From positions 52,537 through 116,536 of the forward strand of contig JAJYNW010000005.1 of the NCBI GenBank assembly GCA_021786105.1: 64,000 nucleotides of DNA, written 5' to 3'. Below, piece by piece: positions 1 to 64,000 of the stretch; positions within the stretch are counted from its first letter, which is position 1, and each line of letters starts with the position of its first letter. The notes beneath the pieces were generated by a model. The model was given only the letters and a program-made list of their open reading frames with translations. It ran no database searches and was not told the DNA's origin. A program made the position numbers and the translations under genes. The stretch comes from a bacterium (GTDB lineage: Bacteria; Patescibacteriota; Microgenomatia; Daviesbacterales; UBA10151).

Positions 1-684
1 TTTACTCCTGAATTATTCAAAAAAATCAACTTAGAAAGGCTTCCCTGGAAGGAACAAACTTTTATTGTCCAACCGGCATTTTTGCATGAGGCGGTCATAG
101 CCGGGGCCAAATATAAAGAGGTGCCGCTGGTTTTTGGTGATCGGGCGGAAGGGTATTCGAAAAACAAGGTTCTCAACTACACCTATGATGTTATAACTTA
201 CGCTGTTGATGCCAGGTTGCATGCTTGGGGAATTAACATCCCTTTTTTCAAGGTGACCAGGAAAGCTAAAACTTTAATAAAGTTTAGTTTGGTGGGGTTG
301 TTAGGAACTTTCGTCGACTTCTTCTTTTATAAATTATTTATCGGCAGTTTTAATATTCCTCCGGCTACTTCCAAAGGCATGTCAGCGGAATTAGCCATCA
401 TGAACAACTTTTTCTTTAATAATTTTTGGACTTTCCGCTCACGAAAAACCAATACTAACACTTGGCAAAGATTGGGAATGTTTAATCTTTTTAGTTTGGG
501 AGGGTTGGTAATGGGGGTGCTCATAGTTAAATTCCTGCATACGTTATATGGAGATGGTTTTGCAACTGTAGGAAATTTTAAGGTGGCATACAATAACTTT
601 TATTTCTTTGCCACCATCCCTCCGGTTTTAGTTTGGAACTTTACCATAAATCATTTTATTACCTGGAAAAAACAAAAAGACTGA
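1..684 (+). CDS. 5'-truncated (continues upstream of window) GT2 glycosyltransferase C-terminal region fused to a GtrA-like 4-TM flippase domain
   Basis: Frame is open from nt 1 with no stop before the listed ORF at 82. The C-terminal ~120 aa has a GtrA-family pattern (KFSLVGLLGTFVDFFFY ... NNFFFNNFWTFRSRK; N-F-x-x-N-x-x-W-T-F). The upstream part resembles the tail of DPM1-like GT2 enzymes. Confidence 0.6.
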   Translation, partial: FTPELFKKINLERLPWKEQTFIVQPAFLHEAVIAGAKYKEVPLVFGDRAEGYSKNKVLNYTYDVITYAVDARLHAWGINIPFFKVTRKAKTLIKFSLVGLLGTFVDFFFYKLFIGSFNIPPATSKGMSAELAIMNNFFFNNFWTFRSRKTNTNTWQRLGMFNLFSLGGLVMGVLIVKFLHTLYGDGFATVGNFKVAYNNFYFFATIPPVLVWNFTINHFITWKKQKD

Positions 685-933
685 TTAAAGATTTGTAAAT
701 ATTCGGACTAAGGCAAAAAACGCGATTGCTACCCAAATAATGTTAAGTACTGCTGGCTGGTAGTTTCTCTTATAAAATGAAATAGCTATAATTCCGATTG
801 CTCCGGTTAGGTTAAGGAGTTGATATAAAATAGTATTTGAATTTAGCAAGGACCAACTTACAAGTGCGTAAGACCCAACGATTGCTGCAGTCCCATACCA
901 GCCAAAAATTTCAATTAGTTGCTTTTTTGCCAT
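685..933 (-). CDS. small (~83 aa) 3-TM membrane protein, possibly LAB_N/PQ-loop-like; candidate lipid-linked sugar translocase accessory
   Basis: Track ORF is 685..999; start refined to the ATG at 933 (MAKKQLIEIFGWYG...) so that it abuts rather than overlaps the upstream gene, which ends at 938. Three hydrophobic segments. Size and topology resemble lipid-A-disaccharide-synthase N-terminal-domain proteins. Confidence 0.4.
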   Translation of the reverse strand: MAKKQLIEIFGWYGTAAIVGSYALVSWSLLNSNTILYQLLNLTGAIGIIAISFYKRNYQPAVLNIIWVAIAFFALVRIFTNL

Positions 934-937
934 ATTC

Positions 938-2122
938 TTAATTGAAAATTTGTGGGTTGGGGAAAGGCGCGGTGTTAGCCAAAATGAAATTTTGGGCATA
1001 AAGATAAATTGCCAAGGTAATAATTACTAAGACTATTTTAAACTCCTTGGAAGTAAGGTATCTCTCGAAAGCGATTAAGACAAAAGGAAAGATTGGTAAA
1101 ACATAACGGCTGACATCCCGGTGGGCAACAAAAGTAGTCGCCCCAAGATAAGTGAGAGTGAAGAAAGCTAGGGGATAAAGCTTCTTCTTAAAAAGCGCTA
1201 TTCCTCCGGCAAACCCTAAAAGAAGGATATAAACTATGTCTTCCAGCCACATACTTCCGACCCAGAATTGGTTTTTATTAAAGACTTGGTAAGGGGGGAA
1301 GGTAAGGTGAATATTGTCTCCGCTATGAAAGTAAGCGAAAAAATCTCCGTAGCTTATGGAATACCAATAAAATATCCCCAATAGTGTTAAAGGGGCAAGG
1401 ATTAAAGGGAAATAGGAAATTTTTAAGGAGATAATGCGCGGAAAAATATTATTCCATCCACCCTTAGCAAGTTTCCAAAGCAGATAGAGCGCTAAAGAGA
1501 TAAACAACAAAATTCCGGGGGGCCGGGTAATTTGAGCACCTAACCCGGAAATTCCTGCCAAAACAATAAATAAATAATTCTTTTTATCCTCATATTTCAT
1601 AAAGAAGTATAAAGTGAGAATGGTAAAGAAAATAAACATTGGCTCAGCAGAGCCAACCGTATGGACCACCAACCAACGGGCCGGAAGAATTAAAAAGACA
1701 ACGCTCAAAAACAGCGGGTGTTCGCTAAGCTTAAAATCCCGAACCAGAAAATAGAAAGTAATTGCCGAAAGAACGGTAAAGCCTACAGCCACAAAAATCA
1801 TTGATTTTAAAAAGCCCAAAATTGGGGCAAAAACTAGAATTGAAAGGGCATATCCGGGGAAATGAGCGGCAAAATAACCAGCTGGCATTGACTGGGGTAG
1901 GGTGGCAAAGGCTGGGGGACTATAAAGAGTTTTGGCGATCATGACATATTCCAGCCCGTCAAAATTCCTATAGATTGTGTTGAACCCTTCAGAGAAATTT
2001 AATCCATAAAAATTAGGGATTCTCAGGATATGAGGAAGCCAAACTAATAAAGTAATACCTAATGTTGCCAGTATAATTATAGAAATATCTATGAAGGTCT
2101 TCTTCGAGGTAGAAGTTTCCAT
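938..2122 (-). CDS. polytopic GT-C-fold glycosyltransferase, PIG-V (mannosyltransferase)-like
   Basis: About 10 predicted TM helices. Motif FDGLEYVMIAKTLY ... FPGYALSI resembles PIG-V family and the paralog at 38949 (FDGVHFLRIAMLGY ... FFPLYPLL). Confidence 0.5.
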   Translation of the reverse strand: METSTSKKTFIDISIIILATLGITLLVWLPHILRIPNFYGLNFSEGFNTIYRNFDGLEYVMIAKTLYSPPAFATLPQSMPAGYFAAHFPGYALSILVFAPILGFLKSMIFVAVGFTVLSAITFYFLVRDFKLSEHPLFLSVVFLILPARWLVVHTVGSAEPMFIFFTILTLYFFMKYEDKKNYLFIVLAGISGLGAQITRPPGILLFISLALYLLWKLAKGGWNNIFPRIISLKISYFPLILAPLTLLGIFYWYSISYGDFFAYFHSGDNIHLTFPPYQVFNKNQFWVGSMWLEDIVYILLLGFAGGIALFKKKLYPLAFFTLTYLGATTFVAHRDVSRYVLPIFPFVLIAFERYLTSKEFKIVLVIITLAIYLYAQNFILANTAPFPNPQIFN

Positions 2123-2150
2123 ATTCTAGGTTTAATGTTACCATACAACT

Positions 2151-2846
2151 ATGTCAGTGGACAGGTTATCAGTTTTTTTCCCGGCTTATAACGAAGAACA
2201 GAATATTGCCTTAACGGTTGAACAGGCATTAAAGGTTTTAAAAACTCTTGGGCTAAAAAACTATGAAGTGATCATTGTGGATGATGGTTCCAGGGATGAC
2301 ACAGGTAAAATCGCTGATGAGCTTGCTGTAGAATATCCCGAAGTAAAGGTGGTTCATCAGAAGAATCGTGGTTACGGCGGAGCGTTAAAAACCGGGTTTG
2401 AAAATTCAAAATATGAATGGGTAGCATTTGCTGATTCTGATGGACAGTTTGACTTTACGGATATCACCAAGTTTTTGAATGAAGCTGATCGAGGAGACCT
2501 AATAGTGGGGTACCGCATTAAAAGGGCAGATTCTACGCTCCGGAAAATTACTACGTTTGGATGGAAAACAATCGCTAGAATTTTGATGGGTCTTAATGTC
2601 AGAGATTATTCATGTGGCTTCAAATTAATTAAAAAAGAAGTTTATGAAGCTGTTCTTCCTTTGGTTGGGGAAGAAAAAGTAACCCAGATTGAAATGTTGG
2701 TCAAAGCTAAGAGGCTTGGATTTAAGTTTGTGGAAGTCGGAGTACCTCATTATCCTCGAAAATTTGGTATCCAAACCGGGGCCAATTTGAAGGTTGTGCT
2801 AAAGAGTATCTCTGACCTTTTTAAACTCTGGTGGAAAATCCGTTAA
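2151..2846 (+). CDS. GT2 polyprenyl-phosphate sugar synthase (DPM1/GtrB-like, soluble form)
   Basis: N-terminal LSVFFPAYNEE, IIVDDGSRDDT, GYGGALKTG and DSDGQFD motifs typical of DPM1/GtrB-like GT-A enzymes. Confidence 0.8.
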   Translation: MSVDRLSVFFPAYNEEQNIALTVEQALKVLKTLGLKNYEVIIVDDGSRDDTGKIADELAVEYPEVKVVHQKNRGYGGALKTGFENSKYEWVAFADSDGQFDFTDITKFLNEADRGDLIVGYRIKRADSTLRKITTFGWKTIARILMGLNVRDYSCGFKLIKKEVYEAVLPLVGEEKVTQIEMLVKAKRLGFKFVEVGVPHYPRKFGIQTGANLKVVLKSISDLFKLWWKIR

Positions 2847-2847
2847 G

Positions 2848-4356
2848 ATGAAGCCTTTTATTGCTTGGGTTAGGAAAAATCGTTTAGAAGTAGCAATTAT
2901 TGTGCTAATTTTTTTCATGGCTGCATTCATGCGGTTTTACAATCTATCCGGCTACATGACTTTTTTGGGAGATGAGGGTCGGGATGCAATCATAATAAAA
3001 CAGATTTTGGTGGACCATAATCTACCATTTATTGGGCCTCCGACATCGGTGGGGAACATCTACCTTGGTCCTTTTTATTACTACATGATGGCGGTATCGG
3101 AGACTTTCTTTTGGTTAAATCCGGTGGCAGCAGCGGGAATGGTGGCGGGGATCGGCGTAGCGACAGTATTTTTAGTCTATTATCTGGCTCGACGCTGGTT
3201 TGGGTTTTTACCAGCTGTACTCGCAGCATCGCTTTACGCTATTTCGCCGATAAATATCATCTATTCCCGTTCTTCCTGGAACCCCGATCCGGCACCGTTT
3301 TTTGCACTACTAGCTATCTTAGGAATCTATCAAGCCCGGGAGAGCCGGAATTTCCGCTGGTTTATCTTAACCGGGGTAAGTCTGGCGGCAGCTTTACAGA
3401 TGCATTATCTGGCGATGATTTTGATCCCGATATTGGGTTTACTATGGCTGTATGAATTAGTAGTTACCAAGACCAAAAATTATAGAAATTTCTGGACCAG
3501 TACTTTAGGAGCAGTTCTTGCCTTTATCTTAATTATGCTTCCACTGGTGCTTTTTGATTTCAAACACAATTTCCTTAATTTCAAAGCAATGACGTCATTA
3601 TTTTTTGGTGGAGGGAATTCTGTCGGGTTTAGTTTTTCCTCAACTTTAGGCCGGGTCCCTGCTATTTTTAATAACTTGTTAATTGAGAGGTATATTGGAG
3701 GGCAGACTGATTTTATTGGATATACTGTCTCGGTATTAGTGCTGCTTACTTTAGGGTTTGCCATTTGGAAGAAGTTTACTAAAGAGAGGGTTAGTTGGCC
3801 CTATTTTGCCTTAGGAACTTGGTTGGTGCTAGGAATTATAGGGATCTCTCTTTACCGCCAGCAGATCTATGACCATTACTTGGGTTTTGTAAATCCTGCT
3901 CCATTTTTACTTCTCGGGGGATTGGTTAGCTTTCTAAAAGGAAGGAAGCAACTGGCTTTAATGTTGGTGCTTTTGCTAACTTTGGGGATATTCAATATTG
4001 CCAAATCTCCGCTGCAATATTCACCCAACAATCAGCTCCAAAGGACTCAAGAGATTGCCAAGTTTATAATCACTGAATCGGGAAATAAGCCGTTTAATTT
4101 TGCTCTTTTGGCGGAACATAACTATGATTCAGCCTACCAGTATTACTTAGATATTTATGGCCACAAGCCAAAAGTTGTGCCTGATGAGATTACTGATCAG
4201 CTTTTTGTGGTTTGTGAAGATGTGGTTTGTAATCCTGTAGGCAGTCCAAAGTATGAAATAGCTGCCTTTGGTTGGGCAAAAGTAGAAAACAGATGGCAGG
4301 TGTTGGGAGTAAAAGTTTACAAATTGGTGCCTAATCCAACAGGTAAACCTTCCTGA
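2848..4356 (+). CDS. GT-C-fold membrane glycosyltransferase, ArnT/PMT-like (GT39/GT83-like)
   Basis: Multi-TM N-terminal region with an early loop DE motif (FLGDEGRDA) and a C-terminal soluble domain. Directly follows a GT2 Dol-P/Und-P-sugar synthase, a GtrB-GtrC-like pairing. Confidence 0.65.
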   Translation: MKPFIAWVRKNRLEVAIIVLIFFMAAFMRFYNLSGYMTFLGDEGRDAIIIKQILVDHNLPFIGPPTSVGNIYLGPFYYYMMAVSETFFWLNPVAAAGMVAGIGVATVFLVYYLARRWFGFLPAVLAASLYAISPINIIYSRSSWNPDPAPFFALLAILGIYQARESRNFRWFILTGVSLAAALQMHYLAMILIPILGLLWLYELVVTKTKNYRNFWTSTLGAVLAFILIMLPLVLFDFKHNFLNFKAMTSLFFGGGNSVGFSFSSTLGRVPAIFNNLLIERYIGGQTDFIGYTVSVLVLLTLGFAIWKKFTKERVSWPYFALGTWLVLGIIGISLYRQQIYDHYLGFVNPAPFLLLGGLVSFLKGRKQLALMLVLLLTLGIFNIAKSPLQYSPNNQLQRTQEIAKFIITESGNKPFNFALLAEHNYDSAYQYYLDIYGHKPKVVPDEITDQLFVVCEDVVCNPVGSPKYEIAAFGWAKVENRWQVLGVKVYKLVPNPTGKPS

Positions 4357-4380
4357 AGTTGTGTATAATAAAAGTTAAGA

Positions 4381-5127
4381 ATGAGTAATCCCAAATTATC
4401 AGTTATTATTCCCGCTTATAATGCTGCAGAAGACTTAAAACGGGGAATATTAGATGATGTGGCCAAATACCTAGCGAAGCAGGGTTACCCCTCCGAAGTG
4501 TTAATTGTCAATGACGGTTCATCTGACCAAACCGCAGAAATTGTTAAGAAAAATATCGCTGATAAGAAAAGTTTCCGGTTGATCGATAATCCACATAAAG
4601 GAAAAGCGGTGACGGTAATGACCGGGCTTTTAGAAAGCTGTGGGGAGATTGCGGTTTTTACCGATGTTGACCAGTCCACTCCGCTTCCTGAAATTGAGAA
4701 ATTTTTTCCTAAATTTGAGCAAGGGTTTGATATTGTAATTGGTTCCAGATCAGGAAGGTCAGGATCTCCTTTTATTCGGAAGATTGCAACTTTGGGATTT
4801 TCAATCTTAAGAACAGTTATTTTAGGTTTGAATATCTCCGATACCCAATGTGGGTTTAAAGCTTTTGACAGAAAAGCTATAGAACAAATTTTCCCTCCAC
4901 TGCTTAAAAAATACCAAGAGGTAAATGTTTCGGGGCGGGCTTTAAATGCTGATTTTGATGCGGGATTTTTGTTTTTAGCCGGAAAGAAAGGCTTAAAAAT
5001 TGCCGAAGTTAAAGTTGATTGGCATGATGAAAATCCGGAATCCGCTAATCTGGTTAAAAACGCTATTGATACTATCAAAGGGATGATCAGAATTCGGGTT
5101 AGTGATTTCCGGGGAGAGTATGCTTAA
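4381..5127 (+). CDS. GT2 polyprenyl-phosphate sugar synthase (DPM1/GtrB-like)
   Basis: LSVIIPAYNAAEDL, VLIVNDGSSDQT and DVDQSTP (DxD-like) motifs; paralog of 2151..2846. Confidence 0.8.
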   Translation: MSNPKLSVIIPAYNAAEDLKRGILDDVAKYLAKQGYPSEVLIVNDGSSDQTAEIVKKNIADKKSFRLIDNPHKGKAVTVMTGLLESCGEIAVFTDVDQSTPLPEIEKFFPKFEQGFDIVIGSRSGRSGSPFIRKIATLGFSILRTVILGLNISDTQCGFKAFDRKAIEQIFPPLLKKYQEVNVSGRALNADFDAGFLFLAGKKGLKIAEVKVDWHDENPESANLVKNAIDTIKGMIRIRVSDFRGEYA

Positions 5128-6670
5128 TCTATTAAAAACTCGCAAAGTGGAGTGCCTATCCTTAATCCTTTTAATAGGACTTTATTTTGTTTTAAGACTA
5201 CCACATTTAACTTTGCAGCCGATTTTTGCTGACGAGGCAATCTATATTCGCTGGGCCCAAGTGATGGTAGCAGAACCAACCCTTCGATTTTTACCCGTTA
5301 CTGATGGCAAAACACCACTTTTTATGTGGATCATGATGCCTTCATTCAAGTTTTTCGTTGACCCACTACTAACCGGGAGGATTTTGTCTGTTTTTGCCGG
5401 AGCTGCTACTTTGGCGGGAGTGTTCTTTTTAGGGTGGAAGTTTTTCAACTTGAGAAGTGGTTTGTGGGCAGCCCTTCTTGTTGCCGTTACCCCATTTATA
5501 GTTTTTTTTGACCGTTTGGCTTTGGTGGATTCCATGTTGGCAGCTTTTTCGCTTTGGGCGTTAATTTTGGGTTTATTGGTTGTGAAATATTTACGGGTAG
5601 ATTTAGCAATGTGTTTAGGGTACGCCTTGGGGGGTGCGTTACTAACTAAAACTCCAGCAATGTTTAATTTCATTGCCCTCCCTTTCACTATTTTAACTAC
5701 GAATTTTTCTCGGGTCGGTAGAGAAAAAAGGTTCTTAAAGATATTGTTGCTGTGGATTTTAGCAGTTGGCATTGCTCTGGTAATGTATAATTTTTTAAGG
5801 CTTGGACCGAGTTTTGAAAAACTTAATGCCAGGAATCAAGATTACGTTTTTTCCCCATTGGAGCTTGTTGGGAGGCCATTGGATCCTTTTATCCCTCACT
5901 TCCATGATGTTACTGAATTTTTCTCCAAATTAGTGGGAATAGTTGGGTCCTTGTTTGTAATTTTAGGAGTTATTTTGGCTATTGTTAAGAGAAACCGTGT
6001 GGGGTTGGTTATTTTGATTTGGAGTTTAATTCCGCTTTTAATCGAGATGGCTTTCCTAAAGACATTTACTGCAAGGTATATTCTCTCTTCTATTGCCCCG
6101 CTTCTTATTTTAGCTGGATGGGGAATTTCCGAGATTGAGAAATTGATGACTGCAAGAATAAAAAATAAAGTATTGCCCGCACTAGCTCTTTTTATAGTAA
6201 TTGTTTTTTACCCGTTGTCTTTTGATTACTTATTGATAACTGCTCCTGCTCAGGCGGCAGTTCCGGTGAACGACCATAAAGGTTATTTTGAGGAATGGAC
6301 TGCAGGTTATGGGTTTCCTGAGATTGCTCAATTTTTAATTGGGAAAGCCCAGAACGGTCCGGTTATAGTTTTGACGGAGGGATTTTTTGGGACGCTTCCG
6401 GATGGATTGGAAATTTACCTGGAAAAGTATATCCATCAAGCGCCGAAAGGACATGAGATTGTAGTAAAAGGTACAGGCGGCATCAAGATTCCTGAAGATA
6501 TAAGAAAAACAGCATTGACTAGTCAAGTGTATTTTGTTGCCAACCGTTCCCGGTTAGACCCTCTTCCGCCGGGGGTTGAATTAATTAAGGAATTCCCTAA
6601 AAATAAAACTTATATTAATTCACAGGAAGCGATCTTTCTTTTTAAAGTTTTGCCGGAGGTTAAAAAATGA
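5120..6670 (+). CDS. GT-C-fold membrane glycosyltransferase, ArnT/PMT-like
   Basis: Track ORF begins at GTG 5102; the ATG at 5120 is preceded by GGGGAGAG. Loop motif FADEAIYIRW (DE) after TM1, more than 10 TM helices, C-terminal soluble domain. Confidence 0.6.
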   Translation: MLNLLKTRKVECLSLILLIGLYFVLRLPHLTLQPIFADEAIYIRWAQVMVAEPTLRFLPVTDGKTPLFMWIMMPSFKFFVDPLLTGRILSVFAGAATLAGVFFLGWKFFNLRSGLWAALLVAVTPFIVFFDRLALVDSMLAAFSLWALILGLLVVKYLRVDLAMCLGYALGGALLTKTPAMFNFIALPFTILTTNFSRVGREKRFLKILLLWILAVGIALVMYNFLRLGPSFEKLNARNQDYVFSPLELVGRPLDPFIPHFHDVTEFFSKLVGIVGSLFVILGVILAIVKRNRVGLVILIWSLIPLLIEMAFLKTFTARYILSSIAPLLILAGWGISEIEKLMTARIKNKVLPALALFIVIVFYPLSFDYLLITAPAQAAVPVNDHKGYFEEWTAGYGFPEIAQFLIGKAQNGPVIVLTEGFFGTLPDGLEIYLEKYIHQAPKGHEIVVKGTGGIKIPEDIRKTALTSQVYFVANRSRLDPLPPGVELIKEFPKNKTYINSQEAIFLFKVLPEVKK

Positions 6671-8322
6671 ACCTAATAAAAAAAATTACCTGGGTTTTTT
6701 TAATAATTTTGGTTTCCATACCGGCGTTATTACCTTTAACTAGGCAAGGATTCTTCCCTACCCAAGATTTTATTCATGTAGCCAGAATCTACGAGATGGA
6801 CAAGGCTTTAAAGATAGGCCAGTTTCCAGTCAGGTGGGTTCCTGATTTTCGCTATGGTGAGCCAACCTTTGATTTTTATGCCCCGCTCCCATTCTATCTA
6901 GGATCATTAATTCACAACCTGAACTTTAGTTTCCTGGATACAACCAAAATTCTTTTCGGTTTAAGTTTCCTGCTCTCCGGTTTGGCGATGTACCTCCTGT
7001 CAAAGGAATTTTTCGGAAAGGTCGGTGGACTTATCTCAGCAACTTTATATATTTATGCGCCGTATCATTCCGTAGATATCTATGTTCGGGGAGCCTTATC
7101 AGAATCACTCGCGCTAATATTTTTCCCGCTAATTTTTTTAACTGCATTCAGACTAACAAAAGAAGTTAATACTAAAAATATTGCCTTGACTGCACTATCT
7201 TTTGGCGGGCTTTTCCTGACACACAACGTTATGACTGTGCTTTTCACCCCTTTTGCTTTGGGCTGGTTAGCATTTTTGGTTTGGAGGGAGAGGAACTTAA
7301 AGTTAATAAAACCTTTTGGAGTTTCACTTTTGCTTGGCGCAGGCCTTGCCGCAACATTTATGCTGCCGGCATTTTTTGAAAAGAATTTAGTCCAGTCGGA
7401 TAAGATGATTACCGGATACTTTGATTATCGCGGCCATTTCGTGGAAATTAAACAGTTCTTTTCGACATTTTGGGGATATGGGGCATCTTTGTGGGGTCCT
7501 GAAGACGGTATGTCTTTTCAGGTGGGGCTTGTCCATTGGGCCGTTTTTGGTTTGTCCCTTATTACCTCTTTTGTATTCTTTAAAAACAAAAAACAACTCT
7601 ACTTAATTTTGGCTTTGGCTGCAGCCTTCTTGTTTTCATTATTTATGCAGCACAATAAGTCCACCCCTATCTGGACCCACCTTTCACTTTTGGCTTACAC
7701 CCAATTTCCCTGGAGGTTCTTGGGAATTTCGATATTCCTGGTTTCTTTTATTGGTGGGGTATTAGGAACTGTCTTTAAAAAGAAGTTGGTTATCCTGGCG
7801 TTAGTCTTAATCGTTGCAACTGTTTACTTTAATATAAACTTTTTCCACCCGGAGTCATATTATTTGGATTCCATAGATGCTCATTATGTAGGCCCGGAAG
7901 TTTTGGCAAATGGTGATAAATTACCGAAGGATTATTTACCTATTTGGGTTCAGGATTTACAGAGAGACAGGATTATATTCCCCCATACAGTAGGAGGGGA
8001 GGCAATAATTTCTAATTATCAAAATAATTCAACTTCCGCGCAGTTTCAGGCAAAAGTAACCAAAGATGCGGACATTGAAGTACCTTTAACCTACTTTCCA
8101 GGATGGCAAGCTTCAGCAAACAATAAACCAGTCAATCTTGAAACTCCGGATAAATATGGGTTGATTAGAATAAAATTGACACCAGGAGACTACAATGTAA
8201 AATTAACGTTCTTGGATACTCCAATAAGAAGTTTTGGCAATGCCTTATCCATTGTCTCTCTTGTGACAATTATCGGCTTGCTGGCTATGAAAAAGTTTAA
8301 ATTTAAACCATGGTTAACCTAA
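6667..8322 (+). CDS. YfhO-like GT-C-fold membrane glycosyltransferase (tandem paralog 1)
   Basis: Polytopic N-terminal region. C-terminus has the YfhO-type signature (LTYFPGWQASANNKPVNL) followed by a final TM helix. ATGA overlap with the upstream gene. Confidence 0.55.
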   Translation: MNLIKKITWVFLIILVSIPALLPLTRQGFFPTQDFIHVARIYEMDKALKIGQFPVRWVPDFRYGEPTFDFYAPLPFYLGSLIHNLNFSFLDTTKILFGLSFLLSGLAMYLLSKEFFGKVGGLISATLYIYAPYHSVDIYVRGALSESLALIFFPLIFLTAFRLTKEVNTKNIALTALSFGGLFLTHNVMTVLFTPFALGWLAFLVWRERNLKLIKPFGVSLLLGAGLAATFMLPAFFEKNLVQSDKMITGYFDYRGHFVEIKQFFSTFWGYGASLWGPEDGMSFQVGLVHWAVFGLSLITSFVFFKNKKQLYLILALAAAFLFSLFMQHNKSTPIWTHLSLLAYTQFPWRFLGISIFLVSFIGGVLGTVFKKKLVILALVLIVATVYFNINFFHPESYYLDSIDAHYVGPEVLANGDKLPKDYLPIWVQDLQRDRIIFPHTVGGEAIISNYQNNSTSAQFQAKVTKDADIEVPLTYFPGWQASANNKPVNLETPDKYGLIRIKLTPGDYNVKLTFLDTPIRSFGNALSIVSLVTIIGLLAMKKFKFKPWLT

Positions 8323-10034
8323 AGTTGTGGATCAAAAATAATTGGACCTTCCTTTTGGGGCTAATTCTGACATTAGCCCTGCTTTGGCCCCTCTTTCAGG
8401 CTCCTTATTTCTCACAACATGACGATGTTCAGACTATCCGGCTTTATGAAATGGATAAATGCTTCAAGGATGGCCAGATTCCCTGCCGCTGGGTTCCTGA
8501 CTTGGGAGGATTATACGGATACCCGCTGTTTAATTACTATGCGCCTCTCCCATATTACTATGGGGAAATATTTTATTCACTAACCCACAGTTTGCTTTTC
8601 TCTGCCAAATTAATGTTCGTCACCGCTTTTGTCGGTTCTTTCATCTTCATGTTTCTTCTTGCAAGAAAGTTGTGGGGGGGTTATGGAGCCCTAATTTCGG
8701 GAGTGTTTTATGCCTATGCTCCTTATCATGCTGTTGATTTTTATGTCCGAGGAGCAATGGAAGAAATGTGGGCCTTAATGCTTTTTCCGGCAATTCTTTG
8801 GGCGCTATTCCGTTTAAAGGAATCGACACGGATTTATAACGTCATGCTCCTTGGCTTGTTTTTAGCCTTGTTAATGCTTTCGCATAATTTAAGTGCCATG
8901 ATTTTTCTGCCAATTATCTTCACCTTAGTGGTGTTTTTTATGTGGCAAAAAAGGGATTTTAGGCTTTTAAAACTTGTTGTCCTTTCGGGAGTATTAGCAT
9001 TTCTTCTTTCGGCTTTTTATTTTTTACCAATGGTAGCAGAGAAAAATTTGGTGCATGTTGAAACAACAGTTGAGGGTTATTTTTCCTATACTGAACATTT
9101 CAAAGGTTTATATAAACTTTTCATTCAGCGGAATTGGGGTTGGGGTGCATCAGTGAGGGAAGTTCCTGGTGGGGAAAAAGACGGAATGTCTTTTCAGATA
9201 GGATGGGTTCATCTTTTAGGATGGTTCCTGGCTTTGGCTACTGCTGCCTATCTCTGGAAAAAGGATAGACCTAAGAGTCTCCTCTTGGTTATGTTCTCGC
9301 TTTTTACGGTTGCTAGTGTATTTATGATTCATCCACGATCAGAATTCATTTGGAAGTTAATTGACCCCCTTAAATATTTACAATTTCCCTGGAGATTCTT
9401 GATGTTAATTATCTTTTTTGTGTCTTTGATGTCAGGGAGTATTTTTGTTTGGTTGAGCAAGAAAAAAGCAATTCTGCTCCTTTCGGGGCTGATTATTTTG
9501 GTGGTTGCGGCAAACTTTACCTATTTCCGGCCTGAAAAATTTATTCAAGTGACTGACCAGCAACTTTTAACTGGTAAAAATTGGGATACGGAAATTAAGC
9601 GTTCGATATTTGATTTCCTGCCGATTTACGCCCAAGAGCCGCCGGCAGAATTGGCCACAACCAGGTATCAAGTTGTTGTGGGTAATGCTAAGGTAACCAA
9701 CTTCAAAGAAGGGACTAATTGGTTTAACTTTAATGCCAACATTGATACCCACACCATACTCTTGTTGTCCCAATATTATTTCCCTAATTGGAAAGTTTAT
9801 GTTGATGGTCAAGAAGTAAAAGTGGAGTACAAGAATAACCATCTTGGTTTAATGAGTTTGATTATTGGGCCGGGAAACCATTATATTTCAGGGAAGCTTG
9901 AGAATACCACCATCCGCTCTGCCGGCAATTTGATTAGCCTTGGAGGGGTATTAATTTTCTTATTATTAATACCAACTCAGATTCCCAGTACAAGAAGGTG
10001 GCTTACTTACTATTTGAAAGCATTATATAGGTAG
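8310..10034 (+). CDS. YfhO-like GT-C-fold membrane glycosyltransferase (tandem paralog 2)
   Basis: Clear paralog of 6667..8322 (IRLYEMDKCFKDGQIPCRWVPD vs ARIYEMDKALKIGQFPVRWVPD). C-terminal YYFPNWKVYVDGQEV motif plus a terminal TM. Confidence 0.55.
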   Translation: MVNLKLWIKNNWTFLLGLILTLALLWPLFQAPYFSQHDDVQTIRLYEMDKCFKDGQIPCRWVPDLGGLYGYPLFNYYAPLPYYYGEIFYSLTHSLLFSAKLMFVTAFVGSFIFMFLLARKLWGGYGALISGVFYAYAPYHAVDFYVRGAMEEMWALMLFPAILWALFRLKESTRIYNVMLLGLFLALLMLSHNLSAMIFLPIIFTLVVFFMWQKRDFRLLKLVVLSGVLAFLLSAFYFLPMVAEKNLVHVETTVEGYFSYTEHFKGLYKLFIQRNWGWGASVREVPGGEKDGMSFQIGWVHLLGWFLALATAAYLWKKDRPKSLLLVMFSLFTVASVFMIHPRSEFIWKLIDPLKYLQFPWRFLMLIIFFVSLMSGSIFVWLSKKKAILLLSGLIILVVAANFTYFRPEKFIQVTDQQLLTGKNWDTEIKRSIFDFLPIYAQEPPAELATTRYQVVVGNAKVTNFKEGTNWFNFNANIDTHTILLLSQYYFPNWKVYVDGQEVKVEYKNNHLGLMSLIIGPGNHYISGKLENTTIRSAGNLISLGGVLIFLLLIPTQIPSTRRWLTYYLKALYR

Positions 10035-10041
10035 ACTATAA

Positions 10042-10203
10042 CCGCTTTGCCAGAACAGTGCATTTAAATTCTGAGTAAATTTGGCAAAGATAAGCGGAGC
10101 TTGCGACCTTCGGTCTAATGGTTTCAAACTTCCGCAGTTTAATGCTAGCAAAGCGGATGTAAACTTGAAAGGAGAAAATGCAGACTTTCGGTCTGCGGAA
10201 GTT
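10042..10203 (+). promoter_or_regulatory. structured intergenic leader with nested and mutually exclusive inverted repeats upstream of or around the Wzx start
   Basis: CCGCTTTGCCAG (10042..10053) pairs with TTGGCAAAG..GCGG (10081..10097). GACCTTCGGTC hairpin at 10105..10115. AACTTCCGCAG (10127..10137) is perfectly complementary to CTGCGGAAGTT (10193..10203), enclosing AAAGGAG and ATG 10178. Confidence 0.4.
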
Positions 10204-11698
10204 TATGGAAGACATTAATGCGGATGAGCACTTGGATGCTACAGGTGAAATTACAATCGAAACGGTTAAAAAAAGAGCAGTTGGCGGAATAGCTGCTTTA
10301 ACCGGGAGAACAATATTTTTTCAGGGTGTAACCCTTATCGCCACTTTCTTTCTGACTGTTTTTTTAAATCCCGGCCAGTATGGTGTGTTTTATATTGTTT
10401 CGGCGGTAGTAGGATTTTTTGCCAAATTTGATATGGGTTTGGCTGCAGCGTTAGTCCAAAAGAAGGATCACCCTGCACCGCAAGACTTAAAAACTGCATT
10501 TACGATCCAAAACTCGATAGTGCTCACTTTTGTTATCCTTATTTTTCTGACTACTCCTTTTATCTCTAGTTGGCAGCACCTAAACCAAGAAAGCACTTAT
10601 TTGCTTTGGGCTTTAGCTTTGGGGTTATTAATAGCATCTTTAAAAAGTATTCCCTCAACTCTTTTAGAAAGAGAATTGAATTTCAGCAGATATGTTATTC
10701 CTCAAATGGTGGAACAGTTATTGTTCTATACAGTGGCAGTATTTCTGGCTTGGCGGGGTTTAGGGGTAACCAGCTACACCGTTGCTGTATTGGTAAGCGG
10801 AGTATCGGGACTAATCTTGATTTATATTTTGCGTCCCTGGAAACCCGGGATTGCTTGGGATGGAAAATCTTTTAGGAATTTGCTTCGTTATGGGATACCT
10901 TACCAATTTAATACCATTTTGGCTTCAATTAAGGATGATGGCATGACTCTGGTATTGGGTGGAATCTTAGGGTCAGCGAATTACGGCTTGTTAGTTTGGG
11001 CCAAAAAGTGGGCTGAAGCTCCCCTCCGGTTCTTTATGGACCAGGTCATTAAGGTGACATTTCCAGCCTATTCCCGGATGCAAGACAACCAGGAAGAGCT
11101 TTCAAAAGCTGTAACAAAATCCTTGTTATTCATTTGTCTTTTGGTTTTTCCGGCGTTGGCTGGATTAGTCATCCTGGCTCCTTCTTTAGTTAATCTAATT
11201 CCCCGATATGGGAAGTGGGAACCTGCATTATTTGCCCTGGCGCTAATTTCCATAAACTCAGCTTGGGCAGCAATAACTACTCCTTTAACTAATGTGCTGA
11301 TGGCTATCGGGAAAATAAAAACTACTTCCCGCTTGATGGTCATGTGGACAGTACTTACTTGGGTACTTTTCCCGCTGCTTGCTTATCTTTACGGAATAAA
11401 CGGGGTAGCGTGGGGTTATGTTGTGGTAGGATGCAGCTCGCTGGTTGCTGTTCTGGTTGCTTTGAAATCTGTTAAAGTTGATATCCTCTCATGTATTGGT
11501 AAGCCTTTGTTTTCAACCCTAATTTTTGCTTTAGCTTTATTAGCCGGCCGTCAACTATTGCCCTTATCTTGGATCAGCTTTTTCTCTATTTTAATGTTCG
11601 GGTTATTAATATACCTGTTTTTTACCTTCCTGCTTTTGGGGCCGACTCTGAGCAAAGATGCTAAAAAATTAGCTTTAGGAATTAGGGGGAGGATCTAG
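10178..11698 (+). CDS. Wzx/PST-family (MOP superfamily) oligosaccharide flippase
   Basis: About 12-14 TM helices and an LNPGQYGVF motif near TM1 typical of polysaccharide-biosynthesis (PST) proteins. The alternative in-frame start ATG 10205 is favoured by the conserved upstream palindrome (see findings). Confidence 0.7.
   Translation: MQTFGLRKFMEDINADEHLDATGEITIETVKKRAVGGIAALTGRTIFFQGVTLIATFFLTVFLNPGQYGVFYIVSAVVGFFAKFDMGLAAALVQKKDHPAPQDLKTAFTIQNSIVLTFVILIFLTTPFISSWQHLNQESTYLLWALALGLLIASLKSIPSTLLERELNFSRYVIPQMVEQLLFYTVAVFLAWRGLGVTSYTVAVLVSGVSGLILIYILRPWKPGIAWDGKSFRNLLRYGIPYQFNTILASIKDDGMTLVLGGILGSANYGLLVWAKKWAEAPLRFFMDQVIKVTFPAYSRMQDNQEELSKAVTKSLLFICLLVFPALAGLVILAPSLVNLIPRYGKWEPALFALALISINSAWAAITTPLTNVLMAIGKIKTTSRLMVMWTVLTWVLFPLLAYLYGINGVAWGYVVVGCSSLVAVLVALKSVKVDILSCIGKPLFSTLIFALALLAGRQLLPLSWISFFSILMFGLLIYLFFTFLLLGPTLSKDAKKLALGIRGRI
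10181..10195. promoter_or_regulatory. 15-bp palindrome CAGACTTTCGGTCTG, 9 nt upstream of in-frame ATG 10205 of the Wzx gene
   Basis: Perfect 5+5 inverted repeat. Near-identical copy at 15170..15184 with identical spacing to a start codon; core GACCTTCGGTC also at 10105..10115. Confidence 0.45.
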
Positions 11699-14600
11699 GT
11701 GCTTAAAAGATTATTCCTTGTATTAAGTATATTCTTTTTAGTATTGTCCTTTTTATTTGTCCCTAAAAAGGTACAAGCTGCAGATAACTCCTTTGTAAAT
11801 ATAGTTAATCCTGTGAGGGGAGCAGATTTTTGGGATTTAAAAGGCCAAAAACCGGTAGATAGTGTTTTAGGGGAAGCCGAAATCCTAAAACAAGCAAACT
11901 TGCCTGCTACGTGGCTCATCCGCTTTGATGCCTTAAATGACAATCAAGTTACAGATGTTATTAAAAATTTACCCCAAAATCATGAAATTGGTTTGTTTTT
12001 AGAGGTCACTCCTACTTGGACTAAGGCAGCAAATGTAAATTATAAATCTTCAGGCAGTTGGCATGGAGCAGGGAGTGCATTTTTGACCGGTTATGAACCT
12101 TCTGAGAGAGAAAAATTAATAGATAGTGCCTTTGATAATTTCAAAAGAATTTACGGTTACTATCCCAAGTCTATTGGTGCCTGGTATATCGATAGTTACT
12201 CCTTAAGTTACATGCAGAAAAAATATGGAATTGTGGGGGCATTAATTGTTGCCGATCAACACAGTACCGATAGCTATCAAATCTGGGGACAATTTTGGTC
12301 AACCCCTTATTATCCTTCCTCAAAAAATACCCTGATACCGGCCCAAAATTCTGAAGATAAATTACCTGTAGTCATTACCCAATGGGCGGCGCGTGACCCT
12401 CTAAACGGATATGGCAAAGGGGTAGAGGAGAGTACCTACAGTGTTCAGCCAAATGATTATATTGATTACCATAATTTGGGCACTAACTACTTTTCTAATC
12501 TCTTAGATATCTACACTTCCCAAAATTTGAATCAATTTAACCAAATTGTAGTTGGATTGGAGAACACTTACTCCTGGAAAAAGTATCAATCTGAATATCA
12601 AAATCAAATAAACATTATCTCTGCAAAGAATAAATCAGGGCAGTTTGGGGTGAATACTATGAAAGATTTCGCGGGCTGGTACATGAATAAATTTACCGGT
12701 GTTTCCCCGACTCAAGTGGTAGTGGCTAAGGATCCGCTCGGAACGGATAAATTTGCAGTATGGTTTATGAATCCATTCTATCGGGCTGGATGGGTTTATA
12801 ACCAGGATGGAAGTTTATTCCGTGATGTAAGGCCTTATACCGAGGGGAGGGATGAACAGTGTTACTCAGTTTCCTGTGACAAACTGGAGTTTGCCACTTT
12901 TGCGCTTTGGACGATTGATGAAATTACCAGAAATCAAAAGTTTGTTTTGGATCCGGGTAAAGTTAAAGACATTGAGTTAGCTAAAGATGGTCAAAACTAT
13001 TTGCTCAAGTACTCTAATGAAGCAGGAAGAACACGGGAGGTGACTTTTATGCCCCGCGATATTGGGGTTGATGGAAAAGTTAAATCAATAGATGCCTTTA
13101 TCTTGGATGCGACTTCCGGCAGCCAAGGAGGGCAAACTACAAAGGAAAAATATCCCGAAAGCAATATCAAAGTACCGGCTCCCAATATTCCTCTGTTTTT
13201 GGGATCAATTTTGAAATTTGTGCTATTTTTGATATTCGCTTTATTTATTCCGGGGTTTGTGCTTTTGGGAAGGACCAAAGAATTACATATTTTAAACAGG
13301 GCTTTTCTTTCAATTTGTATAGGAATTGTCGGGATTACTGTTCTTTCGTATTTAACAGGGTACCTAAAGATAGGGTGGATAGCTTATCTCTATATAGCTG
13401 TGTTTTTGTTGATTTTTATATCGCGGAGATTTCACCATGATCTTAAAATAGACAAATCAGAAATTAGGTTCTCAAAGGTATCAGCTGCCATTCTTTTGGT
13501 AATTGTAGCAGGTACTATTTTCCAGTCTTTAGCCATGATCCGATCTGGTTGGCCTTACAGCTTTGGTTTAGGTTTTTGGGGACCAATCGGGCACGACGGC
13601 ATTTGGCATCAGGCATTAATTAACCAATTACTACAAAATGTTCCGCCTCAGAACCCCGGTTTTGCGGGTAATACTCTTTCTAACTATCATTACTTTTATG
13701 ACCTCCTTGTTGCCGTTACGGCGGCATTAACTCAAATACCAGTTCTGGATTTGTTGTACAGGTTTTATCCGGTGCTCTTATCGTTGCTGCTGGGAGCGGG
13801 GACTTATTTTTTGGTGATGAAATTGTCAAAGAGTAAAATTGCCGCTTTGTTGTCCTTATATTTTGTTTATTTTGCAGGCAGTTTTGGATGGATGGTAGAG
13901 TTTATTAAACAAAGGCACTTTGGTGGTGAATCATCTTTTTGGGCGAACCAACCGGTTTCTGCAAACCTGAATCCCCCCTTTGCAATCTCTTTGGTTTTGC
14001 TGGTTGCTTTAATGGTACTTGTTTCTTACATAAGAGAACGTAACCTCAGACTAGGTTTTTTGGTGGCGCTAACTGCCGGGTCATTAATTGAGTTTAAAGT
14101 GTATGCCGGTGTTATTGTTTTGGGAGGGCTATTTGCCACTGCGCTCTTGCAGTTTTTACAAAAAAGAGATTTATCGGCAATGAAAATGTTTTTTGGGGCA
14201 TTGGTGTTATCGCTGGTAGTTTTTCTGCCCCAAAACAGTAAGTCGGGTGAGCTTTTAGTGTTTTCTCCTTTTTGGTTTGTGAATTCAATGATTAATTTCC
14301 CCGATAGGGTAGGTTGGGAAAGACTGGCTTTAGCTCTTCAAGTGGCTCCCTTAAGGGGGGAATGGCTTAAGTTCTTTGTGGTAGAAGGGATAGCTTTGTT
14401 AATTTTTATAGTTGGAAACTTGGGGACCAGATTTTTGGCACTGTTTTCTTTGCCTGTATTTTTTAAGAGGAGATTATGGGAAATGCCCGAGTATCTTTTA
14501 ATTATTTTTATGTCCGCTCTGGCTTTTTTAATTCCGGTATTTTTTATTCAAAAGGGTAATCCCTGGAATACGATCCAATTTTTCTATTATTTCATTTACT

Positions 14601-15163
14601 TTGTGGCTATTTTTACGGGGGATGCCTTAATAGCTATAAGGAAACATCTGCCAAAATATTTAAGTTTTGTTCTTTTGGGAATTTTGCTAATAATTACTCC
14701 CATTAATGCTTTTGTGACGTTTACCAGCTATCTTTCCTCGTCTTCTCCCTCAAGGCTTACCGGCGGAGAGTATGCAGGACTTAGCTTTTTGCACAAACTT
14801 CCCGATGGTGTTGTATTGACTTATCCTTTTGATAAGAATGAGCGTTCTAAATTTAACGACCCGTTCCCCTTGCTAATTTATGATACAAGCAACTATGTTT
14901 CTGCTTTTTCAGGAAAACCAGTGTTTGTGGAAGATGAAATTCAGCAGGAAATTTTGCAAAATGATTACCAAAAGAGATTAGTAGAGGCCTCCGATTTCTT
15001 TAATGGAAGGGATCCCAAATGGTCTGCTAATTTCTTAAAGCAAAACAATATTAAATATATTTATCTTCCGAAGATATTCTCTGTTTCACTTGATGAAGAA
15101 TCGCTTAATTTAAAAAAGGTTTATGATAATGAAGAGGTGGATGTTTATGTTCGTCAGAACTAA
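11699..15163 (+). CDS. large fusion protein: signal peptide + ~500 aa extracytoplasmic domain + C-terminal polytopic HGHDG-x-WH GT-C-like membrane module
   Basis: GTG start directly after the upstream stop, with GGGGGAGGA 7 nt upstream. N-terminus MLKRLFLVLSIFFLVLSFLFVPKKVQA/AD is a classic signal peptide. Residues ~520-1154 are clearly homologous to the whole of 18570..20543 (shared HDG[IM]WH, NPxFAG, FAGSFG, GGES-FWA blocks). Confidence 0.5.
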   Translation: MLKRLFLVLSIFFLVLSFLFVPKKVQAADNSFVNIVNPVRGADFWDLKGQKPVDSVLGEAEILKQANLPATWLIRFDALNDNQVTDVIKNLPQNHEIGLFLEVTPTWTKAANVNYKSSGSWHGAGSAFLTGYEPSEREKLIDSAFDNFKRIYGYYPKSIGAWYIDSYSLSYMQKKYGIVGALIVADQHSTDSYQIWGQFWSTPYYPSSKNTLIPAQNSEDKLPVVITQWAARDPLNGYGKGVEESTYSVQPNDYIDYHNLGTNYFSNLLDIYTSQNLNQFNQIVVGLENTYSWKKYQSEYQNQINIISAKNKSGQFGVNTMKDFAGWYMNKFTGVSPTQVVVAKDPLGTDKFAVWFMNPFYRAGWVYNQDGSLFRDVRPYTEGRDEQCYSVSCDKLEFATFALWTIDEITRNQKFVLDPGKVKDIELAKDGQNYLLKYSNEAGRTREVTFMPRDIGVDGKVKSIDAFILDATSGSQGGQTTKEKYPESNIKVPAPNIPLFLGSILKFVLFLIFALFIPGFVLLGRTKELHILNRAFLSICIGIVGITVLSYLTGYLKIGWIAYLYIAVFLLIFISRRFHHDLKIDKSEIRFSKVSAAILLVIVAGTIFQSLAMIRSGWPYSFGLGFWGPIGHDGIWHQALINQLLQNVPPQNPGFAGNTLSNYHYFYDLLVAVTAALTQIPVLDLLYRFYPVLLSLLLGAGTYFLVMKLSKSKIAALLSLYFVYFAGSFGWMVEFIKQRHFGGESSFWANQPVSANLNPPFAISLVLLVALMVLVSYIRERNLRLGFLVALTAGSLIEFKVYAGVIVLGGLFATALLQFLQKRDLSAMKMFFGALVLSLVVFLPQNSKSGELLVFSPFWFVNSMINFPDRVGWERLALALQVAPLRGEWLKFFVVEGIALLIFIVGNLGTRFLALFSLPVFFKRRLWEMPEYLLIIFMSALAFLIPVFFIQKGNPWNTIQFFYYFIYFVAIFTGDALIAIRKHLPKYLSFVLLGILLIITPINAFVTFTSYLSSSSPSRLTGGEYAGLSFLHKLPDGVVLTYPFDKNERSKFNDPFPLLIYDTSNYVSAFSGKPVFVEDEIQQEILQNDYQKRLVEASDFFNGRDPKWSANFLKQNNIKYIYLPKIFSVSLDEESLNLKKVYDNEEVDVYVRQN

Positions 15164-15169
15164 AACAAA

Positions 15170-15184
15170 CAGACCGAAGGTCTG
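15170..15184. promoter_or_regulatory. 15-bp palindrome CAGACCGAAGGTCTG, 9 nt upstream of ATG 15194 (ArnT-like gene)
   Basis: Same palindrome as at 10181..10195 (one central mismatch) followed by YGNAAGTTT then ATG in both cases. Confidence 0.45.
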
Positions 15185-15193
15185 TGCAAGTTT

Positions 15194-16705
15194 ATGAAAC
15201 TCAGATTTAAAAATTATATCCCAATTATTCTTATTATCCTCCTGGCAATATTTTTGCGGTTTGTAAACATCAATTCTAATCCTCCTTCTATGTATGGAGA
15301 TGAACTTACCTTAGTCTATGATGCTTATTCAATCCTAAAGACAGGACATGACCAAACCGGAGCTTTTCTGCCCTTAACATTTGCCATGAGTGAAGGTAGG
15401 CCACCTGCTTATGTCTACCTAACTGTACCATTGGTGGCGGCATTTGGTCCTACGGCGTTTGCTGCAAGATTTTTCTCTCTGGTCTCGGGCGTAGGAATTG
15501 TTCTTTTACTCTATCTTATACTTAAATCGTTAGTTTCTGAACGGGTTGCAACAATTGGAGCTCTATTTGCGGCAATTTCTCCTTGGGATTTATCACTTTC
15601 CCGGGGTGGATTCGAAACCCATCTGGCTCTGTTCTTGTCGCTTTTGGGAGTATATGCAGCTGTTCGTGCCAAGGTCCGTCCTTGGTATTTATTGATTTCT
15701 GGGATCTCATTTGGTTTGGCAATCTTCACATATCACTCATATAAAGTTGTGGTTCCGGCGTTTTTACCATTCTTGTTGTGGTTTATTGATTTAAAACAAC
15801 TAATTAAAGATAAAAAATTTCGAAAGAGTTTCATTATCGGGGCGACTGCATTTTTGTTTTTTGTTTCATTCTGGTTATATCAGGTAATTGGAGGATCGGA
15901 AATCCGTTTTCAAAATACCAGTCTCTTAAGCAATGCTAAACTCTCATCTACTATAACCGAAAAGGTTAATACCGAGAGAACTTTAGATAACTCACCTTTT
16001 AAAGTTATCATTCACAATAGACCAGTGGAGTATTTAACAACTTTAGGGGATAACTATTTTTCTCATTTTTCTTTTGATTTTCTTTTTTTGCATGGAGACG
16101 GAAATCCTCGGCATAACCAGGGGTTAATGGGGGAAATGTATATTGCTGATTCATTGTTGGTATTGCTGGGAATAATTTTTCTTTGGCAAAAATACAAGAA
16201 AGTTGCGCTCCTTTTGGGAGGTTGGATGATAGTTTCGCCCTTAGCTACGATGGTAGTTTCTCCAGCTCATGCTTTAAGAAGCACATTCCTTCTACCACCG
16301 CTTTTAATCTTATCTGCAACAGGTTTTACATATCTTCTGGAATTATCGCGTGATAAATGGGTAGCAAAATTAGTGTTTTTTGCAGTGGTACTTGGCATAA
16401 TAACCCAATTCATTTTTCTTGTAGATAGAGTTTATTACTTATACCCCAAGCAGTTTGGAAATTTTTGGAGTCTGTCTGCAAAAACCGCATCCGAAGATGC
16501 ATTGGCTGAAAGCAAAAAATATGATTATGTCGTTTTATCTGACCAAATTGATAGCATCAATTTAGCTTTTCCTGTTTATGTAAAAGTTGACCCAAATCAA
16601 GTTATTTCCCAGTATAATCAAAACGTTAGAAATTTTGGTAATATTTATATTGGCAAGGTATCCAATTTGCCGGGTAATGTTTTATACATAAAAAATAATC
16701 AATGA
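15194..16705 (+). CDS. GT-C-fold membrane glycosyltransferase, ArnT/PMT_2-like
   Basis: YGDELTLVYDAYS loop (DE motif) and multi-TM core. Paralogous to the 32270/33919/35423 triplet. Confidence 0.7.
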   Translation: MKLRFKNYIPIILIILLAIFLRFVNINSNPPSMYGDELTLVYDAYSILKTGHDQTGAFLPLTFAMSEGRPPAYVYLTVPLVAAFGPTAFAARFFSLVSGVGIVLLLYLILKSLVSERVATIGALFAAISPWDLSLSRGGFETHLALFLSLLGVYAAVRAKVRPWYLLISGISFGLAIFTYHSYKVVVPAFLPFLLWFIDLKQLIKDKKFRKSFIIGATAFLFFVSFWLYQVIGGSEIRFQNTSLLSNAKLSSTITEKVNTERTLDNSPFKVIIHNRPVEYLTTLGDNYFSHFSFDFLFLHGDGNPRHNQGLMGEMYIADSLLVLLGIIFLWQKYKKVALLLGGWMIVSPLATMVVSPAHALRSTFLLPPLLILSATGFTYLLELSRDKWVAKLVFFAVVLGIITQFIFLVDRVYYLYPKQFGNFWSLSAKTASEDALAESKKYDYVVLSDQIDSINLAFPVYVKVDPNQVISQYNQNVRNFGNIYIGKVSNLPGNVLYIKNNQ

Positions 16706-17937
16706 TATCACCTAAATTGCAAAAGATTTTAATAATGGGAATTTTGTTGAGGCTTTTAATAATGCCTTTTTATTTTCACCCCGATATCAAAACTTATAAC
16801 TTTCAATCTTCATTTTTAAAAAATGGTGTCGTAAATATTTATTCATATCTTACAGATCATAAACAAGATTTACCTCTGAAAGAGGAATTTGTCTATTTCC
16901 CGTTAACTTATTTCTTTTTGGGAGGTTACCAAATATTAGCATCTCCGTTTTTGGGGCCGGGATTTCACCAGTGGCTTTTTGATGCTTCCCAATCTGCAAC
17001 TCAACGGCCTGATGTTTTTAGGTACCTTTTTATTTTAAAACTTCCTTACCTTCTTTTGGACATCGCCATAGGCTTTTTGCTAATGAAATTTTTTGAAAAG
17101 GACGAGGACAAGAAAAGGGTATTCACCATCTGGATGTTTAATCCTCTTTCCCTAGTTTTAATTTATGCTTTCTCGAACTTGGACATTATTGTTGTATTTT
17201 TGACTGTCCTGAGTTTATTACTGGCCCAAAAACAAAAACCCATATCTGCAGCTCTTGCGCTTGGAATTGGGGCAGGATTTAAGGCCTATCCGTTATTGTT
17301 TGCCCCATTCCTAATGCTCACAGTTAAAGATTGGAAACAAAGATTGGGAATTTTACTGGTCTCCGTTTTGCCCTTTATCCTGACAATTGCTCCGTTCTTA
17401 AGATCTACAAGTTTTAAAGAGGCAACTTTAACTTCTGGACTTATGACTAGACTTACTTTAATGGGAATGAATTTAGGTTTTAACGAAACATTGCTTGTCG
17501 GTGTAGCGGCACTCTCTGTATTATTTTTCTGGGGTTTTTCAGAGATGCAAATTTCCAAAGATAAACTTTGGCAATATTATCTGGCGCTTTTATTGTTACT
17601 TTTGTCTGTAATCCATTTTCATGTCCAGTGGATTTTATGGATGATGCCGTTTGCGGCCTTACTTTTTGTAAGATCTAAAAAACTAATCTTGCCTATGGCC
17701 TTACTTCTTTTAACGGCATTTTTTATTCCCTTGCTTTATGAGGACAAAGCTATGACCGTGGGGCTCTTTTCTGTCATTAACCCTACATATAATTTATTGC
17801 CAATTCCTTTTGCTATTGTTCAAAAGTTTTATGATCCCTATGTTATCCAGAGTATCTTGCATAGTATTTTTGCGGGGGGGAGTTTAGTGGTTGCTTGGAA
17901 AATACTGAGAAGTAGAAATGTAGATATCGATGAATAG
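16702..17937 (+). CDS. polytopic GT-C-like membrane protein (DUF2029/GT87-like)
   Basis: About 10 TM helices and a GAGFKAYPLLFAPF motif (K-x-x-P ... P-L-F) shared with 22102..23457 and the central module of 43995..47114. Confidence 0.45.
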   Translation: MISPKLQKILIMGILLRLLIMPFYFHPDIKTYNFQSSFLKNGVVNIYSYLTDHKQDLPLKEEFVYFPLTYFFLGGYQILASPFLGPGFHQWLFDASQSATQRPDVFRYLFILKLPYLLLDIAIGFLLMKFFEKDEDKKRVFTIWMFNPLSLVLIYAFSNLDIIVVFLTVLSLLLAQKQKPISAALALGIGAGFKAYPLLFAPFLMLTVKDWKQRLGILLVSVLPFILTIAPFLRSTSFKEATLTSGLMTRLTLMGMNLGFNETLLVGVAALSVLFFWGFSEMQISKDKLWQYYLALLLLLLSVIHFHVQWILWMMPFAALLFVRSKKLILPMALLLLTAFFIPLLYEDKAMTVGLFSVINPTYNLLPIPFAIVQKFYDPYVIQSILHSIFAGGSLVVAWKILRSRNVDIDE

Positions 17938-18562
17938 ATTATTTTGGATCTTGTTAATTTTGGTTATTTCAGCCCCGGCCATTTTAAGTTTGGGTATCAG
18001 ATTGGTTCCGAATAGTTTCCAGCCTTCTTTGGACGGTACCCAAAAAGTTTATGGAGAAGTAAAAGTTTCTTCCGATATCTCAAGTAGCTCTAATAATTTA
18101 TCCGGAATTGGTCTAAGCATTAAAAATCCAAACTTGATTAATAAAAAAGACATTAATCTTTCGGTATTTTCCAACGGAAATCTTTTGAGAAGCGTGACTT
18201 TAAACGGCAGGTCTATTGGTGACGGAAATTTTATAAAATTTATTTTTGATCCGATAGACGACTCCAAAGGAAAAGTATATAACATGGTTTTTTCGGCACC
18301 GGGAGTTGCTGATGGGGAAGCATTGGAGATTTTTCTTACCAGTAATCCGGATGGATCAGGGATTAAAGTGGGTAAGGATGTCCATACCGAAGGTTTATCG
18401 GACGTGGTTTTCTATCACCCAAGTAACCCCCTCTCATTAGCTACAATAATATATGAGGAACTGATAGGAAGACTGGCAAAAGATATGATGTTTTTTGCTT
18501 TTTATATTATTATCCTTGGAGGATTAGGAGCATACTTATTTACGCTATCCAAAAAATCCTAG
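17930..18562 (+). CDS. bitopic membrane protein with Ser/Asn/Gly-rich ectodomain, unknown function
   Basis: N-terminal signal anchor, ~150 aa hydrophilic S/N/G-rich domain, C-terminal TM; translationally coupled to the upstream GT-C gene. Confidence 0.35.
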   Translation: MNRLFWILLILVISAPAILSLGIRLVPNSFQPSLDGTQKVYGEVKVSSDISSSSNNLSGIGLSIKNPNLINKKDINLSVFSNGNLLRSVTLNGRSIGDGNFIKFIFDPIDDSKGKVYNMVFSAPGVADGEALEIFLTSNPDGSGIKVGKDVHTEGLSDVVFYHPSNPLSLATIIYEELIGRLAKDMMFFAFYIIILGGLGAYLFTLSKKS

Positions 18563-18569
18563 AGCTTTG

Positions 18570-20543
18570 TTAGTTGGTTTTCCAAATTTGGATTGATGGA
18601 TTCGAATAAACTTCTTGCAAATCGGTTTTTGTAAGATCAATAGCTGGTTGTAACTGAATTGGAAAATAAAGATAGCTAATTTTATTATCTCTCAATATTT
18701 TGTCAAAATTTATAGGGTCAGTTTCCTCAAACAGTTGCTTCTCAATATCTAAGCGATCATTAAACTTATATCCCATGATATCAACTTGTTCTGTGTCGGA
18801 AAGGAAGGTTCTGCGGGAAGAGAGCGCAGAAACATAGGCAGTATCAAACCAGGCCCAGATGGGAGGAGTAGAGGTATGAAGATCAAGGTATTTGTTATAA
18901 GGAGGAGTGACAACCACACTGTTTTCGGAGGTATTCTTTCGTAAAAATGTTAAAGCTGATTGTTCAGGAGAATCAATTTTTGCATAAGGTGGACGTGAGT
19001 AAAATCCATAAATTAATCCTACTTGGGTGGGAACTGCCAAAAGTATGATTAAAAATCCCAATGCGATTTGAATAGAGGACTTGAATTTAAGGGTAAATTT
19101 TCCCCAAGCAATTCCGGCGATGATTCCCATTAAAAGCAAGAAGTATTGCATGAATTGGATGGAGTTACTGGCTACGCCTTTTTGTAGAAAAAGCATCGGT
19201 AAAATAAATGATGAAAGCAAGATAAGAATCAAAAGTAAATGCAGATAATTTTTAAATATGGAGGTAACATATTTGGCAACATCAACAAGCCCGATAAACC
19301 TGAGCCCTAAATTCCCAAACAAAAAGATAAAAAAAGAAGTTCCTTCGAGTTGGGCAACTCTCTTTAGGTTGTGTTCTGCAAGATAGGTTTGCCTTCTCAA
19401 TTCCCAATCCAATAAGTTAAGCCTTCCGGGTATTACAACCATGGTTCGAATATACCACCATGGTTCCCAGATCAAAAACCCGACAGATCCTGTAGAGTTG
19501 GGTAGATATAAAATTGCCGAGAGTAAGCCACTTAAGGTGGTGAGTATTAAAATATGAACCCTTCTTTCTTTTAGGAGCTGCCACCCCCCCACAATACCAA
19601 GGCTTCCTAACAAGACTATTCCTCCATAGACTTTGAAGACGATGAGTGATCCGGCGATCATTGCTAATACTAAAAGTTTTAGCGTGCCTTTTTGATTTTC
19701 CAAAAAATGAATAAAGAAAAAGAGGAAAGTTAAAACTATAATAAAGGCAGCGATTTGAGGGGGATTCCCAATTGAGCTTTGAATTTGGGTGGCCCAGAAG
19801 ATGGACTCGCCTCCGATGGTCCTGCTTTGGATCCAGGTAACTATAAATCCAAAACTGCCGGCAAAATATGTAAAAATTGTTGCCCAAACCCCGGTCGAAA
19901 AACTTCCCCCGATCTTTTTCCCTAAAAAGTAAGCCAGGGATCCAAGGAGCAAAGAATAAATAAAAGGAAAGAAACGGAAGTAGAGGTCTAAATTAGAAAA
20001 ACGGAAATATTGGCTAAAGATTGTAGGGGCAATATCAGAAAAGAAATGGTAGTTAACTAACCTTTCTCCGGCAAATACTGGATTTTGTAAAGGAAATCCT
20101 TTTTTCATTTCTTCCATTAAACTGATATGCCACATTCCGTCATGGCCGTGCGCACTCCAAAAAACTAGATCTCCATTTACAAATCTACCACTCGGAGCAA
20201 TGACTAATAATTGTCCAATAATACCCAAAGCAAATAATAATGAAAGTAAAAGTTTTCGATTAGTTGAGGGTAGTGTCAAATGAGAAAATATATCTCGAAG
20301 CTCTTTTAGCCCGAGAATATCCAATAGTATTGCAAACGGAACAGCCAAAAAATTTAACTTTAGCACTATTCCTAAATAGGAAAGAAGTGTGAAGAATATC
20401 AACCCGGCAACCGTTCCAAAGAATAAGCTTTCCCAAGGGCTAATTTTGAAACTTGCCTTTTTAAGTAGAAATACCCCCGGAAGCGTAAAACAAAAAAAAG
20501 ACACTAAAACAAAGAGAGGAAATACAAAAAGCATATTACCCAT
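18570..20543 (-). CDS. polytopic membrane protein of an unrecognised GT-C-like family (HGHDG-x-WH motif)
   Basis: About 14 TM helices. Motifs SAHGHDGMWH, QNPVFAGERLVNYHFF, FAGSFGF and GGESIFWATQ match the C-terminal module of 11699..15163. Confidence 0.5.
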   Translation of the reverse strand: MGNMLFVFPLFVLVSFFCFTLPGVFLLKKASFKISPWESLFFGTVAGLIFFTLLSYLGIVLKLNFLAVPFAILLDILGLKELRDIFSHLTLPSTNRKLLLSLLFALGIIGQLLVIAPSGRFVNGDLVFWSAHGHDGMWHISLMEEMKKGFPLQNPVFAGERLVNYHFFSDIAPTIFSQYFRFSNLDLYFRFFPFIYSLLLGSLAYFLGKKIGGSFSTGVWATIFTYFAGSFGFIVTWIQSRTIGGESIFWATQIQSSIGNPPQIAAFIIVLTFLFFFIHFLENQKGTLKLLVLAMIAGSLIVFKVYGGIVLLGSLGIVGGWQLLKERRVHILILTTLSGLLSAILYLPNSTGSVGFLIWEPWWYIRTMVVIPGRLNLLDWELRRQTYLAEHNLKRVAQLEGTSFFIFLFGNLGLRFIGLVDVAKYVTSIFKNYLHLLLILILLSSFILPMLFLQKGVASNSIQFMQYFLLLMGIIAGIAWGKFTLKFKSSIQIALGFLIILLAVPTQVGLIYGFYSRPPYAKIDSPEQSALTFLRKNTSENSVVVTPPYNKYLDLHTSTPPIWAWFDTAYVSALSSRRTFLSDTEQVDIMGYKFNDRLDIEKQLFEETDPINFDKILRDNKISYLYFPIQLQPAIDLTKTDLQEVYSNPSIQIWKTN

Positions 20544-20587
20544 ATTCCAATTTTACATCATTGGTACTTTATATATAATGGGAATAT

Positions 20588-22102
20588 ATGAAAAGATGGT
20601 GGTTTCCACTGCTGGTATTAATTCTGCTAGTTGCTGTCCTAAAGTATACCGCAAACCTTCGCGCTCTTGGTTATGATAAAGTTCCCGATACTTACCCTAT
20701 TTTAGATGAGCGGACAAATGTTTGGCATGGGTTAAGTTTAAGGCAGAGCGGGATTCCGGCGGCGTGGTCGGGGTTAGGCGCTTATAAGAGGAATAATGCA
20801 GGCGGCAAAATAAATGGTTTTAATATTCAGGTGGATGACTTTACTCCTAATTTAAATAATTTCAGCCAGTTTCCTAAACCGAGCGCCATTTTACATGGAG
20901 TAGATTTGGGTTTAGGCCGGGGGATGACGGGTATTTTAATGGTCCAGCCTTATTTAGACCATCCTCCGTTAGCGGCGCTTATTTTCAGCTCTTTTGTGCC
21001 TAACAGCTTGAGAACTTTCGATGACCTGACTCCTTTTGACATGCGAAAAGGACCACTGGTATTGGCAGCTATTACAGGGTTTTTAATTTTTCTGCTTGGT
21101 TTCCAGCTGTTTAAAAATGTCTGGATTGGGCTTTTGGCAACAGCTATTTACGGGACCGCACCGACTTTTGTTCTTTTAAGCAGGTACACTCTTTTAGAAA
21201 ATGCCATGGTGCCCTTGATGCTAATTTCCTTAAATTTGCTTCTTTTTTCCCAGCAAGTAAAAAACAGGAAGAAGGTTGCCTTAACTGTTGGGTTAGCGGG
21301 AGTTTTTGGTGGGTTAACAGCCCTAACTAAAATTACCGGCTGGGCGATTCTGCCTATAGGAGTAATCCTTCTTTGGCAGTGGAAGTACCATCTGCGGGAG
21401 ATTTTATACTTTGCTTTCCCGGTTATTGTTTTAGGACTTTCGTATTTTGCCTGGGGGTTTTATTTGGCGCCGAATGTCTTTATAGATATCTTCCGCTATC
21501 AGGGAATAGATCGGGGATTTATTGGCTCAATTAATTTTTTGGTGACTATGACACGGGTGGGGATTGTTAATTTTCCTGTAGATGGGTGGTGGATTGGAGG
21601 GTTTTTAACCATGGGGTTGATTCTTTTAAAAAAAGAAAGCTTCCCCTATATAGTGAGCGTAGTTACACTATTGTTTACGGCACTGCTTTTAGGAGGAGCA
21701 AACTACCCTTGGTATTTTATCCCGCTGGTTCCTTTTATGTGTCTTGGGATAGCCTATTTAATTTGGCAGATAGTTACTTCGCCATCCCTCTTTAATCTAA
21801 TGGCTTTTTTCTTGCTGTTTTTTTCCAGTAGTTTTTATTGGGGATATGGTGTTTACCAAGCGGCATTGTCACCTACCGGTGACCAGCAGCCTTTTACCCT
21901 TTACAGGATTTTATTCCTGCTTTTCTTTGGGATAGGATTAATGTGGCCCCGTCTTGTAAAGTTAAATAAAGTTGCCAAGGCTTGGCCGGTGGTGGTGTTT
22001 TGTTTAATACTGATTACACTTAAATTGAATGAAAGGTCACTTTATTTTTTAATGTCTAATTGGGGGCATCTCCCGGCAATTTTTACGCCGGGGACATTTT
22101 AA
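20588..22102 (+). CDS. GT-C-fold membrane glycosyltransferase, ArnT/PMT-like
   Basis: Signal-anchor TM, then loop LDERTNVWHG (DE motif) and more than 10 TM helices. Confidence 0.55.
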   Translation: MKRWWFPLLVLILLVAVLKYTANLRALGYDKVPDTYPILDERTNVWHGLSLRQSGIPAAWSGLGAYKRNNAGGKINGFNIQVDDFTPNLNNFSQFPKPSAILHGVDLGLGRGMTGILMVQPYLDHPPLAALIFSSFVPNSLRTFDDLTPFDMRKGPLVLAAITGFLIFLLGFQLFKNVWIGLLATAIYGTAPTFVLLSRYTLLENAMVPLMLISLNLLLFSQQVKNRKKVALTVGLAGVFGGLTALTKITGWAILPIGVILLWQWKYHLREILYFAFPVIVLGLSYFAWGFYLAPNVFIDIFRYQGIDRGFIGSINFLVTMTRVGIVNFPVDGWWIGGFLTMGLILLKKESFPYIVSVVTLLFTALLLGGANYPWYFIPLVPFMCLGIAYLIWQIVTSPSLFNLMAFFLLFFSSSFYWGYGVYQAALSPTGDQQPFTLYRILFLLFFGIGLMWPRLVKLNKVAKAWPVVVFCLILITLKLNERSLYFLMSNWGHLPAIFTPGTF

Positions 22103-23457
22103 TGATGAACAAAATAATTAGATTTTGCCGGAATAAAGATGTTTTAATAGTTTTCCTATCTGCCTTAATTCTTCGTTTGGCAATTAGCAGTTTGGGTTTT
22201 CATGATGATATTTATAGCAATACGGCCTGGGGGAAATGGATCTTTCAAAATGGGCCAAGAGGATTTTATGAGGCAAGCGGTTGGATTTACTCTTCGCCCA
22301 CCCAACCTCCCCTTATAAGCTTGCTCTATGGGTTTAACCACTTTCTTTATGAAAGGCTAATGTTTTTCTTTTCTACTTTGGGGGTTTGGATAGCGACCTA
22401 TCATCTGGCCCCCACAAAAATGATGTGGTTTTTTGATTTTTCTAGGTGGTTTGGTAATGCAATGTATCAAGAAACACCATTTAAGTTTGGGGCATTAATT
22501 TCCATGAAAATAGTGGCGATTTTAGCTGATTTGGCGATTGCCTGGATTATATATTTGCTTGCTAAAAATCATACCTCTAAACCAATTCTTTGGAGCGTTG
22601 CTTATCTTTTTTCTCCCTTTAGTTGGTATTTAAGCGCTTTATGGGGACAGTATGACCAGACAAGTTTCCTCTTTTTGCTTTTGGCGTTTGTTTTGCTTGC
22701 CAGAAAGCATCTTTTGTGGACACCGTTGCTTTTATTGATAAGTATTGAATTAAAGCCTACAGCACTTATCTTTATTCCTTTATTCGCTTGGTTTTACTTG
22801 AAACAAAAACCATCTGTAAAAGATATAGTGGTGGGATTTTTGTCGGTGGCTGTTGTTTTTGTATACTCAGTTTGGCTATTTGCGGATAGGAATGTCGTTG
22901 ACTTTACTCAAAATGAGCTGCTTCCAAAAATCTTTGCTAAATCTGAACCCCGCGTATCAACCAATGCGTTTAATTTTTGGCGGATCTTTATCGGGAATGC
23001 TGCCATGAATCAGGATACGGTACTTTTCCTGTTACCGACAAAAATTTGGGGATATCTGATATTTTTCTCCGCATATATTTTATCGGTTGTTCATTTTAAA
23101 AAAATAACTATTGAAAATATTTTTAAATTGTTTTTCATCGTTGGAGGAACCGGATTTTTGTTTCTAACCAATATGTTGGATCGGTATTTTTTTGCTGGAG
23201 TGGTAGGACTTTTAATTGTTACGATTTTCAACAAAAGCTTATTTAAATTTTGGCTAATTTTAAGTTTAGTATTTTGGCTGAATCTATTTAATCAATGGTG
23301 GTTTCCGGAAAATCTGGGATTTTTACGGGAAGTATTAACTTGGCAAAACTTTATAGTAAGCAGGGTGTTGGCGGCAGTTAATGTCTCTATCTTTATTATT
23401 GTTTTATTTAAAATCTTCCCTAGCTTAAATTGGAAAAGCTTCACTTTTAGAAAGTAA
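22102..23457 (+). CDS. polytopic GT-C-like membrane protein (DUF2029/GT87-like)
   Basis: Track ORF starts at 22060 inside the upstream gene; start refined to the taATGATG at 22102/22105. ELKPTALIFIPLFAWFY motif; about 11 TM helices. Confidence 0.45.
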   Translation: MMNKIIRFCRNKDVLIVFLSALILRLAISSLGFHDDIYSNTAWGKWIFQNGPRGFYEASGWIYSSPTQPPLISLLYGFNHFLYERLMFFFSTLGVWIATYHLAPTKMMWFFDFSRWFGNAMYQETPFKFGALISMKIVAILADLAIAWIIYLLAKNHTSKPILWSVAYLFSPFSWYLSALWGQYDQTSFLFLLLAFVLLARKHLLWTPLLLLISIELKPTALIFIPLFAWFYLKQKPSVKDIVVGFLSVAVVFVYSVWLFADRNVVDFTQNELLPKIFAKSEPRVSTNAFNFWRIFIGNAAMNQDTVLFLLPTKIWGYLIFFSAYILSVVHFKKITIENIFKLFFIVGGTGFLFLTNMLDRYFFAGVVGLLIVTIFNKSLFKFWLILSLVFWLNLFNQWWFPENLGFLREVLTWQNFIVSRVLAAVNVSIFIIVLFKIFPSLNWKSFTFRK

Positions 23458-23474
23458 GTTGGTAATATGGGAAT

Positions 23475-25247
23475 ATGCTTCAGGTTTTAAGATTTGGGAA
23501 CCTTAAAAGAATTAATTTAAGAAACCCGACTTTAGGAATCTTTTTCCTCCTTCTTATATTGTTACTAATTGGAGAACTCCACTTTTTTTACCCCGATGAG
23601 TTTGACAACATTTTAGGAGGGCATTATATTTTGCAGGGACGTTTGCCTTATGTGGGATTTTTTTCCCACCATAACCCTTTTGCATATTTCTTCGCGGTAC
23701 CAATTTCTCTTTTTGCCGGCCAGTCATTTGTAAAGTTCCGGTTAGGTTTGGGGGTTGTTTATGCTTTACTGATGATTGGATTTTATGTTTGGACTAAAAA
23801 GCGTTTCGGGGTTGAGGTTGGGAAAATTATTTTAGGATGGCTTATCTTTTTGGCAGTTGGCGCAACTTATTGGTGGGGACAGATGCTTTTGGCTGACGTT
23901 TTGGGAAGCTATCTTATTTCTGTTCCGGTAATTCTACTCTTCTGGCTAATTTTTAATAAAGAGAAGATCCGCCAAAACGATTTATTGCTTATTTCTGTTT
24001 CCTCTGCCTTAGCTCTACTCACTACTTTTACCCTTTTATACTTGGTTGCTTTGATTTACTTAGTTACTCTGATATGGAGTTTTAAAAACTCCTCAGAAAA
24101 ACTTGTATCTTCCAAGAACCTGAAAGTTGTAGGAACACTAGCAGCTCCTTATTTAGTTTTTGGTTTTTACCTCCTTGTTACGGGAAGTATCCAGGAATAT
24201 TTTTATCAGTCTGTTGTCTTTAATTCAAAGTATTATGCATTTTTACCGGGAGGGGTATCAGTCAGAAATCCCTTAAGGGTAGTAATAGTTCTGTTTTACC
24301 AATTTTTCATTAACTTCAAAACAATGCTTGTAATGACCAAGGATTTAAACTTTGGTTCGCCCTTTGCACAAACTCTCGTTTTATCCAACGCTATAATGAT
24401 GGTCTACTCAATTTTACAAAGAAGGTTTTTCTTAGCGGCATTTATTTGGTTTGCCTTAACTTTTAGTATTGTTCGCAGTAACCCTTATACCACAGTAGAA
24501 ACTGATTACCAGGGCATGGCTTATCATCTTATCTCCATTTTTAACGGCTTGACGGTGTTAGTCTTTTTATGGAAATCTTTAAAGGAAAAAGTATTAGATG
24601 CCAAAGCTTTAGTATATGCTGTAAGCTTTTTATTCCTGGGGGCTTATTTTGTTTTTTTTAGCCTGCATTTATCGGAAAAATATTTAGAAAAGGCTTATCA
24701 AAAATATATGGGAGTACAGTCGCTGATTTATGATCGTCCTTCAGTGGCTCCGTTGCTCAACAAGCTACTTACAAAAAACGATTACTACTTCCTCGGGCCC
24801 TTTGATTATGAAAATCAACTTTATGTCAATGAAAAACCCGCATCTAAATATATTGATGTAATTCCGGCGATGGATAATTCTTTGAAGATACAGGCGGCAC
24901 TGCTATCCGATTTGCAAAAAAATAAACCTAAAATTATAGTTTTTGACACCGAAATGAGGGTTTTGGGAAATAAACCCGGGGGTTTTCTTAAGCCGTTCTT
25001 AGACAAAGATTACTTTAATTTAGAGGAATTGGGTGCACCTTGTATAGGTGTTAAAGCAACGACTAAATGGTTTGGTACTTATGATTTTGAAAGGCACTTT
25101 TTCTTTGAGAAGGAAGATCGGCCCCAGGTTTTAAAGGAACTAGAGGAACAAAAATTAATAGCGCCGGTAGACCCGAATAACTTGCCTGCTTTTTGTCACG
25201 ATCGTTACAGAAATTCTGAGTCCTCGGCTTCTGCAAAGCCTGAATAA
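23475..25247 (+). CDS. polytopic membrane protein with ~180 aa C-terminal soluble domain; GT-C-like candidate
   Basis: About 11 TM helices followed by a hydrophilic C-terminal domain; sits between GT-C and GT2 genes. No diagnostic motif recognised. Confidence 0.35.
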   Translation: MLQVLRFGNLKRINLRNPTLGIFFLLLILLLIGELHFFYPDEFDNILGGHYILQGRLPYVGFFSHHNPFAYFFAVPISLFAGQSFVKFRLGLGVVYALLMIGFYVWTKKRFGVEVGKIILGWLIFLAVGATYWWGQMLLADVLGSYLISVPVILLFWLIFNKEKIRQNDLLLISVSSALALLTTFTLLYLVALIYLVTLIWSFKNSSEKLVSSKNLKVVGTLAAPYLVFGFYLLVTGSIQEYFYQSVVFNSKYYAFLPGGVSVRNPLRVVIVLFYQFFINFKTMLVMTKDLNFGSPFAQTLVLSNAIMMVYSILQRRFFLAAFIWFALTFSIVRSNPYTTVETDYQGMAYHLISIFNGLTVLVFLWKSLKEKVLDAKALVYAVSFLFLGAYFVFFSLHLSEKYLEKAYQKYMGVQSLIYDRPSVAPLLNKLLTKNDYYFLGPFDYENQLYVNEKPASKYIDVIPAMDNSLKIQAALLSDLQKNKPKIIVFDTEMRVLGNKPGGFLKPFLDKDYFNLEELGAPCIGVKATTKWFGTYDFERHFFFEKEDRPQVLKELEEQKLIAPVDPNNLPAFCHDRYRNSESSASAKPE

Positions 25248-25303
25248 CGAGTTTGCATACCATCAAGTTTACTTGTGCCTCTGAAATTGTTAACATTTAC
25301 TGT

Positions 25304-26206
25304 ATGAATGGCAAGGTCTCGGTGGTGATAAACACGCTCAATGAGGAACAAAATGTTGAGCGGGCGATTAAGTCAGTTAAGTGGGCGGATGAAGTTGTGG
25401 TTTGTGACATGCATTCTGAGGACCGGACTGTGGACATCGCGAAGAAGTTGGGAGCAAAAGTGGTTTACCATGAAAAAACTAATTATGTTGAACCAGCGAG
25501 AAACTTTGCAGTTTCCAAGGCAACAGGAGACTGGATATTGGTACTGGACGCTGATGAAGAAATTCCATCTACGTTAGCTTCTAAACTGAAGGAGATTACT
25601 GAGGATAACAGCGTCGATTTTGTGGAGATTCCCCGGAAGAATATTATATTCAAAAAACAAGTCAGAGCTTCTTTTTGGTGGCCTGACTATCATCCCCGGT
25701 TCTATAAAAAGGGAAGTGTTACCTGGAAAAATGAGATTCATACTAAACCGGAAACAAAAGGTTCAAAACTAACCCTGTCGGCGGATGAGTCTTTAGCAAT
25801 CATCCATTACCATTACCAATCAGTTTCCCAATTTATTGAAAGACTAAACCGCTATACAACAATCCAGGCAAACGAGCTGGTCGAAGCTGGTTACATGTTC
25901 CAGTGGTCAGACTTGATAACAAAGCCTTTGAGCGAGTTTATGGGGAGATTTTTTGCCAACAGAGGCTTTGAGGATGGATTACATGGTTTGGTACTTTCCT
26001 TACTCCAAGCTTTTTCTTTTCTAGTGGTATATCTTAAAGTTTGGGAAGCTGATGGTTTCAAAGAAGAGAAAATCAATCTTTCTCAGCTTAAAGAAGTTAG
26101 CAAACAAGGTGGGAAAGAGATTGATTATTGGTTTAAGTATGTAAATCTTTCAAAAAACCCGGTTAAGAAATTGTTTCAAAAGATTGGCAATAAAGTATCA
26201 TTATGA
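25304..26206 (+). CDS. GT2 glycosyltransferase (WaaE/KdtX-like subgroup)
   Basis: Start refined to ATG 25304 (MNGKVSVVINTLNEE). Motifs SVKWADEVVVCD and LDADEE; paralogous to 29560 and 37071. Confidence 0.7.
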   Translation: MNGKVSVVINTLNEEQNVERAIKSVKWADEVVVCDMHSEDRTVDIAKKLGAKVVYHEKTNYVEPARNFAVSKATGDWILVLDADEEIPSTLASKLKEITEDNSVDFVEIPRKNIIFKKQVRASFWWPDYHPRFYKKGSVTWKNEIHTKPETKGSKLTLSADESLAIIHYHYQSVSQFIERLNRYTTIQANELVEAGYMFQWSDLITKPLSEFMGRFFANRGFEDGLHGLVLSLLQAFSFLVVYLKVWEADGFKEEKINLSQLKEVSKQGGKEIDYWFKYVNLSKNPVKKLFQKIGNKVSL

Positions 26207-27054
26207 GAAAAGTTAGTGTAGTTATCCTCAACTACAAAGTTAAAGATCAGGCGGTTAAATGTGTAAAATCTGTCCAAAAATCGACTTACGGCAATGTAGA
26301 TATTATTGTGGTGGATAACAATTCCGGTGATGGATTAGAGAAAGAACTGGAAAAACTTCCCGATATACTTTTTATCCAAAGCGGAAAGAACTTAGGGTAT
26401 ACAGGGGGCAATAATATCGGAATTAAAAAGGCTTTAGAGAGAGACGCAGATTATGTTTTTATCCTCAACCCCGACACGACAATCGAAGAGGATGCTATAG
26501 GGAATTTAGTAGCTACAGCTGAACTGGAAAAAGCCGGAATTGTCGGTCCTAAGATTTTATTTGCGGATGATAAAAAAGATACTATCTGGTATGCAGGAGG
26601 AATTTTAGACTTGGCTAATGTTTTAGGCAAACACAGAGGTGTGGACGAGAAGGATAAAAAACAGTACGACACCATAGAAGAAACGGAATTTGTTACTGGC
26701 GGTGCAATTTTTGTCCGCCGCGATGTTTTTGAAAAAATTGGGTTCTTTGACGATAGATACTTCATGTATTTAGAGGATGTTGATTTTTGTTATAGAGCAA
26801 AAAAAGCTGGATTTAAGGTTCTTTATGTCCCTACGGCGGAAGTTTTCCATAAAAACGCCCAGTCAGCCGGGTTAGGGTCTCCAAGACAGGATTATTATCT
26901 AACTAGAAATAGAATGTTATTTGCCTCTAAATTCTTGTCTTTGAGAACAAGATTTGCCTTATTAAGGGAGGCTATCCGTAACTTAGCAATTCCTGCCCGA
27001 AGGCTGGCTCTAGTGGATTTCCTATTAGGTGATTTAGGAAAAGGTAATATTTGA
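26203..27054 (+). CDS. GT2 glycosyltransferase, WbbL/RfbF (rhamnosyltransferase)-like
   Basis: VVILNYK, VDNNSGDG, NLGYTGGNNIG and YLEDVDFCYRAKKAGF motifs. ATGA overlap with the upstream gene. Confidence 0.75.
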   Translation: MRKVSVVILNYKVKDQAVKCVKSVQKSTYGNVDIIVVDNNSGDGLEKELEKLPDILFIQSGKNLGYTGGNNIGIKKALERDADYVFILNPDTTIEEDAIGNLVATAELEKAGIVGPKILFADDKKDTIWYAGGILDLANVLGKHRGVDEKDKKQYDTIEETEFVTGGAIFVRRDVFEKIGFFDDRYFMYLEDVDFCYRAKKAGFKVLYVPTAEVFHKNAQSAGLGSPRQDYYLTRNRMLFASKFLSLRTRFALLREAIRNLAIPARRLALVDFLLGDLGKGNI

Positions 27055-29472
27055 TTCCTTGTGTCTTAGAACAGAAGCTAAGGTAAAGGTTCCTAATATT
27101 ATGAAGCTCACTACGGAGATCCATAATCCATATTTAAATGAATCCGGTTCGAACTTGAATTGAATTAATGATTCCCCTGTTTCGATTTCTACAGCTCGAA
27201 AGATACCGTCGGCAACTATCAATTTCTGTGGCTTGTCGTTTACATAAACTTTCCACCCTGGATAGTAGGTGTCGGTAAGCATTAATATCCCCCCGTTTTT
27301 AGTTTGAGTTTTAATATCAACTTCATTTGGTAAGTAACTTACAATTTTTGCTTGATCGGTAGGTGATATATTGTAACTACTTTGCGTGGGCTTATTATCC
27401 AAAATCACTTTCTTAGAAAAGTCATAGCCTTCATGAATTTTGGTTAGCGCTTCTTGGTAATCTGTTTCAATATCAAAATCCCCAAAAATTTTAACTCTTG
27501 GCAAGACGTTAGTGTTTTCTAAAACTATGTTACTTTGGTCTGTGAATACTTCCTTAAACTTAGGTTTAGAAAATTTTGCTGAAATACTTCCTTGTTTATC
27601 TATTGATCCGTTTGACTTTCTCTTGGCTACAACCAGGTATTTGACACCAGCTAAGTCTAGTATGGGTGAGTTATAGCCGCTAAGTTCGGCATACCTGGTA
27701 AAGGTATTTTTTGTGGGGTTGCCATTGTAAACGTTATAAAAGGTGGCATATTGTTTGGAATATAAGGGATCGTAGCCTGAAGGAGACATTAATTTGTAGG
27801 ACATCCAGGTATTAGGAGGTAAAGTTTCGCTCTGTTCCCTTTCAACCCTAAAGTTTCCCATATTTTTTTGGAGAAACTCTAAAGTTGGTGTTTCTGGAAA
27901 CAGATAACTGTTGGGCACAAAGGGATTATATTTTAAACCAAAACGAAAAAGATCAAAAATAGCGAGAACAAGAATTAGGGGGATGAGAAGTTTGGAAGAA
28001 GAAATAAATCTAATTCCCAACAGAAGGAAAGAAATTAACCCTAACGGCAGTATTAGATTTTTTAGGGCAACAGAAAGATGAGCGATATCCTCGGAGCTTA
28101 AGAAGGTTAACGGTTTTTTAAGTATTGTGACAGCTAAGGCAATAGCAATAGTTATGGATAGCGTAATAATCCAAGCCCCGAACGCAGACCTTAAAGTTAG
28201 TTTTCGGGAGGCTAAAAGATTATTTAGGCCGAATGCTGTAAGAATGGCGGCAGAAAAATCTACCAAAAATAAGGCTCGTGAGGCATAACTTGTAGAAAGT
28301 AGGGGAACGTGCAGTTGATAGATTAGTCTTCCTACCGGATTATCAAATACCAAGAATAAAGAGATGATAAAAACACTGGTAAAGAAAGTAGTAATAAAAT
28401 TATGTCTTTTGAATATGGCAGTAATAATTAAAGGAATGGAAATAATCCCAAAATATCCGGTAGTTTCGTGGTAGATAAATCCCCAGAAATTTCCGGTAGC
28501 AGGATTGCCAAAGAAGTCGGGTGCAAAAAAAGTGACAATATTTTGCAAGGGGAGCAAGCCAAAGTTATACATAATAATGTTTTTATCGGTTTGCCTGATG
28601 GAGTTTTGAAAAAGCTCAAATGTGGGAAGGATCTGAATAGCTGCCAGACCCAGACCGATAAGGTAGAAGGCAATTCCTTTCCAAAAAACTTTGAGTGCCG
28701 TTTTTGTGATACCGTGAACAAATACCAACCTTCCCAATAAATAGAGTGCGGATATCGTTAAAGAGTAAAAAGAAACTTGAAAATTACCGGCTGAAAGAAG
28801 AATAAAAATTGCCAGGGATATTCCAGATAACCAGAAAGTTTTTTGTTGCCTAAGAAATTTTTCTATAAGGAAAAGAATTAACGGGAGCCAGATGGCAGTT
28901 TGGGCGGGAGAGTTATACTCAAGAAAAATCATTAAGAATCCTGAAAAAGCGTAAGTTATGGCTCCTAAGATGGCAGCTGGTTGCCTCAGCTTAATCTCTT
29001 GTAGATACAGATAAGTAAATACCATGGACAGGAATGGTTGTAACATAATAATGGCAGTCCACCCGCGGATATTTCCCATTACGAGCATGAGAATATTTAA
29101 AGGATAAAAAACTACCGACTGCCAATCAGCAAGAAGAGGAGTTCCGGAGAAAGAATAAGGATTCCAAAGTGGAACAAAGCCCTGCCTGAAGGTATTAATC
29201 ACTAGCTCTCTCCAGGGATAATATTGGGAAAAAACATCGGAAATGATCGGATTTTTGACAGGTACCCCTACGGTAGATCCCCATTTATAATCTAGCCAAG
29301 GTAAGTAGGTCCCAACCAGTGCATCCGCAGGAATGGGGATTTTACCTAAGAATACTTGATAAAAAAAGAGCAGAGTTAAGAATGCAAAAAGAAGGATAGC
29401 CAAAAAATTCCTATTCTTTGCTAGGCTCAACATGACCTTATCATAGCATATAAGCATCTTGTATTTGTGCAT
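27034..29472 (-). CDS. YfhO-family GT-C-fold membrane glycosyltransferase
   Basis: 812 aa with about 14 TM helices. C-terminus has the YfhO signature TDTYYPGWKVYVNDKP and a terminal TM. An alternative start MLSLAKN at 29433 is possible. Confidence 0.65.
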   Translation of the reverse strand: MHKYKMLICYDKVMLSLAKNRNFLAILLFAFLTLLFFYQVFLGKIPIPADALVGTYLPWLDYKWGSTVGVPVKNPIISDVFSQYYPWRELVINTFRQGFVPLWNPYSFSGTPLLADWQSVVFYPLNILMLVMGNIRGWTAIIMLQPFLSMVFTYLYLQEIKLRQPAAILGAITYAFSGFLMIFLEYNSPAQTAIWLPLILFLIEKFLRQQKTFWLSGISLAIFILLSAGNFQVSFYSLTISALYLLGRLVFVHGITKTALKVFWKGIAFYLIGLGLAAIQILPTFELFQNSIRQTDKNIIMYNFGLLPLQNIVTFFAPDFFGNPATGNFWGFIYHETTGYFGIISIPLIITAIFKRHNFITTFFTSVFIISLFLVFDNPVGRLIYQLHVPLLSTSYASRALFLVDFSAAILTAFGLNNLLASRKLTLRSAFGAWIITLSITIAIALAVTILKKPLTFLSSEDIAHLSVALKNLILPLGLISFLLLGIRFISSSKLLIPLILVLAIFDLFRFGLKYNPFVPNSYLFPETPTLEFLQKNMGNFRVEREQSETLPPNTWMSYKLMSPSGYDPLYSKQYATFYNVYNGNPTKNTFTRYAELSGYNSPILDLAGVKYLVVAKRKSNGSIDKQGSISAKFSKPKFKEVFTDQSNIVLENTNVLPRVKIFGDFDIETDYQEALTKIHEGYDFSKKVILDNKPTQSSYNISPTDQAKIVSYLPNEVDIKTQTKNGGILMLTDTYYPGWKVYVNDKPQKLIVADGIFRAVEIETGESLIQFKFEPDSFKYGLWISVVSFIILGTFTLASVLRHKESNITFS

Positions 29473-29500
29473 TTTAGCCTCAAATGGTGTATGATTCCTC

Positions 29501-29524
29501 GATTGCTTTCCTAAGGTAGCAATC
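29501..29524. promoter_or_regulatory. inverted repeat GATTGCT-N10-AGCAATC in the divergent intergenic region between the YfhO gene (-) and a GT2 gene (+)
   Basis: Perfect 7-bp arms with a 10-nt spacer, located 36 nt upstream of ATG 29560 and about 29 nt upstream of the minus-strand start. Confidence 0.35.
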
Positions 29525-29559
29525 TTTGCTAAACTTAAGAAAGAGGCCAGAACTAACTT

Positions 29560-30363
29560 ATGATTTCCGTTATTGTTATTACGAAGAACGAAGAAGAAAG
29601 AATTAAGGCGTGCCTGGAGTCCGTAAAATGGGCTGATGAAATTATCATTGCTGACACAGGCTCAACCGATAACACTCTTGAAATTGCCCGAGGGTATACA
29701 AAAAATATTTTTGCTTGTAAGGGAAACAATTTTATGGTTTGGAGAAACGAAGCTATAGAGAAGGCTTCAGGAGATTGGATCCTTTATTTAGACAGTGACG
29801 AGAGGGTTTTAGAGTCTTTACGAAAAGAAATAGAAGAGGTAACCAAATCAGCAGAAAATTCAGCTTATGCCATTTCCCGGAGGAATATAATTTTTGGCCA
29901 GGAAGAAAAATATGGACCTTTTTGGCCGGATTGGGTTGTCAGGCTCTTTAAAAAATCTGATTTTGAGACTTGGGTAGGGGAAGTACATGAATATCCAAAG
30001 TTTAAGGGAAGGTTAGGCTACACAAAGAATTCGTTTTTGCATTTGACCCATCGGGACATAGACCATGTGGTTCTTAAGAGTTTATCGTGGTCTAAAATTG
30101 ATGCCAAGTTGAGGTTGGAAGCAGGCCATCCCCAAATTTCTGGGTGGAGACTTCTAAGAATTTTAACAACAGAACTTTTTAACCAGGGCATAAAAAGAAA
30201 AGGTTTTTTTTCGGGAACTGTGGGGGTAATTGATTCCCTGATGCAGACGTTTAGCATGGTGATTACCTATATCAGACTTTGGGAATTGCAACAGCCAAAG
30301 ACACGCAGAGAAGTTTATCAGGATTTGGACAAAAAATTAATTGAGAGTAATTTTAACTTCTGA
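29560..30363 (+). CDS. GT2 glycosyltransferase (WaaE/KdtX-like subgroup)
   Basis: ISVIVITKNEEERI, SVKWADEIIIADTGSTDNT and LDSDE motifs; paralog of 25304 and 37071. Confidence 0.7.
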   Translation: MISVIVITKNEEERIKACLESVKWADEIIIADTGSTDNTLEIARGYTKNIFACKGNNFMVWRNEAIEKASGDWILYLDSDERVLESLRKEIEEVTKSAENSAYAISRRNIIFGQEEKYGPFWPDWVVRLFKKSDFETWVGEVHEYPKFKGRLGYTKNSFLHLTHRDIDHVVLKSLSWSKIDAKLRLEAGHPQISGWRLLRILTTELFNQGIKRKGFFSGTVGVIDSLMQTFSMVITYIRLWELQQPKTRREVYQDLDKKLIESNFNF

Positions 30364-31439
30364 TGAAAATTGGTATTTATACTCCGTATTTGGATAGTTT
30401 TGGTGGAGGCGAAAGGTATATGCTCACTATTGCTGAGGCTTTATTATTAGACCATGAGGTGGATATTTTTTTGGATAATCACTTATCTTCCAAAGAACCC
30501 GATAAATTAATTTCTGATTTGGCTGCCCGTTTTAATTTAAATCTTTCAAAAACCAATCTGATTAAAGCACCATTGGGATTAGGTGGAAAATTTTTTAAAA
30601 AGAACTCGTTTCTTAAAAAATATGACTTAATTTTTTATTTAACTGATGGGAGCGTTTTTTACTCAACTGCCAAAAAAAGCATAATTCACTTTCAGGTTCC
30701 TTTTAAAAATACTGCAGCCAAAAATCCCTGGGGAAGGATTAAACTCTCAACATGGAATTTAGCTATCTGCAACTCCTGTTTTACCCAAGAGGTTATTAAA
30801 AAAGAATGGCCTATTAAAACAGAAGTTGTTTACCCGCCCGTAGAGGTTGAGGCGGTTAAGCCTCTAAAAAAGAAAAAACAAATACTTACTGTAGGACGTT
30901 TCACCAGTTTCACTAAATCTAAAAAACAGGAGGAAATGATAAATGCTTTTGTGGATTTATATAAAACCGGAAAGATAGACGGATGGAGTTTTCATTTAGC
31001 GGGATCTGTGGAGGGGGATGAAAAATATATACAGGAATTAAAGGAACAAGCGAAAGGATTCCCTGTGTCATTTTATCCAAACCTTCCATTTAAAAATTTG
31101 GTGAAACTTTATGGGGAATCAAGTATATATTGGCATGCAGCCGGGTTTGGGGAAGATGATCCGGCAAAGATGGAGCACTTCGGAATTACCACAGTTGAAG
31201 CAATGGCAGGAGGGTGTGTGCCGATTGTCATTAATAAAGGCGGCCAACCGGAGATAGTAGAAAACGGTAAGTCAGGGTTGTTGTGGAACAGTTTAGAAGA
31301 ATTGCAGGCACTAACGCTGCAAATTATTAAAGATCAAAAACTGATGGAAGAGATTGGGGATCATGCGATTTCCCGGAGCAAGTTTTTCTCAAAAGGGAAA
31401 TTTGAGGAAAAGATCAAATTTCTTGTAAAAACTATATGA
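30363..31439 (+). CDS. GT4 (GT-B fold) glycosyltransferase
   Basis: C-terminal EHFGITTVEAMAGGCVPIV ... GKSGLL motif typical of GT4/Glycos_transf_1. Confidence 0.75.
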   Translation: MKIGIYTPYLDSFGGGERYMLTIAEALLLDHEVDIFLDNHLSSKEPDKLISDLAARFNLNLSKTNLIKAPLGLGGKFFKKNSFLKKYDLIFYLTDGSVFYSTAKKSIIHFQVPFKNTAAKNPWGRIKLSTWNLAICNSCFTQEVIKKEWPIKTEVVYPPVEVEAVKPLKKKKQILTVGRFTSFTKSKKQEEMINAFVDLYKTGKIDGWSFHLAGSVEGDEKYIQELKEQAKGFPVSFYPNLPFKNLVKLYGESSIYWHAAGFGEDDPAKMEHFGITTVEAMAGGCVPIVINKGGQPEIVENGKSGLLWNSLEELQALTLQIIKDQKLMEEIGDHAISRSKFFSKGKFEEKIKFLVKTI

Positions 31440-32254
31440 ATAAAATAAGCGTTATCACGGTTACCTACAACAGTGAGAGAACCATTAAAGAATGTCTTGA
31501 ATCCATAAAGAAATTTTCACCTGAATCGGAAATTATTGTGGTGGACAATGGTTCTAATGATAGAACCTTAGAAATTATTGAGAGTATTGGTAAAAAAATA
31601 AAATTAATTGAAACAGGGGAAAATCTAGGATTTTCTAAAGCAAATAATTTAGGGGCAAAAGATGCAATAGGGGACTACTTAGTTTTCTTAAACCCTGATG
31701 CAATATTAACCAAAAATGGTGATTTGGAATCTTTAAAGAAGATACTGGAGAAAAACCCCCAGTATGCCATTTTAGGGCCGAAACTCATTTATCCGGATAA
31801 TGCCCTTCAACCCAAAGCAAGGAATTTACCGACCGTGTTTCGGGCTTTTGAAGAATATGTATTAGGATTAAGGGGAGCATATAGTTTTTATGAACCTAAG
31901 TGTCAGAATTTTTGTGAGGTGGAAAGTGTAAACGGTGCCTGTATGATTATCAGAAAAGAACTATTTAATAGTATTGGAGGTTTTGATGAAAAATATTTTA
32001 TGTATTACGAGGAACTTGATTTATGCAGGAAGCTGCGTAAATTGGGAAAGAAAATCGGGTTTGCGCCTGAGGCGGTAGTGATCCATGCAGAAGGTATATC
32101 GTCTGGCCAAAACGAGAAAACTGCAGCGATAATGAAAGACTCAGCAAAGAAATATTTCGGCCTTTTGAATTATTTCTTACTACAACCGATCTTTTTCTAT
32201 AACCGAATTCTCAATAGAATCAGAAAAACCATTGGGCTTAGGGTTTATGCCTAA
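31436..32254 (+). CDS. GT2 glycosyltransferase, WbbL/RfbF-like
   Basis: ISVITVTYNSE, VVDNGSNDRT, NLGFSKANN and YYEELDLCRKLRKLG motifs. Confidence 0.75.
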   Translation: MNKISVITVTYNSERTIKECLESIKKFSPESEIIVVDNGSNDRTLEIIESIGKKIKLIETGENLGFSKANNLGAKDAIGDYLVFLNPDAILTKNGDLESLKKILEKNPQYAILGPKLIYPDNALQPKARNLPTVFRAFEEYVLGLRGAYSFYEPKCQNFCEVESVNGACMIIRKELFNSIGGFDEKYFMYYEELDLCRKLRKLGKKIGFAPEAVVIHAEGISSGQNEKTAAIMKDSAKKYFGLLNYFLLQPIFFYNRILNRIRKTIGLRVYA

Positions 32255-32269
32255 AGTATAATTGCCATT

Positions 32270-33922
32270 ATGAGTAAAAAGACCCTTTTTCTTTTAATTT
32301 TAATCACCGCTTTAGCCTTTTTCTTAAGGTTCTATAAAGTGACAGAAGTTCCTCCTTCTTTAAACTGGGATGAAGTTTCCATTGGCTACAACGCTTATTC
32401 TGTATTAAAGACCGGTAGGGATGAATGGGGAGTTCTATTACCGGTTCACTTTGAAGCGTTCGGTGAATTTAAGCTTCCTGTACAAATTTATGCCTCTATT
32501 CCTGCAATCGCCATTTTTGGTCTAAATGATTTTGGAGTCAGAATTACACCTGTTGTTTACGGAACATTAACAGTGCTTCTGCTTTTCTTTCTGGCAAGGA
32601 AAATTTTCAAAAGTGATTTTATTGGATTAGCATCCGCATTCCTTTTGGCATTTTCACCCTGGCATATTCAGCTGACTAGAGCCTCATTTGAATCATCATT
32701 TTCAGTCTTTTGGGTACTTTTAGGAATGCTGCTTTTTATTAAGGGATTTGAAAAGAAGAAATACTTTGCCTGGTCAATGGTCCCCTTTGCTATTTCTGTA
32801 TATACCTACAATAGTGCCCGTGTCTTTACACCCATGTTCTTAGTTGCCTTACTTTATATATACCGCAATTACTTTTGGAAGTTTCGCAAAGCTCTAGCAA
32901 TTTCTGCGGCCGTCTTTGCTGTTTGTATGTTGCCTTTGATGCCATCACTTCTAGGCAGTGAAAGAAATGCCCGATTTAAACTGGTGAGCGTTACAGATGA
33001 CCCGGGTTTGTTGCCAAGAATTAACCAAAACCGGGGTAACTCAACTCTACCGCAACCGCTGCCCAGATTGGTCAACAATAAAATCACCTATGTTTCTTTT
33101 TATGTGGTTGAACATTATCTAGCTCACTTTACTCCGCAATTCCTCTTTATAAGTGGCGCTCCCCATAAACAACACCATGTGCAGGGTATGGGGGAGCTTT
33201 ATTATTTCCAGGCGCCGTTTCTTTTGTTAGGGTTGTACTTTTTGTTTAAAAAGAAACAACAATACAGATGGCTTTTAAGCTCCTGGGTACTTTTGGCTTT
33301 TATTCCGGTTTCTATTACCAATGACAGTATCCCACATGCATTAAGGACATTAATTGCGGCTCCTTTTTATCAATTGGTTACGGCTTTTGGTGCTTATGAA
33401 GTATATTTGTGGTTGAAGCAAAAACATGTGAGTTGGCGGATACTAATCGGCACAATTTTGGCTCTGGTTATGATGTTTGAGTTGGGACGTTACCTGAACA
33501 ATTACTACAATATATATCCTAATCTCTATTCCCGGGATTGGCAGTACGGATATGAACAGGTTGTTAACTATATAAGAGATCATCAGAATGAATATGACGA
33601 AATTGTTTTTAGCAGGACATATGGGGAGCCGCACATTTTTACTCTGTTCTATTTAAATTATGATCCTTACGAGTACCAACATGATCCCAATTTGGTGCGC
33701 TATGAGACTAACGATTGGGTTTGGGTTTTAAGGTTTGGAAAATTCTATTTCCCTGATTTAGGAGACAAGGGAACTCATTTTACTGACATTGTTGCTCAAA
33801 ATCCGGGTAAAAAAATATTATTTATCGGAAAACCCGGCGACTTTCCCCCTAACATACCGCCGCTCAAACAAATTAAGTTCTTGAATGGTGACTTGGATTT
33901 TGAAATAGTGGAGGTAAGATGA
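32270..33922 (+). CDS. GT-C-fold membrane glycosyltransferase, ArnT/PMT_2-like (tandem paralog 1 of 3)
   Basis: FFLRFYKVTEVPPSLNWDEVSIGYNAYS (DE loop) and a multi-TM core with C-terminal soluble domain. Confidence 0.7.
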   Translation: MSKKTLFLLILITALAFFLRFYKVTEVPPSLNWDEVSIGYNAYSVLKTGRDEWGVLLPVHFEAFGEFKLPVQIYASIPAIAIFGLNDFGVRITPVVYGTLTVLLLFFLARKIFKSDFIGLASAFLLAFSPWHIQLTRASFESSFSVFWVLLGMLLFIKGFEKKKYFAWSMVPFAISVYTYNSARVFTPMFLVALLYIYRNYFWKFRKALAISAAVFAVCMLPLMPSLLGSERNARFKLVSVTDDPGLLPRINQNRGNSTLPQPLPRLVNNKITYVSFYVVEHYLAHFTPQFLFISGAPHKQHHVQGMGELYYFQAPFLLLGLYFLFKKKQQYRWLLSSWVLLAFIPVSITNDSIPHALRTLIAAPFYQLVTAFGAYEVYLWLKQKHVSWRILIGTILALVMMFELGRYLNNYYNIYPNLYSRDWQYGYEQVVNYIRDHQNEYDEIVFSRTYGEPHIFTLFYLNYDPYEYQHDPNLVRYETNDWVWVLRFGKFYFPDLGDKGTHFTDIVAQNPGKKILFIGKPGDFPPNIPPLKQIKFLNGDLDFEIVEVR

Positions 33923-35466
33923 GGAAACCCTGGCTAATATTGCTGGCTATTTTATGTCTCTTTTTGGCTACTAGGTTTTATAAGCTTGGTGAGGTTCCGG
34001 TTTCAGCTTATTGGGACGAGGCATCTATTGGATATAATGCTTATTCGATTTTACAGACCGGTAAAGATGAATGGGGAAATTCGTTTCCGCTGCACTTTAA
34101 GGCTTTCGGAGAATATAAACTTCCTTTTTATATATATGCTACTGTTTTACCAGTAAAATTATTTGGCTTAAATGAATTTAGTGTTAGGCTGCCATCGGTA
34201 ATTTTTGCACTATTTAATGTATTACTTATGTACTTCATTGCAAAAAAGATTTCCGGGAAACAGTCTGTAGGGTTATTAAGCGCTTTCTTTTTGTCTATCT
34301 CACCGTATTTCTTTATTTTTTCCAGGACGGGATATGAAGCAGTTCCGGGAATGACCTTTTTCCTTTTGGGGGTCCTCTTCTTCCTTAAATCCCAGCAAAG
34401 ACCTTGGTGGTTTCTATTGACCGGATTGGTTATGGCTGTAAGTATGTATGTCTATAATGGGTATCGGATTATCTCTCCGCTTGTTTTATTAATTTTTACT
34501 GTTCAACTTTTTGTTCTTCATAAGAAAAATTTAGTTAAGAATTTTACCCCTATTGTATTAGCTGGGGTCATTTTCCTAATAGGCTGTTATCCTCTAATTA
34601 ATTTCTTAAGAAGCGATGGTTCTGTTAGTCGTTTTCAGGCTATTGGTATTGAAGGTTTGGATAGAAAGAAAATTTTCGTTGGCCTCGATATTGCCAAAAA
34701 CTATCTTACTCACTTTAATCCGGTGTATTTATTTGTGGACGGAGATAAAAACCTACGTTCTCAAATAGCGGGTTTTGGAGAACTTTATGTTTTTGATGCT
34801 GGATTATTAGTGTTTGGTTTAATTTTTTTAAGGAAAAATCCGAAATTGAGTAGGTGGCCGCTAGCGCTACTTTTAATTGGATTTTTACCGGCAGCTGTGA
34901 CCCGAGAAGTCCCCCATGCATTAAGGTCTCTAGCTGCTGCGCCGTTTCTCAGTATGGTTTCCGCATTGGGTGTAGTTTATCTGCAAGACAAACTGGCTAT
35001 AGAGAAAGGGAAAGTGGTTCTAGCTGTTGTAGGAATATATCTGGCATTTTTCTTGGTTTACTTCAATAATTTTCTTACTGTTTATCCAGCTCAGAGTTCC
35101 GCTTCCTGGCAACAAGATTATAAATTAATTTACCAAGATTATTCCAAGGAATTTAGTAACTATGACCATATCTTAATTTCTGACAGATACGATCAGCCGT
35201 ATATTTTTTCGCTCTTTTACCAAAAATACGATCCAAATAAATTCCGGTCCGAGGTTGTATATAACACTGATAATCGAAGGGCAACTTCTTTAGTAAAGAG
35301 TTTTGACAAATATATTTTTGATGATATTGATTTTAATCAGCTACCACCTGGAAAGACTCTAATCTTTTCTCATCCCACTGACAGGTTAAATGAACTTTGG
35401 GTAAAAAATATTTTGTATCACAGTGACGGAACTGTTGCCTTTTATGTTTACGAATATCAAAAGTGA
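33919..35466 (+). CDS. GT-C-fold membrane glycosyltransferase, ArnT/PMT_2-like (tandem paralog 2 of 3)
   Basis: About 50% identical N-terminal region to 32270 (RFYKLGEVPVSAYWDEASIGYNAYS). ATGA overlap with the upstream gene. Confidence 0.7.
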   Translation: MRKPWLILLAILCLFLATRFYKLGEVPVSAYWDEASIGYNAYSILQTGKDEWGNSFPLHFKAFGEYKLPFYIYATVLPVKLFGLNEFSVRLPSVIFALFNVLLMYFIAKKISGKQSVGLLSAFFLSISPYFFIFSRTGYEAVPGMTFFLLGVLFFLKSQQRPWWFLLTGLVMAVSMYVYNGYRIISPLVLLIFTVQLFVLHKKNLVKNFTPIVLAGVIFLIGCYPLINFLRSDGSVSRFQAIGIEGLDRKKIFVGLDIAKNYLTHFNPVYLFVDGDKNLRSQIAGFGELYVFDAGLLVFGLIFLRKNPKLSRWPLALLLIGFLPAAVTREVPHALRSLAAAPFLSMVSALGVVYLQDKLAIEKGKVVLAVVGIYLAFFLVYFNNFLTVYPAQSSASWQQDYKLIYQDYSKEFSNYDHILISDRYDQPYIFSLFYQKYDPNKFRSEVVYNTDNRRATSLVKSFDKYIFDDIDFNQLPPGKTLIFSHPTDRLNELWVKNILYHSDGTVAFYVYEYQK

Positions 35467-37066
35467 GAAAAGATTAATTTTTGTTGTCCTGCTACTAATT
35501 CTTGGATTGGCTTCTGTTCTGCGTTTTTATAAATTAGACCAGGTCCCCCCGGCAATTTATTGGGACGAGGCAGCTAATGGTTATAACGCTTATACCATTG
35601 CCAATTGGGGCCGAGATGAATGGGGGAAATTTTTACCCACCTCTTTTAAGTCATTTGGAGATGATAAGAATCCGGTGCACATATATCTCACAGTAATTCC
35701 GGTAAGGATCTTAGGTCTAAACGAATTTAGCACCCGTTTACCGGCAGCCTTAATGGGGATCTTAGGTGTATTAATGGTTTATCTGTTGGGAGAAGCGATC
35801 TTTAACAACAAGAAAATTGGGCTTATTTCAGCGTTAGTTTTTGCTGTTTCCCCTTATACCTTACAATTTTCCCGTTTTAACCATGAAGCGATTTTTACAA
35901 TTTTCTTTTTCATGCTGGGGTTATGGTTGTTTTTAAAAGGTGTAAAAGTTAAGCCTAAACTTATTCCTTTATCATTTTTTGTTTTTGGAGTTTCTATTTT
36001 AACCTACCACTCAGCAAAGATTGTAGTGCCACCCGTTATACTACTGCTTATTGTTTTGTATTTTAAAGACCTTTGGAAGCAAAAAGGGTTATTTTTGGGA
36101 GGACTAATTATTCTGGGGATAGTTATGAGCGTATTTATTTTTAACCCCGCACTTTTAGGGATGGCCCGGGCTAGCCAAACTTCAGTACCGGTAGAATCAA
36201 TCCAGAAGATGAGTCTTTATAAAAAAACAGGGAATGAACTTTTAGGAAGGGTAGAGCTGAGTTGGCAAAGGTACTTAACTTACTTTGGCTATGATTTTCT
36301 CTTCGTTTCCGGAGATAAAATTGCCCGTCATTCTTCCCAGGGAGCGGGAGAATTTTACAGAATAGATTTAATATTTTTAGTTATTGGACTTTTATCCTTA
36401 ATCCGTTATCGAAGGAAAGAAAGTCTAATTCTTTTGTCTTGGGCGGTTTTGGCACCCATCCCCGGAAGCATCGCTGGAGGAATTACCGAAACAGCGCACG
36501 CAGGCAGGTCGCTTTTTATAATGGGTAGTTGGCATCTACTGGCTGGACTGGGTTACTATAGTTTCTTAAAAATTTTCCGGAAAACTTGGGTCATTGTAAT
36601 TGTCGGGGTGATACTTTTGGGTATTTTAGGGTGGCAGATGAAAGATTATCTGAATTATTACTATGGTGAATATGTCACCAGATATGCTATTGAGTGGCAA
36701 TATGGAATGAAACAAATTTCCCAGTATCTTCAGGAACATGATGGATATTCCCAGGTTTATATTACTGATGCCAGGGTAGAGCCATATATCTTCCTTCTTT
36801 ACTATATGCAGGTACCGTTACCAAGATTTTTGGATACGGTTTACTACAACGATACACAGAGCCGTCCATCTAATTTAGTGACTTTTTTTGATAAGTATCA
36901 TTTTGGAGACTGGGACCCAATTGAGAGTTTCCCAAATCCCGGTGTCCTTTATGTCCTGACTCCCAGCCAATATGATGGATTACGATATAAACAACAATTT
37001 AAAGTGAAAAAACTGATAAAATATCCTAATGGGCTGGATGCCTTTTATCTGGTAGCCCTTTATTAA
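35423..37066 (+). CDS. GT-C-fold membrane glycosyltransferase, ArnT/PMT_2-like (tandem paralog 3 of 3)
   Basis: RFYKLDQVPPAIYWDEAANGYNAYT. Start may be the internal MFTNIK at 35444; overlaps the upstream gene either way. Confidence 0.7.
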   Translation: MTELLPFMFTNIKSEKRLIFVVLLLILGLASVLRFYKLDQVPPAIYWDEAANGYNAYTIANWGRDEWGKFLPTSFKSFGDDKNPVHIYLTVIPVRILGLNEFSTRLPAALMGILGVLMVYLLGEAIFNNKKIGLISALVFAVSPYTLQFSRFNHEAIFTIFFFMLGLWLFLKGVKVKPKLIPLSFFVFGVSILTYHSAKIVVPPVILLLIVLYFKDLWKQKGLFLGGLIILGIVMSVFIFNPALLGMARASQTSVPVESIQKMSLYKKTGNELLGRVELSWQRYLTYFGYDFLFVSGDKIARHSSQGAGEFYRIDLIFLVIGLLSLIRYRRKESLILLSWAVLAPIPGSIAGGITETAHAGRSLFIMGSWHLLAGLGYYSFLKIFRKTWVIVIVGVILLGILGWQMKDYLNYYYGEYVTRYAIEWQYGMKQISQYLQEHDGYSQVYITDARVEPYIFLLYYMQVPLPRFLDTVYYNDTQSRPSNLVTFFDKYHFGDWDPIESFPNPGVLYVLTPSQYDGLRYKQQFKVKKLIKYPNGLDAFYLVALY

Positions 37067-37070
37067 AAAG

Positions 37071-37931
37071 ATGAAAATATCGGTAGCGTTAGCTGCATAC
37101 AATGAAGAGGAGAATATTGGCGAGTGCTTAAAATCTATCCAGGATTTAGCGGATGAGATAGTTGTGGTGGTTGGTAAGTCTCCGGATAAGACGGCTGAAA
37201 TAGCTAGAGGCTTTGGTGCAAAGGTTGTGGAAATTGAGAATGACCCAACAATGTTTCACAGGATGAAACAAAAAGCTTTTGATTTAGCTCAGGGCGAATG
37301 GGTTCTCTATTTAGATGCGGATGAGAGGGTTTCTTTAAAACTTGCTGAGGAAATTAAAAAAATAACCTCAATGAGTGATGAGGAAATTGAAAAATATCAA
37401 AAAAGTCTCAAGGACAGAAACCTATTTTTGCGCCACCAAAAGTTATTGGAGGGCAGGGATGGCAAAATCGGCGATGAGAATAAAGAATACGTTGCTTTTT
37501 TCTTTCCGCGTTTAAACTTTTTCCTGGGTAAATACTTACGTTTTGGAGGTGTATATCCGGATGGTGTGATTAGGCTATTTAAGAAGGGTAAGGCCCATCT
37601 TCCCTGTAAGGATGTCCATGAACAGATGACGGTTGAAGGCAAAGTGGGCTGGCTGCAAAATGATTTATTGCATATGGCGGATCCAACATTTTCCAGATAT
37701 TTAAACAGAAACAGCCGTTATATAAGTTTAATTGCCGGCCAGTTAAAAGACCAAAAAGTTGGCAAAAACTTCCTTCAATTTTTTAATTATTTTATTTTTA
37801 AGCCCATACACTGGTTTATTCTGACACAGGTAAGGCATAAAGGTATTCTGGATGGTTTCCAGGGGATAGTTTTTTCTTTCTTTTCTGCTTTGAGGTTCCC
37901 GCGGGCTTACTGGAGGTACTTAACTCAATGA
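37071..37931 (+). CDS. GT2 glycosyltransferase (WaaE/KdtX-like subgroup)
   Basis: ISVALAAYNEEENI, DLADEIVVVVGKSPDKT and LDADER motifs; third paralog of this GT2 subgroup. Confidence 0.7.
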   Translation: MKISVALAAYNEEENIGECLKSIQDLADEIVVVVGKSPDKTAEIARGFGAKVVEIENDPTMFHRMKQKAFDLAQGEWVLYLDADERVSLKLAEEIKKITSMSDEEIEKYQKSLKDRNLFLRHQKLLEGRDGKIGDENKEYVAFFFPRLNFFLGKYLRFGGVYPDGVIRLFKKGKAHLPCKDVHEQMTVEGKVGWLQNDLLHMADPTFSRYLNRNSRYISLIAGQLKDQKVGKNFLQFFNYFIFKPIHWFILTQVRHKGILDGFQGIVFSFFSALRFPRAYWRYLTQ

Positions 37932-38977
37932 TTAAGGTTGCTTTAGATACTTCTCCGCTTGTTTCTGGTCATAAAAGCCGGGGAATCGGCTTTTACACCA
38001 AAAATTTACTGGCTGCTATGGAGAAAAACTCAACTATCCAGGTTCGGGAATTTGAAAAAATTGATCAGCTTGAAGATGCCGATATTATCCACTATCCCTA
38101 TTTTGATCTTTTTCAACAAACACTCCCCTTTAGGAAAAAACTCCCTACAGTTGTTACCATCCATGATGTTATTCCCTTGGAGTTTCCCCAACATTATCCT
38201 TCCGGTGTTCGGGGATCAATGAATAATTTTCTTCAAAAAATATCTTTAAAAAATGTTGCGGCAGTACTTACCGATTCCAAATTTTCACAGCAAGAAATCA
38301 TTAAGTACTTGGGTGTGCCAAAGGAAAAAGTCTTTCCGGTTTATCTGGCACCAGCGGCCCATTTTCATCAGATCAAAGATCAAAATGTTCTGAAAAATAC
38401 CCAACAAGAGTTCCAGTTACCGGAGAAGTTTGCTTTATTTAGCGGCGGTGCTAACTATAATAAAAATTTGCTTAATCTTACAGAGGCAACTTTAAAAGCA
38501 GGCTTGGATTTAGTAGTGGTGGGCAAGAGTTTTGAAACCCGGGAAAACCTTAACCATCCGGAACTTTCGACTTTTGCTGAATTTTTAAAAAAATACGTCG
38601 ACAATCCATTGGTCCATATGTTGGGTTTTGTGGAAGATGCGGATTTGGTAGCAATAATGAATCTGGCAACAGTTCTGCTTTTACCTTCCTTTGCTGAAGG
38701 ATTCGGGCTGACTATCTTGGAAGCTCAAATTTGCGGCACGCCGGTGATTACCAGTAATATCTCTTCAATGCCGGAGGTGGCGGGAGAAGGAGCTATTCTA
38801 GTTGATCCATATTCAGTGGCGAATATATCCAAAGCCATTGAAGAGATAGTAACAGATAAGACAGTGGCAGAAGATTTGAGGAAAAAGGGGTTTGAAAATG
38901 TCAGTAAGTTTTCCTGGGAGAAGACTACTGAGGAGACCATTCAGGTTTATGAAAAAGTTATTTCCTCAAGAATTTAA
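37928..38977 (+). CDS. GT4 (GT-B fold) glycosyltransferase
   Basis: SFAEGFGLTILEAQICGTPVITSNISSMPEVAG motif. Confidence 0.75.
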   Translation: MIKVALDTSPLVSGHKSRGIGFYTKNLLAAMEKNSTIQVREFEKIDQLEDADIIHYPYFDLFQQTLPFRKKLPTVVTIHDVIPLEFPQHYPSGVRGSMNNFLQKISLKNVAAVLTDSKFSQQEIIKYLGVPKEKVFPVYLAPAAHFHQIKDQNVLKNTQQEFQLPEKFALFSGGANYNKNLLNLTEATLKAGLDLVVVGKSFETRENLNHPELSTFAEFLKKYVDNPLVHMLGFVEDADLVAIMNLATVLLLPSFAEGFGLTILEAQICGTPVITSNISSMPEVAGEGAILVDPYSVANISKAIEEIVTDKTVAEDLRKKGFENVSKFSWEKTTEETIQVYEKVISSRI

Positions 38978-40103
38978 GAGAATCCTTTCTTTGTTTATTA
39001 TTTGGCGGGTATCTTTATTTGTAGTTGCCTTTTTGGCTACTACACTGATCCCCAATTTTGGCGCCCGCTTCCCGTATTATAATAATTTACTGATTCCCAC
39101 CGGGCTACCTTCCTGGATCTGGGGTTTTGGGAATTTTGATGGTGTGCACTTTTTAAGGATTGCCATGCTTGGTTACGAAGGATCAAATCTTTCTCAGGCT
39201 TTTTTCCCGCTGTACCCTCTGCTAATAAAAATATTTGCCTTCGGTAACCAATGGTTTTTGTCAGGTTTCATAGTTGCAAATATTTTTTCCCTATTTAGCT
39301 TATTTGTATTTTATAAACTGGTGAAACTGGACTTTAACGAGAAAGTTGCTTGGAGATCAGTGCTATTGCTTATCGTATTTCCAACCTCATTTTATTTAGG
39401 GTCAATTTATTCAGAATCCTTATTTATTTTCTTGACTATTTCGAGCATTTACCTTTTGAGAAGGAAAAATTATTTAGGAGCAGGTCTTTTGGGAGGAATG
39501 GCTGCCGCTACCCGGCTTGTGGGGTTAATATTGGTACCTCTTTTTCTGGCAGAGATCTATCAAAGAAGAGGTGAGTTAAAAGATATAAGCAAAAAAGAAA
39601 TTGCTAAGTATGTGGCAAGTATAGGGCTTGTTGGCGCAGGCTTTTTGTCTTATGTATATTTTTTACAGATTCGTTTTGCCAATCCGTTGTATTTTCTTTC
39701 TGCCCCTTCTCAATTTGGGACAGGAAGAGAGAATATGCCTTTGGTTCTACTCCCCCAAGTCTTATTTAGATACTTTAAAATGTTAGTTTCTACGCCGGTT
39801 ATCTCCTTACCTTTTTTAAACGCCGCCCTAGAGGTCTTATTTACAGTCATTCCTCTGGCACTTCTGGTGCTTTTCTTTAAAAGGATGAGGTTGAGCTACT
39901 GGTTTTTTACCTTAACTTGTTTGGTAATTCCCACTCTGACCGGAACCTTTACTTCAATGCCCCGATATGCACTTGTAAGTTTCCTGCTACTTCCTTTAGT
40001 CGCCCAAAAAACAGAGCGGTATTTTTATCTTTTAATCCTGTCACTTGTACTCTTGGGGGCAATTTTGTTAGGGTTATTTATTAGGGGGTATTGGGTGGCA
40101 TAA
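38949..40103 (+). CDS. polytopic GT-C-fold glycosyltransferase, PIG-V (mannosyltransferase)-like
   Basis: Start refined from 38892 to ATG 38949 (MKKLFPQ). Motif FDGVHFLRIAMLGYEGSNLSQAFFPLYPLL matches the PIG-V family signature; about 9 TM helices. Confidence 0.5.
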   Translation: MKKLFPQEFKRILSLFIIWRVSLFVVAFLATTLIPNFGARFPYYNNLLIPTGLPSWIWGFGNFDGVHFLRIAMLGYEGSNLSQAFFPLYPLLIKIFAFGNQWFLSGFIVANIFSLFSLFVFYKLVKLDFNEKVAWRSVLLLIVFPTSFYLGSIYSESLFIFLTISSIYLLRRKNYLGAGLLGGMAAATRLVGLILVPLFLAEIYQRRGELKDISKKEIAKYVASIGLVGAGFLSYVYFLQIRFANPLYFLSAPSQFGTGRENMPLVLLPQVLFRYFKMLVSTPVISLPFLNAALEVLFTVIPLALLVLFFKRMRLSYWFFTLTCLVIPTLTGTFTSMPRYALVSFLLLPLVAQKTERYFYLLILSLVLLGAILLGLFIRGYWVA

Positions 40104-40105
40104 AA

Positions 40106-41347
40106 ATGATTCATAAAGTAAAACGCATTGTAAAGAATCCGTTATTTTCCGGCAGCCTGGTTATGATTGTTGGCTCCAACGTTGGCAATGTCATTAATTA
40201 TGTTTACCACTTGATTATGGGAAGAATGTTGGGTCCGTCCGCCTATGGTGAACTGGCAGTGCTGCTTTCCCTATTTGGAATTTTAGGGGTAGCTGCCACT
40301 GCGTTAAACCTGGTAGTAGTTAAATATATTTCGGCTGCAGAAGATGAAAAAGAAATTGCCGGATTGGTAAAGTGGTTTGAAAGCAATACCTTCAGATTAT
40401 CCCTAATTATTTTTGTTTTGATCGCCTTTATCTCTCCACTCGCTGCAAAGTTTCTAAATGTCAGCAGTTTTATCACAATTATCCTCATTGCTTTAGCTGT
40501 TGTCATTTCTTTTATAACTACAGTTGTGCGGTCTGCATTGCAGGGGTTATTAATGTTTACTCAAAATGTAGCCTCGTTCCTGATTGAACATATTTTAAAA
40601 CTAACAATTGGAGTGATACTTGTCGTATTGGGTTTTTCGGTAGGAGGAGCAGTTTTTGCTTTAGTGATAGCAACACTTTTGAGCTTAATCGTTAGTCGGA
40701 AATTTCTTTCTCTTAAACCCTTAAATAGCACAGTTCCATTACCTGTAAAATCAGTCTTGTATTATTCGATGCCTGTTTTATTTCAGTCAATTGCCATTAC
40801 CTCGCTATATTCAACCGATCTTATTTTAGTAAAACATTTTTTTAATTCGCAGGATGCAGGCATTTATGCAGCCGTTTCTACTCTGGGAAAAATAATTTTC
40901 TTTACTGCCGGCCCAATTAGTTCAGTAATGTTTCCTATTGTTTCTAGAAGACATGCAAGAGGTGAAGATTACCAGAAACCTCTTTATTATAGTCTAGTGG
41001 CAACCGCTTTATCAGCTATTGTAGTTTTACTACTTTTTCAGTTTATACCCCAGCAGACATTGACTGTTCTCTATGGAACATCTTATCTTTCTGGTGCGGG
41101 TTTGCTTATATACTTTGGAATCTTTGCAACACTCTTTACATTGTCATCACTACTTATAAATTTCCACCTTTCGCTCAAAAGATCGTGGGTAGTGGTTTTC
41201 CCGATTTTAGCAGCAATAGCGCAGATTATTGGTATCTGGAGTTTCCACTTTAGTCTTTTATCTGTTATTATGGTTTCCATAGTAGTAAGCAGTGGGCTTT
41301 TTGTAAGCCTGTTTGCTTATACAGTTTTCAAATACTATCTGCGCTAA
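40106..41347 (+). CDS. Wzx/PST-family (MOP superfamily) flippase
   Basis: Track start 40091 overlaps the upstream gene; ATG 40106 follows the upstream stop. GRMLGPSAYGEL motif near TM1 and about 12-14 TM helices. Confidence 0.7.
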   Translation: MIHKVKRIVKNPLFSGSLVMIVGSNVGNVINYVYHLIMGRMLGPSAYGELAVLLSLFGILGVAATALNLVVVKYISAAEDEKEIAGLVKWFESNTFRLSLIIFVLIAFISPLAAKFLNVSSFITIILIALAVVISFITTVVRSALQGLLMFTQNVASFLIEHILKLTIGVILVVLGFSVGGAVFALVIATLLSLIVSRKFLSLKPLNSTVPLPVKSVLYYSMPVLFQSIAITSLYSTDLILVKHFFNSQDAGIYAAVSTLGKIIFFTAGPISSVMFPIVSRRHARGEDYQKPLYYSLVATALSAIVVLLLFQFIPQQTLTVLYGTSYLSGAGLLIYFGIFATLFTLSSLLINFHLSLKRSWVVVFPILAAIAQIIGIWSFHFSLLSVIMVSIVVSSGLFVSLFAYTVFKYYLR

Positions 41348-41348
41348 T

Positions 41349-42143
41349 ATGGCTAAGAAGCAATTAATATCGATCATTGTTCCCGCATACCGACAAGGTA
41401 GCACTATAAAGAAAGATTTGGAAAACATAGACCATGTACTTTCGGAAAGCTTACAGGATTTTGATTATGAGATCATTTGTGTTGTAGATGGGATGATCGA
41501 CAAAACTTACGAAGAAGCGCAAAAAGTAAAATTGCCCAGAGTTAAAGTGGTAGGTTATGAGCAGAATAAGGGAAAAGGGTATGCAGTCCGTTTTGGGATG
41601 GCCAGATCAAAAGGAGACCTTATTTCTTTTTTGGATGCAGGAATGGAGATCAGCCCGGCTTCGGTCATGATGTTGATGGCCCATATGAAATGGTATAACG
41701 CTGATATTATCGTTGGTTCCAAGCGCCACCCCGTTTCCCGGGTAAATTATCCACTGTTACGCCATATTTTTAGTATCGGATATCACCTTGGGGTAAAGAT
41801 CCTTTTTGGGTTACCTCTAAGTGATACTCAAAGCGGAATCAAAATATTTAAAAGAAAGGTAATGGAAGTAGTATTGCCTCGGCTATTAGTTAAAAAATAT
41901 GCTATGGATATTGAAATGCTGGCAGTGGCGCGGTGCTTAGGGTTTAAACGCATTTACGAGGCTCCGATTGAGGTGACCTTTGATAAAAAAACGAGTGCAA
42001 TCTCCTGGAAAGTTATTTTAAGGATGGTCATGGATACATTAGCAATTTTTTACCGGCTAAAGGTTCTTGGGTATTACAATGATGGGAATGAAAGAAAATG
42101 GCGTTTTGACCCCGATTTGCATTTCAGAGTAAATGTAGGCTAA
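41349..42143 (+). CDS. GT2 polyprenyl-phosphate sugar synthase (DPM1/GtrB-like)
   Basis: Start refined to ATG 41349 (MAKKQLISIIVPAY). Motifs IICVVDGMIDKT, FLDAGMEI and SDTQSG. Confidence 0.75.
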   Translation: MAKKQLISIIVPAYRQGSTIKKDLENIDHVLSESLQDFDYEIICVVDGMIDKTYEEAQKVKLPRVKVVGYEQNKGKGYAVRFGMARSKGDLISFLDAGMEISPASVMMLMAHMKWYNADIIVGSKRHPVSRVNYPLLRHIFSIGYHLGVKILFGLPLSDTQSGIKIFKRKVMEVVLPRLLVKKYAMDIEMLAVARCLGFKRIYEAPIEVTFDKKTSAISWKVILRMVMDTLAIFYRLKVLGYYNDGNERKWRFDPDLHFRVNVG

Positions 42144-42156
42144 AATACCCTCTAGT

Positions 42157-43182
42157 ATGTTGGCTGAAGCAAAATTAGAAGCCATTCATTTTGGAGTTCG
42201 ATTGGCTGCCGAACAGGTTTTAGGTCATTTAAAACCCGTTAAACTTGATTACAGAGAAGATGCTAATTTAGAAAACGCCTGGGAGGCGAGCCGTAATCAA
42301 GGAAATCACACTGAATCAGCGAGTAGATATTATTCTGTTTACACTACCTCAACAGATACTTTGATCCGGTCTCAAGCTCTAATCGGCCTTACTCGTGGGT
42401 TAATAGATTTGGGTTCATTTGGACAAGCACGACAATTTTTATCTCAGGCTTCAGCGCTATGCAATGATTTTTCAGTTGAGACGAGACGCCGGTTATTTAT
42501 AGCTCATATTGAAGGCCAAAAAGGATGGATAGCAGATTATGAACTTGGTTATCATGCTGAGATTAAACATTTCGGTAACGCTTTGAATGGTTTAAATGTG
42601 GTGCAAAGGTTGGAATGGGGTATACCTGAAGAGGAGCTAAATTCAACTGCTTATCATTGTATTGGCCGTGCAAGAGTGGGATTGGCTGATGCAGGAGTGG
42701 ATAGGGAAGAGAATATTAGGCTTGCTATGGAAGATATCACAATGGCAAGAAGATTGGATGAAAAGTTGCCGATGCCCACTATCAATGAAAAAGTTGGACA
42801 TGGTTTTGCGTGGGAAGCGAGATGTTGTTTGAGGTTGGGAGAGTTTGCCAGAGCTGATGAACTGACCGAGAAAGCAGAACTTAATTTTAGAAAGCACCAT
42901 TCTCTTTTTCCAGATTCTCCAATAATGGCACACTACTACTTGCTTTTAGGAGAACGTGATTTTAAACATGGGTTTACTTTAGAGGCGAGAAGAGATTTTG
43001 AAGAGGCTGCGAGAATTAGAACAGGCAAAAGTGCGATTTACCCAAAAGGTGTATCCGATGCTTATAAGGGTATAGCAGCTACGTACTGGAAGGAAGGAGA
43101 TATAAAGAACGCGGCAAGATTCCTTATTAAGGCAGCAAAAATTAATCCCCAATCGGTAGCTAGAGGAATGTTGGGTGGTTAG
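42157..43182 (+). CDS. soluble TPR-like helical-repeat protein, unknown function
   Basis: No TM helix or signal peptide. Repeated A/Y/G/L-spaced helical pairs (AYKGIAATYWKEGDIKNAARFLIKAAKINP and similar); Arg/Ala-rich, unlike the neighbouring membrane proteins. Confidence 0.4.
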   Translation: MLAEAKLEAIHFGVRLAAEQVLGHLKPVKLDYREDANLENAWEASRNQGNHTESASRYYSVYTTSTDTLIRSQALIGLTRGLIDLGSFGQARQFLSQASALCNDFSVETRRRLFIAHIEGQKGWIADYELGYHAEIKHFGNALNGLNVVQRLEWGIPEEELNSTAYHCIGRARVGLADAGVDREENIRLAMEDITMARRLDEKLPMPTINEKVGHGFAWEARCCLRLGEFARADELTEKAELNFRKHHSLFPDSPIMAHYYLLLGERDFKHGFTLEARRDFEEAARIRTGKSAIYPKGVSDAYKGIAATYWKEGDIKNAARFLIKAAKINPQSVARGMLGG

Positions 43183-43186
43183 ATAG

Positions 43187-43192
43187 TATAAT
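43187..43192 (+). promoter_or_regulatory. TATAAT -10-like hexamer 6 nt upstream of GTG start 43199
   Basis: Exact TATAAT in a 16-nt intergenic gap; the spacing implies transcription would start at or next to the start codon. Confidence 0.25.
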
Positions 43193-43198
43193 AACTTT

Positions 43199-43993
43199 GT
43201 GATTAAATCTATTTTTGTTAGTTCCAAGCACCTTCAGGGAATCGAAAATAGCGGAGCCAACCATTTAGTGGTTAACGGTAGTGATTTAGATAATGAGGGT
43301 TGGGAAAAACTTCAAGGATTAGATACAAGGCTTATTATTTCCGTAAATGCCATAGAAAAAGGCGAAGAAGCTTGTATTTTGGATCCTCAAATTCAAAAAA
43401 GATTACTCGATCGTTTAGATAAAGCCTTGCAATTTCAACCGGAAGGAATTTTGATAGACCGTTTGCGTTTTGGAGGAGATTGTACGGATATTAGGGATGA
43501 AGATATTTCAAAAGCTCACCAAGTATGTCAATTCTGCCAGGGAAAAGATCGCGTAGACACTTTAACGGAATTTGGGAAGCAGCTGAGTAAATATGTAAAT
43601 GGTAGAAGTAAGTTGGGTATTTTTGCCGTTGCTTTTAAGGATGATGAAGCGCCAAAGTTGGGTCAGGTTTTAGGGGTTAATTATTCGAAACTTGGAAAAG
43701 TTTTTGACTTATTTTCTCCGATGTTATATCACCAGATGCTACAAAAACCGGTAACCTATATCTCCGATTATACAAAATGGATAAGTGAGAAAACGGGAAA
43801 ACCAATTTTACCAATCATTCAAATTAAAAACATGCCGGATGATTTAGAGGATAATATTACCGAAGAAGAAATTGCCGCTGCTTTTAATGAGGCTATTAAG
43901 TACCCTTCGGAAGGAATATGCTTTTTCTGGTGGGCTCATGCCTTGGAGAAAAATAAAACAAGCATTATTGGGAAGCTATTTTGCAGCCATTAA
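43199..43993 (+). CDS. soluble protein, possible TIM-barrel glycoside-hydrolase-like fold (unknown)
   Basis: GTG start (first start after an in-frame TAG) and no internal ATG for ~170 codons. No TM helices. Function not recognisable. Confidence 0.3.
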   Translation: MIKSIFVSSKHLQGIENSGANHLVVNGSDLDNEGWEKLQGLDTRLIISVNAIEKGEEACILDPQIQKRLLDRLDKALQFQPEGILIDRLRFGGDCTDIRDEDISKAHQVCQFCQGKDRVDTLTEFGKQLSKYVNGRSKLGIFAVAFKDDEAPKLGQVLGVNYSKLGKVFDLFSPMLYHQMLQKPVTYISDYTKWISEKTGKPILPIIQIKNMPDDLEDNITEEEIAAAFNEAIKYPSEGICFFWWAHALEKNKTSIIGKLFCSH

Positions 43994-43994
43994 T

Positions 43995-46900
43995 TTAGTG
44001 TAGCTTTGGGGAATCGATTAAGAGGTTGGTAACTTTATATTGCCCTTCCGCATTTTTTTTAAAAGACACTTCAATTACTCCTTGATCCAAAGAAAATTCG
44101 GCTCGGTATTTAAACGTGGTCTCGCTCCGATTTACTGAAATTATCGGTTTTCCCAAGCTGACTAAAGGTCCGACCTTAGCATAATTACCATCTCTAATTT
44201 TTTCAAATTCTTTTCGATCAACTTTCTTTAGCAAGTCTGGGCTAAAGTCATGTGTTGTTTGCTCATAATTATTTAAACCGATACCAGCAATTAAATTATC
44301 CACTGTATAAGTTAAAGATTGGGTTCGTGGATTGACTAGGAACTTTGATGAGTCAAATTTAAAAATAGGTAATTTTAAGGTAACAAAAAGAAGAGTTGTG
44401 ACAACCAGAGTAAATATTATTACGTTTCTGTTAATGGTAGGTAATTTAACACTTGCTCTAGGTAAGTAAGAAAATGAACTGTTGAATCTCAGGTAATCTC
44501 TAATGACTACCCCATATACTACAAGGTAATAAAAAGCAAAAATGACAGTTAGATCTACTCTAAGGAAAACCCGATTAAAGGCGGACCCGGTTCCTGTGAT
44601 GCCGTAGAAAAATACCTGTCCCATAAAGTTCATAATATCGAAGAGAATAAGTATTAACCTATTTTTGGAGGTCGGATTTATTAAATAAAGCATTAACATC
44701 ATAAATACGAAATAAAAAGAATGGTTTTGGTATACACCTTTATTAAACATATAATGAGAAAAATAGATTAGCACAGCGGCTGATAAGAAATGAGGGAGGT
44801 CTTTTTTGGAAAATAACCAGTATCTAAAGAGGATAATCCCTGAAATAAGATAGAAAAAATAACCTTGAAAAATTTTAGGCGCTTGGTAAGTCCCTATCTG
44901 CCAATTCATCCAGTTTGACAGTTCCGGCGAACCGAAAATTTGAGGTTGATTTACGTGAAGATAATAAGTAACAATCCAGTTTAAATTCATCGCTAAACCT
45001 GACAATAATGGTGGCGATTCAATTAGGAATTTAATAACTCCGATATCAAAAGAAAACCTGCCGTTGGGTTGGGCGAGGATAAGTAACCAAGTAATAATCG
45101 GTACAAAAAGAAGCCCGATAATGAGTTTTATGGAGGATGGCAAAGTTTGAGAGAGTTTTTCCCGTAGGCTAAAAACTGTTAGCCCAAAAAGAGGAAATAA
45201 GGCCACTGGCTGCCATTTGATCGAAGCAGAAGTTCCTAGGAACAGTCCAGCAAGGAAATATTTTTTCTTAAATAAACAAATGATGGCAAGAATAATTGTG
45301 GGGGCTGTTAAGATATCGGTGGATGTTAAACTATTTGATTGCAGACCTAAAGAAAATGTAGTTAAAAAAATAAGCAGGATATTAGTTTTGTTAAGGCCCC
45401 CTTTCCTCTTAATGATTTTTCCGAGAAGGAGGATTAGTCCCATTGAAATCATATAAAAAACACTGGTGCTTATTTTAGTTGCCAAAGCGAATTGCCCAAC
45501 CACTTCGGGGTGAGAATCTTTGAAGCCAATAATGTTTTGATAAAGATGAGTAAAAGCGGTATAGATAACTGTGGAAAGCGGCGGATATTGATTGTCTGTT
45601 AAAGTGTGGTTGTAGAACGGATTGGCATGAAGAATGGCTACCCGATTGAAGCCCTCAAAAACACCCATATCTGCGGTTCCTTGGGAGGGAATTAAGCTAA
45701 AGTTCAGTAAAAGTATAAGTATGATAAGGAAAACTTTTGAATAGCGTGAAGCTTCTAGCTGTTTTTTAATAGTCGTTCTGTTTAAGACTATTGGAAGTTG
45801 CCACACAGTTAACAACAGGAAGATAGAGGCAAAGAAAAGCTTAAATACTTCTATGTAATTAGAACGCGTATCCGGTCCGACTCCGTTATTCCCGTAGGTT
45901 AAAAAAAGAATACTGAAAGCTAAAACATTGACTAATATTAAACGTACCTGGTTTTCTTTATTTGGCGAGATCATGAATGTCAGAATAGAAAAAATTACCA
46001 ACCATATGAGGTTACCTGCTGAAACTAGAGGGAAAAATACCAAAAATACCATATAGATAATAGAAATGAAATCAAAAAAAGTTGAGGAATCTACGTTTTT
46101 ACAATTTTGAAATTTTTTATACACTAAAAGATACAACAGTAAAAAAGTAAAAGTTAGGGATAAAAACGGGCTTGCTAGGATAGCAAGTGCAAAAGTGATG
46201 GTTAACCAAATAAAGGTATATGTTATTAGTTTTTTCTTTCCAAGGTATGGGCAAAAAATATGCTTTATGAAGTAAAATGAAGAAAAAAAGAGGACGCCTC
46301 CTGTTAATATGGAAGGTAGGATAGCAAGTGTAAGTTGGGAAGGTGTTAACAGATAATATTTCTGTAAATAACCTAATGAGTGATTCAATAGCCAGGGGAT
46401 ATTTAATACCTGGGACGATTTGGTGATAAAGAATGTTGGGGCTAAGACGTAACCATTTACATGAGCGATAGCGGCAAACAAGGTAATTAATGACAGGTTG
46501 AAGACTGTATTTAATTTTGAAGAAGATTTATTCGAAAAAATATATATTGAAAAAATAGGAGCCAAAATTAATAGAGTCCAGTTAAAGAGAATACTTATTA
46601 CATAAAATGTTATGGCTAGGCGGTACCGTTTTCTAAACAGGAATGATAATCCTAGAATAAAAACCGGAGCAATAAATAAGTCCCAGAATCCTAGTGCTAG
46701 ATTAGAAAGCATTAAAGAAAAGCTCAAAAAGTAAACGGTCGCAAGAGAAATTTTTTTAATCCGCCTTGTTTTTACTGACTTGAAGAAGTGAATGAACGAT
46801 ATAAAAGTTAAGAAATATGAAACCAGCAGAAGGGATTTTGATATTATCCACGAGTGTTGTTGGTAATAGAAATTTATGTCTTTGCTGAAAGGGAACCAGT

Positions 46901-47114
46901 GAAGCACAAAGGTGAAAAGAGCAGATGTTCCCGCGTTATACCTAAAAACCAACTCTAATATTGTGTCTACTGTATGTTTTTGTGTTTGAAAAGAAGATGG
47001 GTCGGTCAGTAAGTTATTAAAAAGAGCAAGTGTCGCTACTCCTGGATAGTTATAAAAGAGACTTATGCTTATGAGTATTGCTAAACCTGTAATTAAATAT
47101 AAGTAAATTTTCAT
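43995..47114 (-). CDS. giant (1039 aa) multi-module membrane protein: N-terminal polytopic module + DUF2029/GT87-like GT-C module + C-terminal soluble domain
   Basis: More than 20 hydrophobic segments. The central region has TSASIKWQPVALFPLFGL (K-x-x-P ... PLF, as in 16702 and 22102). The last ~170 aa are hydrophilic. Confidence 0.5.
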   Translation of the reverse strand: MKIYLYLITGLAILISISLFYNYPGVATLALFNNLLTDPSSFQTQKHTVDTILELVFRYNAGTSALFTFVLHWFPFSKDINFYYQQHSWIISKSLLLVSYFLTFISFIHFFKSVKTRRIKKISLATVYFLSFSLMLSNLALGFWDLFIAPVFILGLSFLFRKRYRLAITFYVISILFNWTLLILAPIFSIYIFSNKSSSKLNTVFNLSLITLFAAIAHVNGYVLAPTFFITKSSQVLNIPWLLNHSLGYLQKYYLLTPSQLTLAILPSILTGGVLFFSSFYFIKHIFCPYLGKKKLITYTFIWLTITFALAILASPFLSLTFTFLLLYLLVYKKFQNCKNVDSSTFFDFISIIYMVFLVFFPLVSAGNLIWLVIFSILTFMISPNKENQVRLILVNVLAFSILFLTYGNNGVGPDTRSNYIEVFKLFFASIFLLLTVWQLPIVLNRTTIKKQLEASRYSKVFLIILILLLNFSLIPSQGTADMGVFEGFNRVAILHANPFYNHTLTDNQYPPLSTVIYTAFTHLYQNIIGFKDSHPEVVGQFALATKISTSVFYMISMGLILLLGKIIKRKGGLNKTNILLIFLTTFSLGLQSNSLTSTDILTAPTIILAIICLFKKKYFLAGLFLGTSASIKWQPVALFPLFGLTVFSLREKLSQTLPSSIKLIIGLLFVPIITWLLILAQPNGRFSFDIGVIKFLIESPPLLSGLAMNLNWIVTYYLHVNQPQIFGSPELSNWMNWQIGTYQAPKIFQGYFFYLISGIILFRYWLFSKKDLPHFLSAAVLIYFSHYMFNKGVYQNHSFYFVFMMLMLYLINPTSKNRLILILFDIMNFMGQVFFYGITGTGSAFNRVFLRVDLTVIFAFYYLVVYGVVIRDYLRFNSSFSYLPRASVKLPTINRNVIIFTLVVTTLLFVTLKLPIFKFDSSKFLVNPRTQSLTYTVDNLIAGIGLNNYEQTTHDFSPDLLKKVDRKEFEKIRDGNYAKVGPLVSLGKPIISVNRSETTFKYRAEFSLDQGVIEVSFKKNAEGQYKVTNLLIDSPKLH

Positions 47115-47207
47115 CTGATTAATCCAAGCATACTATTACCGATAGCTTATCTAAAGTCAACCTATATAAAGCTTTAAAATTTTGTTAAAATCACCATAGC
47201 TACACCT

Positions 47208-48701
47208 ATGTCGTTTGTCTCTGTACAGTTTATAATATTTTTCTTCTTCGTTACGGCTCTTTATTTTGTCCTTCCCCATAAATTTAGGTGGTTTTTGTTG
47301 CTTATTTCCAGTGTGATTTTTTATATGGCCTTTATTCCTCAATATATCTTAATTCTTTTGGCACTTATAATTATCGACTATACCGCAGGAAGATTAATTG
47401 CTTCCTCCAAGGGACACAAAAGAAGGGTTTACCTGATAATAAGCATTCTTTCAACTTGTTTGACTCTTTTTGTCTTTAAATACTTCAACTTTTTTATTGA
47501 TAACTATGTTGATGTTGTACGTTTATTCCATGCGAAAAGTACAGTTAGACACTTGGATATTATTTTGCCCCTCGGATTATCCTTTCATACGTTTCAGAGT
47601 TTGGCTTATGTCATTGAAGTCTACAGAAAGAAACAGAAACCTGAGAAAAATTTTGGAATTTATGCGCTGTACGTTATGTTTTACCCGCAATTGGTTGCAG
47701 GGCCAATTGAACGTCCGCAAAACTTACTGCACCAATTTTATGAAAAACATCATTTTGAGTATGAGCGAATTGTTAGTGGCTTAAGATTAATGCTTTGGGG
47801 CGTTTTTATGAAGATTGTCATTGCTGATAGGTTAGCGATGATTGTCAATTATGTTTACAAAGACCCCACGAAATTTGAAGGGTTACCTTTGATCGTGGCA
47901 ACAATTGCTTTTGCCTTCCAAATTTTTTGCGATTTTGCCGGTTATTCCAATATTGCTATTGGAGCTGCAAGAGTTATGGGTTTTAACTTAATGAAGAACT
48001 TTAACAATCCTTATATTTCCAGAAGTGTTCAGGAATTTTGGACCAGGTGGCATATATCGCTTTGTACTTGGTTTAGGGATTACGTCTATATCCCTTTGGG
48101 AGGAAACAGGGTAGGTATCCCGCGATGGGCCATCAATATTATGATAGTTTTCCTTCTTAGCGGTTTATGGCATGGTGCGAATTGGACTTTTGTAATTTGG
48201 GGAGGTCTAAATGGTGTTTATATGATTATCCATCGTTTTTTGGGTAAATACTTTTATGCACTAGCTGATCTTTTTTTCCTGCCGAAACAACAGACATTGT
48301 TTAAAGTCGTGCAGACGGTCACTACTTTCTCTTTGGTCACTTTTTCATGGATCTTTTTTAGAGCACAAAATTTAAGTGATGCTTTGTATATATCCACGCA
48401 TCTTTTTAACCATCTAGGGAGAGATTTAGGTGGCTTAGTTAATATCAACGTGAACATGCTGCTGACAGGTATAGCTCAAAAAACAACTGTCTTGGGAATC
48501 CCTGCTTTCGATCTAATTATGGTGGTATTGGCCATAATCGGTATGGAAACAATCCTTATTAAACAAGAGTCTGTAGGACTGAAGAAGATTTTCTCCTCAA
48601 AACCGATATTTCTTAGGTGGGCCGCATATTACATTCTGATTTTCCTTATAGCCTATTACGTTACTACCCGCCAAGAACAATTTATCTACTTCCAGTTTTA
48701 A
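47208..48701 (+). CDS. MBOAT-family membrane O-acyltransferase (AlgI/DltB/PatA-like)
   Basis: FWTRWHISLCTWFRDYVYIPLGGNR and GLWHGANWTFVIWGGLNG (conserved MBOAT His) with about 10 TM helices. Confidence 0.85.
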   Translation: MSFVSVQFIIFFFFVTALYFVLPHKFRWFLLLISSVIFYMAFIPQYILILLALIIIDYTAGRLIASSKGHKRRVYLIISILSTCLTLFVFKYFNFFIDNYVDVVRLFHAKSTVRHLDIILPLGLSFHTFQSLAYVIEVYRKKQKPEKNFGIYALYVMFYPQLVAGPIERPQNLLHQFYEKHHFEYERIVSGLRLMLWGVFMKIVIADRLAMIVNYVYKDPTKFEGLPLIVATIAFAFQIFCDFAGYSNIAIGAARVMGFNLMKNFNNPYISRSVQEFWTRWHISLCTWFRDYVYIPLGGNRVGIPRWAINIMIVFLLSGLWHGANWTFVIWGGLNGVYMIIHRFLGKYFYALADLFFLPKQQTLFKVVQTVTTFSLVTFSWIFFRAQNLSDALYISTHLFNHLGRDLGGLVNINVNMLLTGIAQKTTVLGIPAFDLIMVVLAIIGMETILIKQESVGLKKIFSSKPIFLRWAAYYILIFLIAYYVTTRQEQFIYFQF

Positions 48702-48702
48702 C

Positions 48703-49941
48703 ATGAAGAAGGAGAAGTTGAATTCAGGAAGAGAAAGAGACAAGGATGTAAAAAGATTCCTGTTTAAACTGTCTATATTTCTTTTTCTACCTCTTGTCTG
48801 GATTATTGCTTCAGTGAACTCACTTCTTAATGAACCGATAGACATAAACCAAATCCGTTCTTGGGAATCGCTATCTGTTTTAGAAAAGAACGCTTTTTTA
48901 AAAGGTCCTTTTTACCCATATATGACCCTGCACAAAATTGAACAAGGAGATACGCCACATCCAAAGAGATTAGCGGTTGCTAAAGATGTTATATGGAAAA
49001 CTGATCGATATGGATACAGAAAGGAAGACAAGGGAATGGATAAATACGATGTTGTTATTATTGGCGACTCTCAGACGGCAGGCTCAACTTTAACTCAAAA
49101 CGATATGTTGACTGAGAAATTAGAAAAAGACTTAGGATTAACGACTTATCCCTACGCTCCTTCAAATATACTTTTTTATGCTCAAGATGAACGGTTTCAA
49201 AAGAATCCGCCTAAGATTGTAGTTTTAGCGTCAGCAGAAAAATTATTTATGAATATTCCGGATGTTGAAGGAGTAAAAAGTGCTTCTTTTATAGACCAAT
49301 ATTTGTCTCCTTTGGCTGCTAATAAGTGGGTTATAAATATGGCAGTGATTTTTGACCGGCTCAAGAAGAAATATTTCGTTGACTATTTTAGGGCGATGAT
49401 TTGGAGATTGCCGGAAGACATAAAACATTTGATGGCTATTTCACAAGGACAACAGGCTAAAGTAGCTAAAAGCGGAGATGTTAACCTAGGACCAGTAGTC
49501 GTTTCTCCGCAGGAGGTCAGAGAAGGGGAAACTAATAATATTAATTTAGCATTGGACGGGTCGATGGTTTTTTCATTGCAATCTGATGACGCTTATATCG
49601 AAGTTACAGATAGTGAGTTATATTGGCAAGTGCAAAAAATGCTTCATTATCAAAAGTATTTTAAATCTCAAGGTGTACGGTTTATTATTATGCCAATTCC
49701 CAACAAAGAAAATATTTACTGGGAGAAGGTTCCAAGAGGGAAACATCCCACTACAATTCCTCAGTTCATTGAAAAGGCTCGGGAAGTTGGGTTAGAAGTT
49801 GTTGACTTACAAACTCCGTTTGAAAAATTCCACCAAGAAAATCCTGAAGAGCTTCTATATAATATAGACGATACACACTGGAATGCCAGAGGGGCAGAGA
49901 TGGCTGCTTCAATTTTGGCGGAAGAAATTAAGAAAAAATGA
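48703..49941 (+). CDS. SGNH/DHHW-like extracytoplasmic O-acyltransferase partner (AlgJ/AlgX/PatB/DltD-like)
   Basis: N-terminal signal-anchor TM, VVIIGDSQTAGS (SGNH block I-like) and a C-terminal DDTHWNARGAEM (DHHW-type) motif. Placed immediately after the MBOAT gene with 1-nt spacing. Confidence 0.5.
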   Translation: MKKEKLNSGRERDKDVKRFLFKLSIFLFLPLVWIIASVNSLLNEPIDINQIRSWESLSVLEKNAFLKGPFYPYMTLHKIEQGDTPHPKRLAVAKDVIWKTDRYGYRKEDKGMDKYDVVIIGDSQTAGSTLTQNDMLTEKLEKDLGLTTYPYAPSNILFYAQDERFQKNPPKIVVLASAEKLFMNIPDVEGVKSASFIDQYLSPLAANKWVINMAVIFDRLKKKYFVDYFRAMIWRLPEDIKHLMAISQGQQAKVAKSGDVNLGPVVVSPQEVREGETNNINLALDGSMVFSLQSDDAYIEVTDSELYWQVQKMLHYQKYFKSQGVRFIIMPIPNKENIYWEKVPRGKHPTTIPQFIEKAREVGLEVVDLQTPFEKFHQENPEELLYNIDDTHWNARGAEMAASILAEEIKKK

Positions 49942-51053
49942 ATATATTAGTATTTTCATGGCGAGATCCAAAACACCCTTTGGCGGGCGGTGCTGAACAA
50001 GTTATGCACGAACATATGAAGGGGTGGATCTCCTCCGGCCATATGGTTACCCTTTTTGCATCATATACCCCGGGATTAAAAACAGAAGAGAAAATTGACG
50101 GAGTCCGGATCATTCGGATGGGGTATCAATACTGGGGAGTCCAATTGGCTGGCTTTTTATATTATTTAAAACATAAAGAGGAGTTTGATTTTATTGTTGA
50201 CCAATTCCATGGTTTGCCATTTTTTACTCCTTTATATGTCCGAAAGCCAAAATTGGCAGTAATTCAGGAGACTGCAAGAAAAGTTTGGTTTTTAAATCCC
50301 TTACCGCGACCCATAAACTGGTTAATAGGAATAATAGGTTACTTGGGAGAACCGTTCATCTTTCTAATTTATAGAAATATGCCATTCATGACAGGCTCGG
50401 ATTCAGCTAAAAAAGATGTGGAGAAAATGGGAATTTCGTCTAATCATATTGCTGTAGTCCCGCATGGAGTTATTGTTAAAAATCCACCCACATCCATTAA
50501 GAAAGAACCAAAACCTACAATTATTTTTTTGGGAGTTTTATCAAGGGATAAAGGAATTGAGGATGCATTAAAGTGTTTCAAACTTCTTTCTCAAGGAAGA
50601 GACTTCAATTTTTGGGTAGTTGGTAAACCGGAAACCGAAGAATATGGGAAAAAGATTGAAAAAATCACAAGCGCACTAGGGATGATGGGGAAAGTAAAGT
50701 TTTGGGGGTTTGTTTCACAGGAGAAGAAATTTGAACTTCTAAAAAGATCTCATATATTGGTAAATCCTTCTGTTAGAGAAGGATGGGGTTTGGTGAACAT
50801 TGAAGCCAATAGCATGGGAACCCCAGTTGTAGCCTATGTATCTGCAGGTCTTACGGATTCTGTAAAGAACGGTTTAAACGGGGTACTTTGCAGTAAAAAT
50901 ACTCCTGAGAATCTAACAGAAGATATTTTAAGAATCATAAGTAATGATAGCGAACTAAAAAAACTGCAAGAAGGGGCAGTTAAATGGAGCCGCAAATTTT
51001 CCTGGGATAACTCTGTGGAACAAAGTTTGCTGTTGATTGAAGGAAGAAGATGA
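49938..51053 (+). CDS. GT4 (GT-B fold) glycosyltransferase
   Basis: VNPSVREGWGLVNIEANSMGTPVVAY ... NGLNGVL motif. Confidence 0.75.
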   Translation: MNILVFSWRDPKHPLAGGAEQVMHEHMKGWISSGHMVTLFASYTPGLKTEEKIDGVRIIRMGYQYWGVQLAGFLYYLKHKEEFDFIVDQFHGLPFFTPLYVRKPKLAVIQETARKVWFLNPLPRPINWLIGIIGYLGEPFIFLIYRNMPFMTGSDSAKKDVEKMGISSNHIAVVPHGVIVKNPPTSIKKEPKPTIIFLGVLSRDKGIEDALKCFKLLSQGRDFNFWVVGKPETEEYGKKIEKITSALGMMGKVKFWGFVSQEKKFELLKRSHILVNPSVREGWGLVNIEANSMGTPVVAYVSAGLTDSVKNGLNGVLCSKNTPENLTEDILRIISNDSELKKLQEGAVKWSRKFSWDNSVEQSLLLIEGRR

Positions 51054-51997
51054 AAATTATAAGGAAAATCATTCCGTTTATTGTTGTAGGAGCCATATTT
51101 ACTTTTCTCTTTGAGAATATATTGAGGCAGTGGCATAGTATTACAAGTATCTCCTGGAATCTAAATCCCGGGAATTTAGCTCTTTTTATAATTTTTCTTT
51201 TACCTATTTATGCTATTGATGCACTTTCATGGCATTTGATAACCCGTGCTTTGGGAGCAAGAATTGACTATCTTAGTAATTTTAAATTATGGACTTTTTC
51301 AAACGCGGGAAGATTTTTACCAGGGTCTATTTGGCAATATGCAGGTAGGGTTTATTTGGCGCACCAAAAAGGGATGAGCAAGCCAAAGGCAACAACAGCT
51401 GTGGTTCTCGAAGCGTTGTTTGTGCTTTTACTTGGTTCAGTAATTATTTTGGCTACACTGACATTCTGGCAGTTACCAATTAGTATTATCCAAAACCGGA
51501 GAATGTTTACCTTAATTACTGCTGTCGGAGCGACGCTACTTTTATTATTAGTAATCCTACTTAGTAACAAGCTTATCGCAGGATATCTAATAGGTTTGGT
51601 GAAAAAGCTTACTAAAAAAGATGGTGCTATAGAAGAGACTAAAATTCCGATCTCTCAACTTCCACTAATTGCAGGAAGCTTTTTTCTGCAATTTTTGTTT
51701 GGAGGTTTAGTACTTTTCTTTCTTTCAAGGAGTGTTGTAGATCTATCTTCAAGTCTTATACCGGTGTTTATCGGAATATATGCTGCTTCTTGGCTTTTGG
51801 GATATATCACTCTTGTGGCACCATCGGGATTAGGTGTTCAGGAAGTTACACTAGCGACGTTACTCTCGTCGTATATGCCGTTTCCTGTAGCTGTGGTAAT
51901 TGCTATTTTACTTCGTATCTCTTTTCTTTCATCCGAAACATTAGCTTTGGTATTTAATTTATTAAGAAAGGCACAACTAGGTATAATAGATAAATGA
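51050..51997 (+). CDS. LPG_synthase_TM / flippase-like (UPF0104) membrane protein
   Basis: About 8 TM helices, with motifs LSWHLITRALGARI and FSNAGRFLPGSIWQYAGRVYL typical of the MprF-flippase-like domain often coupled to GT2 genes. Confidence 0.5.
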   Translation: MKIIRKIIPFIVVGAIFTFLFENILRQWHSITSISWNLNPGNLALFIIFLLPIYAIDALSWHLITRALGARIDYLSNFKLWTFSNAGRFLPGSIWQYAGRVYLAHQKGMSKPKATTAVVLEALFVLLLGSVIILATLTFWQLPISIIQNRRMFTLITAVGATLLLLLVILLSNKLIAGYLIGLVKKLTKKDGAIEETKIPISQLPLIAGSFFLQFLFGGLVLFFLSRSVVDLSSSLIPVFIGIYAASWLLGYITLVAPSGLGVQEVTLATLLSSYMPFPVAVVIAILLRISFLSSETLALVFNLLRKAQLGIIDK

Positions 51998-52761
51998 AAA
52001 GAAATGATTACCAACTTGAATATGCCTCAGGCGTGCCTGAGATGTACAACAAAAAATCCCGTGAACAAAAGGCCAGAAGAATGGTGAAGATTTTAGAGTC
52101 TTACTGGGGGAAAGAAAAGATGTCCCGGTTAACTTTATTAGATTTGGGATCCTCGACAGGTTTTATAGATAATATTTTAGCTTCCCATTTTAAGAGTGTC
52201 GTTGGGATTGATATTGATAAAGGAGCGGTAAAATTTGCTAAGGAGAATTTTAGAAGAAAGAACTTATCTTTTACTGAAGGAAATGCAATGAATCTTAATT
52301 TTCAGGATAGCACTTTTGATGTGGTAATTTGTTCTCATATTTACGAACATGTTCCGAGTTCTGCCAAACTTCTCTCGGAGATTCACCGGGTACTCAAGCC
52401 CGGAGGAACTTGTTTTCTGGCAGCGGTCAATAAATTGTGGCCACTGGAACCTCACTATAAATTATTCTTCTTGTCATGGATGCCTAAGAAATTGGCTAAT
52501 ATCTATATAAAGATTACCGGAAAAGGGAATTATTACTATGAAAACTTAAGATCTTACTGGGGATTAAAGGTGCTTACTAAGGATTTTTATATCGTTGAGT
52601 ACACGGACAAAATACTTCGTAGTCCTAGAATTTTCGGTTATGACGATGCTCTAAAATCAGGGAGTTGGCAGGAAAAATTTGCTTTTCTCCTATCTCCCTT
52701 GAGTAAGATTTTGTCACCCACATTTTTTTGGTTGTTAGTAAAAGAAGGAGAAATGAACTAG
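51994..52761 (+). CDS. class I SAM-dependent methyltransferase
   Basis: LLDLGSSTGF (motif I), VVGIDIDKGAVKFA and VLKPGGTCFLA (post-II). Confidence 0.7.
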   Translation: MKRNDYQLEYASGVPEMYNKKSREQKARRMVKILESYWGKEKMSRLTLLDLGSSTGFIDNILASHFKSVVGIDIDKGAVKFAKENFRRKNLSFTEGNAMNLNFQDSTFDVVICSHIYEHVPSSAKLLSEIHRVLKPGGTCFLAAVNKLWPLEPHYKLFFLSWMPKKLANIYIKITGKGNYYYENLRSYWGLKVLTKDFYIVEYTDKILRSPRIFGYDDALKSGSWQEKFAFLLSPLSKILSPTFFWLLVKEGEMN

Positions 52762-52765
52762 GGTT

Positions 52766-53749
52766 ATGAAAGCGTTTGTTACAGGAGCGACAGGTTTCAT
52801 CGGACAGAATTTAGTTAAACGTTTAATTGCTGATAGCTGGGAAGTGAGTGTCTTGATTAGGTCAAAAGGAAAGATGGGAGATTTGGATGGCAAAAAGGTA
52901 AATATTGTTTCCGGTGATTTAACTGATCTAAGTAAAGTAAAGAACGCCCTTAAAAAGAATGATGTGGTTTTTAATCTAGCAGCGGTATTAATGCACCATA
53001 AATTACCTGAAAAGAAATACTGGGAGACCAATGTTACGGGTTTAGAAAATTTATTGAAAATTTATCAAAACTCCAATATAAAGCGATTTGTCCATGTTTC
53101 TACAGTTGGTATATATGGACCTACAGGAGGAAAGATGCTTGACGAGTCATCTCCTATTCATCCCTCAGATATTTATTCAAGGACAAAAGCTACTGCAGAA
53201 AATTTATTATTCAGGTATTATAAAAAGACAGGTTTCCCGATGACTATTGTAAGGCCGACGATTGCTTTTGGTCCGGGTGATTTGCGCCCAGGTTTTTCAA
53301 ATCTTTTTCCACTGGTAAAAAAGAAACTTTTTATTCCGATAGGAGATGGGAAGAATTTTTTTCATACAGTATATGTAGAGAATTTAGTTCAAGGTTTAAT
53401 ACTTGCGGCGACTCATAAAAATGCTATAGGTGAAGATTTTATTATCGGAGACGATCCTTGCCCAACTATGGAAAAGCTAATAAGGACAATCGCTGAAGTT
53501 GAAGGAGTTACTTTATTCCCGCTCTCTTTGCCTCAGGATTTAGCTTTGCTAATAGGGAAAGCGTTTGATTTAGGAGATAAATTTAATATTCCTCAAGTAT
53601 TGAACTCAAAGAGAGTTAAATTTATTACCGAGAATAGAAAATACGATATTTCAAAGGCGAAAAAATTAATCGGGTACCACCCCTTTTTTGATCTAAAAAC
53701 TGGGATTCAAAAAACTTTTGATTGGTACCAAGAGAAGGGACTAATATGA
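52766..53749 (+). CDS. NAD-dependent sugar epimerase/dehydratase (extended SDR)
   Basis: MKAFVTGATGFIGQNLVKRL Rossmann motif; YSRTKATAE (YxxxK catalytic dyad). Confidence 0.8.
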   Translation: MKAFVTGATGFIGQNLVKRLIADSWEVSVLIRSKGKMGDLDGKKVNIVSGDLTDLSKVKNALKKNDVVFNLAAVLMHHKLPEKKYWETNVTGLENLLKIYQNSNIKRFVHVSTVGIYGPTGGKMLDESSPIHPSDIYSRTKATAENLLFRYYKKTGFPMTIVRPTIAFGPGDLRPGFSNLFPLVKKKLFIPIGDGKNFFHTVYVENLVQGLILAATHKNAIGEDFIIGDDPCPTMEKLIRTIAEVEGVTLFPLSLPQDLALLIGKAFDLGDKFNIPQVLNSKRVKFITENRKYDISKAKKLIGYHPFFDLKTGIQKTFDWYQEKGLI

Positions 53750-54999
53750 AAATCTGTGTTTTAACCCATACATTTCCCCGTAATGATAAGGATGTATCAG
53801 CGGCGTTCATGAAAGAATTTGCCGATGGTTTAGCTCAAAATGGCAATCAGGTAACAGTAATTACACCTTATGATCCCAAATTTTCCAGGAAAAATGATCC
53901 ATTTAAGGTAATTACCTATAAATATATTTGGCCGGATAGCCTACATCTATTAGGTTATTCACAGACAATGGAGGAGGATGTCAAACTTCGCAAGAGGGCA
54001 TATATGTTGTTACCGTTCATGTTACTTTTCTCGTTGATAACTTTAGTTAAGGTTATTAAGAAAGAGAGAATAGAACTTATCTCTGTCCACTGGATTTTAC
54101 CTAACGGATTAGTGGCTTTTATCGCTTCGCTAATTACAAAAGTACCGTATGTCGTAACTTTACCAGGAACAGATGTTTATCTGGCGAGTCGAATTAAGCC
54201 GTTTGGTTGGGTAGCGAAAATTATTGCTTTAAATGGGGCAGGAATTACATCAAACAGTTCGTATTTATTAAAAAGGTTGCTAAATTTAGGAATTTCTAAT
54301 AAGCCAACTCTAATTATTAGTTACCCAGCTGATGTGTCGAGATTTAAACCTTTGGAGGCTAATAAAAATCAATACAGAGAAAAATTTGGATTAGAAGTCA
54401 ATAATTTTGTTATTTTAGCGATTGGACGTTTAGTTTATAAAAAAGGTTTTGAATATCTTATAAAATCACTACCTGATGTTTTAAGAAAGCATACTAATGT
54501 ACGTCTTTTAATTGGTGGCGATGGGGATTTGAAGCCGGAATTACAGAAAACAGTTGAAAAAATGGGTTTGCAAGACAAAGTTATTTTTGCAGGGACGATT
54601 TCTCGGGATGAAATTTTAAACGTCTATAATTTGGCTGATGTGCTAGTGGCTCCTTCGGTAATAGATAAAAAGGGGAATGTTGATGGGGGACCGGTTGTGT
54701 GTTTAGAATCTATGGCTTGTGGGAAGCCGCAAATAGTTACTAATATTTTAGGGATGGCCGATGTGGTGGAGGATGGTGTAAATGGCTTTATTGTTCCAGA
54801 GAAAGACCCTCAAGCTTTAAGTGCAGCAATCGAAAAACTTGTTGTGTCTCCAAAACTTAGGAAAGAGATGGGAATAAAAAATCGGCAGCTAGTTACAGAG
54901 AGACTCGGAACTCAGTCTGTGGGGAAAATATATACTGATTTTTTCAACGATGTTTTAAAGAATCGAGGTGTAAAACAGAAAAAGCTTTCATATGCATAA
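53746..54999 (+). CDS. GT4 (GT-B fold) glycosyltransferase
   Basis: Start refined to ATG 53746 (MKICVLTHTFP; ATGA overlap with upstream). C-terminal region matches the GT4 pattern (APSVIDKKGNVDGGPVVCLESMACGKPQIVT). Confidence 0.75.
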   Translation: MKICVLTHTFPRNDKDVSAAFMKEFADGLAQNGNQVTVITPYDPKFSRKNDPFKVITYKYIWPDSLHLLGYSQTMEEDVKLRKRAYMLLPFMLLFSLITLVKVIKKERIELISVHWILPNGLVAFIASLITKVPYVVTLPGTDVYLASRIKPFGWVAKIIALNGAGITSNSSYLLKRLLNLGISNKPTLIISYPADVSRFKPLEANKNQYREKFGLEVNNFVILAIGRLVYKKGFEYLIKSLPDVLRKHTNVRLLIGGDGDLKPELQKTVEKMGLQDKVIFAGTISRDEILNVYNLADVLVAPSVIDKKGNVDGGPVVCLESMACGKPQIVTNILGMADVVEDGVNGFIVPEKDPQALSAAIEKLVVSPKLRKEMGIKNRQLVTERLGTQSVGKIYTDFFNDVLKNRGVKQKKLSYA

Positions 55000-57085
55000 G
55001 TTAAAACTTATTTCAGATTGGAAAATTGCCGTTGTGCTCAGTTTATTGTTTTTTGTGGTAGCTGTGATCACACTTCCTGATTATGGTATCAACTGGGACA
55101 CCATTAACCACTTACCTAGGGGGCAGGCCTACCTACATTATTTTTTGACAGGAAATAAAGACTATAACGACCTGCCTGAATGGAGTATATATTGGCAGAA
55201 CCCTCAATCGCTTTCGATAAATGCAAATTTACCCAGTGATGAAGTAAAAGGGCGTAGTTTTTATGAGAGTGTTGGTATGCCGTTTACTTGGATGATACAA
55301 CATGAGGGAGGAAGTAGTGGAGGCGGTCATCCTCCTTTAAGTGACATACTCTCCTCAGTATTTAATGTTGTCTTATTTCAAAATCTGGGAATAATAAATG
55401 ATATTGATTCGTATAGAGTTTATAGCATACTCCTTGCATCTTTATTGGTAGGTTTGATTTATAAGTGGGTTGCGTCAAAATATGGAAAGTTACCTGCATT
55501 AATATCTGCCCTATCTTTAGCGTTATATCCTCTTTTTTGGGCAGAATCTCATTTTAATAATGAAAAGGATATACCGGAAACCGTTTTTATATCATTTATG
55601 ATTTTCTTTTTCTGGCAGGGAATCGTTCAGGAGAAATGGAAGAAGGTTTTAATTTCTGGTTTATTTTTCGGTTTGGCTCTGGGTACGAAATTTAATGTCT
55701 TATTTGTCCCATTTATTATTTTGCCCTGGCTTACAATATATTGGTGGGGTAAAAAACAAGAATGGGAAAAAGGGTTTGGGAGATGGTTTCTTTCTAAACG
55801 TAGTCTATTTTTTTCTTCCGTTGCAGCACTTGCAATTGGCTCTGCTATATTTATTTTTTCTTGGCCTTATCTTTGGACGAATACAATCTCCCGGGTTGCC
55901 AAGGTGGTTGGGTTTTATAAAGAGATAGGCCTTACTGCTAATATCAATCAGAACTACGTTGGCCCATTTAAAATTAATACCTATCCCATTCAGTGGATTG
56001 CTTATACCACTCCGCCCATAATTTTAATTTTAACTTTAATTGGGATTATCTCTATCCCAAAGTTAATAAGAAAAGATAATGAAAAGCTTTCTTTATTAAT
56101 TTTGTTGTGGTTGGCAATCCCGATTTTGCGGGTTACAGCTCCCGGTACAACAATTTATGGTGGTATCCGCCAGATTATGGAGTATATTCCTCCGTTGGCA
56201 ATTCTTTCAGGTATTGGAACTGCAACTATACTTGGGCTTTTGAAGAAAAGGCTTTACCGGTTTATTGCTATTGGATTAATTGTTCTGGGATTTTCATTTA
56301 ACATTTATCGTCTGATATCTATTCACCCGAATGAAAATGTGTATTTTAATTTTTTAATTGGAGGTTTGAAGGGCGCCAAAGAGAGAAATATTCCTTCCTG
56401 GGGGAATACTTTTGGGGCAGCTTATAGAGAGGGAATTATCTGGATAAATAAAAATGCTGAGCCAGGTAGTTCGGTAGTAATGGCGCACGGTTTAATGCCA
56501 AACATACCCAAGATTTGGTTAAGGTCCGACCTGAACTTTACCAATAGTTTACGGAGTGGATATTTACGTCAGGGAGAGTATGCTATCTCTTTAACTTCCG
56601 AAGGAACAGATGATTCGTCGTACTATGACACTTACCTGTCTAAATTCATGAAACCAGTTTATGAGGTAAAAGTAGATGGTGTAGATATTTTGGAAGTTTG
56701 GAAAAATGATAATACTCATCTGATTTCCCCTTGGAATGAAGAAAATTTGTCGGGGGTAAAAATGACCAGAGATAATAATGGACTGACATTTGATTTGGGT
56801 CAGGTTGAGAGGGTATCGAGATTAGAAATTGATTATCAGGAAAGTAGTTGTCAGCCTTTAAGTTCCGGGTATGTGAGATATTCAGTTAACGGTAAAGATT
56901 GGGGAGAAAATGAAGGGAAGCTTCCTCAAAGTTGGAGAATAGCAACATTGGGTCAGCAACCAAAGGATGGAAAATTTTTAGAACCTTTTGTTGGTCAAGA
57001 AATTCGGTATATAAAGCTAGGCCTATCACCGCAAGATGCTTGTTTAAACAATGTAGTAGACTATAAAGTGTTTGCATTTAAGTAA
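54992..57085 (+). CDS. GT-C-fold membrane glycosyltransferase (ArnT-like) with C-terminal discoidin (F5/8 type C)-like domain
   Basis: TM1 then a DYGINWDTINHLPRGQAY loop and a multi-TM core. The last ~130 aa (LTFDLGQVERVSRLEIDY ... YSVNGKDWGE ... IRYIKLGL) follow the discoidin-domain pattern. Confidence 0.55.
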   Translation: MHKLKLISDWKIAVVLSLLFFVVAVITLPDYGINWDTINHLPRGQAYLHYFLTGNKDYNDLPEWSIYWQNPQSLSINANLPSDEVKGRSFYESVGMPFTWMIQHEGGSSGGGHPPLSDILSSVFNVVLFQNLGIINDIDSYRVYSILLASLLVGLIYKWVASKYGKLPALISALSLALYPLFWAESHFNNEKDIPETVFISFMIFFFWQGIVQEKWKKVLISGLFFGLALGTKFNVLFVPFIILPWLTIYWWGKKQEWEKGFGRWFLSKRSLFFSSVAALAIGSAIFIFSWPYLWTNTISRVAKVVGFYKEIGLTANINQNYVGPFKINTYPIQWIAYTTPPIILILTLIGIISIPKLIRKDNEKLSLLILLWLAIPILRVTAPGTTIYGGIRQIMEYIPPLAILSGIGTATILGLLKKRLYRFIAIGLIVLGFSFNIYRLISIHPNENVYFNFLIGGLKGAKERNIPSWGNTFGAAYREGIIWINKNAEPGSSVVMAHGLMPNIPKIWLRSDLNFTNSLRSGYLRQGEYAISLTSEGTDDSSYYDTYLSKFMKPVYEVKVDGVDILEVWKNDNTHLISPWNEENLSGVKMTRDNNGLTFDLGQVERVSRLEIDYQESSCQPLSSGYVRYSVNGKDWGENEGKLPQSWRIATLGQQPKDGKFLEPFVGQEIRYIKLGLSPQDACLNNVVDYKVFAFK

Positions 57086-57088
57086 TAT

Positions 57089-57688
57089 ATGAAATTTATA
57101 TCTTTTATTTGGCTAAAAGCTGCCTTTATTTTTAACCCAGTCCAGATGTTTTTTAACGGAAACTTTTGGGAGGTTTTTGCAAAAAAGTTTGGAAGCTACA
57201 CACAAAAAACTGTAGTGGATTTGGCTTGTGGCACAGGAGAGTTAAGAAAAAGTATAAAACCTAAAAAATATCTCGGAATAGATATTAATGCTGCCTATAT
57301 TGATTATGCCAGAAAGAACATCAAGAGTGAGAATACAAAATTTATTCTTGGAAATGCTTTAGAATTCTCCCTTCCGGAAAAGTTTGATATTGCCTTTTTA
57401 ATTGCAGCTGCTCATCATTTATCAGATCAACAGCTGCTAACCTTATTTTCAACAATTGAGAAGAACAAGATTAAAAATTTTATCCTTATAGATGACATTC
57501 CCCAAGGTTTTCTATCGAACATATTAATGTGGTTGGATGATGTTTTAGGAGGTGGAAAATATTTCCGACAGTTGGATGAGTTGGCGGATTTGGTGGGACG
57601 TAAATTTAAGATCGAAGATCAAGGGACTTTTTCGGCGCGGGGCTCTTTCTACAAGTACCGTTATATTGTTTCTTCCTCAAAAGCGTAG
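57089..57688 (+). CDS. class I SAM-dependent methyltransferase
   Basis: VVDLACGTGEL (motif I), YLGIDINAAYIDYARKN and FDIAFLIAAAHHL. Confidence 0.65.
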   Translation: MKFISFIWLKAAFIFNPVQMFFNGNFWEVFAKKFGSYTQKTVVDLACGTGELRKSIKPKKYLGIDINAAYIDYARKNIKSENTKFILGNALEFSLPEKFDIAFLIAAAHHLSDQQLLTLFSTIEKNKIKNFILIDDIPQGFLSNILMWLDDVLGGGKYFRQLDELADLVGRKFKIEDQGTFSARGSFYKYRYIVSSSKA

Positions 57689-58421
57689 AGGTCAATTTAT
57701 TAACTTTTCTCATCAATATAAGCTCGATCCAGAGCAAAGTTAGTTCTTTAAACGTAGAGAGTAAACGGCTGGGGTGAAAAAATTGTGAGTGGCCAAACCT
57801 TCTTTCGTAGTGATGTACTGAAACCTGACGATATTTCGCGCCTGCTTTTTGGGCTTTCTTCACAAGTTCCACGCATATAGATCCACTATTACTTCTTAGG
57901 TTAACTTTGCTAAGTAGACTTCTCCTGATTAGTCTAAAATCGCAATCTACATCATAAGTCGGGAGCCAAAACATCCAGCGGGTAACGAAAGAGTATAAAT
58001 TCCCAATAAGAATTCTATAAGTCGCGTCTTGCCGGGCCATTTTAATGCCGTTAACGAAATTTACATCATCGGTCATGAGAGTAAAGAGTATGGGGAGTTC
58101 TTTGACATCATACTGACCGTCACCATCAGTATAAAAAATTAAATCCTTGGTCGCAGTCTTAAAACCTGTTCTCAATGCTCCGCCATATCCTTGATTATGG
58201 GTATGAAAAACTGGTTTGAAATGAGGGTATTTCAGAGCCAACTTTTTTAATATTTCAGGACTGTTGTCTTTCGAACCGTCATCAACAACTATAACTTCAA
58301 AGTCATGAGTTAAAAGGCTTGCGGTTTCAATTGCATTTTCAACTAACTTTCCGATACTCTTTCCATCGTTATAACAAGGGAAGAAGATAGAGAGACTTGG
58401 TTTTCTTGTTGGGTTAGCCAT
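57606..58421 (-). CDS. GT2 polyprenyl-phosphate sugar synthase (DPM1/GtrB-like)
   Basis: LSIFFPCYNDGKSI, VIVVDDGSKDNS, GYGGALRTGF and YTDGDGQYD motifs. The basic low-complexity C-terminal tail is encoded antisense to the 3' end of the methyltransferase gene. Confidence 0.75.
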   Translation of the reverse strand: MANPTRKPSLSIFFPCYNDGKSIGKLVENAIETASLLTHDFEVIVVDDGSKDNSPEILKKLALKYPHFKPVFHTHNQGYGGALRTGFKTATKDLIFYTDGDGQYDVKELPILFTLMTDDVNFVNGIKMARQDATYRILIGNLYSFVTRWMFWLPTYDVDCDFRLIRRSLLSKVNLRSNSGSICVELVKKAQKAGAKYRQVSVHHYERRFGHSQFFHPSRLLSTFKELTLLWIELILMRKVNKLTSTLLRKKQYNGTCRKSPAPKKSLDLRS

Positions 58422-58427
58422 ACCTAA

Positions 58428-59366
58428 TTAAATTACTTTTTTAATAAAAGAGGAATAGTCAGATTTCCCTTTAGAGTGAACTAACATTTCTGCAAGAAGT
58501 CCAGTGGAAATAAATTGGATTCCGATAACCATCAGCAATATTCCTAGGAATAACAATGGTTGCCGGTATTGGATGGTTCCTGTTGTTATCCTTAGATAAG
58601 AAATATAGAGACCGATTAAGAATCCCAAAAAGAATGATATTAAACCAAAAGTTCCGAAGAAATGACCAGGTCTGCGAGTATAACCAGTGAGGAATATAAT
58701 TGTCAGGAGGTCTAAGATTCCCTTAATTCCTCTACTCCAGCCAAATTTAGTTTTACCGTATTTCCGCGCTCGGTGTTCGACTATCACTTCCCCGACTCTA
58801 AAATTTTGTTTAGCGGCAATGATAGGAATAAAGCGATAAAGTTCGCCATAAAGGTTAAGGTTATCGATCAGTTCTCTCCGGTAAGCTTTAAAACCGCAAT
58901 TGGTGTCATGTATCTTAATTCCTGTAAGCCTGCGGGTTAGGAAGTTAATAATTCGGGAAGGAATGACTTTCCCGATTGAAGGATCGTGGCGATTCTTTTT
59001 CCACCCTGACACCAGATCGTAACCTTCTTCAATCATATTAATAAACGAGGGGATTTCCTTAGGGTTGTCTTGGAGGTCAGCGTCTAAAGTGAAGATTATT
59101 TTACCTTCAGCATGATCAAAACCGACTTGGAGAGCAGCAGATTTACCAAAATTTCCTCGGAACCTAATAACTTTTACATTCCTATCATTTTGGTGAATTT
59201 TTTCCATAACCTGGAAAGTTTTATCAGTAGATCCGTCATCAATGAAAATAATTTCGTAGGTTTTCTTAAGTTGTTTGACGACCTCGAGGATTTCGGTATA
59301 GAGGATCTCTATGGAATCTTCTTCGTTTTTTGCTGGTATAATAAAGGACAACTCACAGCTTTTCAT
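58428..59366 (-). CDS. GT2 polyprenyl-phosphate glycosyltransferase, GtrB/ArnC-like with two C-terminal TM helices
   Basis: LSFIIPAKNEEDSI, IIFIDDGSTDKT, LDADLQDNP and CGFKAYRRE motifs, plus C-terminal hydrophobic helices (LLTIIFLTGY ... FLGILLMVIGIQF), the classic GtrB/ArnC architecture. Confidence 0.8.
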   Translation of the reverse strand: MKSCELSFIIPAKNEEDSIEILYTEILEVVKQLKKTYEIIFIDDGSTDKTFQVMEKIHQNDRNVKVIRFRGNFGKSAALQVGFDHAEGKIIFTLDADLQDNPKEIPSFINMIEEGYDLVSGWKKNRHDPSIGKVIPSRIINFLTRRLTGIKIHDTNCGFKAYRRELIDNLNLYGELYRFIPIIAAKQNFRVGEVIVEHRARKYGKTKFGWSRGIKGILDLLTIIFLTGYTRRPGHFFGTFGLISFFLGFLIGLYISYLRITTGTIQYRQPLLFLGILLMVIGIQFISTGLLAEMLVHSKGKSDYSSFIKKVI

Positions 59367-59422
59367 AAGATTGTTTCTTTATGCCTAATATCATATCATT
59401 ACAGGTGTGTAAAGTACATTAG

Positions 59423-60451
59423 ATGAAAGCGACCAAGCCACAAAATCCCAAGATTTCCGTTATCATGCCCACTCTTAATTCACAGAGAACTTTAAGGCTT
59501 TGTCTTAGTTCCATTGCTAACCAAAAATATTCAGGGGAAGTAGAAATTATAGTAGCCGACGGAGGCAGTACCGACGAAACTCTTAAGATTGCTAAGGAAT
59601 TTCAAGCTAAGATTTATAAAAATATCTTAAAGACCGCGGAAGCAGGTAAGGCTGTGGGAGCCAAGTATGCAACTGGCGGAATATTAGCTTTTATTGATTC
59701 GGATAATATTTTGCCTGAAGATGATTGGTTTGAAAAAATGATCCAACCATTTAAAGAAGATAGCAGTATTGTGGCTTCAGAACCGCTTTATTTTACTTAT
59801 AGAAAAGACGACCATTGGTTAACAAGATATTTTGCGCTCTTGGGTATGGGTGATCCTTTAAGCCTATTTATTGGGTACTATGATAGGTATAGTTACATTT
59901 CAAATAGATGGACAGATTTGGATATAAAGTACAAGGAGAATAAAGATTACTTAGTACTTTCCTTGGATAAAGTGGACCTAACTATTGGTGCAAACGGTTT
60001 TTTAATGAAGAAAGACGAACTTAAGAAATATCCAATTAAAGATTATTTGTTTGACATAGATGTTTTAAAATTTTTAGCTAAAGAAAAGCCAATAAAAGTA
60101 GCAAAGGTAAAGACTGGAGTTGTACATTTATTCAGTGGAAATATTTCGACATTTATTAGGAAACAAAGGCGGCGCGTTAAGGACTTTTTGTATTTTCAAA
60201 GTAATGGCATGAGAGTTCAGAAGATCCAAGATTCAATCGTCTTTTGGGGTGTTTTAAAATTTGCTTTAGCCAGTGTGACAATTTTTCCATTAATTTTCCA
60301 AACCCTAAGCGGATTTTTGAGAAAAAGAGACGTCGCATTATTTTTTCACCCCTTAGCTTGCTGGTTAACTCTTTGGACGTATGGCACAGAATCCTTAAAA
60401 TCCTGGATTACTCCCATTGAACAATTAGATAGAAAGAAATGGAGTCAATGA
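59423..60451 (+). CDS. GT2 glycosyltransferase
   Basis: ISVIMPTLNSQRTL, IIVADGGSTDET and IDSDN (DxD) motifs, with a C-terminal region containing one or two hydrophobic helices. Confidence 0.7.
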   Translation: MKATKPQNPKISVIMPTLNSQRTLRLCLSSIANQKYSGEVEIIVADGGSTDETLKIAKEFQAKIYKNILKTAEAGKAVGAKYATGGILAFIDSDNILPEDDWFEKMIQPFKEDSSIVASEPLYFTYRKDDHWLTRYFALLGMGDPLSLFIGYYDRYSYISNRWTDLDIKYKENKDYLVLSLDKVDLTIGANGFLMKKDELKKYPIKDYLFDIDVLKFLAKEKPIKVAKVKTGVVHLFSGNISTFIRKQRRRVKDFLYFQSNGMRVQKIQDSIVFWGVLKFALASVTIFPLIFQTLSGFLRKRDVALFFHPLACWLTLWTYGTESLKSWITPIEQLDRKKWSQ

Positions 60452-61497
60452 ATTCGAAGTTCCCCCTGGTTTCTGTCATCATTGTTAACTGGAATGGTGG
60501 AAAGGTTTTTGATGATTGTCTAAAAACATTATCCAAAATTGATTATCCTAATTGGGAATTGATTGTGGTGGATAATGCTTCAACTGATAAAAGCGAAGAT
60601 CTGCCTGCAAAGTATAAGCAGATCAAATCGATACAATACATTAAAAATGAAAAGAACTTGGGTTTTGCTCCAGCTAATAATCAAGGATTAAAACTGGCAA
60701 AAGGAGAGTTTGTTTTACTTTTAAATAATGACACTAAAGTAACTCCTGAATTTCTTTCCGAATTAGTCGGTAGATTAATGCAGGATCCTAAAATTGCAGT
60801 GATCCAGCCTAAAATATTTCTTTATGACAACCCGGGATATTTGGATAACGCTGGGTCATATCTTACGAAGATTGGATTTTTGAAACATTGGGGTTTCATG
60901 AAAAAAGATGGACCGGAGTTTAATCAGGAAACAGAGATTTTCTCAGCAAAAGGTGCTTGTATGCTTATTAGGAAATCAGCAATTTTAAAAGCGGAAGGGT
61001 TATTTGATGAGGAATTCTTTTCATATTTTGAAGAGAGCGATTTTTGTTGGAGGATTTGGTTAAGTGGATATAAAATTATCTACTATCCTCAAGCAGTTAT
61101 CTATCATAAATTGGGATATACTATCCGTCGATTAAATGTGGTCAAGCTAAACTACCATTACTATAAGAATAGAATTTGCTCTTTAATTAAGAATCTAGAA
61201 TTTAGAAACTTATTATTCATCGGAACCGTTCATTTATTTATATCATTAGGAATTATTACTGCATTTCTCGTGACATTTAAGTTCCACAATGCTTCTATGG
61301 TAGCAAAGGGTATAATTTGGAATTTATTGAATTTGCCGAAAACTTTACAAAAAAGGAGAGATATTCAAAAGAGGAGAAAGGTATCCGATAAAGAAATTTT
61401 TAATCGCCTTGGAAAATCAATTGAGTGGTTTAAGTACTTGGAAGATTTCCGCCGTGTAAGCAAAGATACGGAAAGAAAAGTGGTCTCCACAGTTTAG
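60439..61497 (+). CDS. GT2 glycosyltransferase, WbbL/RfbF-like, with C-terminal TM region
   Basis: VSVIIVNWNGG, VVDNASTD, NLGFAPANNQG and YFEESDFCWRIWLSGY motifs; C-terminal hydrophobic helices. Confidence 0.75.
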   Translation: MESMNSKFPLVSVIIVNWNGGKVFDDCLKTLSKIDYPNWELIVVDNASTDKSEDLPAKYKQIKSIQYIKNEKNLGFAPANNQGLKLAKGEFVLLLNNDTKVTPEFLSELVGRLMQDPKIAVIQPKIFLYDNPGYLDNAGSYLTKIGFLKHWGFMKKDGPEFNQETEIFSAKGACMLIRKSAILKAEGLFDEEFFSYFEESDFCWRIWLSGYKIIYYPQAVIYHKLGYTIRRLNVVKLNYHYYKNRICSLIKNLEFRNLLFIGTVHLFISLGIITAFLVTFKFHNASMVAKGIIWNLLNLPKTLQKRRDIQKRRKVSDKEIFNRLGKSIEWFKYLEDFRRVSKDTERKVVSTV

Positions 61498-61498
61498 A

Positions 61499-63784
61499 AT
61501 GAAGAAAATTGCTCACTTAATTTACAGTTGGATCCAGGAAAATAAGTTATTGGCTGGGATTTTGGCGATTGCTGCTTTGTTGCGATTTATAGGCGTCTAT
61601 CCGGGCTATCCTCCAACTCATCCAGATGAAACATATATCTATGGACATGCACTGCAAATGATCAAGAACTTAAACATTGATCCTACCAGGTATGACTACC
61701 CGGCATTTATTCCCTTAATTCATGCGATGTTGTATATGTTAATCTTTAACCCGGTTTTTATAGTCTACAGTTTCATTTTTTCTCCTGATAATCTGCCTGT
61801 TTTTAGGAATGTACTCTTTTTTTATCAGCATGTGCCTCTATATAATCAACAAACTGCTGCTATTTTTTGGGGACGGGCAATTACTGCTGCGTTTAGTTTG
61901 GGAACTGTCTATTTAGTTTTTCAAGTTGGTAAAAAATACTTTAATTACTACACAGGAATTGCGGCAGCGTTGTTAACTGCAGTGAATTTTAGAGAGGTAT
62001 TAAACAGCCATATTGGCTTACCGGATGTCTATAACGCTTTTTTCTTACTCTTGTGTTTCTACTTTTTTAAACAATTATTAGAAAGTCCGAATAAGAAGAA
62101 TTACTTTTTAAGCGGTATCTCATTGGCATTCTTTTTCTCTACAAAGTCTCAAGTCTTTCCTATACTAACATTTTTCTTGGTCCATCTAATTGCTGTCTGG
62201 CCAAAGAAAATACAAGGGAATCTAAGAGCATTAATAAGGGGATTGTTTAAAAAAGATTTTATCATAGCTGCCTTAATTTCCCCAATTTTCTATCTAATAA
62301 TTAACGTTTACCAATTTATCCATTGGGATAAATTTTATGCAAGCAACTATTACACTACATTGCAATATCGTTTTGGAATAAATAACTTGGATTTTTATCC
62401 CATTTCCTACATGTATCATATTGGGATTGGAGGAATAATTCTAATGCTTATTCCAGTTGGTTTAATATTAGGTTTCTGGAGATTTAGATTACAAACAAGC
62501 TTGCTTTCATCTGTGCTAATTCCATTTTTAATTGTTTTTCTTTATTACAGTAATGGAGGCTTTTACATTCGTAATTTTGTAACAGTTATTCCTCTGTTAT
62601 TAATTTTTGCAAGTGTTGCTATAAGTGAAATCTTCACTGTTGTAAGCAGGATTCTAATACTTAATTCTAAAGTAACGACATTACTCATAATTGTTGCAGT
62701 AATGGTTCTTTCTGCCCAACAAATCAGAGATTCGTTTATTAATACGCTTAGCTTTACGAGGCCATGGGCAATGACTGAGGCCAGAATGTGGGTTGAGAGA
62801 AATGTTCCGAACGGAGAAACAATTGCTGTTAGGCAATTTGACAAATTTTCAAAAGGTAAAAATTTTAAACGAGTAGCTTTTGGAATGGATAACGTTTTTT
62901 CTTTAGCCGAGATGCAGGAAGAGAGGGCCTCTTATGGGTACATATCTTTAGATGAGCTCTCAAATAATTTTTACTGGTGGATGAGGACAATGTCAGACGA
63001 ATCAATAAAATATTGGAATAAGGAAAATGCCGACTCAATCTCTCAAAACATGTATCCCGCCGTTGCCTCATCAGAGCTGGCCTCTTGGGCGGTGGCTGCA
63101 TATATTAAACCATGGCAAGCTCCTGATTCGAGTTTCTTTATCGTTCGGGTTCCTGATGTATTAAGTTTAGGTAACAAAAAATTAATTGCAGAATTCCCTT
63201 TTAATGATTCACGCAGTTTATCTTCCTGGAGTTTGGTAAATGGTTGGGATAAGGATGTTAAAAATATTAACTGGGATGGTAATTTGGGTTATGACAAGAA
63301 AGGATCGTTACGATTAGTAAGATCAGGCGCTTATCCTTCGGTAATTCGGGCTGTTTCACCGGCAATTTCGGTAGTGAGTAACGGTAATCAGATAAAGGCT
63401 TACGAGGTTGCGGCTTGGATGAAAACAGGAGATAGTTTGGCAAAGAAAGTTCGTGATGGATATATAAGGGTTGATTTTTATGAAAATGATCCTGGCAAAA
63501 TTACACTTACAACCGGAAGTTTGTACACTGCTTTATCATCCAGAGTTTATGGAACATCAGATTGGGTGGAGAAAAGAGTTACTGTGGTTCCTCCTGTGAA
63601 TTCTAAATTTATGACTGTGAGCTTAGAAATGCAGGGCCAGGGGGGGACGGATATATGGGCTGATGATGTAAGTATTTTTGAGTCAGAGAAATTTTTCTCG
63701 GATCCTAGGGTTCAGAAACCATACCTAAACTATTATAAAATCCCCAAAAACGTTTTATTCCCCGTGAGTCATGGCAATCTTTAG
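61499..63784 (+). CDS. GT-C-fold membrane glycosyltransferase (ArnT-like) with C-terminal CBM_4_9-like carbohydrate-binding domain
   Basis: PPTHPDETYIYGHALQ (DE loop) and a multi-TM core. The last ~200 aa form a beta-rich domain ending IWADDVSIFE, similar to CBM4/9/22-type modules. Confidence 0.6.
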   Translation: MKKIAHLIYSWIQENKLLAGILAIAALLRFIGVYPGYPPTHPDETYIYGHALQMIKNLNIDPTRYDYPAFIPLIHAMLYMLIFNPVFIVYSFIFSPDNLPVFRNVLFFYQHVPLYNQQTAAIFWGRAITAAFSLGTVYLVFQVGKKYFNYYTGIAAALLTAVNFREVLNSHIGLPDVYNAFFLLLCFYFFKQLLESPNKKNYFLSGISLAFFFSTKSQVFPILTFFLVHLIAVWPKKIQGNLRALIRGLFKKDFIIAALISPIFYLIINVYQFIHWDKFYASNYYTTLQYRFGINNLDFYPISYMYHIGIGGIILMLIPVGLILGFWRFRLQTSLLSSVLIPFLIVFLYYSNGGFYIRNFVTVIPLLLIFASVAISEIFTVVSRILILNSKVTTLLIIVAVMVLSAQQIRDSFINTLSFTRPWAMTEARMWVERNVPNGETIAVRQFDKFSKGKNFKRVAFGMDNVFSLAEMQEERASYGYISLDELSNNFYWWMRTMSDESIKYWNKENADSISQNMYPAVASSELASWAVAAYIKPWQAPDSSFFIVRVPDVLSLGNKKLIAEFPFNDSRSLSSWSLVNGWDKDVKNINWDGNLGYDKKGSLRLVRSGAYPSVIRAVSPAISVVSNGNQIKAYEVAAWMKTGDSLAKKVRDGYIRVDFYENDPGKITLTTGSLYTALSSRVYGTSDWVEKRVTVVPPVNSKFMTVSLEMQGQGGTDIWADDVSIFESEKFFSDPRVQKPYLNYYKIPKNVLFPVSHGNL

Positions 63785-63789
63785 ATTAA

Positions 63790-64000
63790 TCATTTAACAA
63801 CGGATTGACCCATGTTTACTTCTACCCATCTGATAAACGGGAATTGTTTGGAAAAAAGCCAAAACTTTTCGGATTCCAAGATTGCGTCGGGACGTTTTGA
63901 CTTGCTGGAGGGAACTACTGAAGAATTATAGTGGATACCGGGTCTATCTGCGGTTCGCGACCAGCCAGCGAATTTTTCGGCAGGCATTTTGTATTTATCG
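63790..64000 (-). CDS. 3' end of an unidentified CDS continuing beyond the window edge
   Basis: The minus-strand frame is open from 64000 down to a stop at 63790; no recognisable motif. Confidence 0.25.
   Translation of the reverse strand, partial: DKYKMPAEKFAGWSRTADRPGIHYNSSVVPSSKSKRPDAILESEKFWLFSKQFPFIRWVEVNMGQSVVK

What the first reader, a model, noticed from the sequence alone, without database searches (positions are those of the whole stretch)
11699..20543. Unrecognised polytopic family with HGHDG-x-WH / NPxFAG / FAGSFG / GGES-FWA blocks, once fused to a ~500 aa secreted ectodomain
The 657 aa protein at 18570..20543 (-) and the C-terminal ~630 aa of the 1154 aa protein at 11699..15163 are clearly homologous over their whole length (for example SAHGHDGMWH vs PIGHDGIWH; QNPVFAGERLVNYHFF vs QNPGFAGNTLSNYHYF; YFAGSFGFIV vs YFAGSFGWMV). 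The C-terminal soluble tails are shared too. I cannot place the family among the GT-C groups recognised elsewhere in this window. The larger gene adds a signal-peptide-led ~500 aa extracytoplasmic domain (cleavage predicted VQA/AD) of unknown fold, possibly carbohydrate-active, giving a one-polypeptide ectodomain-plus-transferase architecture. Conserved His/Asp residues in the first extracytoplasmic loop suggest a metal-dependent GT-C-like active site.
Basis: seen in the sequence. Interest (0 to 1): 0.7.

Follow-up and report, generated by a model that had tools for sequence, protein, structure and literature searches.

The report
Unannotated OST-like membrane glycosyltransferase family
Two paralogous genes in a giant sugar-polymer gene island of a Microgenomates (candidate phyla radiation) bacterium belong to a large protein family with no database annotation, whose predicted fold is that of membrane glycosyltransferases closest to the enzymes that attach glycans to proteins; one copy also carries an outward-facing hydrolase/deacetylase-like domain.

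Summary
The proteins at 11699..15163(+) (A, 1154 aa) and 18570..20543(-) (B, 657 aa) are paralogues: 31% identity over 654 aa, E 2e-78. Neither membrane part matches any Pfam, NCBIfam or PDB sequence.

The invariant Asp of the HGHDG block (D135 in B) sits at the N-terminal tip of the first extracytoplasmic helix, where GT-C_A enzymes carry their catalytic Asp.

Three N-terminal helices are an accessory module. They turn the N-terminus outward, which allows the ectodomain fusion. The OST WWDYG motif is not conserved, so this is not a GT66 member.

The fusion is common, with at least 120 clusters at 90% identity. It always follows a Wzx-type flippase gene.

The family has about 2000 clusters at 50% identity. 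All named sources are Microgenomates or Patescibacteria.

Donor and acceptor are unknown.

The parts
11699..15163 (+). Gene A (1154 aa). Order of parts: signal peptide, DUF3863-like ectodomain, 3 accessory TM helices, GT-C core, OST-like C-terminal domain.
11699..11779 (+). Predicted signal peptide or N-terminal anchor of A (aa 1-27, ...VQA/AD).
   Evidence: Hydrophobic segment. Helix 2-20, then pLDDT below 50 at residues 21-28. GTG start preceded by the Shine-Dalgarno-like AGGGGGAGG. No signal-peptide predictor was available, so cleavage is inferred.
11780..12703 (+). (β/α)7 barrel of the ectodomain (aa 28-335), DUF3863 / GH57-CE4 superfamily. Invariant residues: E102, W121, W162, D165, D186, Q187, D191, R232, D233, Q250, D253, E288.
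   Evidence: - Profile against 3lm3, E 1.7e-6.
- Single sequence against 3lm3, E 0.003.
- Seven strands in the model.
- Invariant residues.
12704..13117 (+). β-sandwich domain of the ectodomain (aa 336-473). Includes the invariant Cys pair C388/C393.
   Evidence: All-β segment 339-463 in the model. Invariant cysteines. The 3lm3 alignment extends into this part (second stretch).
13187..13444 (+). Accessory N-terminal TM helices of A (aa 497-582). They link the outside ectodomain to the inside start of the GT-C core.
   Evidence: Helices 497-523, 531-555 and 561-582. The homologous region is absent from core-only family members and is replaced by one helix in P0417.
13475..14734 (+). GT-C core of A (aa 593-1012, 11 TM helices plus extracytoplasmic loops).
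13589..13609 (+). GHDGIWH block of A (aa 631-637) with the predicted catalytic Asp D633.
   Evidence: It sits in the first turns of helix 628-646, directly after the core's first TM helix 593-615. The Asp is conserved in 119 of 119 representatives.
14738..15160 (+). C-terminal extracytoplasmic α/β domain of A (aa 1014-1154), OST-CTD-like.
   Evidence: Matches the tail profile at E 1e-48. The profile hits the AglB-S2 C-terminal domain 3vu0 at E 0.005.
18570..20543 (-). Gene B (657 aa): 3 accessory TM helices, GT-C core and OST-like C-terminal domain, with no ectodomain.
20283..20543 (-). Accessory TM helices of B (aa 1-87).
   Evidence: Helices 2-29, 36-60 and 64-87. Profile positions 1-92 are missing in the short family members.
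18999..20264 (-). GT-C core of B (aa 94-515).
20127..20150 (-). HGHDGMWH block of B (aa 132-139) with the predicted catalytic Asp D135.
   Evidence: It lies at the N-terminal tip of helix 131-147 after TM helix 94-115. D135 is conserved in 119 of 119 and H139 in 117 of 119. It falls in the extracytoplasmic loop by the positive-inside count.
18573..18995 (-). C-terminal extracytoplasmic domain of B (aa 517-657). Contains 563-WAWFDTAY-570.
10178..11698 (+). Wzx/MOP-type flippase gene (Polysacc_synt_3). It lies immediately upstream of A in the same reading frame, separated only by a TAG codon.
   Evidence: - Pfam E 1e-51.
- Junction sequence.
- Same adjacency in L001, L004, L005 and L006.
- In-frame fused version P0324, 1639 aa.

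Best explanation
A and B are paralogous, catalytically competent members of a large, unannotated sequence family of GT-C-fold integral-membrane glycosyltransferases. Where the source organism is named, it is Microgenomates or Patescibacteria.

Shown here:
- Core: 11 TM helices. A long first extracytoplasmic loop carries two helices.
- Predicted active site: the invariant Asp of the HDG block (D135 in B, D633 in A) caps the first of these helices. This is the position of the essential catalytic Asp in GT-C_A enzymes.
- Other invariant polar residues: H139, Y165, H166, E246, N260, K304, Q454, N460 and Q463 lie on the outer face of the membrane. R415 lies within TM11, about two-thirds of the way toward the cytoplasmic end.
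- C-terminal domain: an outward-facing α/β domain with the fold of the AglB/STT3 C-terminal core.
- Accessory helices: three extra N-terminal TM helices put the N-terminus outside.
- Ectodomain of A: a secreted DUF3863-type (β/α)7 barrel plus a β-sandwich occupies this outside N-terminus.

Inferred mechanism:
- The enzymes take a polyprenyl-(pyro)phosphate-linked glycan on the outer leaflet. For A, this is supplied by the translationally coupled Wzx-type flippase.
- They transfer the glycan to an extracytoplasmic acceptor, which could be a cell-surface protein or a wall/surface polymer.
- D135 activates the acceptor.
- K304 and R415 hold the donor phosphate(s).
- The barrel domain of A binds or processes (hydrolyses, transglycosylates or de-acylates) the same glycan before or after transfer.
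- B performs a related transfer without that step.
For: - Paralogy: E 2e-78.
- Fold, Foldseek: the 21 best hits are OST (STT3, AglB, PglB) or DPY19 at E 2e-9 to 1.6e-7. AftA and ArnT come next at about 1e-4.
- Catalytic position: D135 lies at the N-terminal tip of helix 131-147 after TM 94-115. PMC12041299 states that all GT-C_A enzymes have an essential Asp at the tip of JM helix 1, and that the conserved module is TM1-7 plus JM1 and JM2.
- Purifying selection on the site: six residues are 100% conserved across 119 representatives at 50% identity.
- Topology: short inside loops have 14 K/R in 72 aa, outside loops 4 in 58. The secreted ectodomain fixes the N-terminus outside.
- Accessory helices: 34 of 119 representatives start directly at the core TM1. 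17 of 119 carry an N-terminal region of more than 300 residues joined to a core that lacks the three accessory helices; in the one inspected (P0417) this is the ectodomain joined by a single helix.
- Flippase coupling: the genes are adjacent in all four Microgenomates loci inspected (two distinct MAG lineages; L004-L006 carry the identical gene), share a frame here with a single TAG between them, and a fused 1639 aa protein exists elsewhere.
- Ectodomain-only relatives also follow a flippase gene.
- Context: a 64 kb glycan island with GT2 and GT4 genes, GtrA, at least 12 other GT-C genes and MBOAT/AlgX.
Against: - No biochemical or genetic data exist for any member.
- All structural evidence rests on AlphaFold models. 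Residue-level superposition on OST structures could not be done with these tools.
- The OST hallmark WWDYG is not conserved family-wide.
- No initiating phosphoglycosyltransferase and no obvious acceptor protein was found in the window.
- P0324 comes from a single short contig and could be a sequencing error.
- The interplay of ectodomain and GT-C core is inferred from fusion and synteny only.
Confidence: 0.7

Rival explanations
1. A and B are ordinary 'three-component system' GT-C enzymes. They add single sugars from polyprenyl-monophosphate-sugar donors onto an existing surface polymer, like the many PMT_2-type genes around them. The donors would be made by the neighbouring GT2 enzymes and flipped by GtrA-like proteins. 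In this reading the OST resemblance is only shared GT-C ancestry.
For: - The island encodes GtrA (82..684), many GT2 genes and many PMT_2 GT-C genes.
- Three-component systems are a common bacterial route (PMC11127046).
- AftA has the highest Foldseek TM-score, 0.53.
Against: - The C-terminal domain is specifically of OST type.
- A is coupled to a MOP/Wzx-type flippase, which typically moves oligosaccharide-PP-lipids, and not to GtrA.
Confidence: 0.3
2. A (and/or B) acts as the polymerase or ligase of a Wzx-dependent pathway. It would replace the missing Wzy/WaaL-type enzyme by joining flipped repeat units to each other or to a wall or lipid anchor, rather than glycosylating protein.
For: - The conserved cassette has a Wzx-type flippase but no convincing Wzy or WaaL family gene. 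The only trace is a weak Wzy_C hit, E 0.003, on a PMT_2 protein at 35423.
- The ectodomain resembles polysaccharide-modifying enzymes such as PelA, Agd3 and PgdA.
Against: - No GT-C enzyme is known to me to polymerise PP-linked repeat units (own knowledge).
Confidence: 0.2
3. The ectodomain of A is a metal-dependent CE4-type de-N-acetylase or deformylase acting on the lipid-linked sugar, as ArnD does before ArnT. It would not be a hydrolase, transglycosylase or binding module.
Against: - There is no HxxxH motif. Only one or two conserved His residues (H122, H258) are present.
- The invariant acidic residues follow strand β4 (W162-x-x-D165) and strand β7 (E288). These are the positions of the GH57 nucleophile and proton donor.
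Confidence: 0.25
4. The similarity is real but the proteins are inactive scaffolds or pseudoenzymes, or the A fusion is an assembly or gene-calling artefact.
For: Truncated, frameshifted A-type genes exist in other assemblies (P0121 and P0123 end in ...GGGSRLFGQTSRSHSI).
Against: - At least 120 independent clusters show the full-length fusion at 1116-1166 aa.
- The polar residues of the predicted active site are invariant.
- The ORF in the window is uninterrupted.
Confidence: 0.03

Closest known systems
Oligosaccharyltransferase catalytic subunits STT3 / AglB / PglB (CAZy GT66)
   Same: - The same order of polytopic GT-C domain followed by an extracytoplasmic C-terminal α/β domain.
- An Asp lies in EL1 and a second acidic residue (E246) in the next outer loop.
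   Different: - No sequence-level match of the membrane part.
- 11 core TM helices plus 3 accessory ones, against 13 in OSTs.
- N-terminus outside.
- A single HD rather than DxD in EL1.
- WWDYG is not conserved. Only the B subfamily has W-x-W-F-D-T; family-wide the motif is Y-x-(S/T/D)-T-A-Y.
- No DK/MI motif was identified.
- The acceptor is unknown.
Other GT-C_A enzymes (DPY19 C-mannosyltransferase, PMT1/2/4, ArnT, AftA/AftB/AftD, ALG6)
   Different: Lower scores than STT3B, different periplasmic domains, and no sequence similarity to the PMT_2, PTPS_related or YfhO genes of the same window.
DUF3863 (Pfam PF12979; PDB 3lm3, BDI_3119 of Parabacteroides distasonis, 'putative glycoside hydrolase/deacetylase')
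   Different: - All hits are below the Pfam gathering score (14-16 bits against 27).
- 3lm3 is a soluble stand-alone protein of unknown activity.
- Here the domain is secreted and tethered to a membrane glycosyltransferase, or to a TM plus the OST-like tail.
- W162 and D165 are not matched in the 3lm3 alignment.
GH57 α-glucan-active enzymes and CE4 polysaccharide deacetylases (the 7-stranded barrel superfamily), including ArnD
   Different: - No sequence-level hit.
- Asp and Glu are swapped relative to the GH57 Glu/Asp pair.
- The barrel is followed by a β-sandwich, not a four-helix bundle.
- No CE4 metal triad.

Membership tests
GT-C fold glycosyltransferases, class GT-C_A | Polytopic membrane domain whose first seven TM helices, plus two juxtamembrane helices between TM1 and TM2, form the conserved module. 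| tested here: met
   [not shown]
GT-C fold glycosyltransferases, class GT-C_A | Essential catalytic Asp/Glu at the tip of juxtamembrane helix 1, facing the extracytoplasmic side. | tested here: met
   D135 (B) and D633 (A) lie in the first turn of the first loop helix. The residue is conserved in 119 of 119 representatives. The loop is extracytoplasmic by the positive-inside count and by the N-terminal ectodomain. Catalytic essentiality itself was not tested.
GT-C fold glycosyltransferases, class GT-C_A | Use of a polyprenyl-phosphate-linked sugar donor. | not testable with these tools
   Context only: a Wzx-type flippase, GtrA and GT2 genes in the island.
Oligosaccharyltransferase STT3/AglB/PglB (GT66, Pfam STT3) | Significant sequence match to the STT3 family profile. 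| tested here: not met
   No Pfam hit at E ≤ 1 for A or B, nor at E ≤ 0.1 for 34 A-type relatives. No PDB OST sequence was hit by the full-length profile at E ≤ 10.
Oligosaccharyltransferase STT3/AglB/PglB (GT66, Pfam STT3) | WWDYG motif in the C-terminal domain (sequon +2 Ser/Thr recognition; own knowledge of OST literature). | tested here: not met
   B has 563-WAWFDTAY at the corresponding place between the β-strand and the helix. Across 119 representatives the columns read Y/W, E/T/D, S/T/D, T. An acidic residue is present at one of two positions in only about 67 of 119.
Oligosaccharyltransferase STT3/AglB/PglB (GT66, Pfam STT3) | C-terminal extracytoplasmic globular domain with the OST core fold. 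| tested here: met
   [not shown]
Oligosaccharyltransferase STT3/AglB/PglB (GT66, Pfam STT3) | DxD motifs in EL1 and EL2 and an acidic residue in EL5 that bind the divalent metal (own knowledge). | tested here: inconclusive
   EL1 has HD (D135). The next outer loop has E246 (Glu or Asp in 112 of 119). The long loop 350-392 has no invariant acidic residue: E360, D379 and E381 are variable family-wide. No structural superposition was possible.
Oligosaccharyltransferase STT3/AglB/PglB (GT66, Pfam STT3) | En bloc transfer of a lipid-PP-oligosaccharide to Asn of N-x-S/T. | not testable with these tools
   No biochemical data exist.
DUF3863 (PF12979) | Score above the Pfam gathering threshold (27 bits). 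| tested here: not met
   A scores 14.4-16.2 bits, E 0.005-0.017. Some relatives carry a precomputed PF12979 annotation.
DUF3863 (PF12979) | Same fold as the family's solved structure, 3lm3. | tested here: met
   [not shown]
CE4 (NodB) polysaccharide deacetylases | Asp-His-His metal triad with the H(S/T)xxH motif (own knowledge). | tested here: not met
   There is no HxxxH in aa 28-335. Only H122 is conserved at 90% or more across the wider ectodomain family, and H258 only in A-type proteins.
GH57 | (β/α)7 barrel with a Glu nucleophile at β4 (CSR-3, W-x-x-E) and an Asp proton donor at β7, followed by a four-helix bundle (PMC6037648). | tested here: inconclusive
   A seven-stranded barrel is present. 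W162-x-x-D165 follows β4 and E288 follows β7, so the positions fit but the residue types are swapped. The barrel is followed by a β-sandwich, not a helix bundle. There is no sequence-profile hit.
Wzy / O-antigen ligase (WaaL) / SEDS | Family profile match or shared fold. | tested here: not met
   [not shown]

The most novel reading that the evidence does not exclude
The family is a third, independently diverged lineage of oligosaccharyltransferase-like enzymes, confined to CPR bacteria. It would take the glycan flipped by the adjacent Wzx-type flippase and transfer it en bloc to surface proteins (S-layer, pilins) or to the wall, using acceptor recognition that does not involve WWDYG.

In the A-type proteins, flipping, glycan processing by the GH57/CE4-like barrel and transfer would be physically coupled. 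In at least one case they are coupled within one polypeptide (P0324).
Probability: 0.2. Interest if true: 0.8.

Novelty: new variant of a known kind. Interest (0 to 1): 0.58.

Why it matters
GT-C enzymes build the outer glycans of all domains of life. CPR bacteria such as Microgenomates devote very large islands to them, and almost none of those genes have an assigned role.

- **Scale of the gap.** The family has about 2000 clusters at 50% identity. Nearly every record seen is unnamed or 'hypothetical protein', and current profile libraries do not detect it. A profile built from it would annotate thousands of genes.
- **OST relationship.** Its nearest structural relatives are the oligosaccharyltransferases, including their C-terminal domain. 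This raises a testable question: do these episymbiotic bacteria carry out OST-like en bloc glycan transfer?
- **Architectures.** The family occurs as core only, +3 TM, ectodomain +1 TM or +3 TM, ectodomain +TM +tail, and flippase-fused. These give a natural dissection of which modules work together. They also show how an N-in GT-C can acquire an outside N-terminal domain by adding an odd number of helices.
- **DUF3863.** The family gives this domain of unknown function (PDB 3lm3) its first firm functional context, namely lipid-linked glycan assembly.

Tried and rejected
1. Sequence-profile placement failed. Pfam and NCBIfam gave nothing for the membrane part. The full-length family profile against all PDB sequences gave only noise: NADH-quinone oxidoreductase subunit 10 at E 0.31.
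2. hhalign of the family profile against the window's YfhO, PTPS_related and the unannotated 590 aa ORF gave probabilities of 2% or less. The family is therefore not a divergent copy of a neighbouring GT-C.
3. Wzy/WaaL/SEDS identity is rejected on fold.
4. An artefactual fusion is rejected by at least 120 full-length homologues.
5. I first assigned D186/D191 of the ectodomain to the GH57 proton-donor region from memory. I withdrew this after the model showed that β7 ends at residue 285, just before E288.
6. The HMMER local alignment to 3vu0 starts at the DYG of WWDYG and aligns it to B 576-578. By order of secondary structure, 565-WFD-567 is the more likely equivalent. This is unresolved without a superposition.
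7. Literature searches for this family, for DUF3863, or for OST-like enzymes in CPR found nothing relevant.
8. One UniRef name exists for an A-type protein, 'Glycosyltransferase RgtA/B/C/D-like domain-containing protein'. Current Pfam does not reproduce a PMT_2 hit.
9. No initiating phosphoglycosyltransferase or acceptor candidate was found among the window's scanned ORFs.

Full report
**1. Observation**

The window carries ORF A at 11699..15163(+), 1154 aa with a GTG start, and ORF B at 18570..20543(-), 657 aa. BLASTP aligns A 507-1150 with B 11-654 at 31% identity and 50% positives, E 2e-78. The C-terminal soluble tails are also homologous, with tblastn E 2e-11. No third copy exists in the window.

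**2. No sequence-level annotation**

- Pfam finds nothing for B. For A it finds only a sub-threshold DUF3863 hit in the N-terminal part (E 0.017). NCBIfam finds nothing.
- A profile of 31 family members finds no solved structure by sequence.
- None of 34 A-type relatives or 10 other architectural variants hits a GT-C Pfam family.
- Profile comparison with three other polytopic ORFs of the window (YfhO, a PTPS_related protein, and the unannotated 590 aa ORF) is negative.
- Database records seen for the family are unnamed or 'hypothetical/uncharacterized protein'. The one exception is a UniRef name, 'Glycosyltransferase RgtA/B/C/D-like domain-containing protein'.

**3. Size and spread of the family**

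An exhaustive HMMER search of 1.84 billion representatives at 50% identity finds 1970 proteins at E ≤ 1e-3 and 953 at E ≤ 1e-30. In one-genome-per-species contigs, 79 loci were recovered. Every informative title reads Daviesbacteria, Woesebacteria, Microgenomates, Patescibacteria or (once) Parcubacteria. Many third-party assemblies are titled 'uncultured Gammaproteobacteria', which I take to be placeholder labels.

**4. Fold of the membrane part**

AlphaFold2 on B with a 31-sequence alignment gives pLDDT 88.9 and pTM 0.91.

- Foldseek against the PDB: the 21 best hits are STT3, AglB, PglB or the C-mannosyltransferase DPY19, at E 2e-9 to 1.6e-7 and TM about 0.45-0.49. AftA and ArnT follow at about 1e-4.
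- The full-length A model (pLDDT 86.9) reproduces this: STT3B 21.2, ALG12 18.3, AglB 17.5.

The family is therefore GT-C, closest to the oligosaccharyltransferases. The margin over other GT-C_A enzymes is modest.

**5. Active site and topology**

In the B model, TM helix 94-115 is followed by a β-hairpin and two loop helices, 131-147 and 167-180. HGHDG occupies 132-136, so D135 caps the first loop helix. The AftB structure paper states that all GT-C_A enzymes carry an essential Asp at the tip of juxtamembrane helix 1. It defines the conserved module as TM1-7 plus JM1 and JM2 (PMC12041299).

Conservation across 119 full-length representatives:

| Residue (B numbering) | Conserved in |
|---|---|
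| D135, Y165, H166, K304, G410, Q463 | 119 |
| H139, N260, N411, Q454 | 117 |
| N460 | 113 |
| R415 | 110, plus 9 Lys |
| E246 | 104, plus 8 Asp |

Using the model's helices, short cytoplasmic loops hold 14 K/R in 72 residues and short outer loops hold 4 in 58. Apart from the TM11 residues G410, N411 and R415, every invariant polar residue lies on the outer side. In A, the secreted N-terminal domain independently fixes the N-terminus outside, which puts the HDG loop outside after four helices.

**6. Accessory helices**

The first three helices of B (2-87) are not part of the core.

- 34 of 119 representatives begin directly at the helix before the HDG loop. An example is P0400: MKWNLFFPAVVILAGTIFQS...GFWGPNTHDGVWH.
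- 17 carry a >300-residue N-terminal region on a core lacking the three accessory helices; P0417, the one inspected, joins the ectodomain to the core by a single helix.
- 54 are B-type and 10 are A-type.

An odd number of added helices converts the canonical N-in GT-C into an N-out protein. That is what makes an N-terminal ectodomain possible. This part is inference from architecture.

**7. C-terminal domain**

A profile of this domain built from B-type, A-type and ectodomain-only proteins hits 3vu0 at E 0.005 and 3vgp at E 0.17. The aligned stretch runs up to the strand ...YLYFP, which pairs with ...VRYVVTV.

The OST hallmark WWDYG is not conserved. B has 563-WAWFDTAY and A has LLIYDTSNY. Family-wide the columns read Y/W, E/T/D, S/T/D, T, A, Y. 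The family is therefore OST-like in architecture but fails membership of GT66 on both motif and sequence.

**8. Ectodomain of A**

The model shows seven β-strands alternating with helices (31-39, 71-75, 96-100, 158-161, 180-184, 225-229, 281-285), followed by an all-β domain at 339-463.

- Deacetylase-like proteins come next: HP0310 21.5, 3rxz 21.2, 1z7a 19.9.
- GH57 enzymes score 17-18.5 and ArnD 16.6. Many CE4 enzymes follow.
- Sequence supports the DUF3863 link: profile E 1.7e-6, single sequence E 0.003, and 10 of 23 relatives hit PF12979.

There is no CE4 HxxxH metal motif. The invariant W162-x-x-D165 follows β4 and the invariant E288 follows β7. These are the strands that carry the GH57 nucleophile (W-x-x-E) and proton donor (PMC6037648). 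I therefore lean to a glycosidase or transglycosylase-like or binding role over a metal deacetylase, but this is not settled. The invariant C388/C393 pair fits an extracytoplasmic location.

**9. The fusion and its relatives**

Full-length A-type proteins of 1116-1166 aa fill almost all of the 120 best clusters. The same ectodomain also occurs in proteins of about 675 aa, mainly from Woesebacteria. These consist of signal peptide, ectodomain, one or two TM helices and the same OST-like tail, without the GT-C core. The ectodomain and the tail therefore travel together, with or without the transferase between them.

**10. Genomic context**

The cassette is conserved in the Daviesbacteria and other Microgenomates genomes inspected:

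PTPS_related GT-C → Polysacc_synt (Wzx/MOP) flippase → A → PMT_2 GT-C → GT87/PIG-like GT-C → bitopic protein of about 215 aa → (convergent 3′ ends) B → (B start diverging from) further PMT/GT87-type GT-C genes → GT2 ×3 → GT4 → GT2.

In the window, the flippase gene ends with TAG at 11696-11698 and A starts with GTG at 11699 in the same frame. AGGGGGAGG lies just upstream. In another assembly the two are one 1639 aa protein, in which the signal peptide serves as an additional TM helix; this is topologically consistent. The ectodomain+tail genes of Woesebacteria also sit one gene downstream of a flippase.

The whole 64 kb window is a glycan island. It holds GtrA, at least 14 GT-C-type genes, two MOP flippases, many GT2 and GT4 genes, an MBOAT+AlgX pair, methyltransferases and an epimerase. 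No initiating phosphoglycosyltransferase or candidate acceptor was seen.

**11. Mechanism proposed**

- Shown: a GT-C fold, an outward-facing invariant Asp at the JM1 tip, an OST-type C-terminal domain, a DUF3863-type ectodomain, and conserved coupling to a Wzx-type flippase.
- Inferred: A receives the flipped polyprenyl-PP-linked glycan. The barrel domain binds or trims it. The GT-C core transfers it to an extracytoplasmic acceptor, with D135/D633 as the base and K304/R415 on the phosphates. B does a related transfer without the barrel.

**12. Verdict**

This is a real, large and essentially unannotated GT-C family with OST-like architecture and unusual N-terminal elaborations. It is a new variant of a known kind, not a new kind. 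Substrates are unknown. Interest is moderate to high for glycobiology and CPR biology.

Noticed in passing
window 10178..11701: The Wzx/MOP flippase gene and gene A lie in the same reading frame, separated only by a TAG codon, with AGGGGGAGG just upstream of the GTG start. A 1639 aa in-frame flippase+ectodomain+GT-C protein (P0324) exists on another contig.
   Followed up: partly
window 1..64000: The whole window is one glycan-assembly island. It holds GtrA (82..684), at least 14 GT-C-type genes (PMT/PMT_2, PTPS_related, GT87/PIG-M/PIG-V-like, YfhO), two MOP flippases (10178, 40091), about 14 GT2 and 5 GT4 genes, MBOAT+AlgX (47208, 48703), an LPG_synthase_TM protein, methyltransferases and an epimerase. 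No initiating phosphoglycosyltransferase was found.
   Followed up: partly
window 17930..18562 (+): A 210 aa protein with N- and C-terminal hydrophobic segments, a Ser/Asn-rich middle and no Pfam hit. A gene of 216-219 aa sits at the same place (between the GT87-like gene and B) in the syntenic cassettes of two other Microgenomates lineages (loci L001, L002, L004-L006).
   Followed up: no
window 23475..25247 (+): A 590 aa ORF inside the island with no Pfam family at E ≤ 0.01 and no similarity to the A/B family profile.
   Followed up: no
window 43995..47114 (-): A 1039 aa protein that is hydrophobic almost throughout, with only a weak GT87 hit at aa 510-644. It may be a tandem or extended GT-C.
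   Followed up: no
P0160, P0216; loci L007 8001-10025, L009 8001-10037: Woesebacteria proteins of about 675 aa combine the DUF3863-like ectodomain, one or two TM helices and the OST-like C-terminal tail without any GT-C core. The tail carries a CxxC in place of the W-x-W-F-D-T region. The genes follow flippase and GT2 genes.
   Followed up: partly
P0121, P0123 (other assemblies): A-type genes truncated at the GGES block (...HWGGGSRLFGQTSRSHSI). They look like frameshifts at a G-run, either sequencing errors or pseudogenes.
   Followed up: no
loci L011-L089: Many third-party MAG records that carry this Microgenomates-type gene are titled 'uncultured Gammaproteobacteria bacterium'. This is probably a placeholder or a mislabel.
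   Followed up: no
B aa 527-558 / A aa 1024-1045 (window 18870..18965 and 14768..14833): The start of the C-terminal domain (E-x-x-A-L-x-F-L ... V-x-L-T) gives weak hits to Pfam DUF6798 in 4 of 29 sequences, best E 3.5e-4. This hints that the tail module occurs in other unannotated membrane proteins.
   Followed up: no

Follow-up and report, generated by a model that had tools for sequence, protein, structure and literature searches.

A conserved trio of GT-C-fold membrane glycosyltransferases within a dense glycosylation island of Daviesbacteria

Introduction

In monoderm bacteria, the decoration of teichoic acids and wall polysaccharides is carried out by a GT-A enzyme together with a GtrA- or Wzx-type flippase and a GT-C enzyme of the PMT_2 type (PMC8035078). 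Multi-component systems of this sort include GtlA/GtcA/GtlB, CsbB/GtcA/YfhO and GacI-J/GacK/GacL, where GacK is the Wzx protein (PMC8035078). The mycobacterial embC-embA-embB operon encodes three homologous GT-C arabinosyltransferases (CAZy family GT53), which are 40-46% identical; the Emb enzymes use a common donor and perform the same reaction on different acceptors (PMC7341804). With regard to the catalytic residues of GT-C enzymes, a DE pair located after the first transmembrane helix (TM1) is known to be the active-site motif, namely D55/E56 in ArnT and D77/E78 in Pmt1, and K85 of ArnT binds the carrier phosphate (PMC7801869).

The DNA discussed here is a stretch of 64 kb from a Candidatus Daviesbacteria genome (Microgenomates, CPR; an ultrasmall bacterium of the groundwater type), referred to as the window, and three GT-C genes lie in tandem within it. 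The surfaces of CPR/Patescibacteria are almost unstudied, and the cells are thought to be attached to a host. Within the limited literature covered, no published account of GT-C arrays in CPR, Microgenomates or Daviesbacteria was found. The trio is genuine and conserved, yet ordinary for its bacterial group, being neither engineered nor unique, and it adds new members to the GT-C enzymes of known type.

The three tandem paralogs

The three consecutive genes, all on the plus strand, encode GT-C-fold membrane glycosyltransferases and are termed A (32270..33922, 550 aa), B (33919..35466, 515 aa) and C (35444..37066, 540 aa). They had been reported in a preliminary description of this DNA; the open reading frames are indeed intact at these positions, and the RFYK...WDE strings quoted there occur in all three proteins. 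A is the most conserved among them. The start codon of B is preceded by GGAGG, 8 nt 5' of the ATG. C may begin at the ATG at 35444 or, as a 547-aa form, at the GTG at 35423, and it is the 540-aa form which is recorded in the public collection. The translational coupling by ATGA overlaps that had been suggested for the series is present at the A/B junction (33919-33922), where the same overlap also occurs in seven other genomes, while the other junctions differ: B and C overlap by 23 nt (or 44 nt from the GTG), and C is separated from the GT2 gene that follows by a gap of 4 nt.

Through BLASTP, the pairwise identity among the three proteins was observed to be 34-35% over 458-525 residues (E 1e-73 to 3e-90). 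In residues 1-130 it rises to 45-51%, so the earlier figure of about 50% for the N-terminal part is correct. The similarity is highest at the end of TM1 and in the first outside loop (51-61%), and the remaining regions share only 22-31%. As had been proposed, each protein carries a C-terminal soluble domain; however, these are mutually homologous and not three different domains, with W424, Q425, P454, F457, L459, F489, F494 and L517 being common to all of them.

Fold and catalytic motifs

All three proteins lie above the Pfam gathering scores for PMT_2 and PMT. PMT (PF02366) gives 39.8, 33.3 and 28.1 bits, where the gathering score is 22.7; this model is broad and is equalled or exceeded by PMT_2. 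As expected of the GT-C(A) fold, the membrane domain has around 11-13 helices, the first outside loop is long and contains juxtamembrane helices, and the proteins match structures that have been solved for GT-C(A) enzymes. The best TM-score was obtained with ArnT (0.54/0.55), at a sequence identity of 12-13%. A sequence search of the PDB also matched ArnT (5EZM) as the sole structure, with an E-value of 2e-6 and covering residues 61-234 only. The NCBIfam models do not name the family, as there are only sub-threshold matches, to Agl23, ArnT, STT3 and LA_3751. The ArnT equivalog NF009784 (cut-off 567) matches C alone, at 20.6 bits; archaeo_STT3 gives about 20 bits against a cut-off of 450.

In all three ortholog clades, 38 residues are shared by at least 90% of the members, and 15 of these 38 fall in the first outside loop of 64 residues. 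They include W33-D34-E35, D51-E52 and K68-x-P70. The W33-D34-E35 motif is retained by 90% or more of the proteins in each clade, and its equivalence to the DE pair of ArnT and Pmt1 is one of position after TM1, not of residue-level superposition. Further, K68, which is universal in A, B and C, aligns in HMMER with the lysine of the ArnT "EKPP" stretch. Near this lysine, there are also loop positions which are fixed in a clade-specific manner in A, B and C, respectively: position 64 (Y/F/F), position 66 (E/E/D) and position 72 (Q/Y/H). Fold, conserved catalytic motifs, orthology and synteny of the trio are matters of observation.

Age of the duplications

A, B and C belong to separate ortholog clades with one member per genome, and each clade is represented in 9-11 genomes of Daviesbacteria/Microgenomates. 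The mean identity within the clades is 65% for A, 49% for B and 52% for C, as against 31-32% between them; the orthologs of B are 41-66% identical and those of C 47-55%. In a neighbour-joining tree, the clades of B and C are sisters, and all three clades are older than the Daviesbacteria radiation. The duplications are therefore old, as had been stated earlier, since separate clades are found in a conserved gene order across 9-11 related genomes.

The opposite reading, in which the trio is a recent amplification or a redundant array in partial decay, has nothing in its favour beyond the tandem arrangement, and the results already refute it, leaving it practically no chance. The protein identity is just 34%, and the only DNA similarity found by the repeat scan consists of short patches of 63-79% where the loop motif is conserved, which shows that no recent repeat is present. 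In a collection of about 15 billion proteins, no relative that is at least 90% identical exists for any of the three, and each is a singleton cluster at 90% identity. The closest orthologs are 66-75% identical at the protein level, which means that synonymous sites are saturated. Near-identical copies in other strains and decaying copies, the two findings that would have spoken against functional divergence, were both looked for and neither was found: the genes are full length with intact frames, their lengths agree with those of the orthologs, and the catalytic residues are kept in every clade. Recent duplication and pseudogenes are, in this way, excluded by BLAST, repeat scan, tree and cluster look-up. 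The description of the series as "engineered-looking" is likewise unwarranted, as related genomes commonly have 2-8 such paralogs in tandem and the subfamily is large (5,830 clusters at 50% identity, E <= 1e-30), with no characterised member among these thousands of clusters.

The conserved block and the wider window

The trio is part of a run of 13 genes on the plus strand, with gaps of -29 to +16 nt. The run begins with a soluble GT2 (29560..30363; Pfam Glycos_transf_2), followed by a GT4 (Glycos_transf_1; 30363..31439), which by Pfam and synteny is a cytoplasmic Leloir-type enzyme; this pair is conserved in the related loci L002, L004, L005, L006, L009 and L010. Next lies a GT2 that is rhamnosyltransferase/EpsD-like by Pfam and NCBIfam-type profile matches (31436..32254). 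Downstream of C, there is a GT2 (37071..37931) of which the N-terminal ~100 residues alone match known GT2s (GmaR, SunS and, weakly, DPMS), and this gene comes after C in each related locus that was found to have both B and C. Its conserved 3' partner is a GT4 (Glycos_transf_1; 37928..38977). Then come a PIG-V-like GT-C membrane protein (Mannosyl_trans2; 38949..40103), also conserved within the block, and a Wzx/MOP-type flippase (Polysacc_synt; 40106..41347) with a weak NCBIfam match to "O-glycosylation flippase". The next gene encodes a soluble GT2 of the DPMS/GtrB/ArnC-like type (41349..42143), whose orthologs are 58-78% identical. In the PDB it matches the Pyrococcus dolichol-P-mannose synthase 5MLZ (E 5e-13), GtrB 5EKP and ArnC; its NCBIfam matches to PpgS, PgfS and ArnC are all under the cut-off. 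A cytoplasmic TPR protein (42157..43182) and a soluble 264-aa protein without a family match (43199..43993; the L005 ortholog is 56% identical) complete the run. A promoter and terminator scan of 27000-45000 gave counts at chance level and is, therefore, uninformative.

Five loci, L002, L003, L005, L006 and L009, keep the order A-B-C-GT2-GT4-PIG-V-like-Wzx-DPMS-like GT2. The same order is followed to the locus ends in L004 and L007, but with insertions between A and B. Wherever a related locus has both B and C (nine loci), the two genes are neighbours, usually overlapping or 1-3 nt apart. Directly upstream of A, on the other hand, there is a slot with 0-5 extra GT-C genes, varying by genome.

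A fourth paralog had been noted at 15194. This further paralog, D (15194..16705, plus strand, 503 aa), does exist and is the nearest to the trio, at 27-29% identity to A, B and C (its L011 ortholog is 41% identical to it), but the count was too low, as the window holds 15-17 GT-C genes. Fifteen open reading frames score above the gathering thresholds of Pfam models of the GT-C type (PMT, PMT_2, PTPS_related, PIG-M, PIG-V and YfhO), and two are just below. The polytopic unannotated proteins at 23475 and 18570 (minus strand) were also considered as family members, and profile comparison was negative for both. The window additionally encodes a GtrA-type protein (82-684; profile match to GtrA_DPMS_TM) and a full-length ArnC/GtrB-like enzyme (58428, minus strand). 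Profile searches of the 64 kb revealed no initiating phosphoglycosyltransferase, ligase, LCP transferase or obvious acceptor protein; arnA/B/D-type genes were absent from the window, and genes for teichoic acids or rhamnan were likewise not seen there.

Proposed function

A, B and C are probably non-redundant, catalytically competent GT-C(A) enzymes with an active site outside the cell, which would transfer sugar from polyprenyl phosphate to a surface acceptor. What follows on the sugar donor, on the role of the flippase, on the acceptor and on a possible order of action is inferred. The lipid carrier would receive its sugar from the DPMS-like GT2 at 41349, and the Wzx-type flippase (40106) or the GtrA-like protein (82-684) would bring the loaded carrier across the membrane, where A, B, C and the PIG-V-like protein (38949) could use it. 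The cytoplasmic GT2 and GT4 enzymes would assemble the acceptor glycan, and the acceptor may be either a secreted protein or a glycopolymer of the wall or anchored in the membrane. Against this scheme stands the absence from the window of an initiating phosphoglycosyltransferase, a ligase, an LCP enzyme and an obvious acceptor protein. Alternatively, the substrate of the 40106 protein could be a diphosphate-linked oligosaccharide and not a monophosphate sugar.

It had been proposed earlier that the flanking GT2 and GT4 genes provide the donors, which is not borne out. GT4 enzymes are cytoplasmic, use nucleotide sugars and do not make the polyprenyl-phosphate-sugar donors of GT-C enzymes; the GT2 at 31436 is rhamnosyltransferase/EpsD-like, and that at 37071 has only generic N-terminal features. 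The GT2 at 41349 is most plausibly the best candidate for the donor synthase of the conserved block. As the donor-side loop is the best conserved part and the rest shares 22-31%, the three enzymes probably use the same donor class and differ in acceptor or position. Strong conservation of the first loop is, however, typical of GT-C(A) enzymes in general and hence is weak evidence for a common donor. The clade-specific positions 64, 66 and 72 could signify different sugars. The earlier idea of different specificities fits the divergence outside the catalytic loop.

Three other readings have to be weighed against independent successive enzymes. It has been considered whether B and C, perhaps with A, form an obligate hetero-oligomer similar to EmbA-EmbB or Pmt1-Pmt2. 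The sister relationship of B and C and their adjacency in 9/9 loci, whereas inserted genes part A from B in L004 and L007, are in line with such a complex, and there are precedents in the solved EmbA-EmbB heterodimer and EmbC dimer (PMC7341804) and in the Pmt1-Pmt2 complex (PDB 6P25/6P2R). Nevertheless, independent enzymes of one pathway are equally expected to be adjacent and co-inherited, and the complete catalytic residue set in all three means that none resembles a mere partner subunit; such an oligomer is considered unlikely. A somewhat doubtful suggestion is that A, B and C are protein O-glycosyltransferases of the PMT/TMTC type, each mannosylating, or adding some other sugar to, the Ser/Thr residues of its own set of secreted proteins, such as pilins or surface-layer proteins. 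CPR bacteria depend on pili and surface proteins, which counts for it, as do the PF02366 scores above the gathering score, the NCBI name of the orthologs ("glycosyltransferase family 39 protein") and the DE motif (PMC7801869); on the other side, no MIR domain match was found in A, B or C, including their C-terminal domains.

A further reading, in which one or more of the enzymes would act as an oligosaccharyltransferase or ligase and pass a pre-assembled, Wzx-flipped oligosaccharide as a whole from its polyprenyl-diphosphate carrier to the final acceptor, is highly improbable. The operon does combine cytoplasmic GT2/GT4 enzymes and a Wzx-type flippase without a recognisable ligase, polymerase or LCP enzyme, and the invariant W424-Q425 stands right after the last membrane helix, the site of WWDYG in oligosaccharyltransferases. 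However, the WWDYG motif itself is absent, with only W424-Q425 conserved there (DWQYG in A, SWQQD in B and EWQYG in C).

On the pattern of the ER-lumen ALG enzymes or of arabinan synthesis in mycobacteria, it may be tentatively suggested that A, B and C form with the PIG-V-like GT-C the invariant core of an outside assembly line for a lineage-wide Daviesbacteria glycan, while the variable slot upstream of A would give rise to strain-specific glycoforms. If so, variation of a serotype-like kind could be expected, which would matter for attachment to a host or evasion of phages, and an ultrasmall bacterium would be using a whole island of 64 kb, with 15-17 GT-C genes, to build glycan outside the cytoplasm (the contigs on which these genes occur reach 0.94 Mb at most). 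In any case, a Daviesbacteria genome maintains a stable trio of distinct, presumably lipid-carrier-dependent GT-C transferases within a very dense glycosylation island. The conserved core beside a variable slot is a concrete target, and by itself it reveals no new mechanism.

Comparison with known systems

ArnT (GT83) is similar to A, B and C in size, in having its membrane helices ahead of a C-terminal outside domain, in the DE motif and in the lysine equivalent to K85. It differs from them in sequence (12-13% identity), the scores lie far from the equivalog cut-off, and there are no arn genes nearby. CPR bacteria are not known to possess lipid A. RgtA and RgtB of Rhizobium are an ArnT-like pair. 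Both of them add galacturonic acid to the outer Kdo (PMC4402001). As compared with PMT (GT39) and TMTC enzymes, A, B and C have no MIR or TPR domain, and only about 330 residues superpose. They are also unlike the ER-lumen ALG3/9/12 and the STT3/PglB/AglB enzymes (GT66), as they lack WWDYG and any significant sequence similarity, and their carrier and acceptor would be bacterial.

Similar to the multi-component systems of monoderm bacteria, the window has candidates for all three roles (41349 and 58428 on the minus strand; 40106 and 82-684; and the PMT_2-type GT-Cs), and its GT-C enzymes carry an acidic motif in the outside loop. The characterised systems are one-to-one pairs, whereas here the genes for three paralogous GT-Cs and the PIG-V-like protein lie in one operon with a single DPMS-like GT2 gene. 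For the arrangement of the A-B-C genes themselves, the mycobacterial embC-embA-embB operon is the closest precedent.

Three tandem paralogs and their predicted active sites

As the preliminary description had proposed, three consecutive and diverged ArnT/PMT-like paralogs are present on the plus strand: A (32270-33922, 550 aa), B (33919-35466, 515 aa) and C (35423/35444-37066, 547 or 540 aa, depending on the start chosen). All three exceed the Pfam gathering scores of PMT_2 and PMT, and BLASTP aligns them pairwise with 34-35% identity across 458-525 residues (E 1e-73 to 3e-90). The N-terminal identity, put earlier at about 50%, is 45-51% over residues 1-130; it reaches 51-61% at the end of TM1 and the first outside loop, and is only 22-31% in the remainder. 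At the DNA level, similarity is confined to short patches of 63-79% located at the conserved loop motif. The next closest paralog, D (15194-16705), shares 27-29% identity with them. The motif strings quoted earlier are found in A, B and C. Of the ATGA overlaps described, the one at the A/B junction is present, while B and C overlap by 23 nt when C is taken to begin at ATG 35444, as it does in its public-collection record. With the ORFs, homology, motifs and overlaps thus checked, the observation stands after minor corrections.

The AlphaFold model of A (pLDDT 88.2, pTM 0.88) has a membrane domain of about 11-13 helices, two short helices in the long first outside loop and a C-terminal alpha/beta domain of 130 residues. 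Across the three clades, 38 residues are conserved, and 15 of them lie in the first loop, including W33-D34-E35, D51-E52 and K68-x-P70. In ArnT and Pmt1, the active-site motif is such a DE pair following TM1, and the carrier phosphate is contacted by K85 of ArnT (PMC7801869), to which K68 was aligned by HMMER. On the strength of the conserved loop residues, the DE motif and this alignment, all three proteins look catalytically competent.

Age and conserved order

In a neighbour-joining tree of 64 paralogs, A, B and C form three separate clades with one member per genome each, those of B and C being sisters. Members of a clade share on average 65% identity for A, 49% for B and 52% for C, compared with 31-32% across clades, and at a 90% identity threshold each window protein clusters alone in a collection of about 15 billion proteins. 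These results indicate that the duplications are older than the Daviesbacteria radiation and that all three copies have been maintained, in agreement with the earlier reading of old duplications. A recent or decaying amplification was sought as pseudogenisation of two copies or as near-identity in other strains; neither was found, and this explanation is refuted. Assemblies of Candidatus Daviesbacteria and other Microgenomates/Patescibacteria supply the close orthologs of A, which share 63-75% identity with it and nearly all have a length of about 550 aa; the exact window proteins were located on contigs, the longest of which measures 942,606 bases.

Gene-by-gene BLAST of ten related loci with an A ortholog found one gene order repeatedly: A, B, C, a GT2 of the 37071 type, a GT4 of the 37928 type, a PIG-V-like GT-C, a Wzx-type flippase and a DPMS-like GT2. 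B adjoins C in every locus with both genes, and inserted genes part A from B in two (L004 and L007). Between the upstream GT4 (ortholog of 30363) and A lie 0-5 additional GT-C genes, the number varying by genome; in the loci compared (L002, L004, L005, L006, L009, L010) they are often accompanied by a DPM1-like GT2, and in the window the slot between 30363 and 32270 holds none. This suggests a cassette-like turnover of accessory transferases beside a conserved A-B-C core. Other Patescibacteria loci carry up to eight such GT-C genes in a row (L014), and a profile of A-D matched 5,830 clusters at 50% identity (E <= 1e-30). In this group, tandem arrays of the subfamily are commonplace, and the series is not the "engineered-looking" one it had seemed.

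Two adjacent ORFs of the related locus L010 (5309-5989, 226 aa; 5989-6843, 284 aa) each match A, B and C, and the pair looks like a PMT_2 paralog that has been split and possibly pseudogenised. Several species-representative assemblies with tandem GT-C loci of the A-B-C type or a related one (L005, L006, L013, L015, L017-L020) are labelled 'uncultured Gammaproteobacteria', 'Pseudomonadales' or 'Candidatus Sulfotelmatobacter'. Clear Daviesbacteria-type A, B and C orthologs are present in L005 and L006, and these assemblies are probably mislabelled or contaminated bins.

A glycosylation island

The window as a whole (1-64000) constitutes a glycosylation island. Fifteen ORFs lie above the gathering scores of GT-C-type Pfam models (PMT, PMT_2, PTPS_related, PIG-M, PIG-V, YfhO): 938-2122 (minus strand), 2848, 5102, 6667, 8310, 15194, 16702, 20588, 27034 (YfhO, minus strand), A, B, C, 38892, 54992 and 61499. 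Two more, 22060 and 43995 (minus strand), fall just below, and the single fourth paralog counted earlier was thus a large underestimate. About a dozen GT2, four GT4, two Wzx-type flippases, one GtrA-type flippase, two methyltransferases and an epimerase are also present, along with an MBOAT acyltransferase (47208-48701) followed by an AlgX-like SGNH-domain protein (48703-49941), two genes that probably act together in glycan O-acetylation. The plus strand carries nearly all genes, and GC skew is positive throughout.

The GT-C tandem pair 6667-8322 and 8310-10034 (PTPS_related/PMT_2) is diverged, with 35% identity over 543 aa, and both genes are conserved in L011. Two GT2 genes (25253-27054, plus strand) converge with the YfhO-family GT-C (27034-29472, minus strand), an arrangement conserved in L009 and reminiscent of the CsbB/YfhO teichoic-acid glycosylation pair. 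For three large polytopic membrane proteins, Pfam gave no match: 11699-15163 (plus), 18570-20543 (minus) and 23475-25247 (plus). The first two are paralogs (31% identity over 658 aa), and the protein encoded at 11699 carries a signal peptide, with some 470 aa of outside domain preceding the membrane domain. Neither 23475 nor 18570 matched the A-D family in a profile comparison. Orthologs of these unmatched proteins adjoin GT-C arrays in six loci (L003, L004, L006, L011, L013, L014).

Proposed donor supply and mechanism

Between 29560 and 43993, thirteen genes follow one another closely, at gaps of -29 to +16 nt. The flanking GT2 and GT4 genes had been suggested as the donor source, which is only partly right because the GT4s are cytoplasmic, nucleotide-sugar-using enzymes unable to make donors for GT-C enzymes, the GT2 at 31436 resembles rhamnosyltransferase/EpsD and sequence comparison gave no specific assignment for the GT2 at 37071. 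The best candidate donor synthase is the GT2 at 41349, which matches the Pyrococcus dolichol-phosphate-mannose synthase (E 5e-13), GtrB and ArnC, and is conserved at the end of the syntenic block in relatives. Elsewhere, 58428 (minus strand) encodes a full-length ArnC/GtrB/PgfS-like GT2 that has membrane helices at its C terminus, and soluble relatives are found at 2151, 4381 and 57606 (the last on the minus strand).

Taking the multi-component transmembrane glycosylation systems of monoderm bacteria (PMC8035078) as a model, we lean towards a mechanism in which a polyprenyl-phosphate sugar would be synthesised in the cytoplasm and flipped. On the outer face it would serve A, B, C and the PIG-V-like enzyme as donor for decorating a surface glycopolymer or glycoprotein, the acceptor core of which the GT2 and GT4 enzymes would assemble in the cytoplasm. 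PMT-type protein O-glycosylation is a less probable alternative, and a B-C heteromer like EmbA-EmbB or Pmt1-Pmt2 is unlikely. En-bloc oligosaccharyl transfer is highly improbable: STT3 is the top fold match, and an invariant W-Q directly past the last membrane helix (WQYG in A, residues 424-427, window 33539-33550; WQQD in B; WQYG in C) occupies the position of WWDYG in STT3, PglB and AglB, but differs from that motif, which is itself absent from A, B and C.

A, B and C are new and uncharacterised, while the enzyme kind, the tandem GT-C arrangement and the system type are all already known; a limited literature search found no published description of GT-C arrays in CPR bacteria. Beyond what was first claimed, the most interesting aspect is how densely GT-C genes occur in so small a genome, and likewise the conserved A-B-C core against the variable neighbouring slot. 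Returning to the outer-face decoration mechanism, the donor-side loop is strongly conserved and the other regions are divergent, which suggests one shared class of donor with different acceptors or positions. Alternatively, three loop positions near K68, fixed differently clade by clade, could encode different sugars. A shared donor with differing acceptors or positions is also the arrangement of the emb operon (PMC7341804) and of RgtA/RgtB (PMC4402001).

Follow-up and report, generated by a model that had tools for sequence, protein, structure and literature searches.

A tandem GT-C(A)-fold membrane protein from an uncultivated bacterium, in which a GT87-like glycosyltransferase module is joined to a paralog that has probably lost catalysis

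GT-C enzymes make cell-envelope glycans and are of interest as mycobacterial drug targets, in bacterial O-/N-glycosylation and in eukaryotic ER glycosylation. Several of them act as paralogous heterodimers or together with dead GT-C-fold partners, and the second subunit of such assemblies is hard to study. Among the closest described systems, mycobacterial PimE (CAZy GT87; PF09594) is a polyprenyl-phosphate-mannose-dependent alpha-1,2-mannosyltransferase, in which D58 is catalytic and K195 and H322 are phosphate-binding (PMC12041525). PIG-M/Gpi14 (GT50), ALG6 and ALG3 (GT57/GT58) are eukaryotic enzymes of a single module. In the Gtr three-component system, a GtrA flippase and a GtrB polyprenyl-phosphate glycosyltransferase operate with a GtrC-type GT-C enzyme, and the Gtr systems known to us all use a single-module GT-C. 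Literature searches on tandem, duplicated or pseudo GT-C proteins and on the expansion of GT-C enzymes in bacteria of candidate phyla yielded no relevant paper, and no description of a tandem GT-C architecture of the kind reported here was found in the literature searched.

The window, i.e. the whole 64,000-nucleotide stretch of DNA that was analysed, carries the gene under study on its minus strand, as delimited by the ORF list and the translation:

43995..47114, minus strand: complete gene for a 1039-aa protein, with an ATG start and the stop codon at 43995..43997

The product is a polytopic membrane protein with its N-terminus inside and its C-terminal domain outside. Hydropathy and AF2 secondary structure give ∼27 transmembrane helices in two strongly hydrophobic blocks, in agreement with the original prediction of more than 20 hydrophobic segments in two blocks, and the AF2 model of the full chain (pLDDT 78.9, pTM 0.80) is suggestive of two modules packed into one body. 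The protein had also been described as the largest of the window, which it is not, as the ORF at 11699..15163 (plus strand) encodes 1154 aa. That the ORF is an assembly or frameshift join of two adjacent genes, or that its N block is low-complexity noise, has next to no likelihood. Some relatives do have split N and C gene pairs, and the frame is broken at one related locus (L022); however, the identical 1039-aa protein is called on seven contigs, each assembled independently (Logan SRR13201255, Logan SRR13178629 and ENA ERZ27237183 among them), and a frameshift fusion is therefore rejected. The same conclusion follows from the relatives, since both modules are found in one chain in the closest homolog (P0002, 1033 aa, 59% identity to the target, same architecture), are covered together in ∼32 representative clusters, and lie in a single uninterrupted ORF at 10/12 examined genome or metagenome loci. 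The N block, for its part, folds confidently as a GT-C module, which excludes a low-complexity artefact.

Unfused homologs of each module, for which a search had been recommended, were indeed found, but always as adjacent pairs: in 4/4 examined cases the N gene adjoins the C gene in N-to-C order, with the two genes abutting or overlapping. Single-module relatives occur in MAGs of Gottesmanbacteria, Planctomycetota, Verrucomicrobia and Hydrogenedentota, and one distant relative, P0067, has a GT87-like module fused to an SGNH/GDSL domain. A word-index homology search with the full protein and with a 21-sequence profile, a method poorly suited to a hydrophobic protein, returned only the target itself and P0002. 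The same search with the C-terminal domain alone returned nothing, as did a scan of genome contigs with a 2-sequence profile; there were no matches to this profile in a PDB sequence search and none to the target in NCBIfam.

The second hydrophobic block constitutes the C module, and the residues that define it are as follows:

44460..45770, minus strand: C module (residues 449-885); GT-C(A) glycosyltransferase module of the GT87/PIG-M/ALG-like type, 12 TM, conserved site complete
45669..45671, minus strand: D482, in the first outer loop of the C module
from 45585..45587, minus strand: Y510-P-P of the C module
45207..45218, minus strand: K633-W-Q-P636 of the C module
44955..44957, minus strand: H720 of the C module
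44721..44723, minus strand: H798 of the C module

Across 21 fused proteins, D482, the YPP motif, K633, H720 and H798 of the C module are each present in 21/21. D482 lies within a G-[ST]-x-D motif that is also retained in at least 90% of 28 C-module relatives, and is assigned to the first extracytoplasmic loop from the model and the topology. Besides this Asp, the C module possesses the GT87-type Lys of the K-x-x-P motif and His, and the K-x-x-P ... PLF signature that had been noticed on the second block is confirmed as K633-W-Q-P636 ... P641-L-F. The equivalence of D482/K633/H798 with D58/K195/H322 of PimE is drawn from motif position and topology. Pfam GT87 (PF09594; formerly DUF2029) matches the second block only. 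Its gathering threshold of 25 bits is reached neither by the full-length target (19.4 bits) nor by the isolated C module (23.0 bits), whereas the close relatives P0002 (26.6 bits), P0003 (27.0 bits) and P0007 (26.6 bits) exceed it. Among the 28 members of the C-module family, 13 match GT87 at E <= 0.001 and 4 match Pfam Alg6_Alg8. The earlier view of a two-module membrane protein with a GT87/DUF2029-like second module is supported. The C-module family profile further matches the solved, Dol-P-Man-dependent GPI-MT-I (E 1.9e-6), although over profile positions 75-232 only, and Pfam Mannosyl_trans (PIG-M) has no match in the target while it does match the window paralog at 16702..17937. We read the connection to PIG-M as a superfamily-level relation rather than membership. 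Judged from its conserved residues, the C module looks active.

The first hydrophobic block, the N module, has no match in Pfam over its ∼450 residues and is here assigned a fold and a likely role:

45771..47114, minus strand: N module (residues 1-448), 14-TM GT-C(A)-fold, diverged paralog of the C module and putative pseudo-glycosyltransferase partner
47031..47033, minus strand: T28 of the N module (equivalent of D482)
47025..47027, minus strand: A30 of the N module (nearby acid position)
46680..46682, minus strand: D145 of the N module
46581..46583, minus strand: N178 of the N module (equivalent of K633)
46011..46013, minus strand: N368 of the N module (equivalent of H798)

Both modules exhibit the polytopic GT-C(A) fold: as in the solved enzymes, the N-terminal TM core is conserved and the first outer loop contains juxtamembrane helices. 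They are paralogs of one another: BLASTP aligns N with C at E 8e-8, and hhalign at 99.9% (E 1.4e-32 over 403 columns), a score of a type that is inflated between membrane proteins through common composition. In the hhalign alignment the motifs YPP, FLFKKKY and (K/N)W..P are in register. The remaining GT-C paralogs of the window are all more distant from either module (BLASTP E of at least 0.01) than the two are from one another, and descent of the N module from one of those paralogs is rejected accordingly.

The N module is less constrained than its partner and yet conserved, with a mean pairwise identity of 27% vs 43% and with 4 invariant columns vs 28 in the C module. The column equivalent to D482 is variable in the 21 fused proteins (T28 in the target); a nearby acid position holds E in 11/21, with Ala in the target (A30) and in P0002. 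No acidic column of the first loop is invariant, i.e. the conserved catalytic acid of GT-C(A) enzymes is missing. At the position of K633 the N modules carry N, S, E or D (N178 in the target), and at that of H798 mostly N (N368 in the target), so that the phosphate-binding Lys and His of GT87 are both absent, each being found in 0/21. D or E is present at position 145 in 18/21 and P at positions 60 and 61 in 15/21 and 17/21, respectively, where the target reads Y-N-A and not Y-P-P, and the long outer loop is replaced by two extra helices. Pfam GT families, GT87 included, match none of the N modules. On these sequence patterns the N module most likely is catalytically inactive. The idea of a second active transferase is not supported, the N module being without the residues found in every C module.

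A bifunctional enzyme, in which both modules are active and draw on polyprenyl-phosphate donors to add two sugars in turn, not necessarily of the same kind, the N site being non-canonical, would be compatible with the full GT-C(A) fold of the N module, with the YPP motif and the acids at 145 and near the D482 equivalent that most or half of the family keep, and with clear purifying selection on the N module, as seen in its conserved motifs FLFxKK, GNLIWL and PVRGxYF. We nevertheless consider this quite unlikely, as the target itself has T28, A30 and Y-N-A, no N module retains the Lys or the His, which every C module has and which serve in PimE for donor-phosphate binding, the loop that was exchanged for helices is the one forming the donor arch in PimE-type enzymes, and a Pfam GT match is wanting throughout. 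Since the Glu near the D482 equivalent persists in half of the family and D/E145 in 18/21, some N modules might retain sugar binding, or even catalysis via a different residue set. The original prediction had also offered a transporter-like channel as the role of the N module. A transporter- or flippase-like channel through which the C module receives the polyprenyl-phosphate-sugar or the acceptor from across the membrane would fit with the obligate pairing of the two modules, and binding of polyprenyl carriers is conceivable for a lipid-facing GT-C module without catalysis; but the top structural matches contain no transporter fold, on which ground the channel is rejected as very improbable.

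Beyond the C module the chain continues with two further elements:

44340..44459, minus strand: basic cytoplasmic linker and one additional TM helix (residues 886-925; helix 896-913), by which the chain re-crosses the membrane
43998..44339, minus strand: C-terminal extracytoplasmic alpha+beta domain, DUF3887-like (residues 926-1039)

The helix spans 896-913 in the AF2 model and coincides with a hydropathy peak at 893-921. The hydrophilic C-terminus, put at ∼170 aa beforehand, is accordingly only ∼115–125 aa long (residues ∼914/926-1039) and is preceded by this extra TM helix. P0002 alone shares the tail with the target; the remaining fused proteins of the family stop near profile position 880 and lack linker and helix. 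AF2 models the tail at low confidence as four short helices followed by five strands. Pfam DUF3887 (PF13026) matches the tail at E 0.0067 and 17.5 bits, below the 31.8-bit gathering threshold. In BLASTP the tail aligns with both repeats of P0134 (31% identity, E 3e-12; 27%, E 1e-8), a lipobox protein that itself matches DUF3887 at 72.4 bits, and the A1 profile matches P0134 at E 1.8e-11; homology of the tail to DUF3887 is thus supported transitively, via P0134. When the tail domain was searched by itself against PDB sequences, the only matches were spurious ones to designed repeats. We place the tail outside the cell because the protein has 27 TM helices, because the positive-inside count over short loops is 22 K+R inside vs 7 outside, and because its DUF3887 homolog P0134 is a lipoprotein.

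The surroundings of the gene supply candidates for the synthesis of a lipid-linked donor:

58428..59366, minus strand: 312-aa GT2 enzyme, a polyprenyl-phosphate glycosyltransferase of the ArnC/GtrB type that may synthesise the lipid-linked sugar donor
2151..2846: ArnC/GtrB-like GT2 gene
82..684: GtrA-like gene

The product of 58428..59366 matches solved ArnC (E 1e-47) and GtrB sll0501 (E 2e-39) over its full length, and its orthologs (66–69% identity) adjoin the N/C pair at loci L071 and L074. Across the family loci, PMT_2 GT-C genes and ArnC/GtrB-like GT2 genes are recurrent neighbours. Scanning the window for Rfam families and tRNAs gave no hits. By its gene neighbours, the target appears to belong to an island for surface glycosylation, Gtr-like and dependent on polyprenyl-phosphate-sugars, in an uncultivated small-genome bacterium.

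Directly upstream, the gene faces an acyltransferase locus:

47115..47207, no strand: divergent intergenic spacer between the target and the MBOAT gene, 93 nt
47160..47132, minus strand: promoter-like TTGACT-17 nt-AATAGT in the spacer, weak, ending 17 nt before the ATG
47208..48701, plus strand: MBOAT/DltB-like O-acyltransferase gene (Pfam MBOAT E 1.9e-23; NCBIfam DltB E 2e-46, below cut-off)
48703..49941, plus strand: gene for an AlgX-type SGNH protein (Pfam ALGX E 1.6e-18)

The spacer is AT-rich, as had been noted, with 30% GC vs 37.7% in the window, and its divergent geometry had been taken to suggest co-regulation with the MBOAT gene. In a more extended form, the target would be a functional unit with the MBOAT/AlgX operon, co-regulated from the spacer, and the glycan would subsequently be O-acylated by MBOAT/AlgX. 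The arrangement itself is consistent with this, as are the presence of an MBOAT gene (80% identical) near the closest homolog and the joining of GT87-like and SGNH/GDSL parts in P0067. At the locus of the closest homolog, however, a GSDH gene sits between the target homolog and the MBOAT gene, and an MBOAT neighbour is found at 0/16 more distant family loci (0/12 fused and 0/4 split); at L071 and L074 the pair is flanked instead by a GT4-methyltransferase gene and by a PMT_2 gene next to the ArnC/GtrB-like GT2 gene. The corresponding place in homolog locus L001 reads TTGACT-18 nt-TAGTAT, but in a promoter/terminator consensus scan of the spacer region the match counts equal those expected from shuffled sequence, and for this reason we make no regulatory claim. 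Of the proposed co-regulation, the geometry remains, while promoter signal and conserved neighbourhood do not bear it out. The MBOAT link is weak, holding only in the nearest relative; a specific, conserved partnership is rejected, and the functional unit as a whole appears unlikely.

Taken together, we consider it reasonably probable that the protein links an enzyme covalently to a pseudo-enzyme, both being membrane glycosyltransferase modules of the GT-C(A) fold, with an extracytoplasmic tail domain following. The ArnC/GtrB-like GT2 enzymes of the island would synthesise a polyprenyl-monophosphate-hexose at the cytoplasmic face, and it would then be flipped. We infer that the C module, of the GT87/PIG-M/ALG type, most likely accepts the hexose from this donor on the outer side of the membrane and passes it to an extracytoplasmic acceptor, with D482 of the first outer loop as the putative catalytic base and with K633, H798 and H720 predicted to hold the donor phosphate, in the manner of D58, K195 and H322 of PimE. 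The N module would have arisen by tandem duplication of a C-type module and have lost base, Lys and His; it most likely no longer catalyses transfer and is probably an obligatory intramolecular partner, which may stabilise the C module or present a lipid-linked acceptor/carrier. Helix 896-913 would place the DUF3887-like domain outside the cell, where it is predicted to serve, probably, in acceptor or envelope binding. More tentatively, the target may represent a wider set of conserved bacterial enzyme/pseudo-enzyme GT-C pairs, fused or adjacent, in which a dead N module is an obligatory carrier- or acceptor-binding subunit and a counterpart of the PIG-U type, with DUF3887 gained in the lineage of the target. 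A natural single-chain pair with one degenerate half, together with its split relatives, offers a compact system for the contribution of a non-catalytic GT-C module, be it to stability, carrier-lipid handling or acceptor presentation.

In comparison with the described systems, the target differs from PimE, with which it shares ∼10% sequence identity in structural alignment and whose Pfam family it matches below cut-off, in the presence of a dead paralogous module before, and of a further helix and a DUF3887-like domain after, the GT87-like part, and in the lack of an evident phosphatidylinositol-mannoside pathway. It is tandem, unlike PIG-M and the ALG enzymes, and PIG-M requires a separate small partner, PIG-X, and not a fused GT-C paralog. 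A role comparable to that proposed for the N module may be that of PIG-U/GAB1, a catalytically inactive GT-C-fold subunit of GPI transamidase. Pfam PIG-U has no match to the N module. Unlike PIG-U, the N module is joined covalently to its partner, of which it is a recent paralog, and this partner is a glycosyltransferase and not a transamidase. As paired GT-C modules, the Pmt1-Pmt2 and EmbA-EmbB heterodimers resemble the covalent fusion, although there both chains retain catalytic residues and are separate polypeptides, whereas in the target family there is usually one polypeptide with one half degenerate. The island, like the Gtr systems, has GtrA-like, ArnC/GtrB-like GT2 and many GT-C genes, but on a far larger scale: within the 64 kb, a Pfam GT-C family is matched by 16 ORFs. 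Against this background the target is a variation on a well-known enzyme class, with an architecture that is conserved in uncultivated bacteria and a chemistry that is itself probably ordinary.

The open reading frame listed at 43995..47114 starts with ATG, and its 1039-residue translation has a very high hydrophobicity in its hydropathy profile. Its parts are as follows.

43995..47114 (-), gene of the 1039-aa protein
residues 1-448, N module
residues 449-885, C module
residues 896-913, additional TM helix
residues 926-1039, DUF3887-like tail

The K-x-x-P ... PLF motif of the original prediction is seen as K633-W-Q-P636 ... P641-L-F, whereas the hydrophilic C-terminus, put there at ~170 aa, is only about 115-125 aa long because the TM helix 896-913 comes after the second hydrophobic block. 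An assembly artefact is contradicted by the identical protein on 7 contigs from different assemblies, and the closest homolog (P0002, 1033 aa, 59% identity), with an identical layout, also counts against it.

Pfam matched GT87 in the second block only, below threshold (19.4 bits versus a cut-off of 25), and DUF3887 at the C-terminus, also below threshold; an NCBIfam search of the protein gave no match. The first block had been left without a family in the original prediction, which proposed either a second transferase-type module or a transporter-like channel. In the translation itself the two halves look alike. In BLASTP of residues 1-452 against 453-1039, residues 115-216 pair with 570-673 (31% identity, E 8e-8), and the other GT-C paralogs of the window all give E >= 0.01 against either half. 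Alignment of N and C module profiles built on 21 family members (hhalign) runs end-to-end over 403 columns (99.9% probability, E 1.4e-32), with the YPP, FLFKKKY and (K/N)-W-x-x...P motifs in register. Modelled alone (pLDDT 80.3, pTM 0.84), the N module has structural matches to ALG6 (22.0), ALG3 (20.5), GPI-MT-I (19.2), PimE (17.8) and GAB1/PIG-U (16.8/16.6). Taken together, the two alignments and the model matches identify the N-terminal block, as judged from sequence and modelling, as a second GT-C(A)-fold module that is a paralog of the C-terminal block, and the transporter was set aside on the grounds of this fold and paralogy.

The two modules differ in conservation: in an alignment of 21 fused proteins, 28 columns of the C module are invariant and its mean pairwise identity is 43%, versus 4 columns and 27% for the N module. 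In PimE, the donor phosphate is bound by K195 and H322, the tip of the first juxtamembrane helix carries the catalytic base D58, and activity is lost on mutation of either D58 or K195 (PMC12041525). Judged by topology and motif position, the counterparts of D58, K195 and H322 in the C module are D482, K633 and a late-loop His.

Equivalent positions in the C and N modules (counts over 21 aligned fused proteins)
Catalytic acid, first outer loop: C, D482 (21/21); N, T28, variable column
Neighbouring acid position: C, not applicable; N, E in 11/21, A30 in the 1039-aa protein
YPP motif: C, Y510-P-P (21/21); N, Y-N-A in the 1039-aa protein, YPP in most members
Donor-phosphate Lys: C, K633 (21/21); N, N178, column N/S/E/D, K in 0/21
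Donor-phosphate His: C, H798 (21/21), H720 also 21/21; N, N368, H in 0/21

The long outer loop 681-751 of the C module is matched in the N module by a short loop and then two further helices, which gives the latter 14 TM helices versus 12 (model and hydropathy). The N module has a conservation of its own, with K93, P186 and N396 invariant, the GNLIWL and PVRGxYF motifs recurring and an acid at position 145 in 18 of 21 members. From these residue patterns, it is most likely a non-catalytic partner.

In all, 27 TM helices were assigned from the model and hydropathy profile, and the short loops carry 22 K+R on the proposed cytoplasmic side versus 7 on the outer side. Each module is predicted to begin and end inside the cell, and D482, K633 and H798 would face outward; the additional helix 896-913 would thus place residues 926-1039 outside the cell. 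This tail aligns by BLASTP with each of the two P0134 repeats (E 3e-12 and 1e-8); P0134 is a family-search protein with a lipobox signal and a DUF3887 match at 72.4 bits. Its model (helices, then five strands) is of low confidence, and fold matches were therefore left unused; by analogy with accessory domains of other GT-C enzymes, we suggest that it may bind an acceptor or the envelope.

An exhaustive HMMER search with a two-sequence profile yielded 355 relatives at E <= 1e-3 (49 at E <= 1e-30), whereas a word-index protein search, even with a 21-sequence profile, returned only the query and one homolog; word-index negatives for polytopic membrane proteins should not be taken as absence. Both modules are covered by ~32 representative clusters (699-1033 aa), and among fused relatives the extra helix and tail occur only in P0002. 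In genome and metagenome contigs, both modules were found together at 12 loci. Ten of these encode them in one unbroken ORF of 774-883 aa; the frame is interrupted at L022, and L024 is cut by the end of its contig, close to which there is also a short break in frame. Two fused paralogs lie in tandem at L018 (23..5233) and at L019 (184..5336), and the fused genes L023 and L031 share contig Ga0080064_1000326 within ~15 kb; the family itself thus expands by duplication. The pairing is obligate: unfused homologs occur for both modules, and in all four cases inspected the partner is the neighbouring gene and the N-to-C order is kept, with a C-module gene next downstream of the N-only P0054 and P0057 and an N-module gene directly upstream of the C-only P0003 and P0037, at abutting or overlapping junctions. 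The more remote relatives, with a single module, come from several phyla and are ordinary GT87-like proteins. In the simplest history suggested by these sequences, a GT87-like gene was tandem-duplicated, the upstream copy diverged and the two were fused in most lineages; the helix and DUF3887-like domain would have been gained in the lineage of the 1039-aa protein and P0002.

All 64 kb of the window form one glycosylation island, in which 16 ORFs match Pfam GT-C families (PMT/PMT_2, PTPS_related, GT87, PIG-M, PIG-V, YfhO), alongside 14 GT2 and 5 GT4 genes, two Wzx-like flippases, a GtrA-like gene, methyltransferases and an epimerase; tRNA and Rfam scans of the whole window gave no hits. The contig from which it comes is 942,606 bp long, suggestive of a small genome. 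Individual genes are listed below.

2151..2846, GT2 resembling ArnC, DPMS and GtrB
11699..15163 (+), 1154 aa, N-terminal signal or anchor helix, ~470-aa hydrophilic region, ~16 hydrophobic segments; no Pfam match at E <= 0.01
18570..20543 (-), 657 aa, and 23475..25247 (+), 590 aa, polytopic, ~9-11 hydrophobic segments each; no Pfam match
43199..43993 (+), 264-aa soluble ORF, convergent with the fused gene, stop codons one base (43994) apart; no family match beyond a 14-bit HobA, and no terminator-like site found between the two
47208..49941 (+), MBOAT (47208..48701, DltB-like, below the NCBIfam cut-off), then an AlgX-type SGNH-domain protein, one base apart
53722..54999, GT4, overlapping a PMT_2 gene (54992..57085), ~8 kb from the fused gene and on the other strand
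58428..59366, GT2, polyprenyl-phosphate glycosyltransferase of the ArnC/GtrB type, matched over its full length (E 1e-47 to ArnC, 2e-39 to GtrB)
61499..63784, 761-aa PMT_2

The 1154-aa product, not the fused protein as first predicted, is the largest of the window, and the 657- and 590-aa proteins may be further unclassified GT-C-like proteins. At two loci with separate, abutting N and C genes (L071 4213..6847, L074 1565..4175), a gene fusing GT4 to a methyltransferase lies on one side of the pair and a PMT_2 gene (52% identity to 54992..57085) on the other; beyond the latter come an ArnC/GtrB-like GT2, with 66-69% identity to 58428..59366, and more GT2 genes. In the window, GT4 and PMT_2 overlap directly and the fused gene stands ~8 kb off on the opposite strand, which suggests a relocation or inversion. 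Homologs of the 761-aa PMT_2 and of the short GT2 recur beside fused genes at other loci.

The AT-rich 93-nt spacer to the divergent MBOAT gene (47115..47207) is as predicted (GC 30% versus 37.7% for the window), and a TTGACT-17/18 nt-TA-rich element lies upstream of both the fused gene and its closest homolog; promoter-like matches in the spacer region are no more frequent than in shuffled sequence. Among the family loci compared, MBOAT (80% identical to 47208..48701) occurs only near P0002 (locus L001), with a glucose/sorbosone dehydrogenase gene (GSDH, 655..1788) in between; the family as a whole therefore does not conserve the proposed co-regulation with MBOAT. For O-acylation of an extracytoplasmic glycan, an MBOAT paired with an AlgX-type SGNH protein is the usual two-component arrangement. 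One exhaustive-search match (P0067, 840 aa) joins a single GT87-like module to a C-terminal SGNH/GDSL domain; this fusion hints that the glycans which this GT-C family makes may gain or lose O-acyl groups, which could relate to the MBOAT/AlgX neighbours.

We propose that an ArnC/GtrB-like GT2 would make polyprenyl-phosphate hexose at the cytoplasmic face, that this putative donor would be flipped to the outer face and that the C module would use the hexose there, with D482 as the candidate base and K633 and His residues on the phosphate. The two modules would form an intramolecular pseudo-heterodimer, in which the N module may give stability or bind the lipid carrier or acceptor, and the DUF3887-like tail would act outside the membrane. 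The analysis shows the folds, the paralogy, the residue patterns, the obligate pairing and the topology parity; the donor class and the roles of the residues, the N module and the tail are inferred.

Among known enzymes, PimE (GT87), PIG-M (GT50), ALG6 and ALG3 come nearest. As the protein falls under the Pfam GT87 cut-off whereas its close relatives pass it, we class the C module as GT87-like at the level of the superfamily. The complete chain is regarded as a variant of the GT-C enzymes with a new architecture and probably ordinary chemistry; within the limited literature searched, neither a tandem GT-C protein nor an enzyme/pseudo-enzyme one was described. The presumably dead half has its closest analogues in PIG-U and GAB1, and the pairing of the modules has them in two heterodimers, Pmt1-Pmt2 and EmbA-EmbB. 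This conserved architecture offers a useful model, open to testing, for GT-C subunits without catalytic activity.
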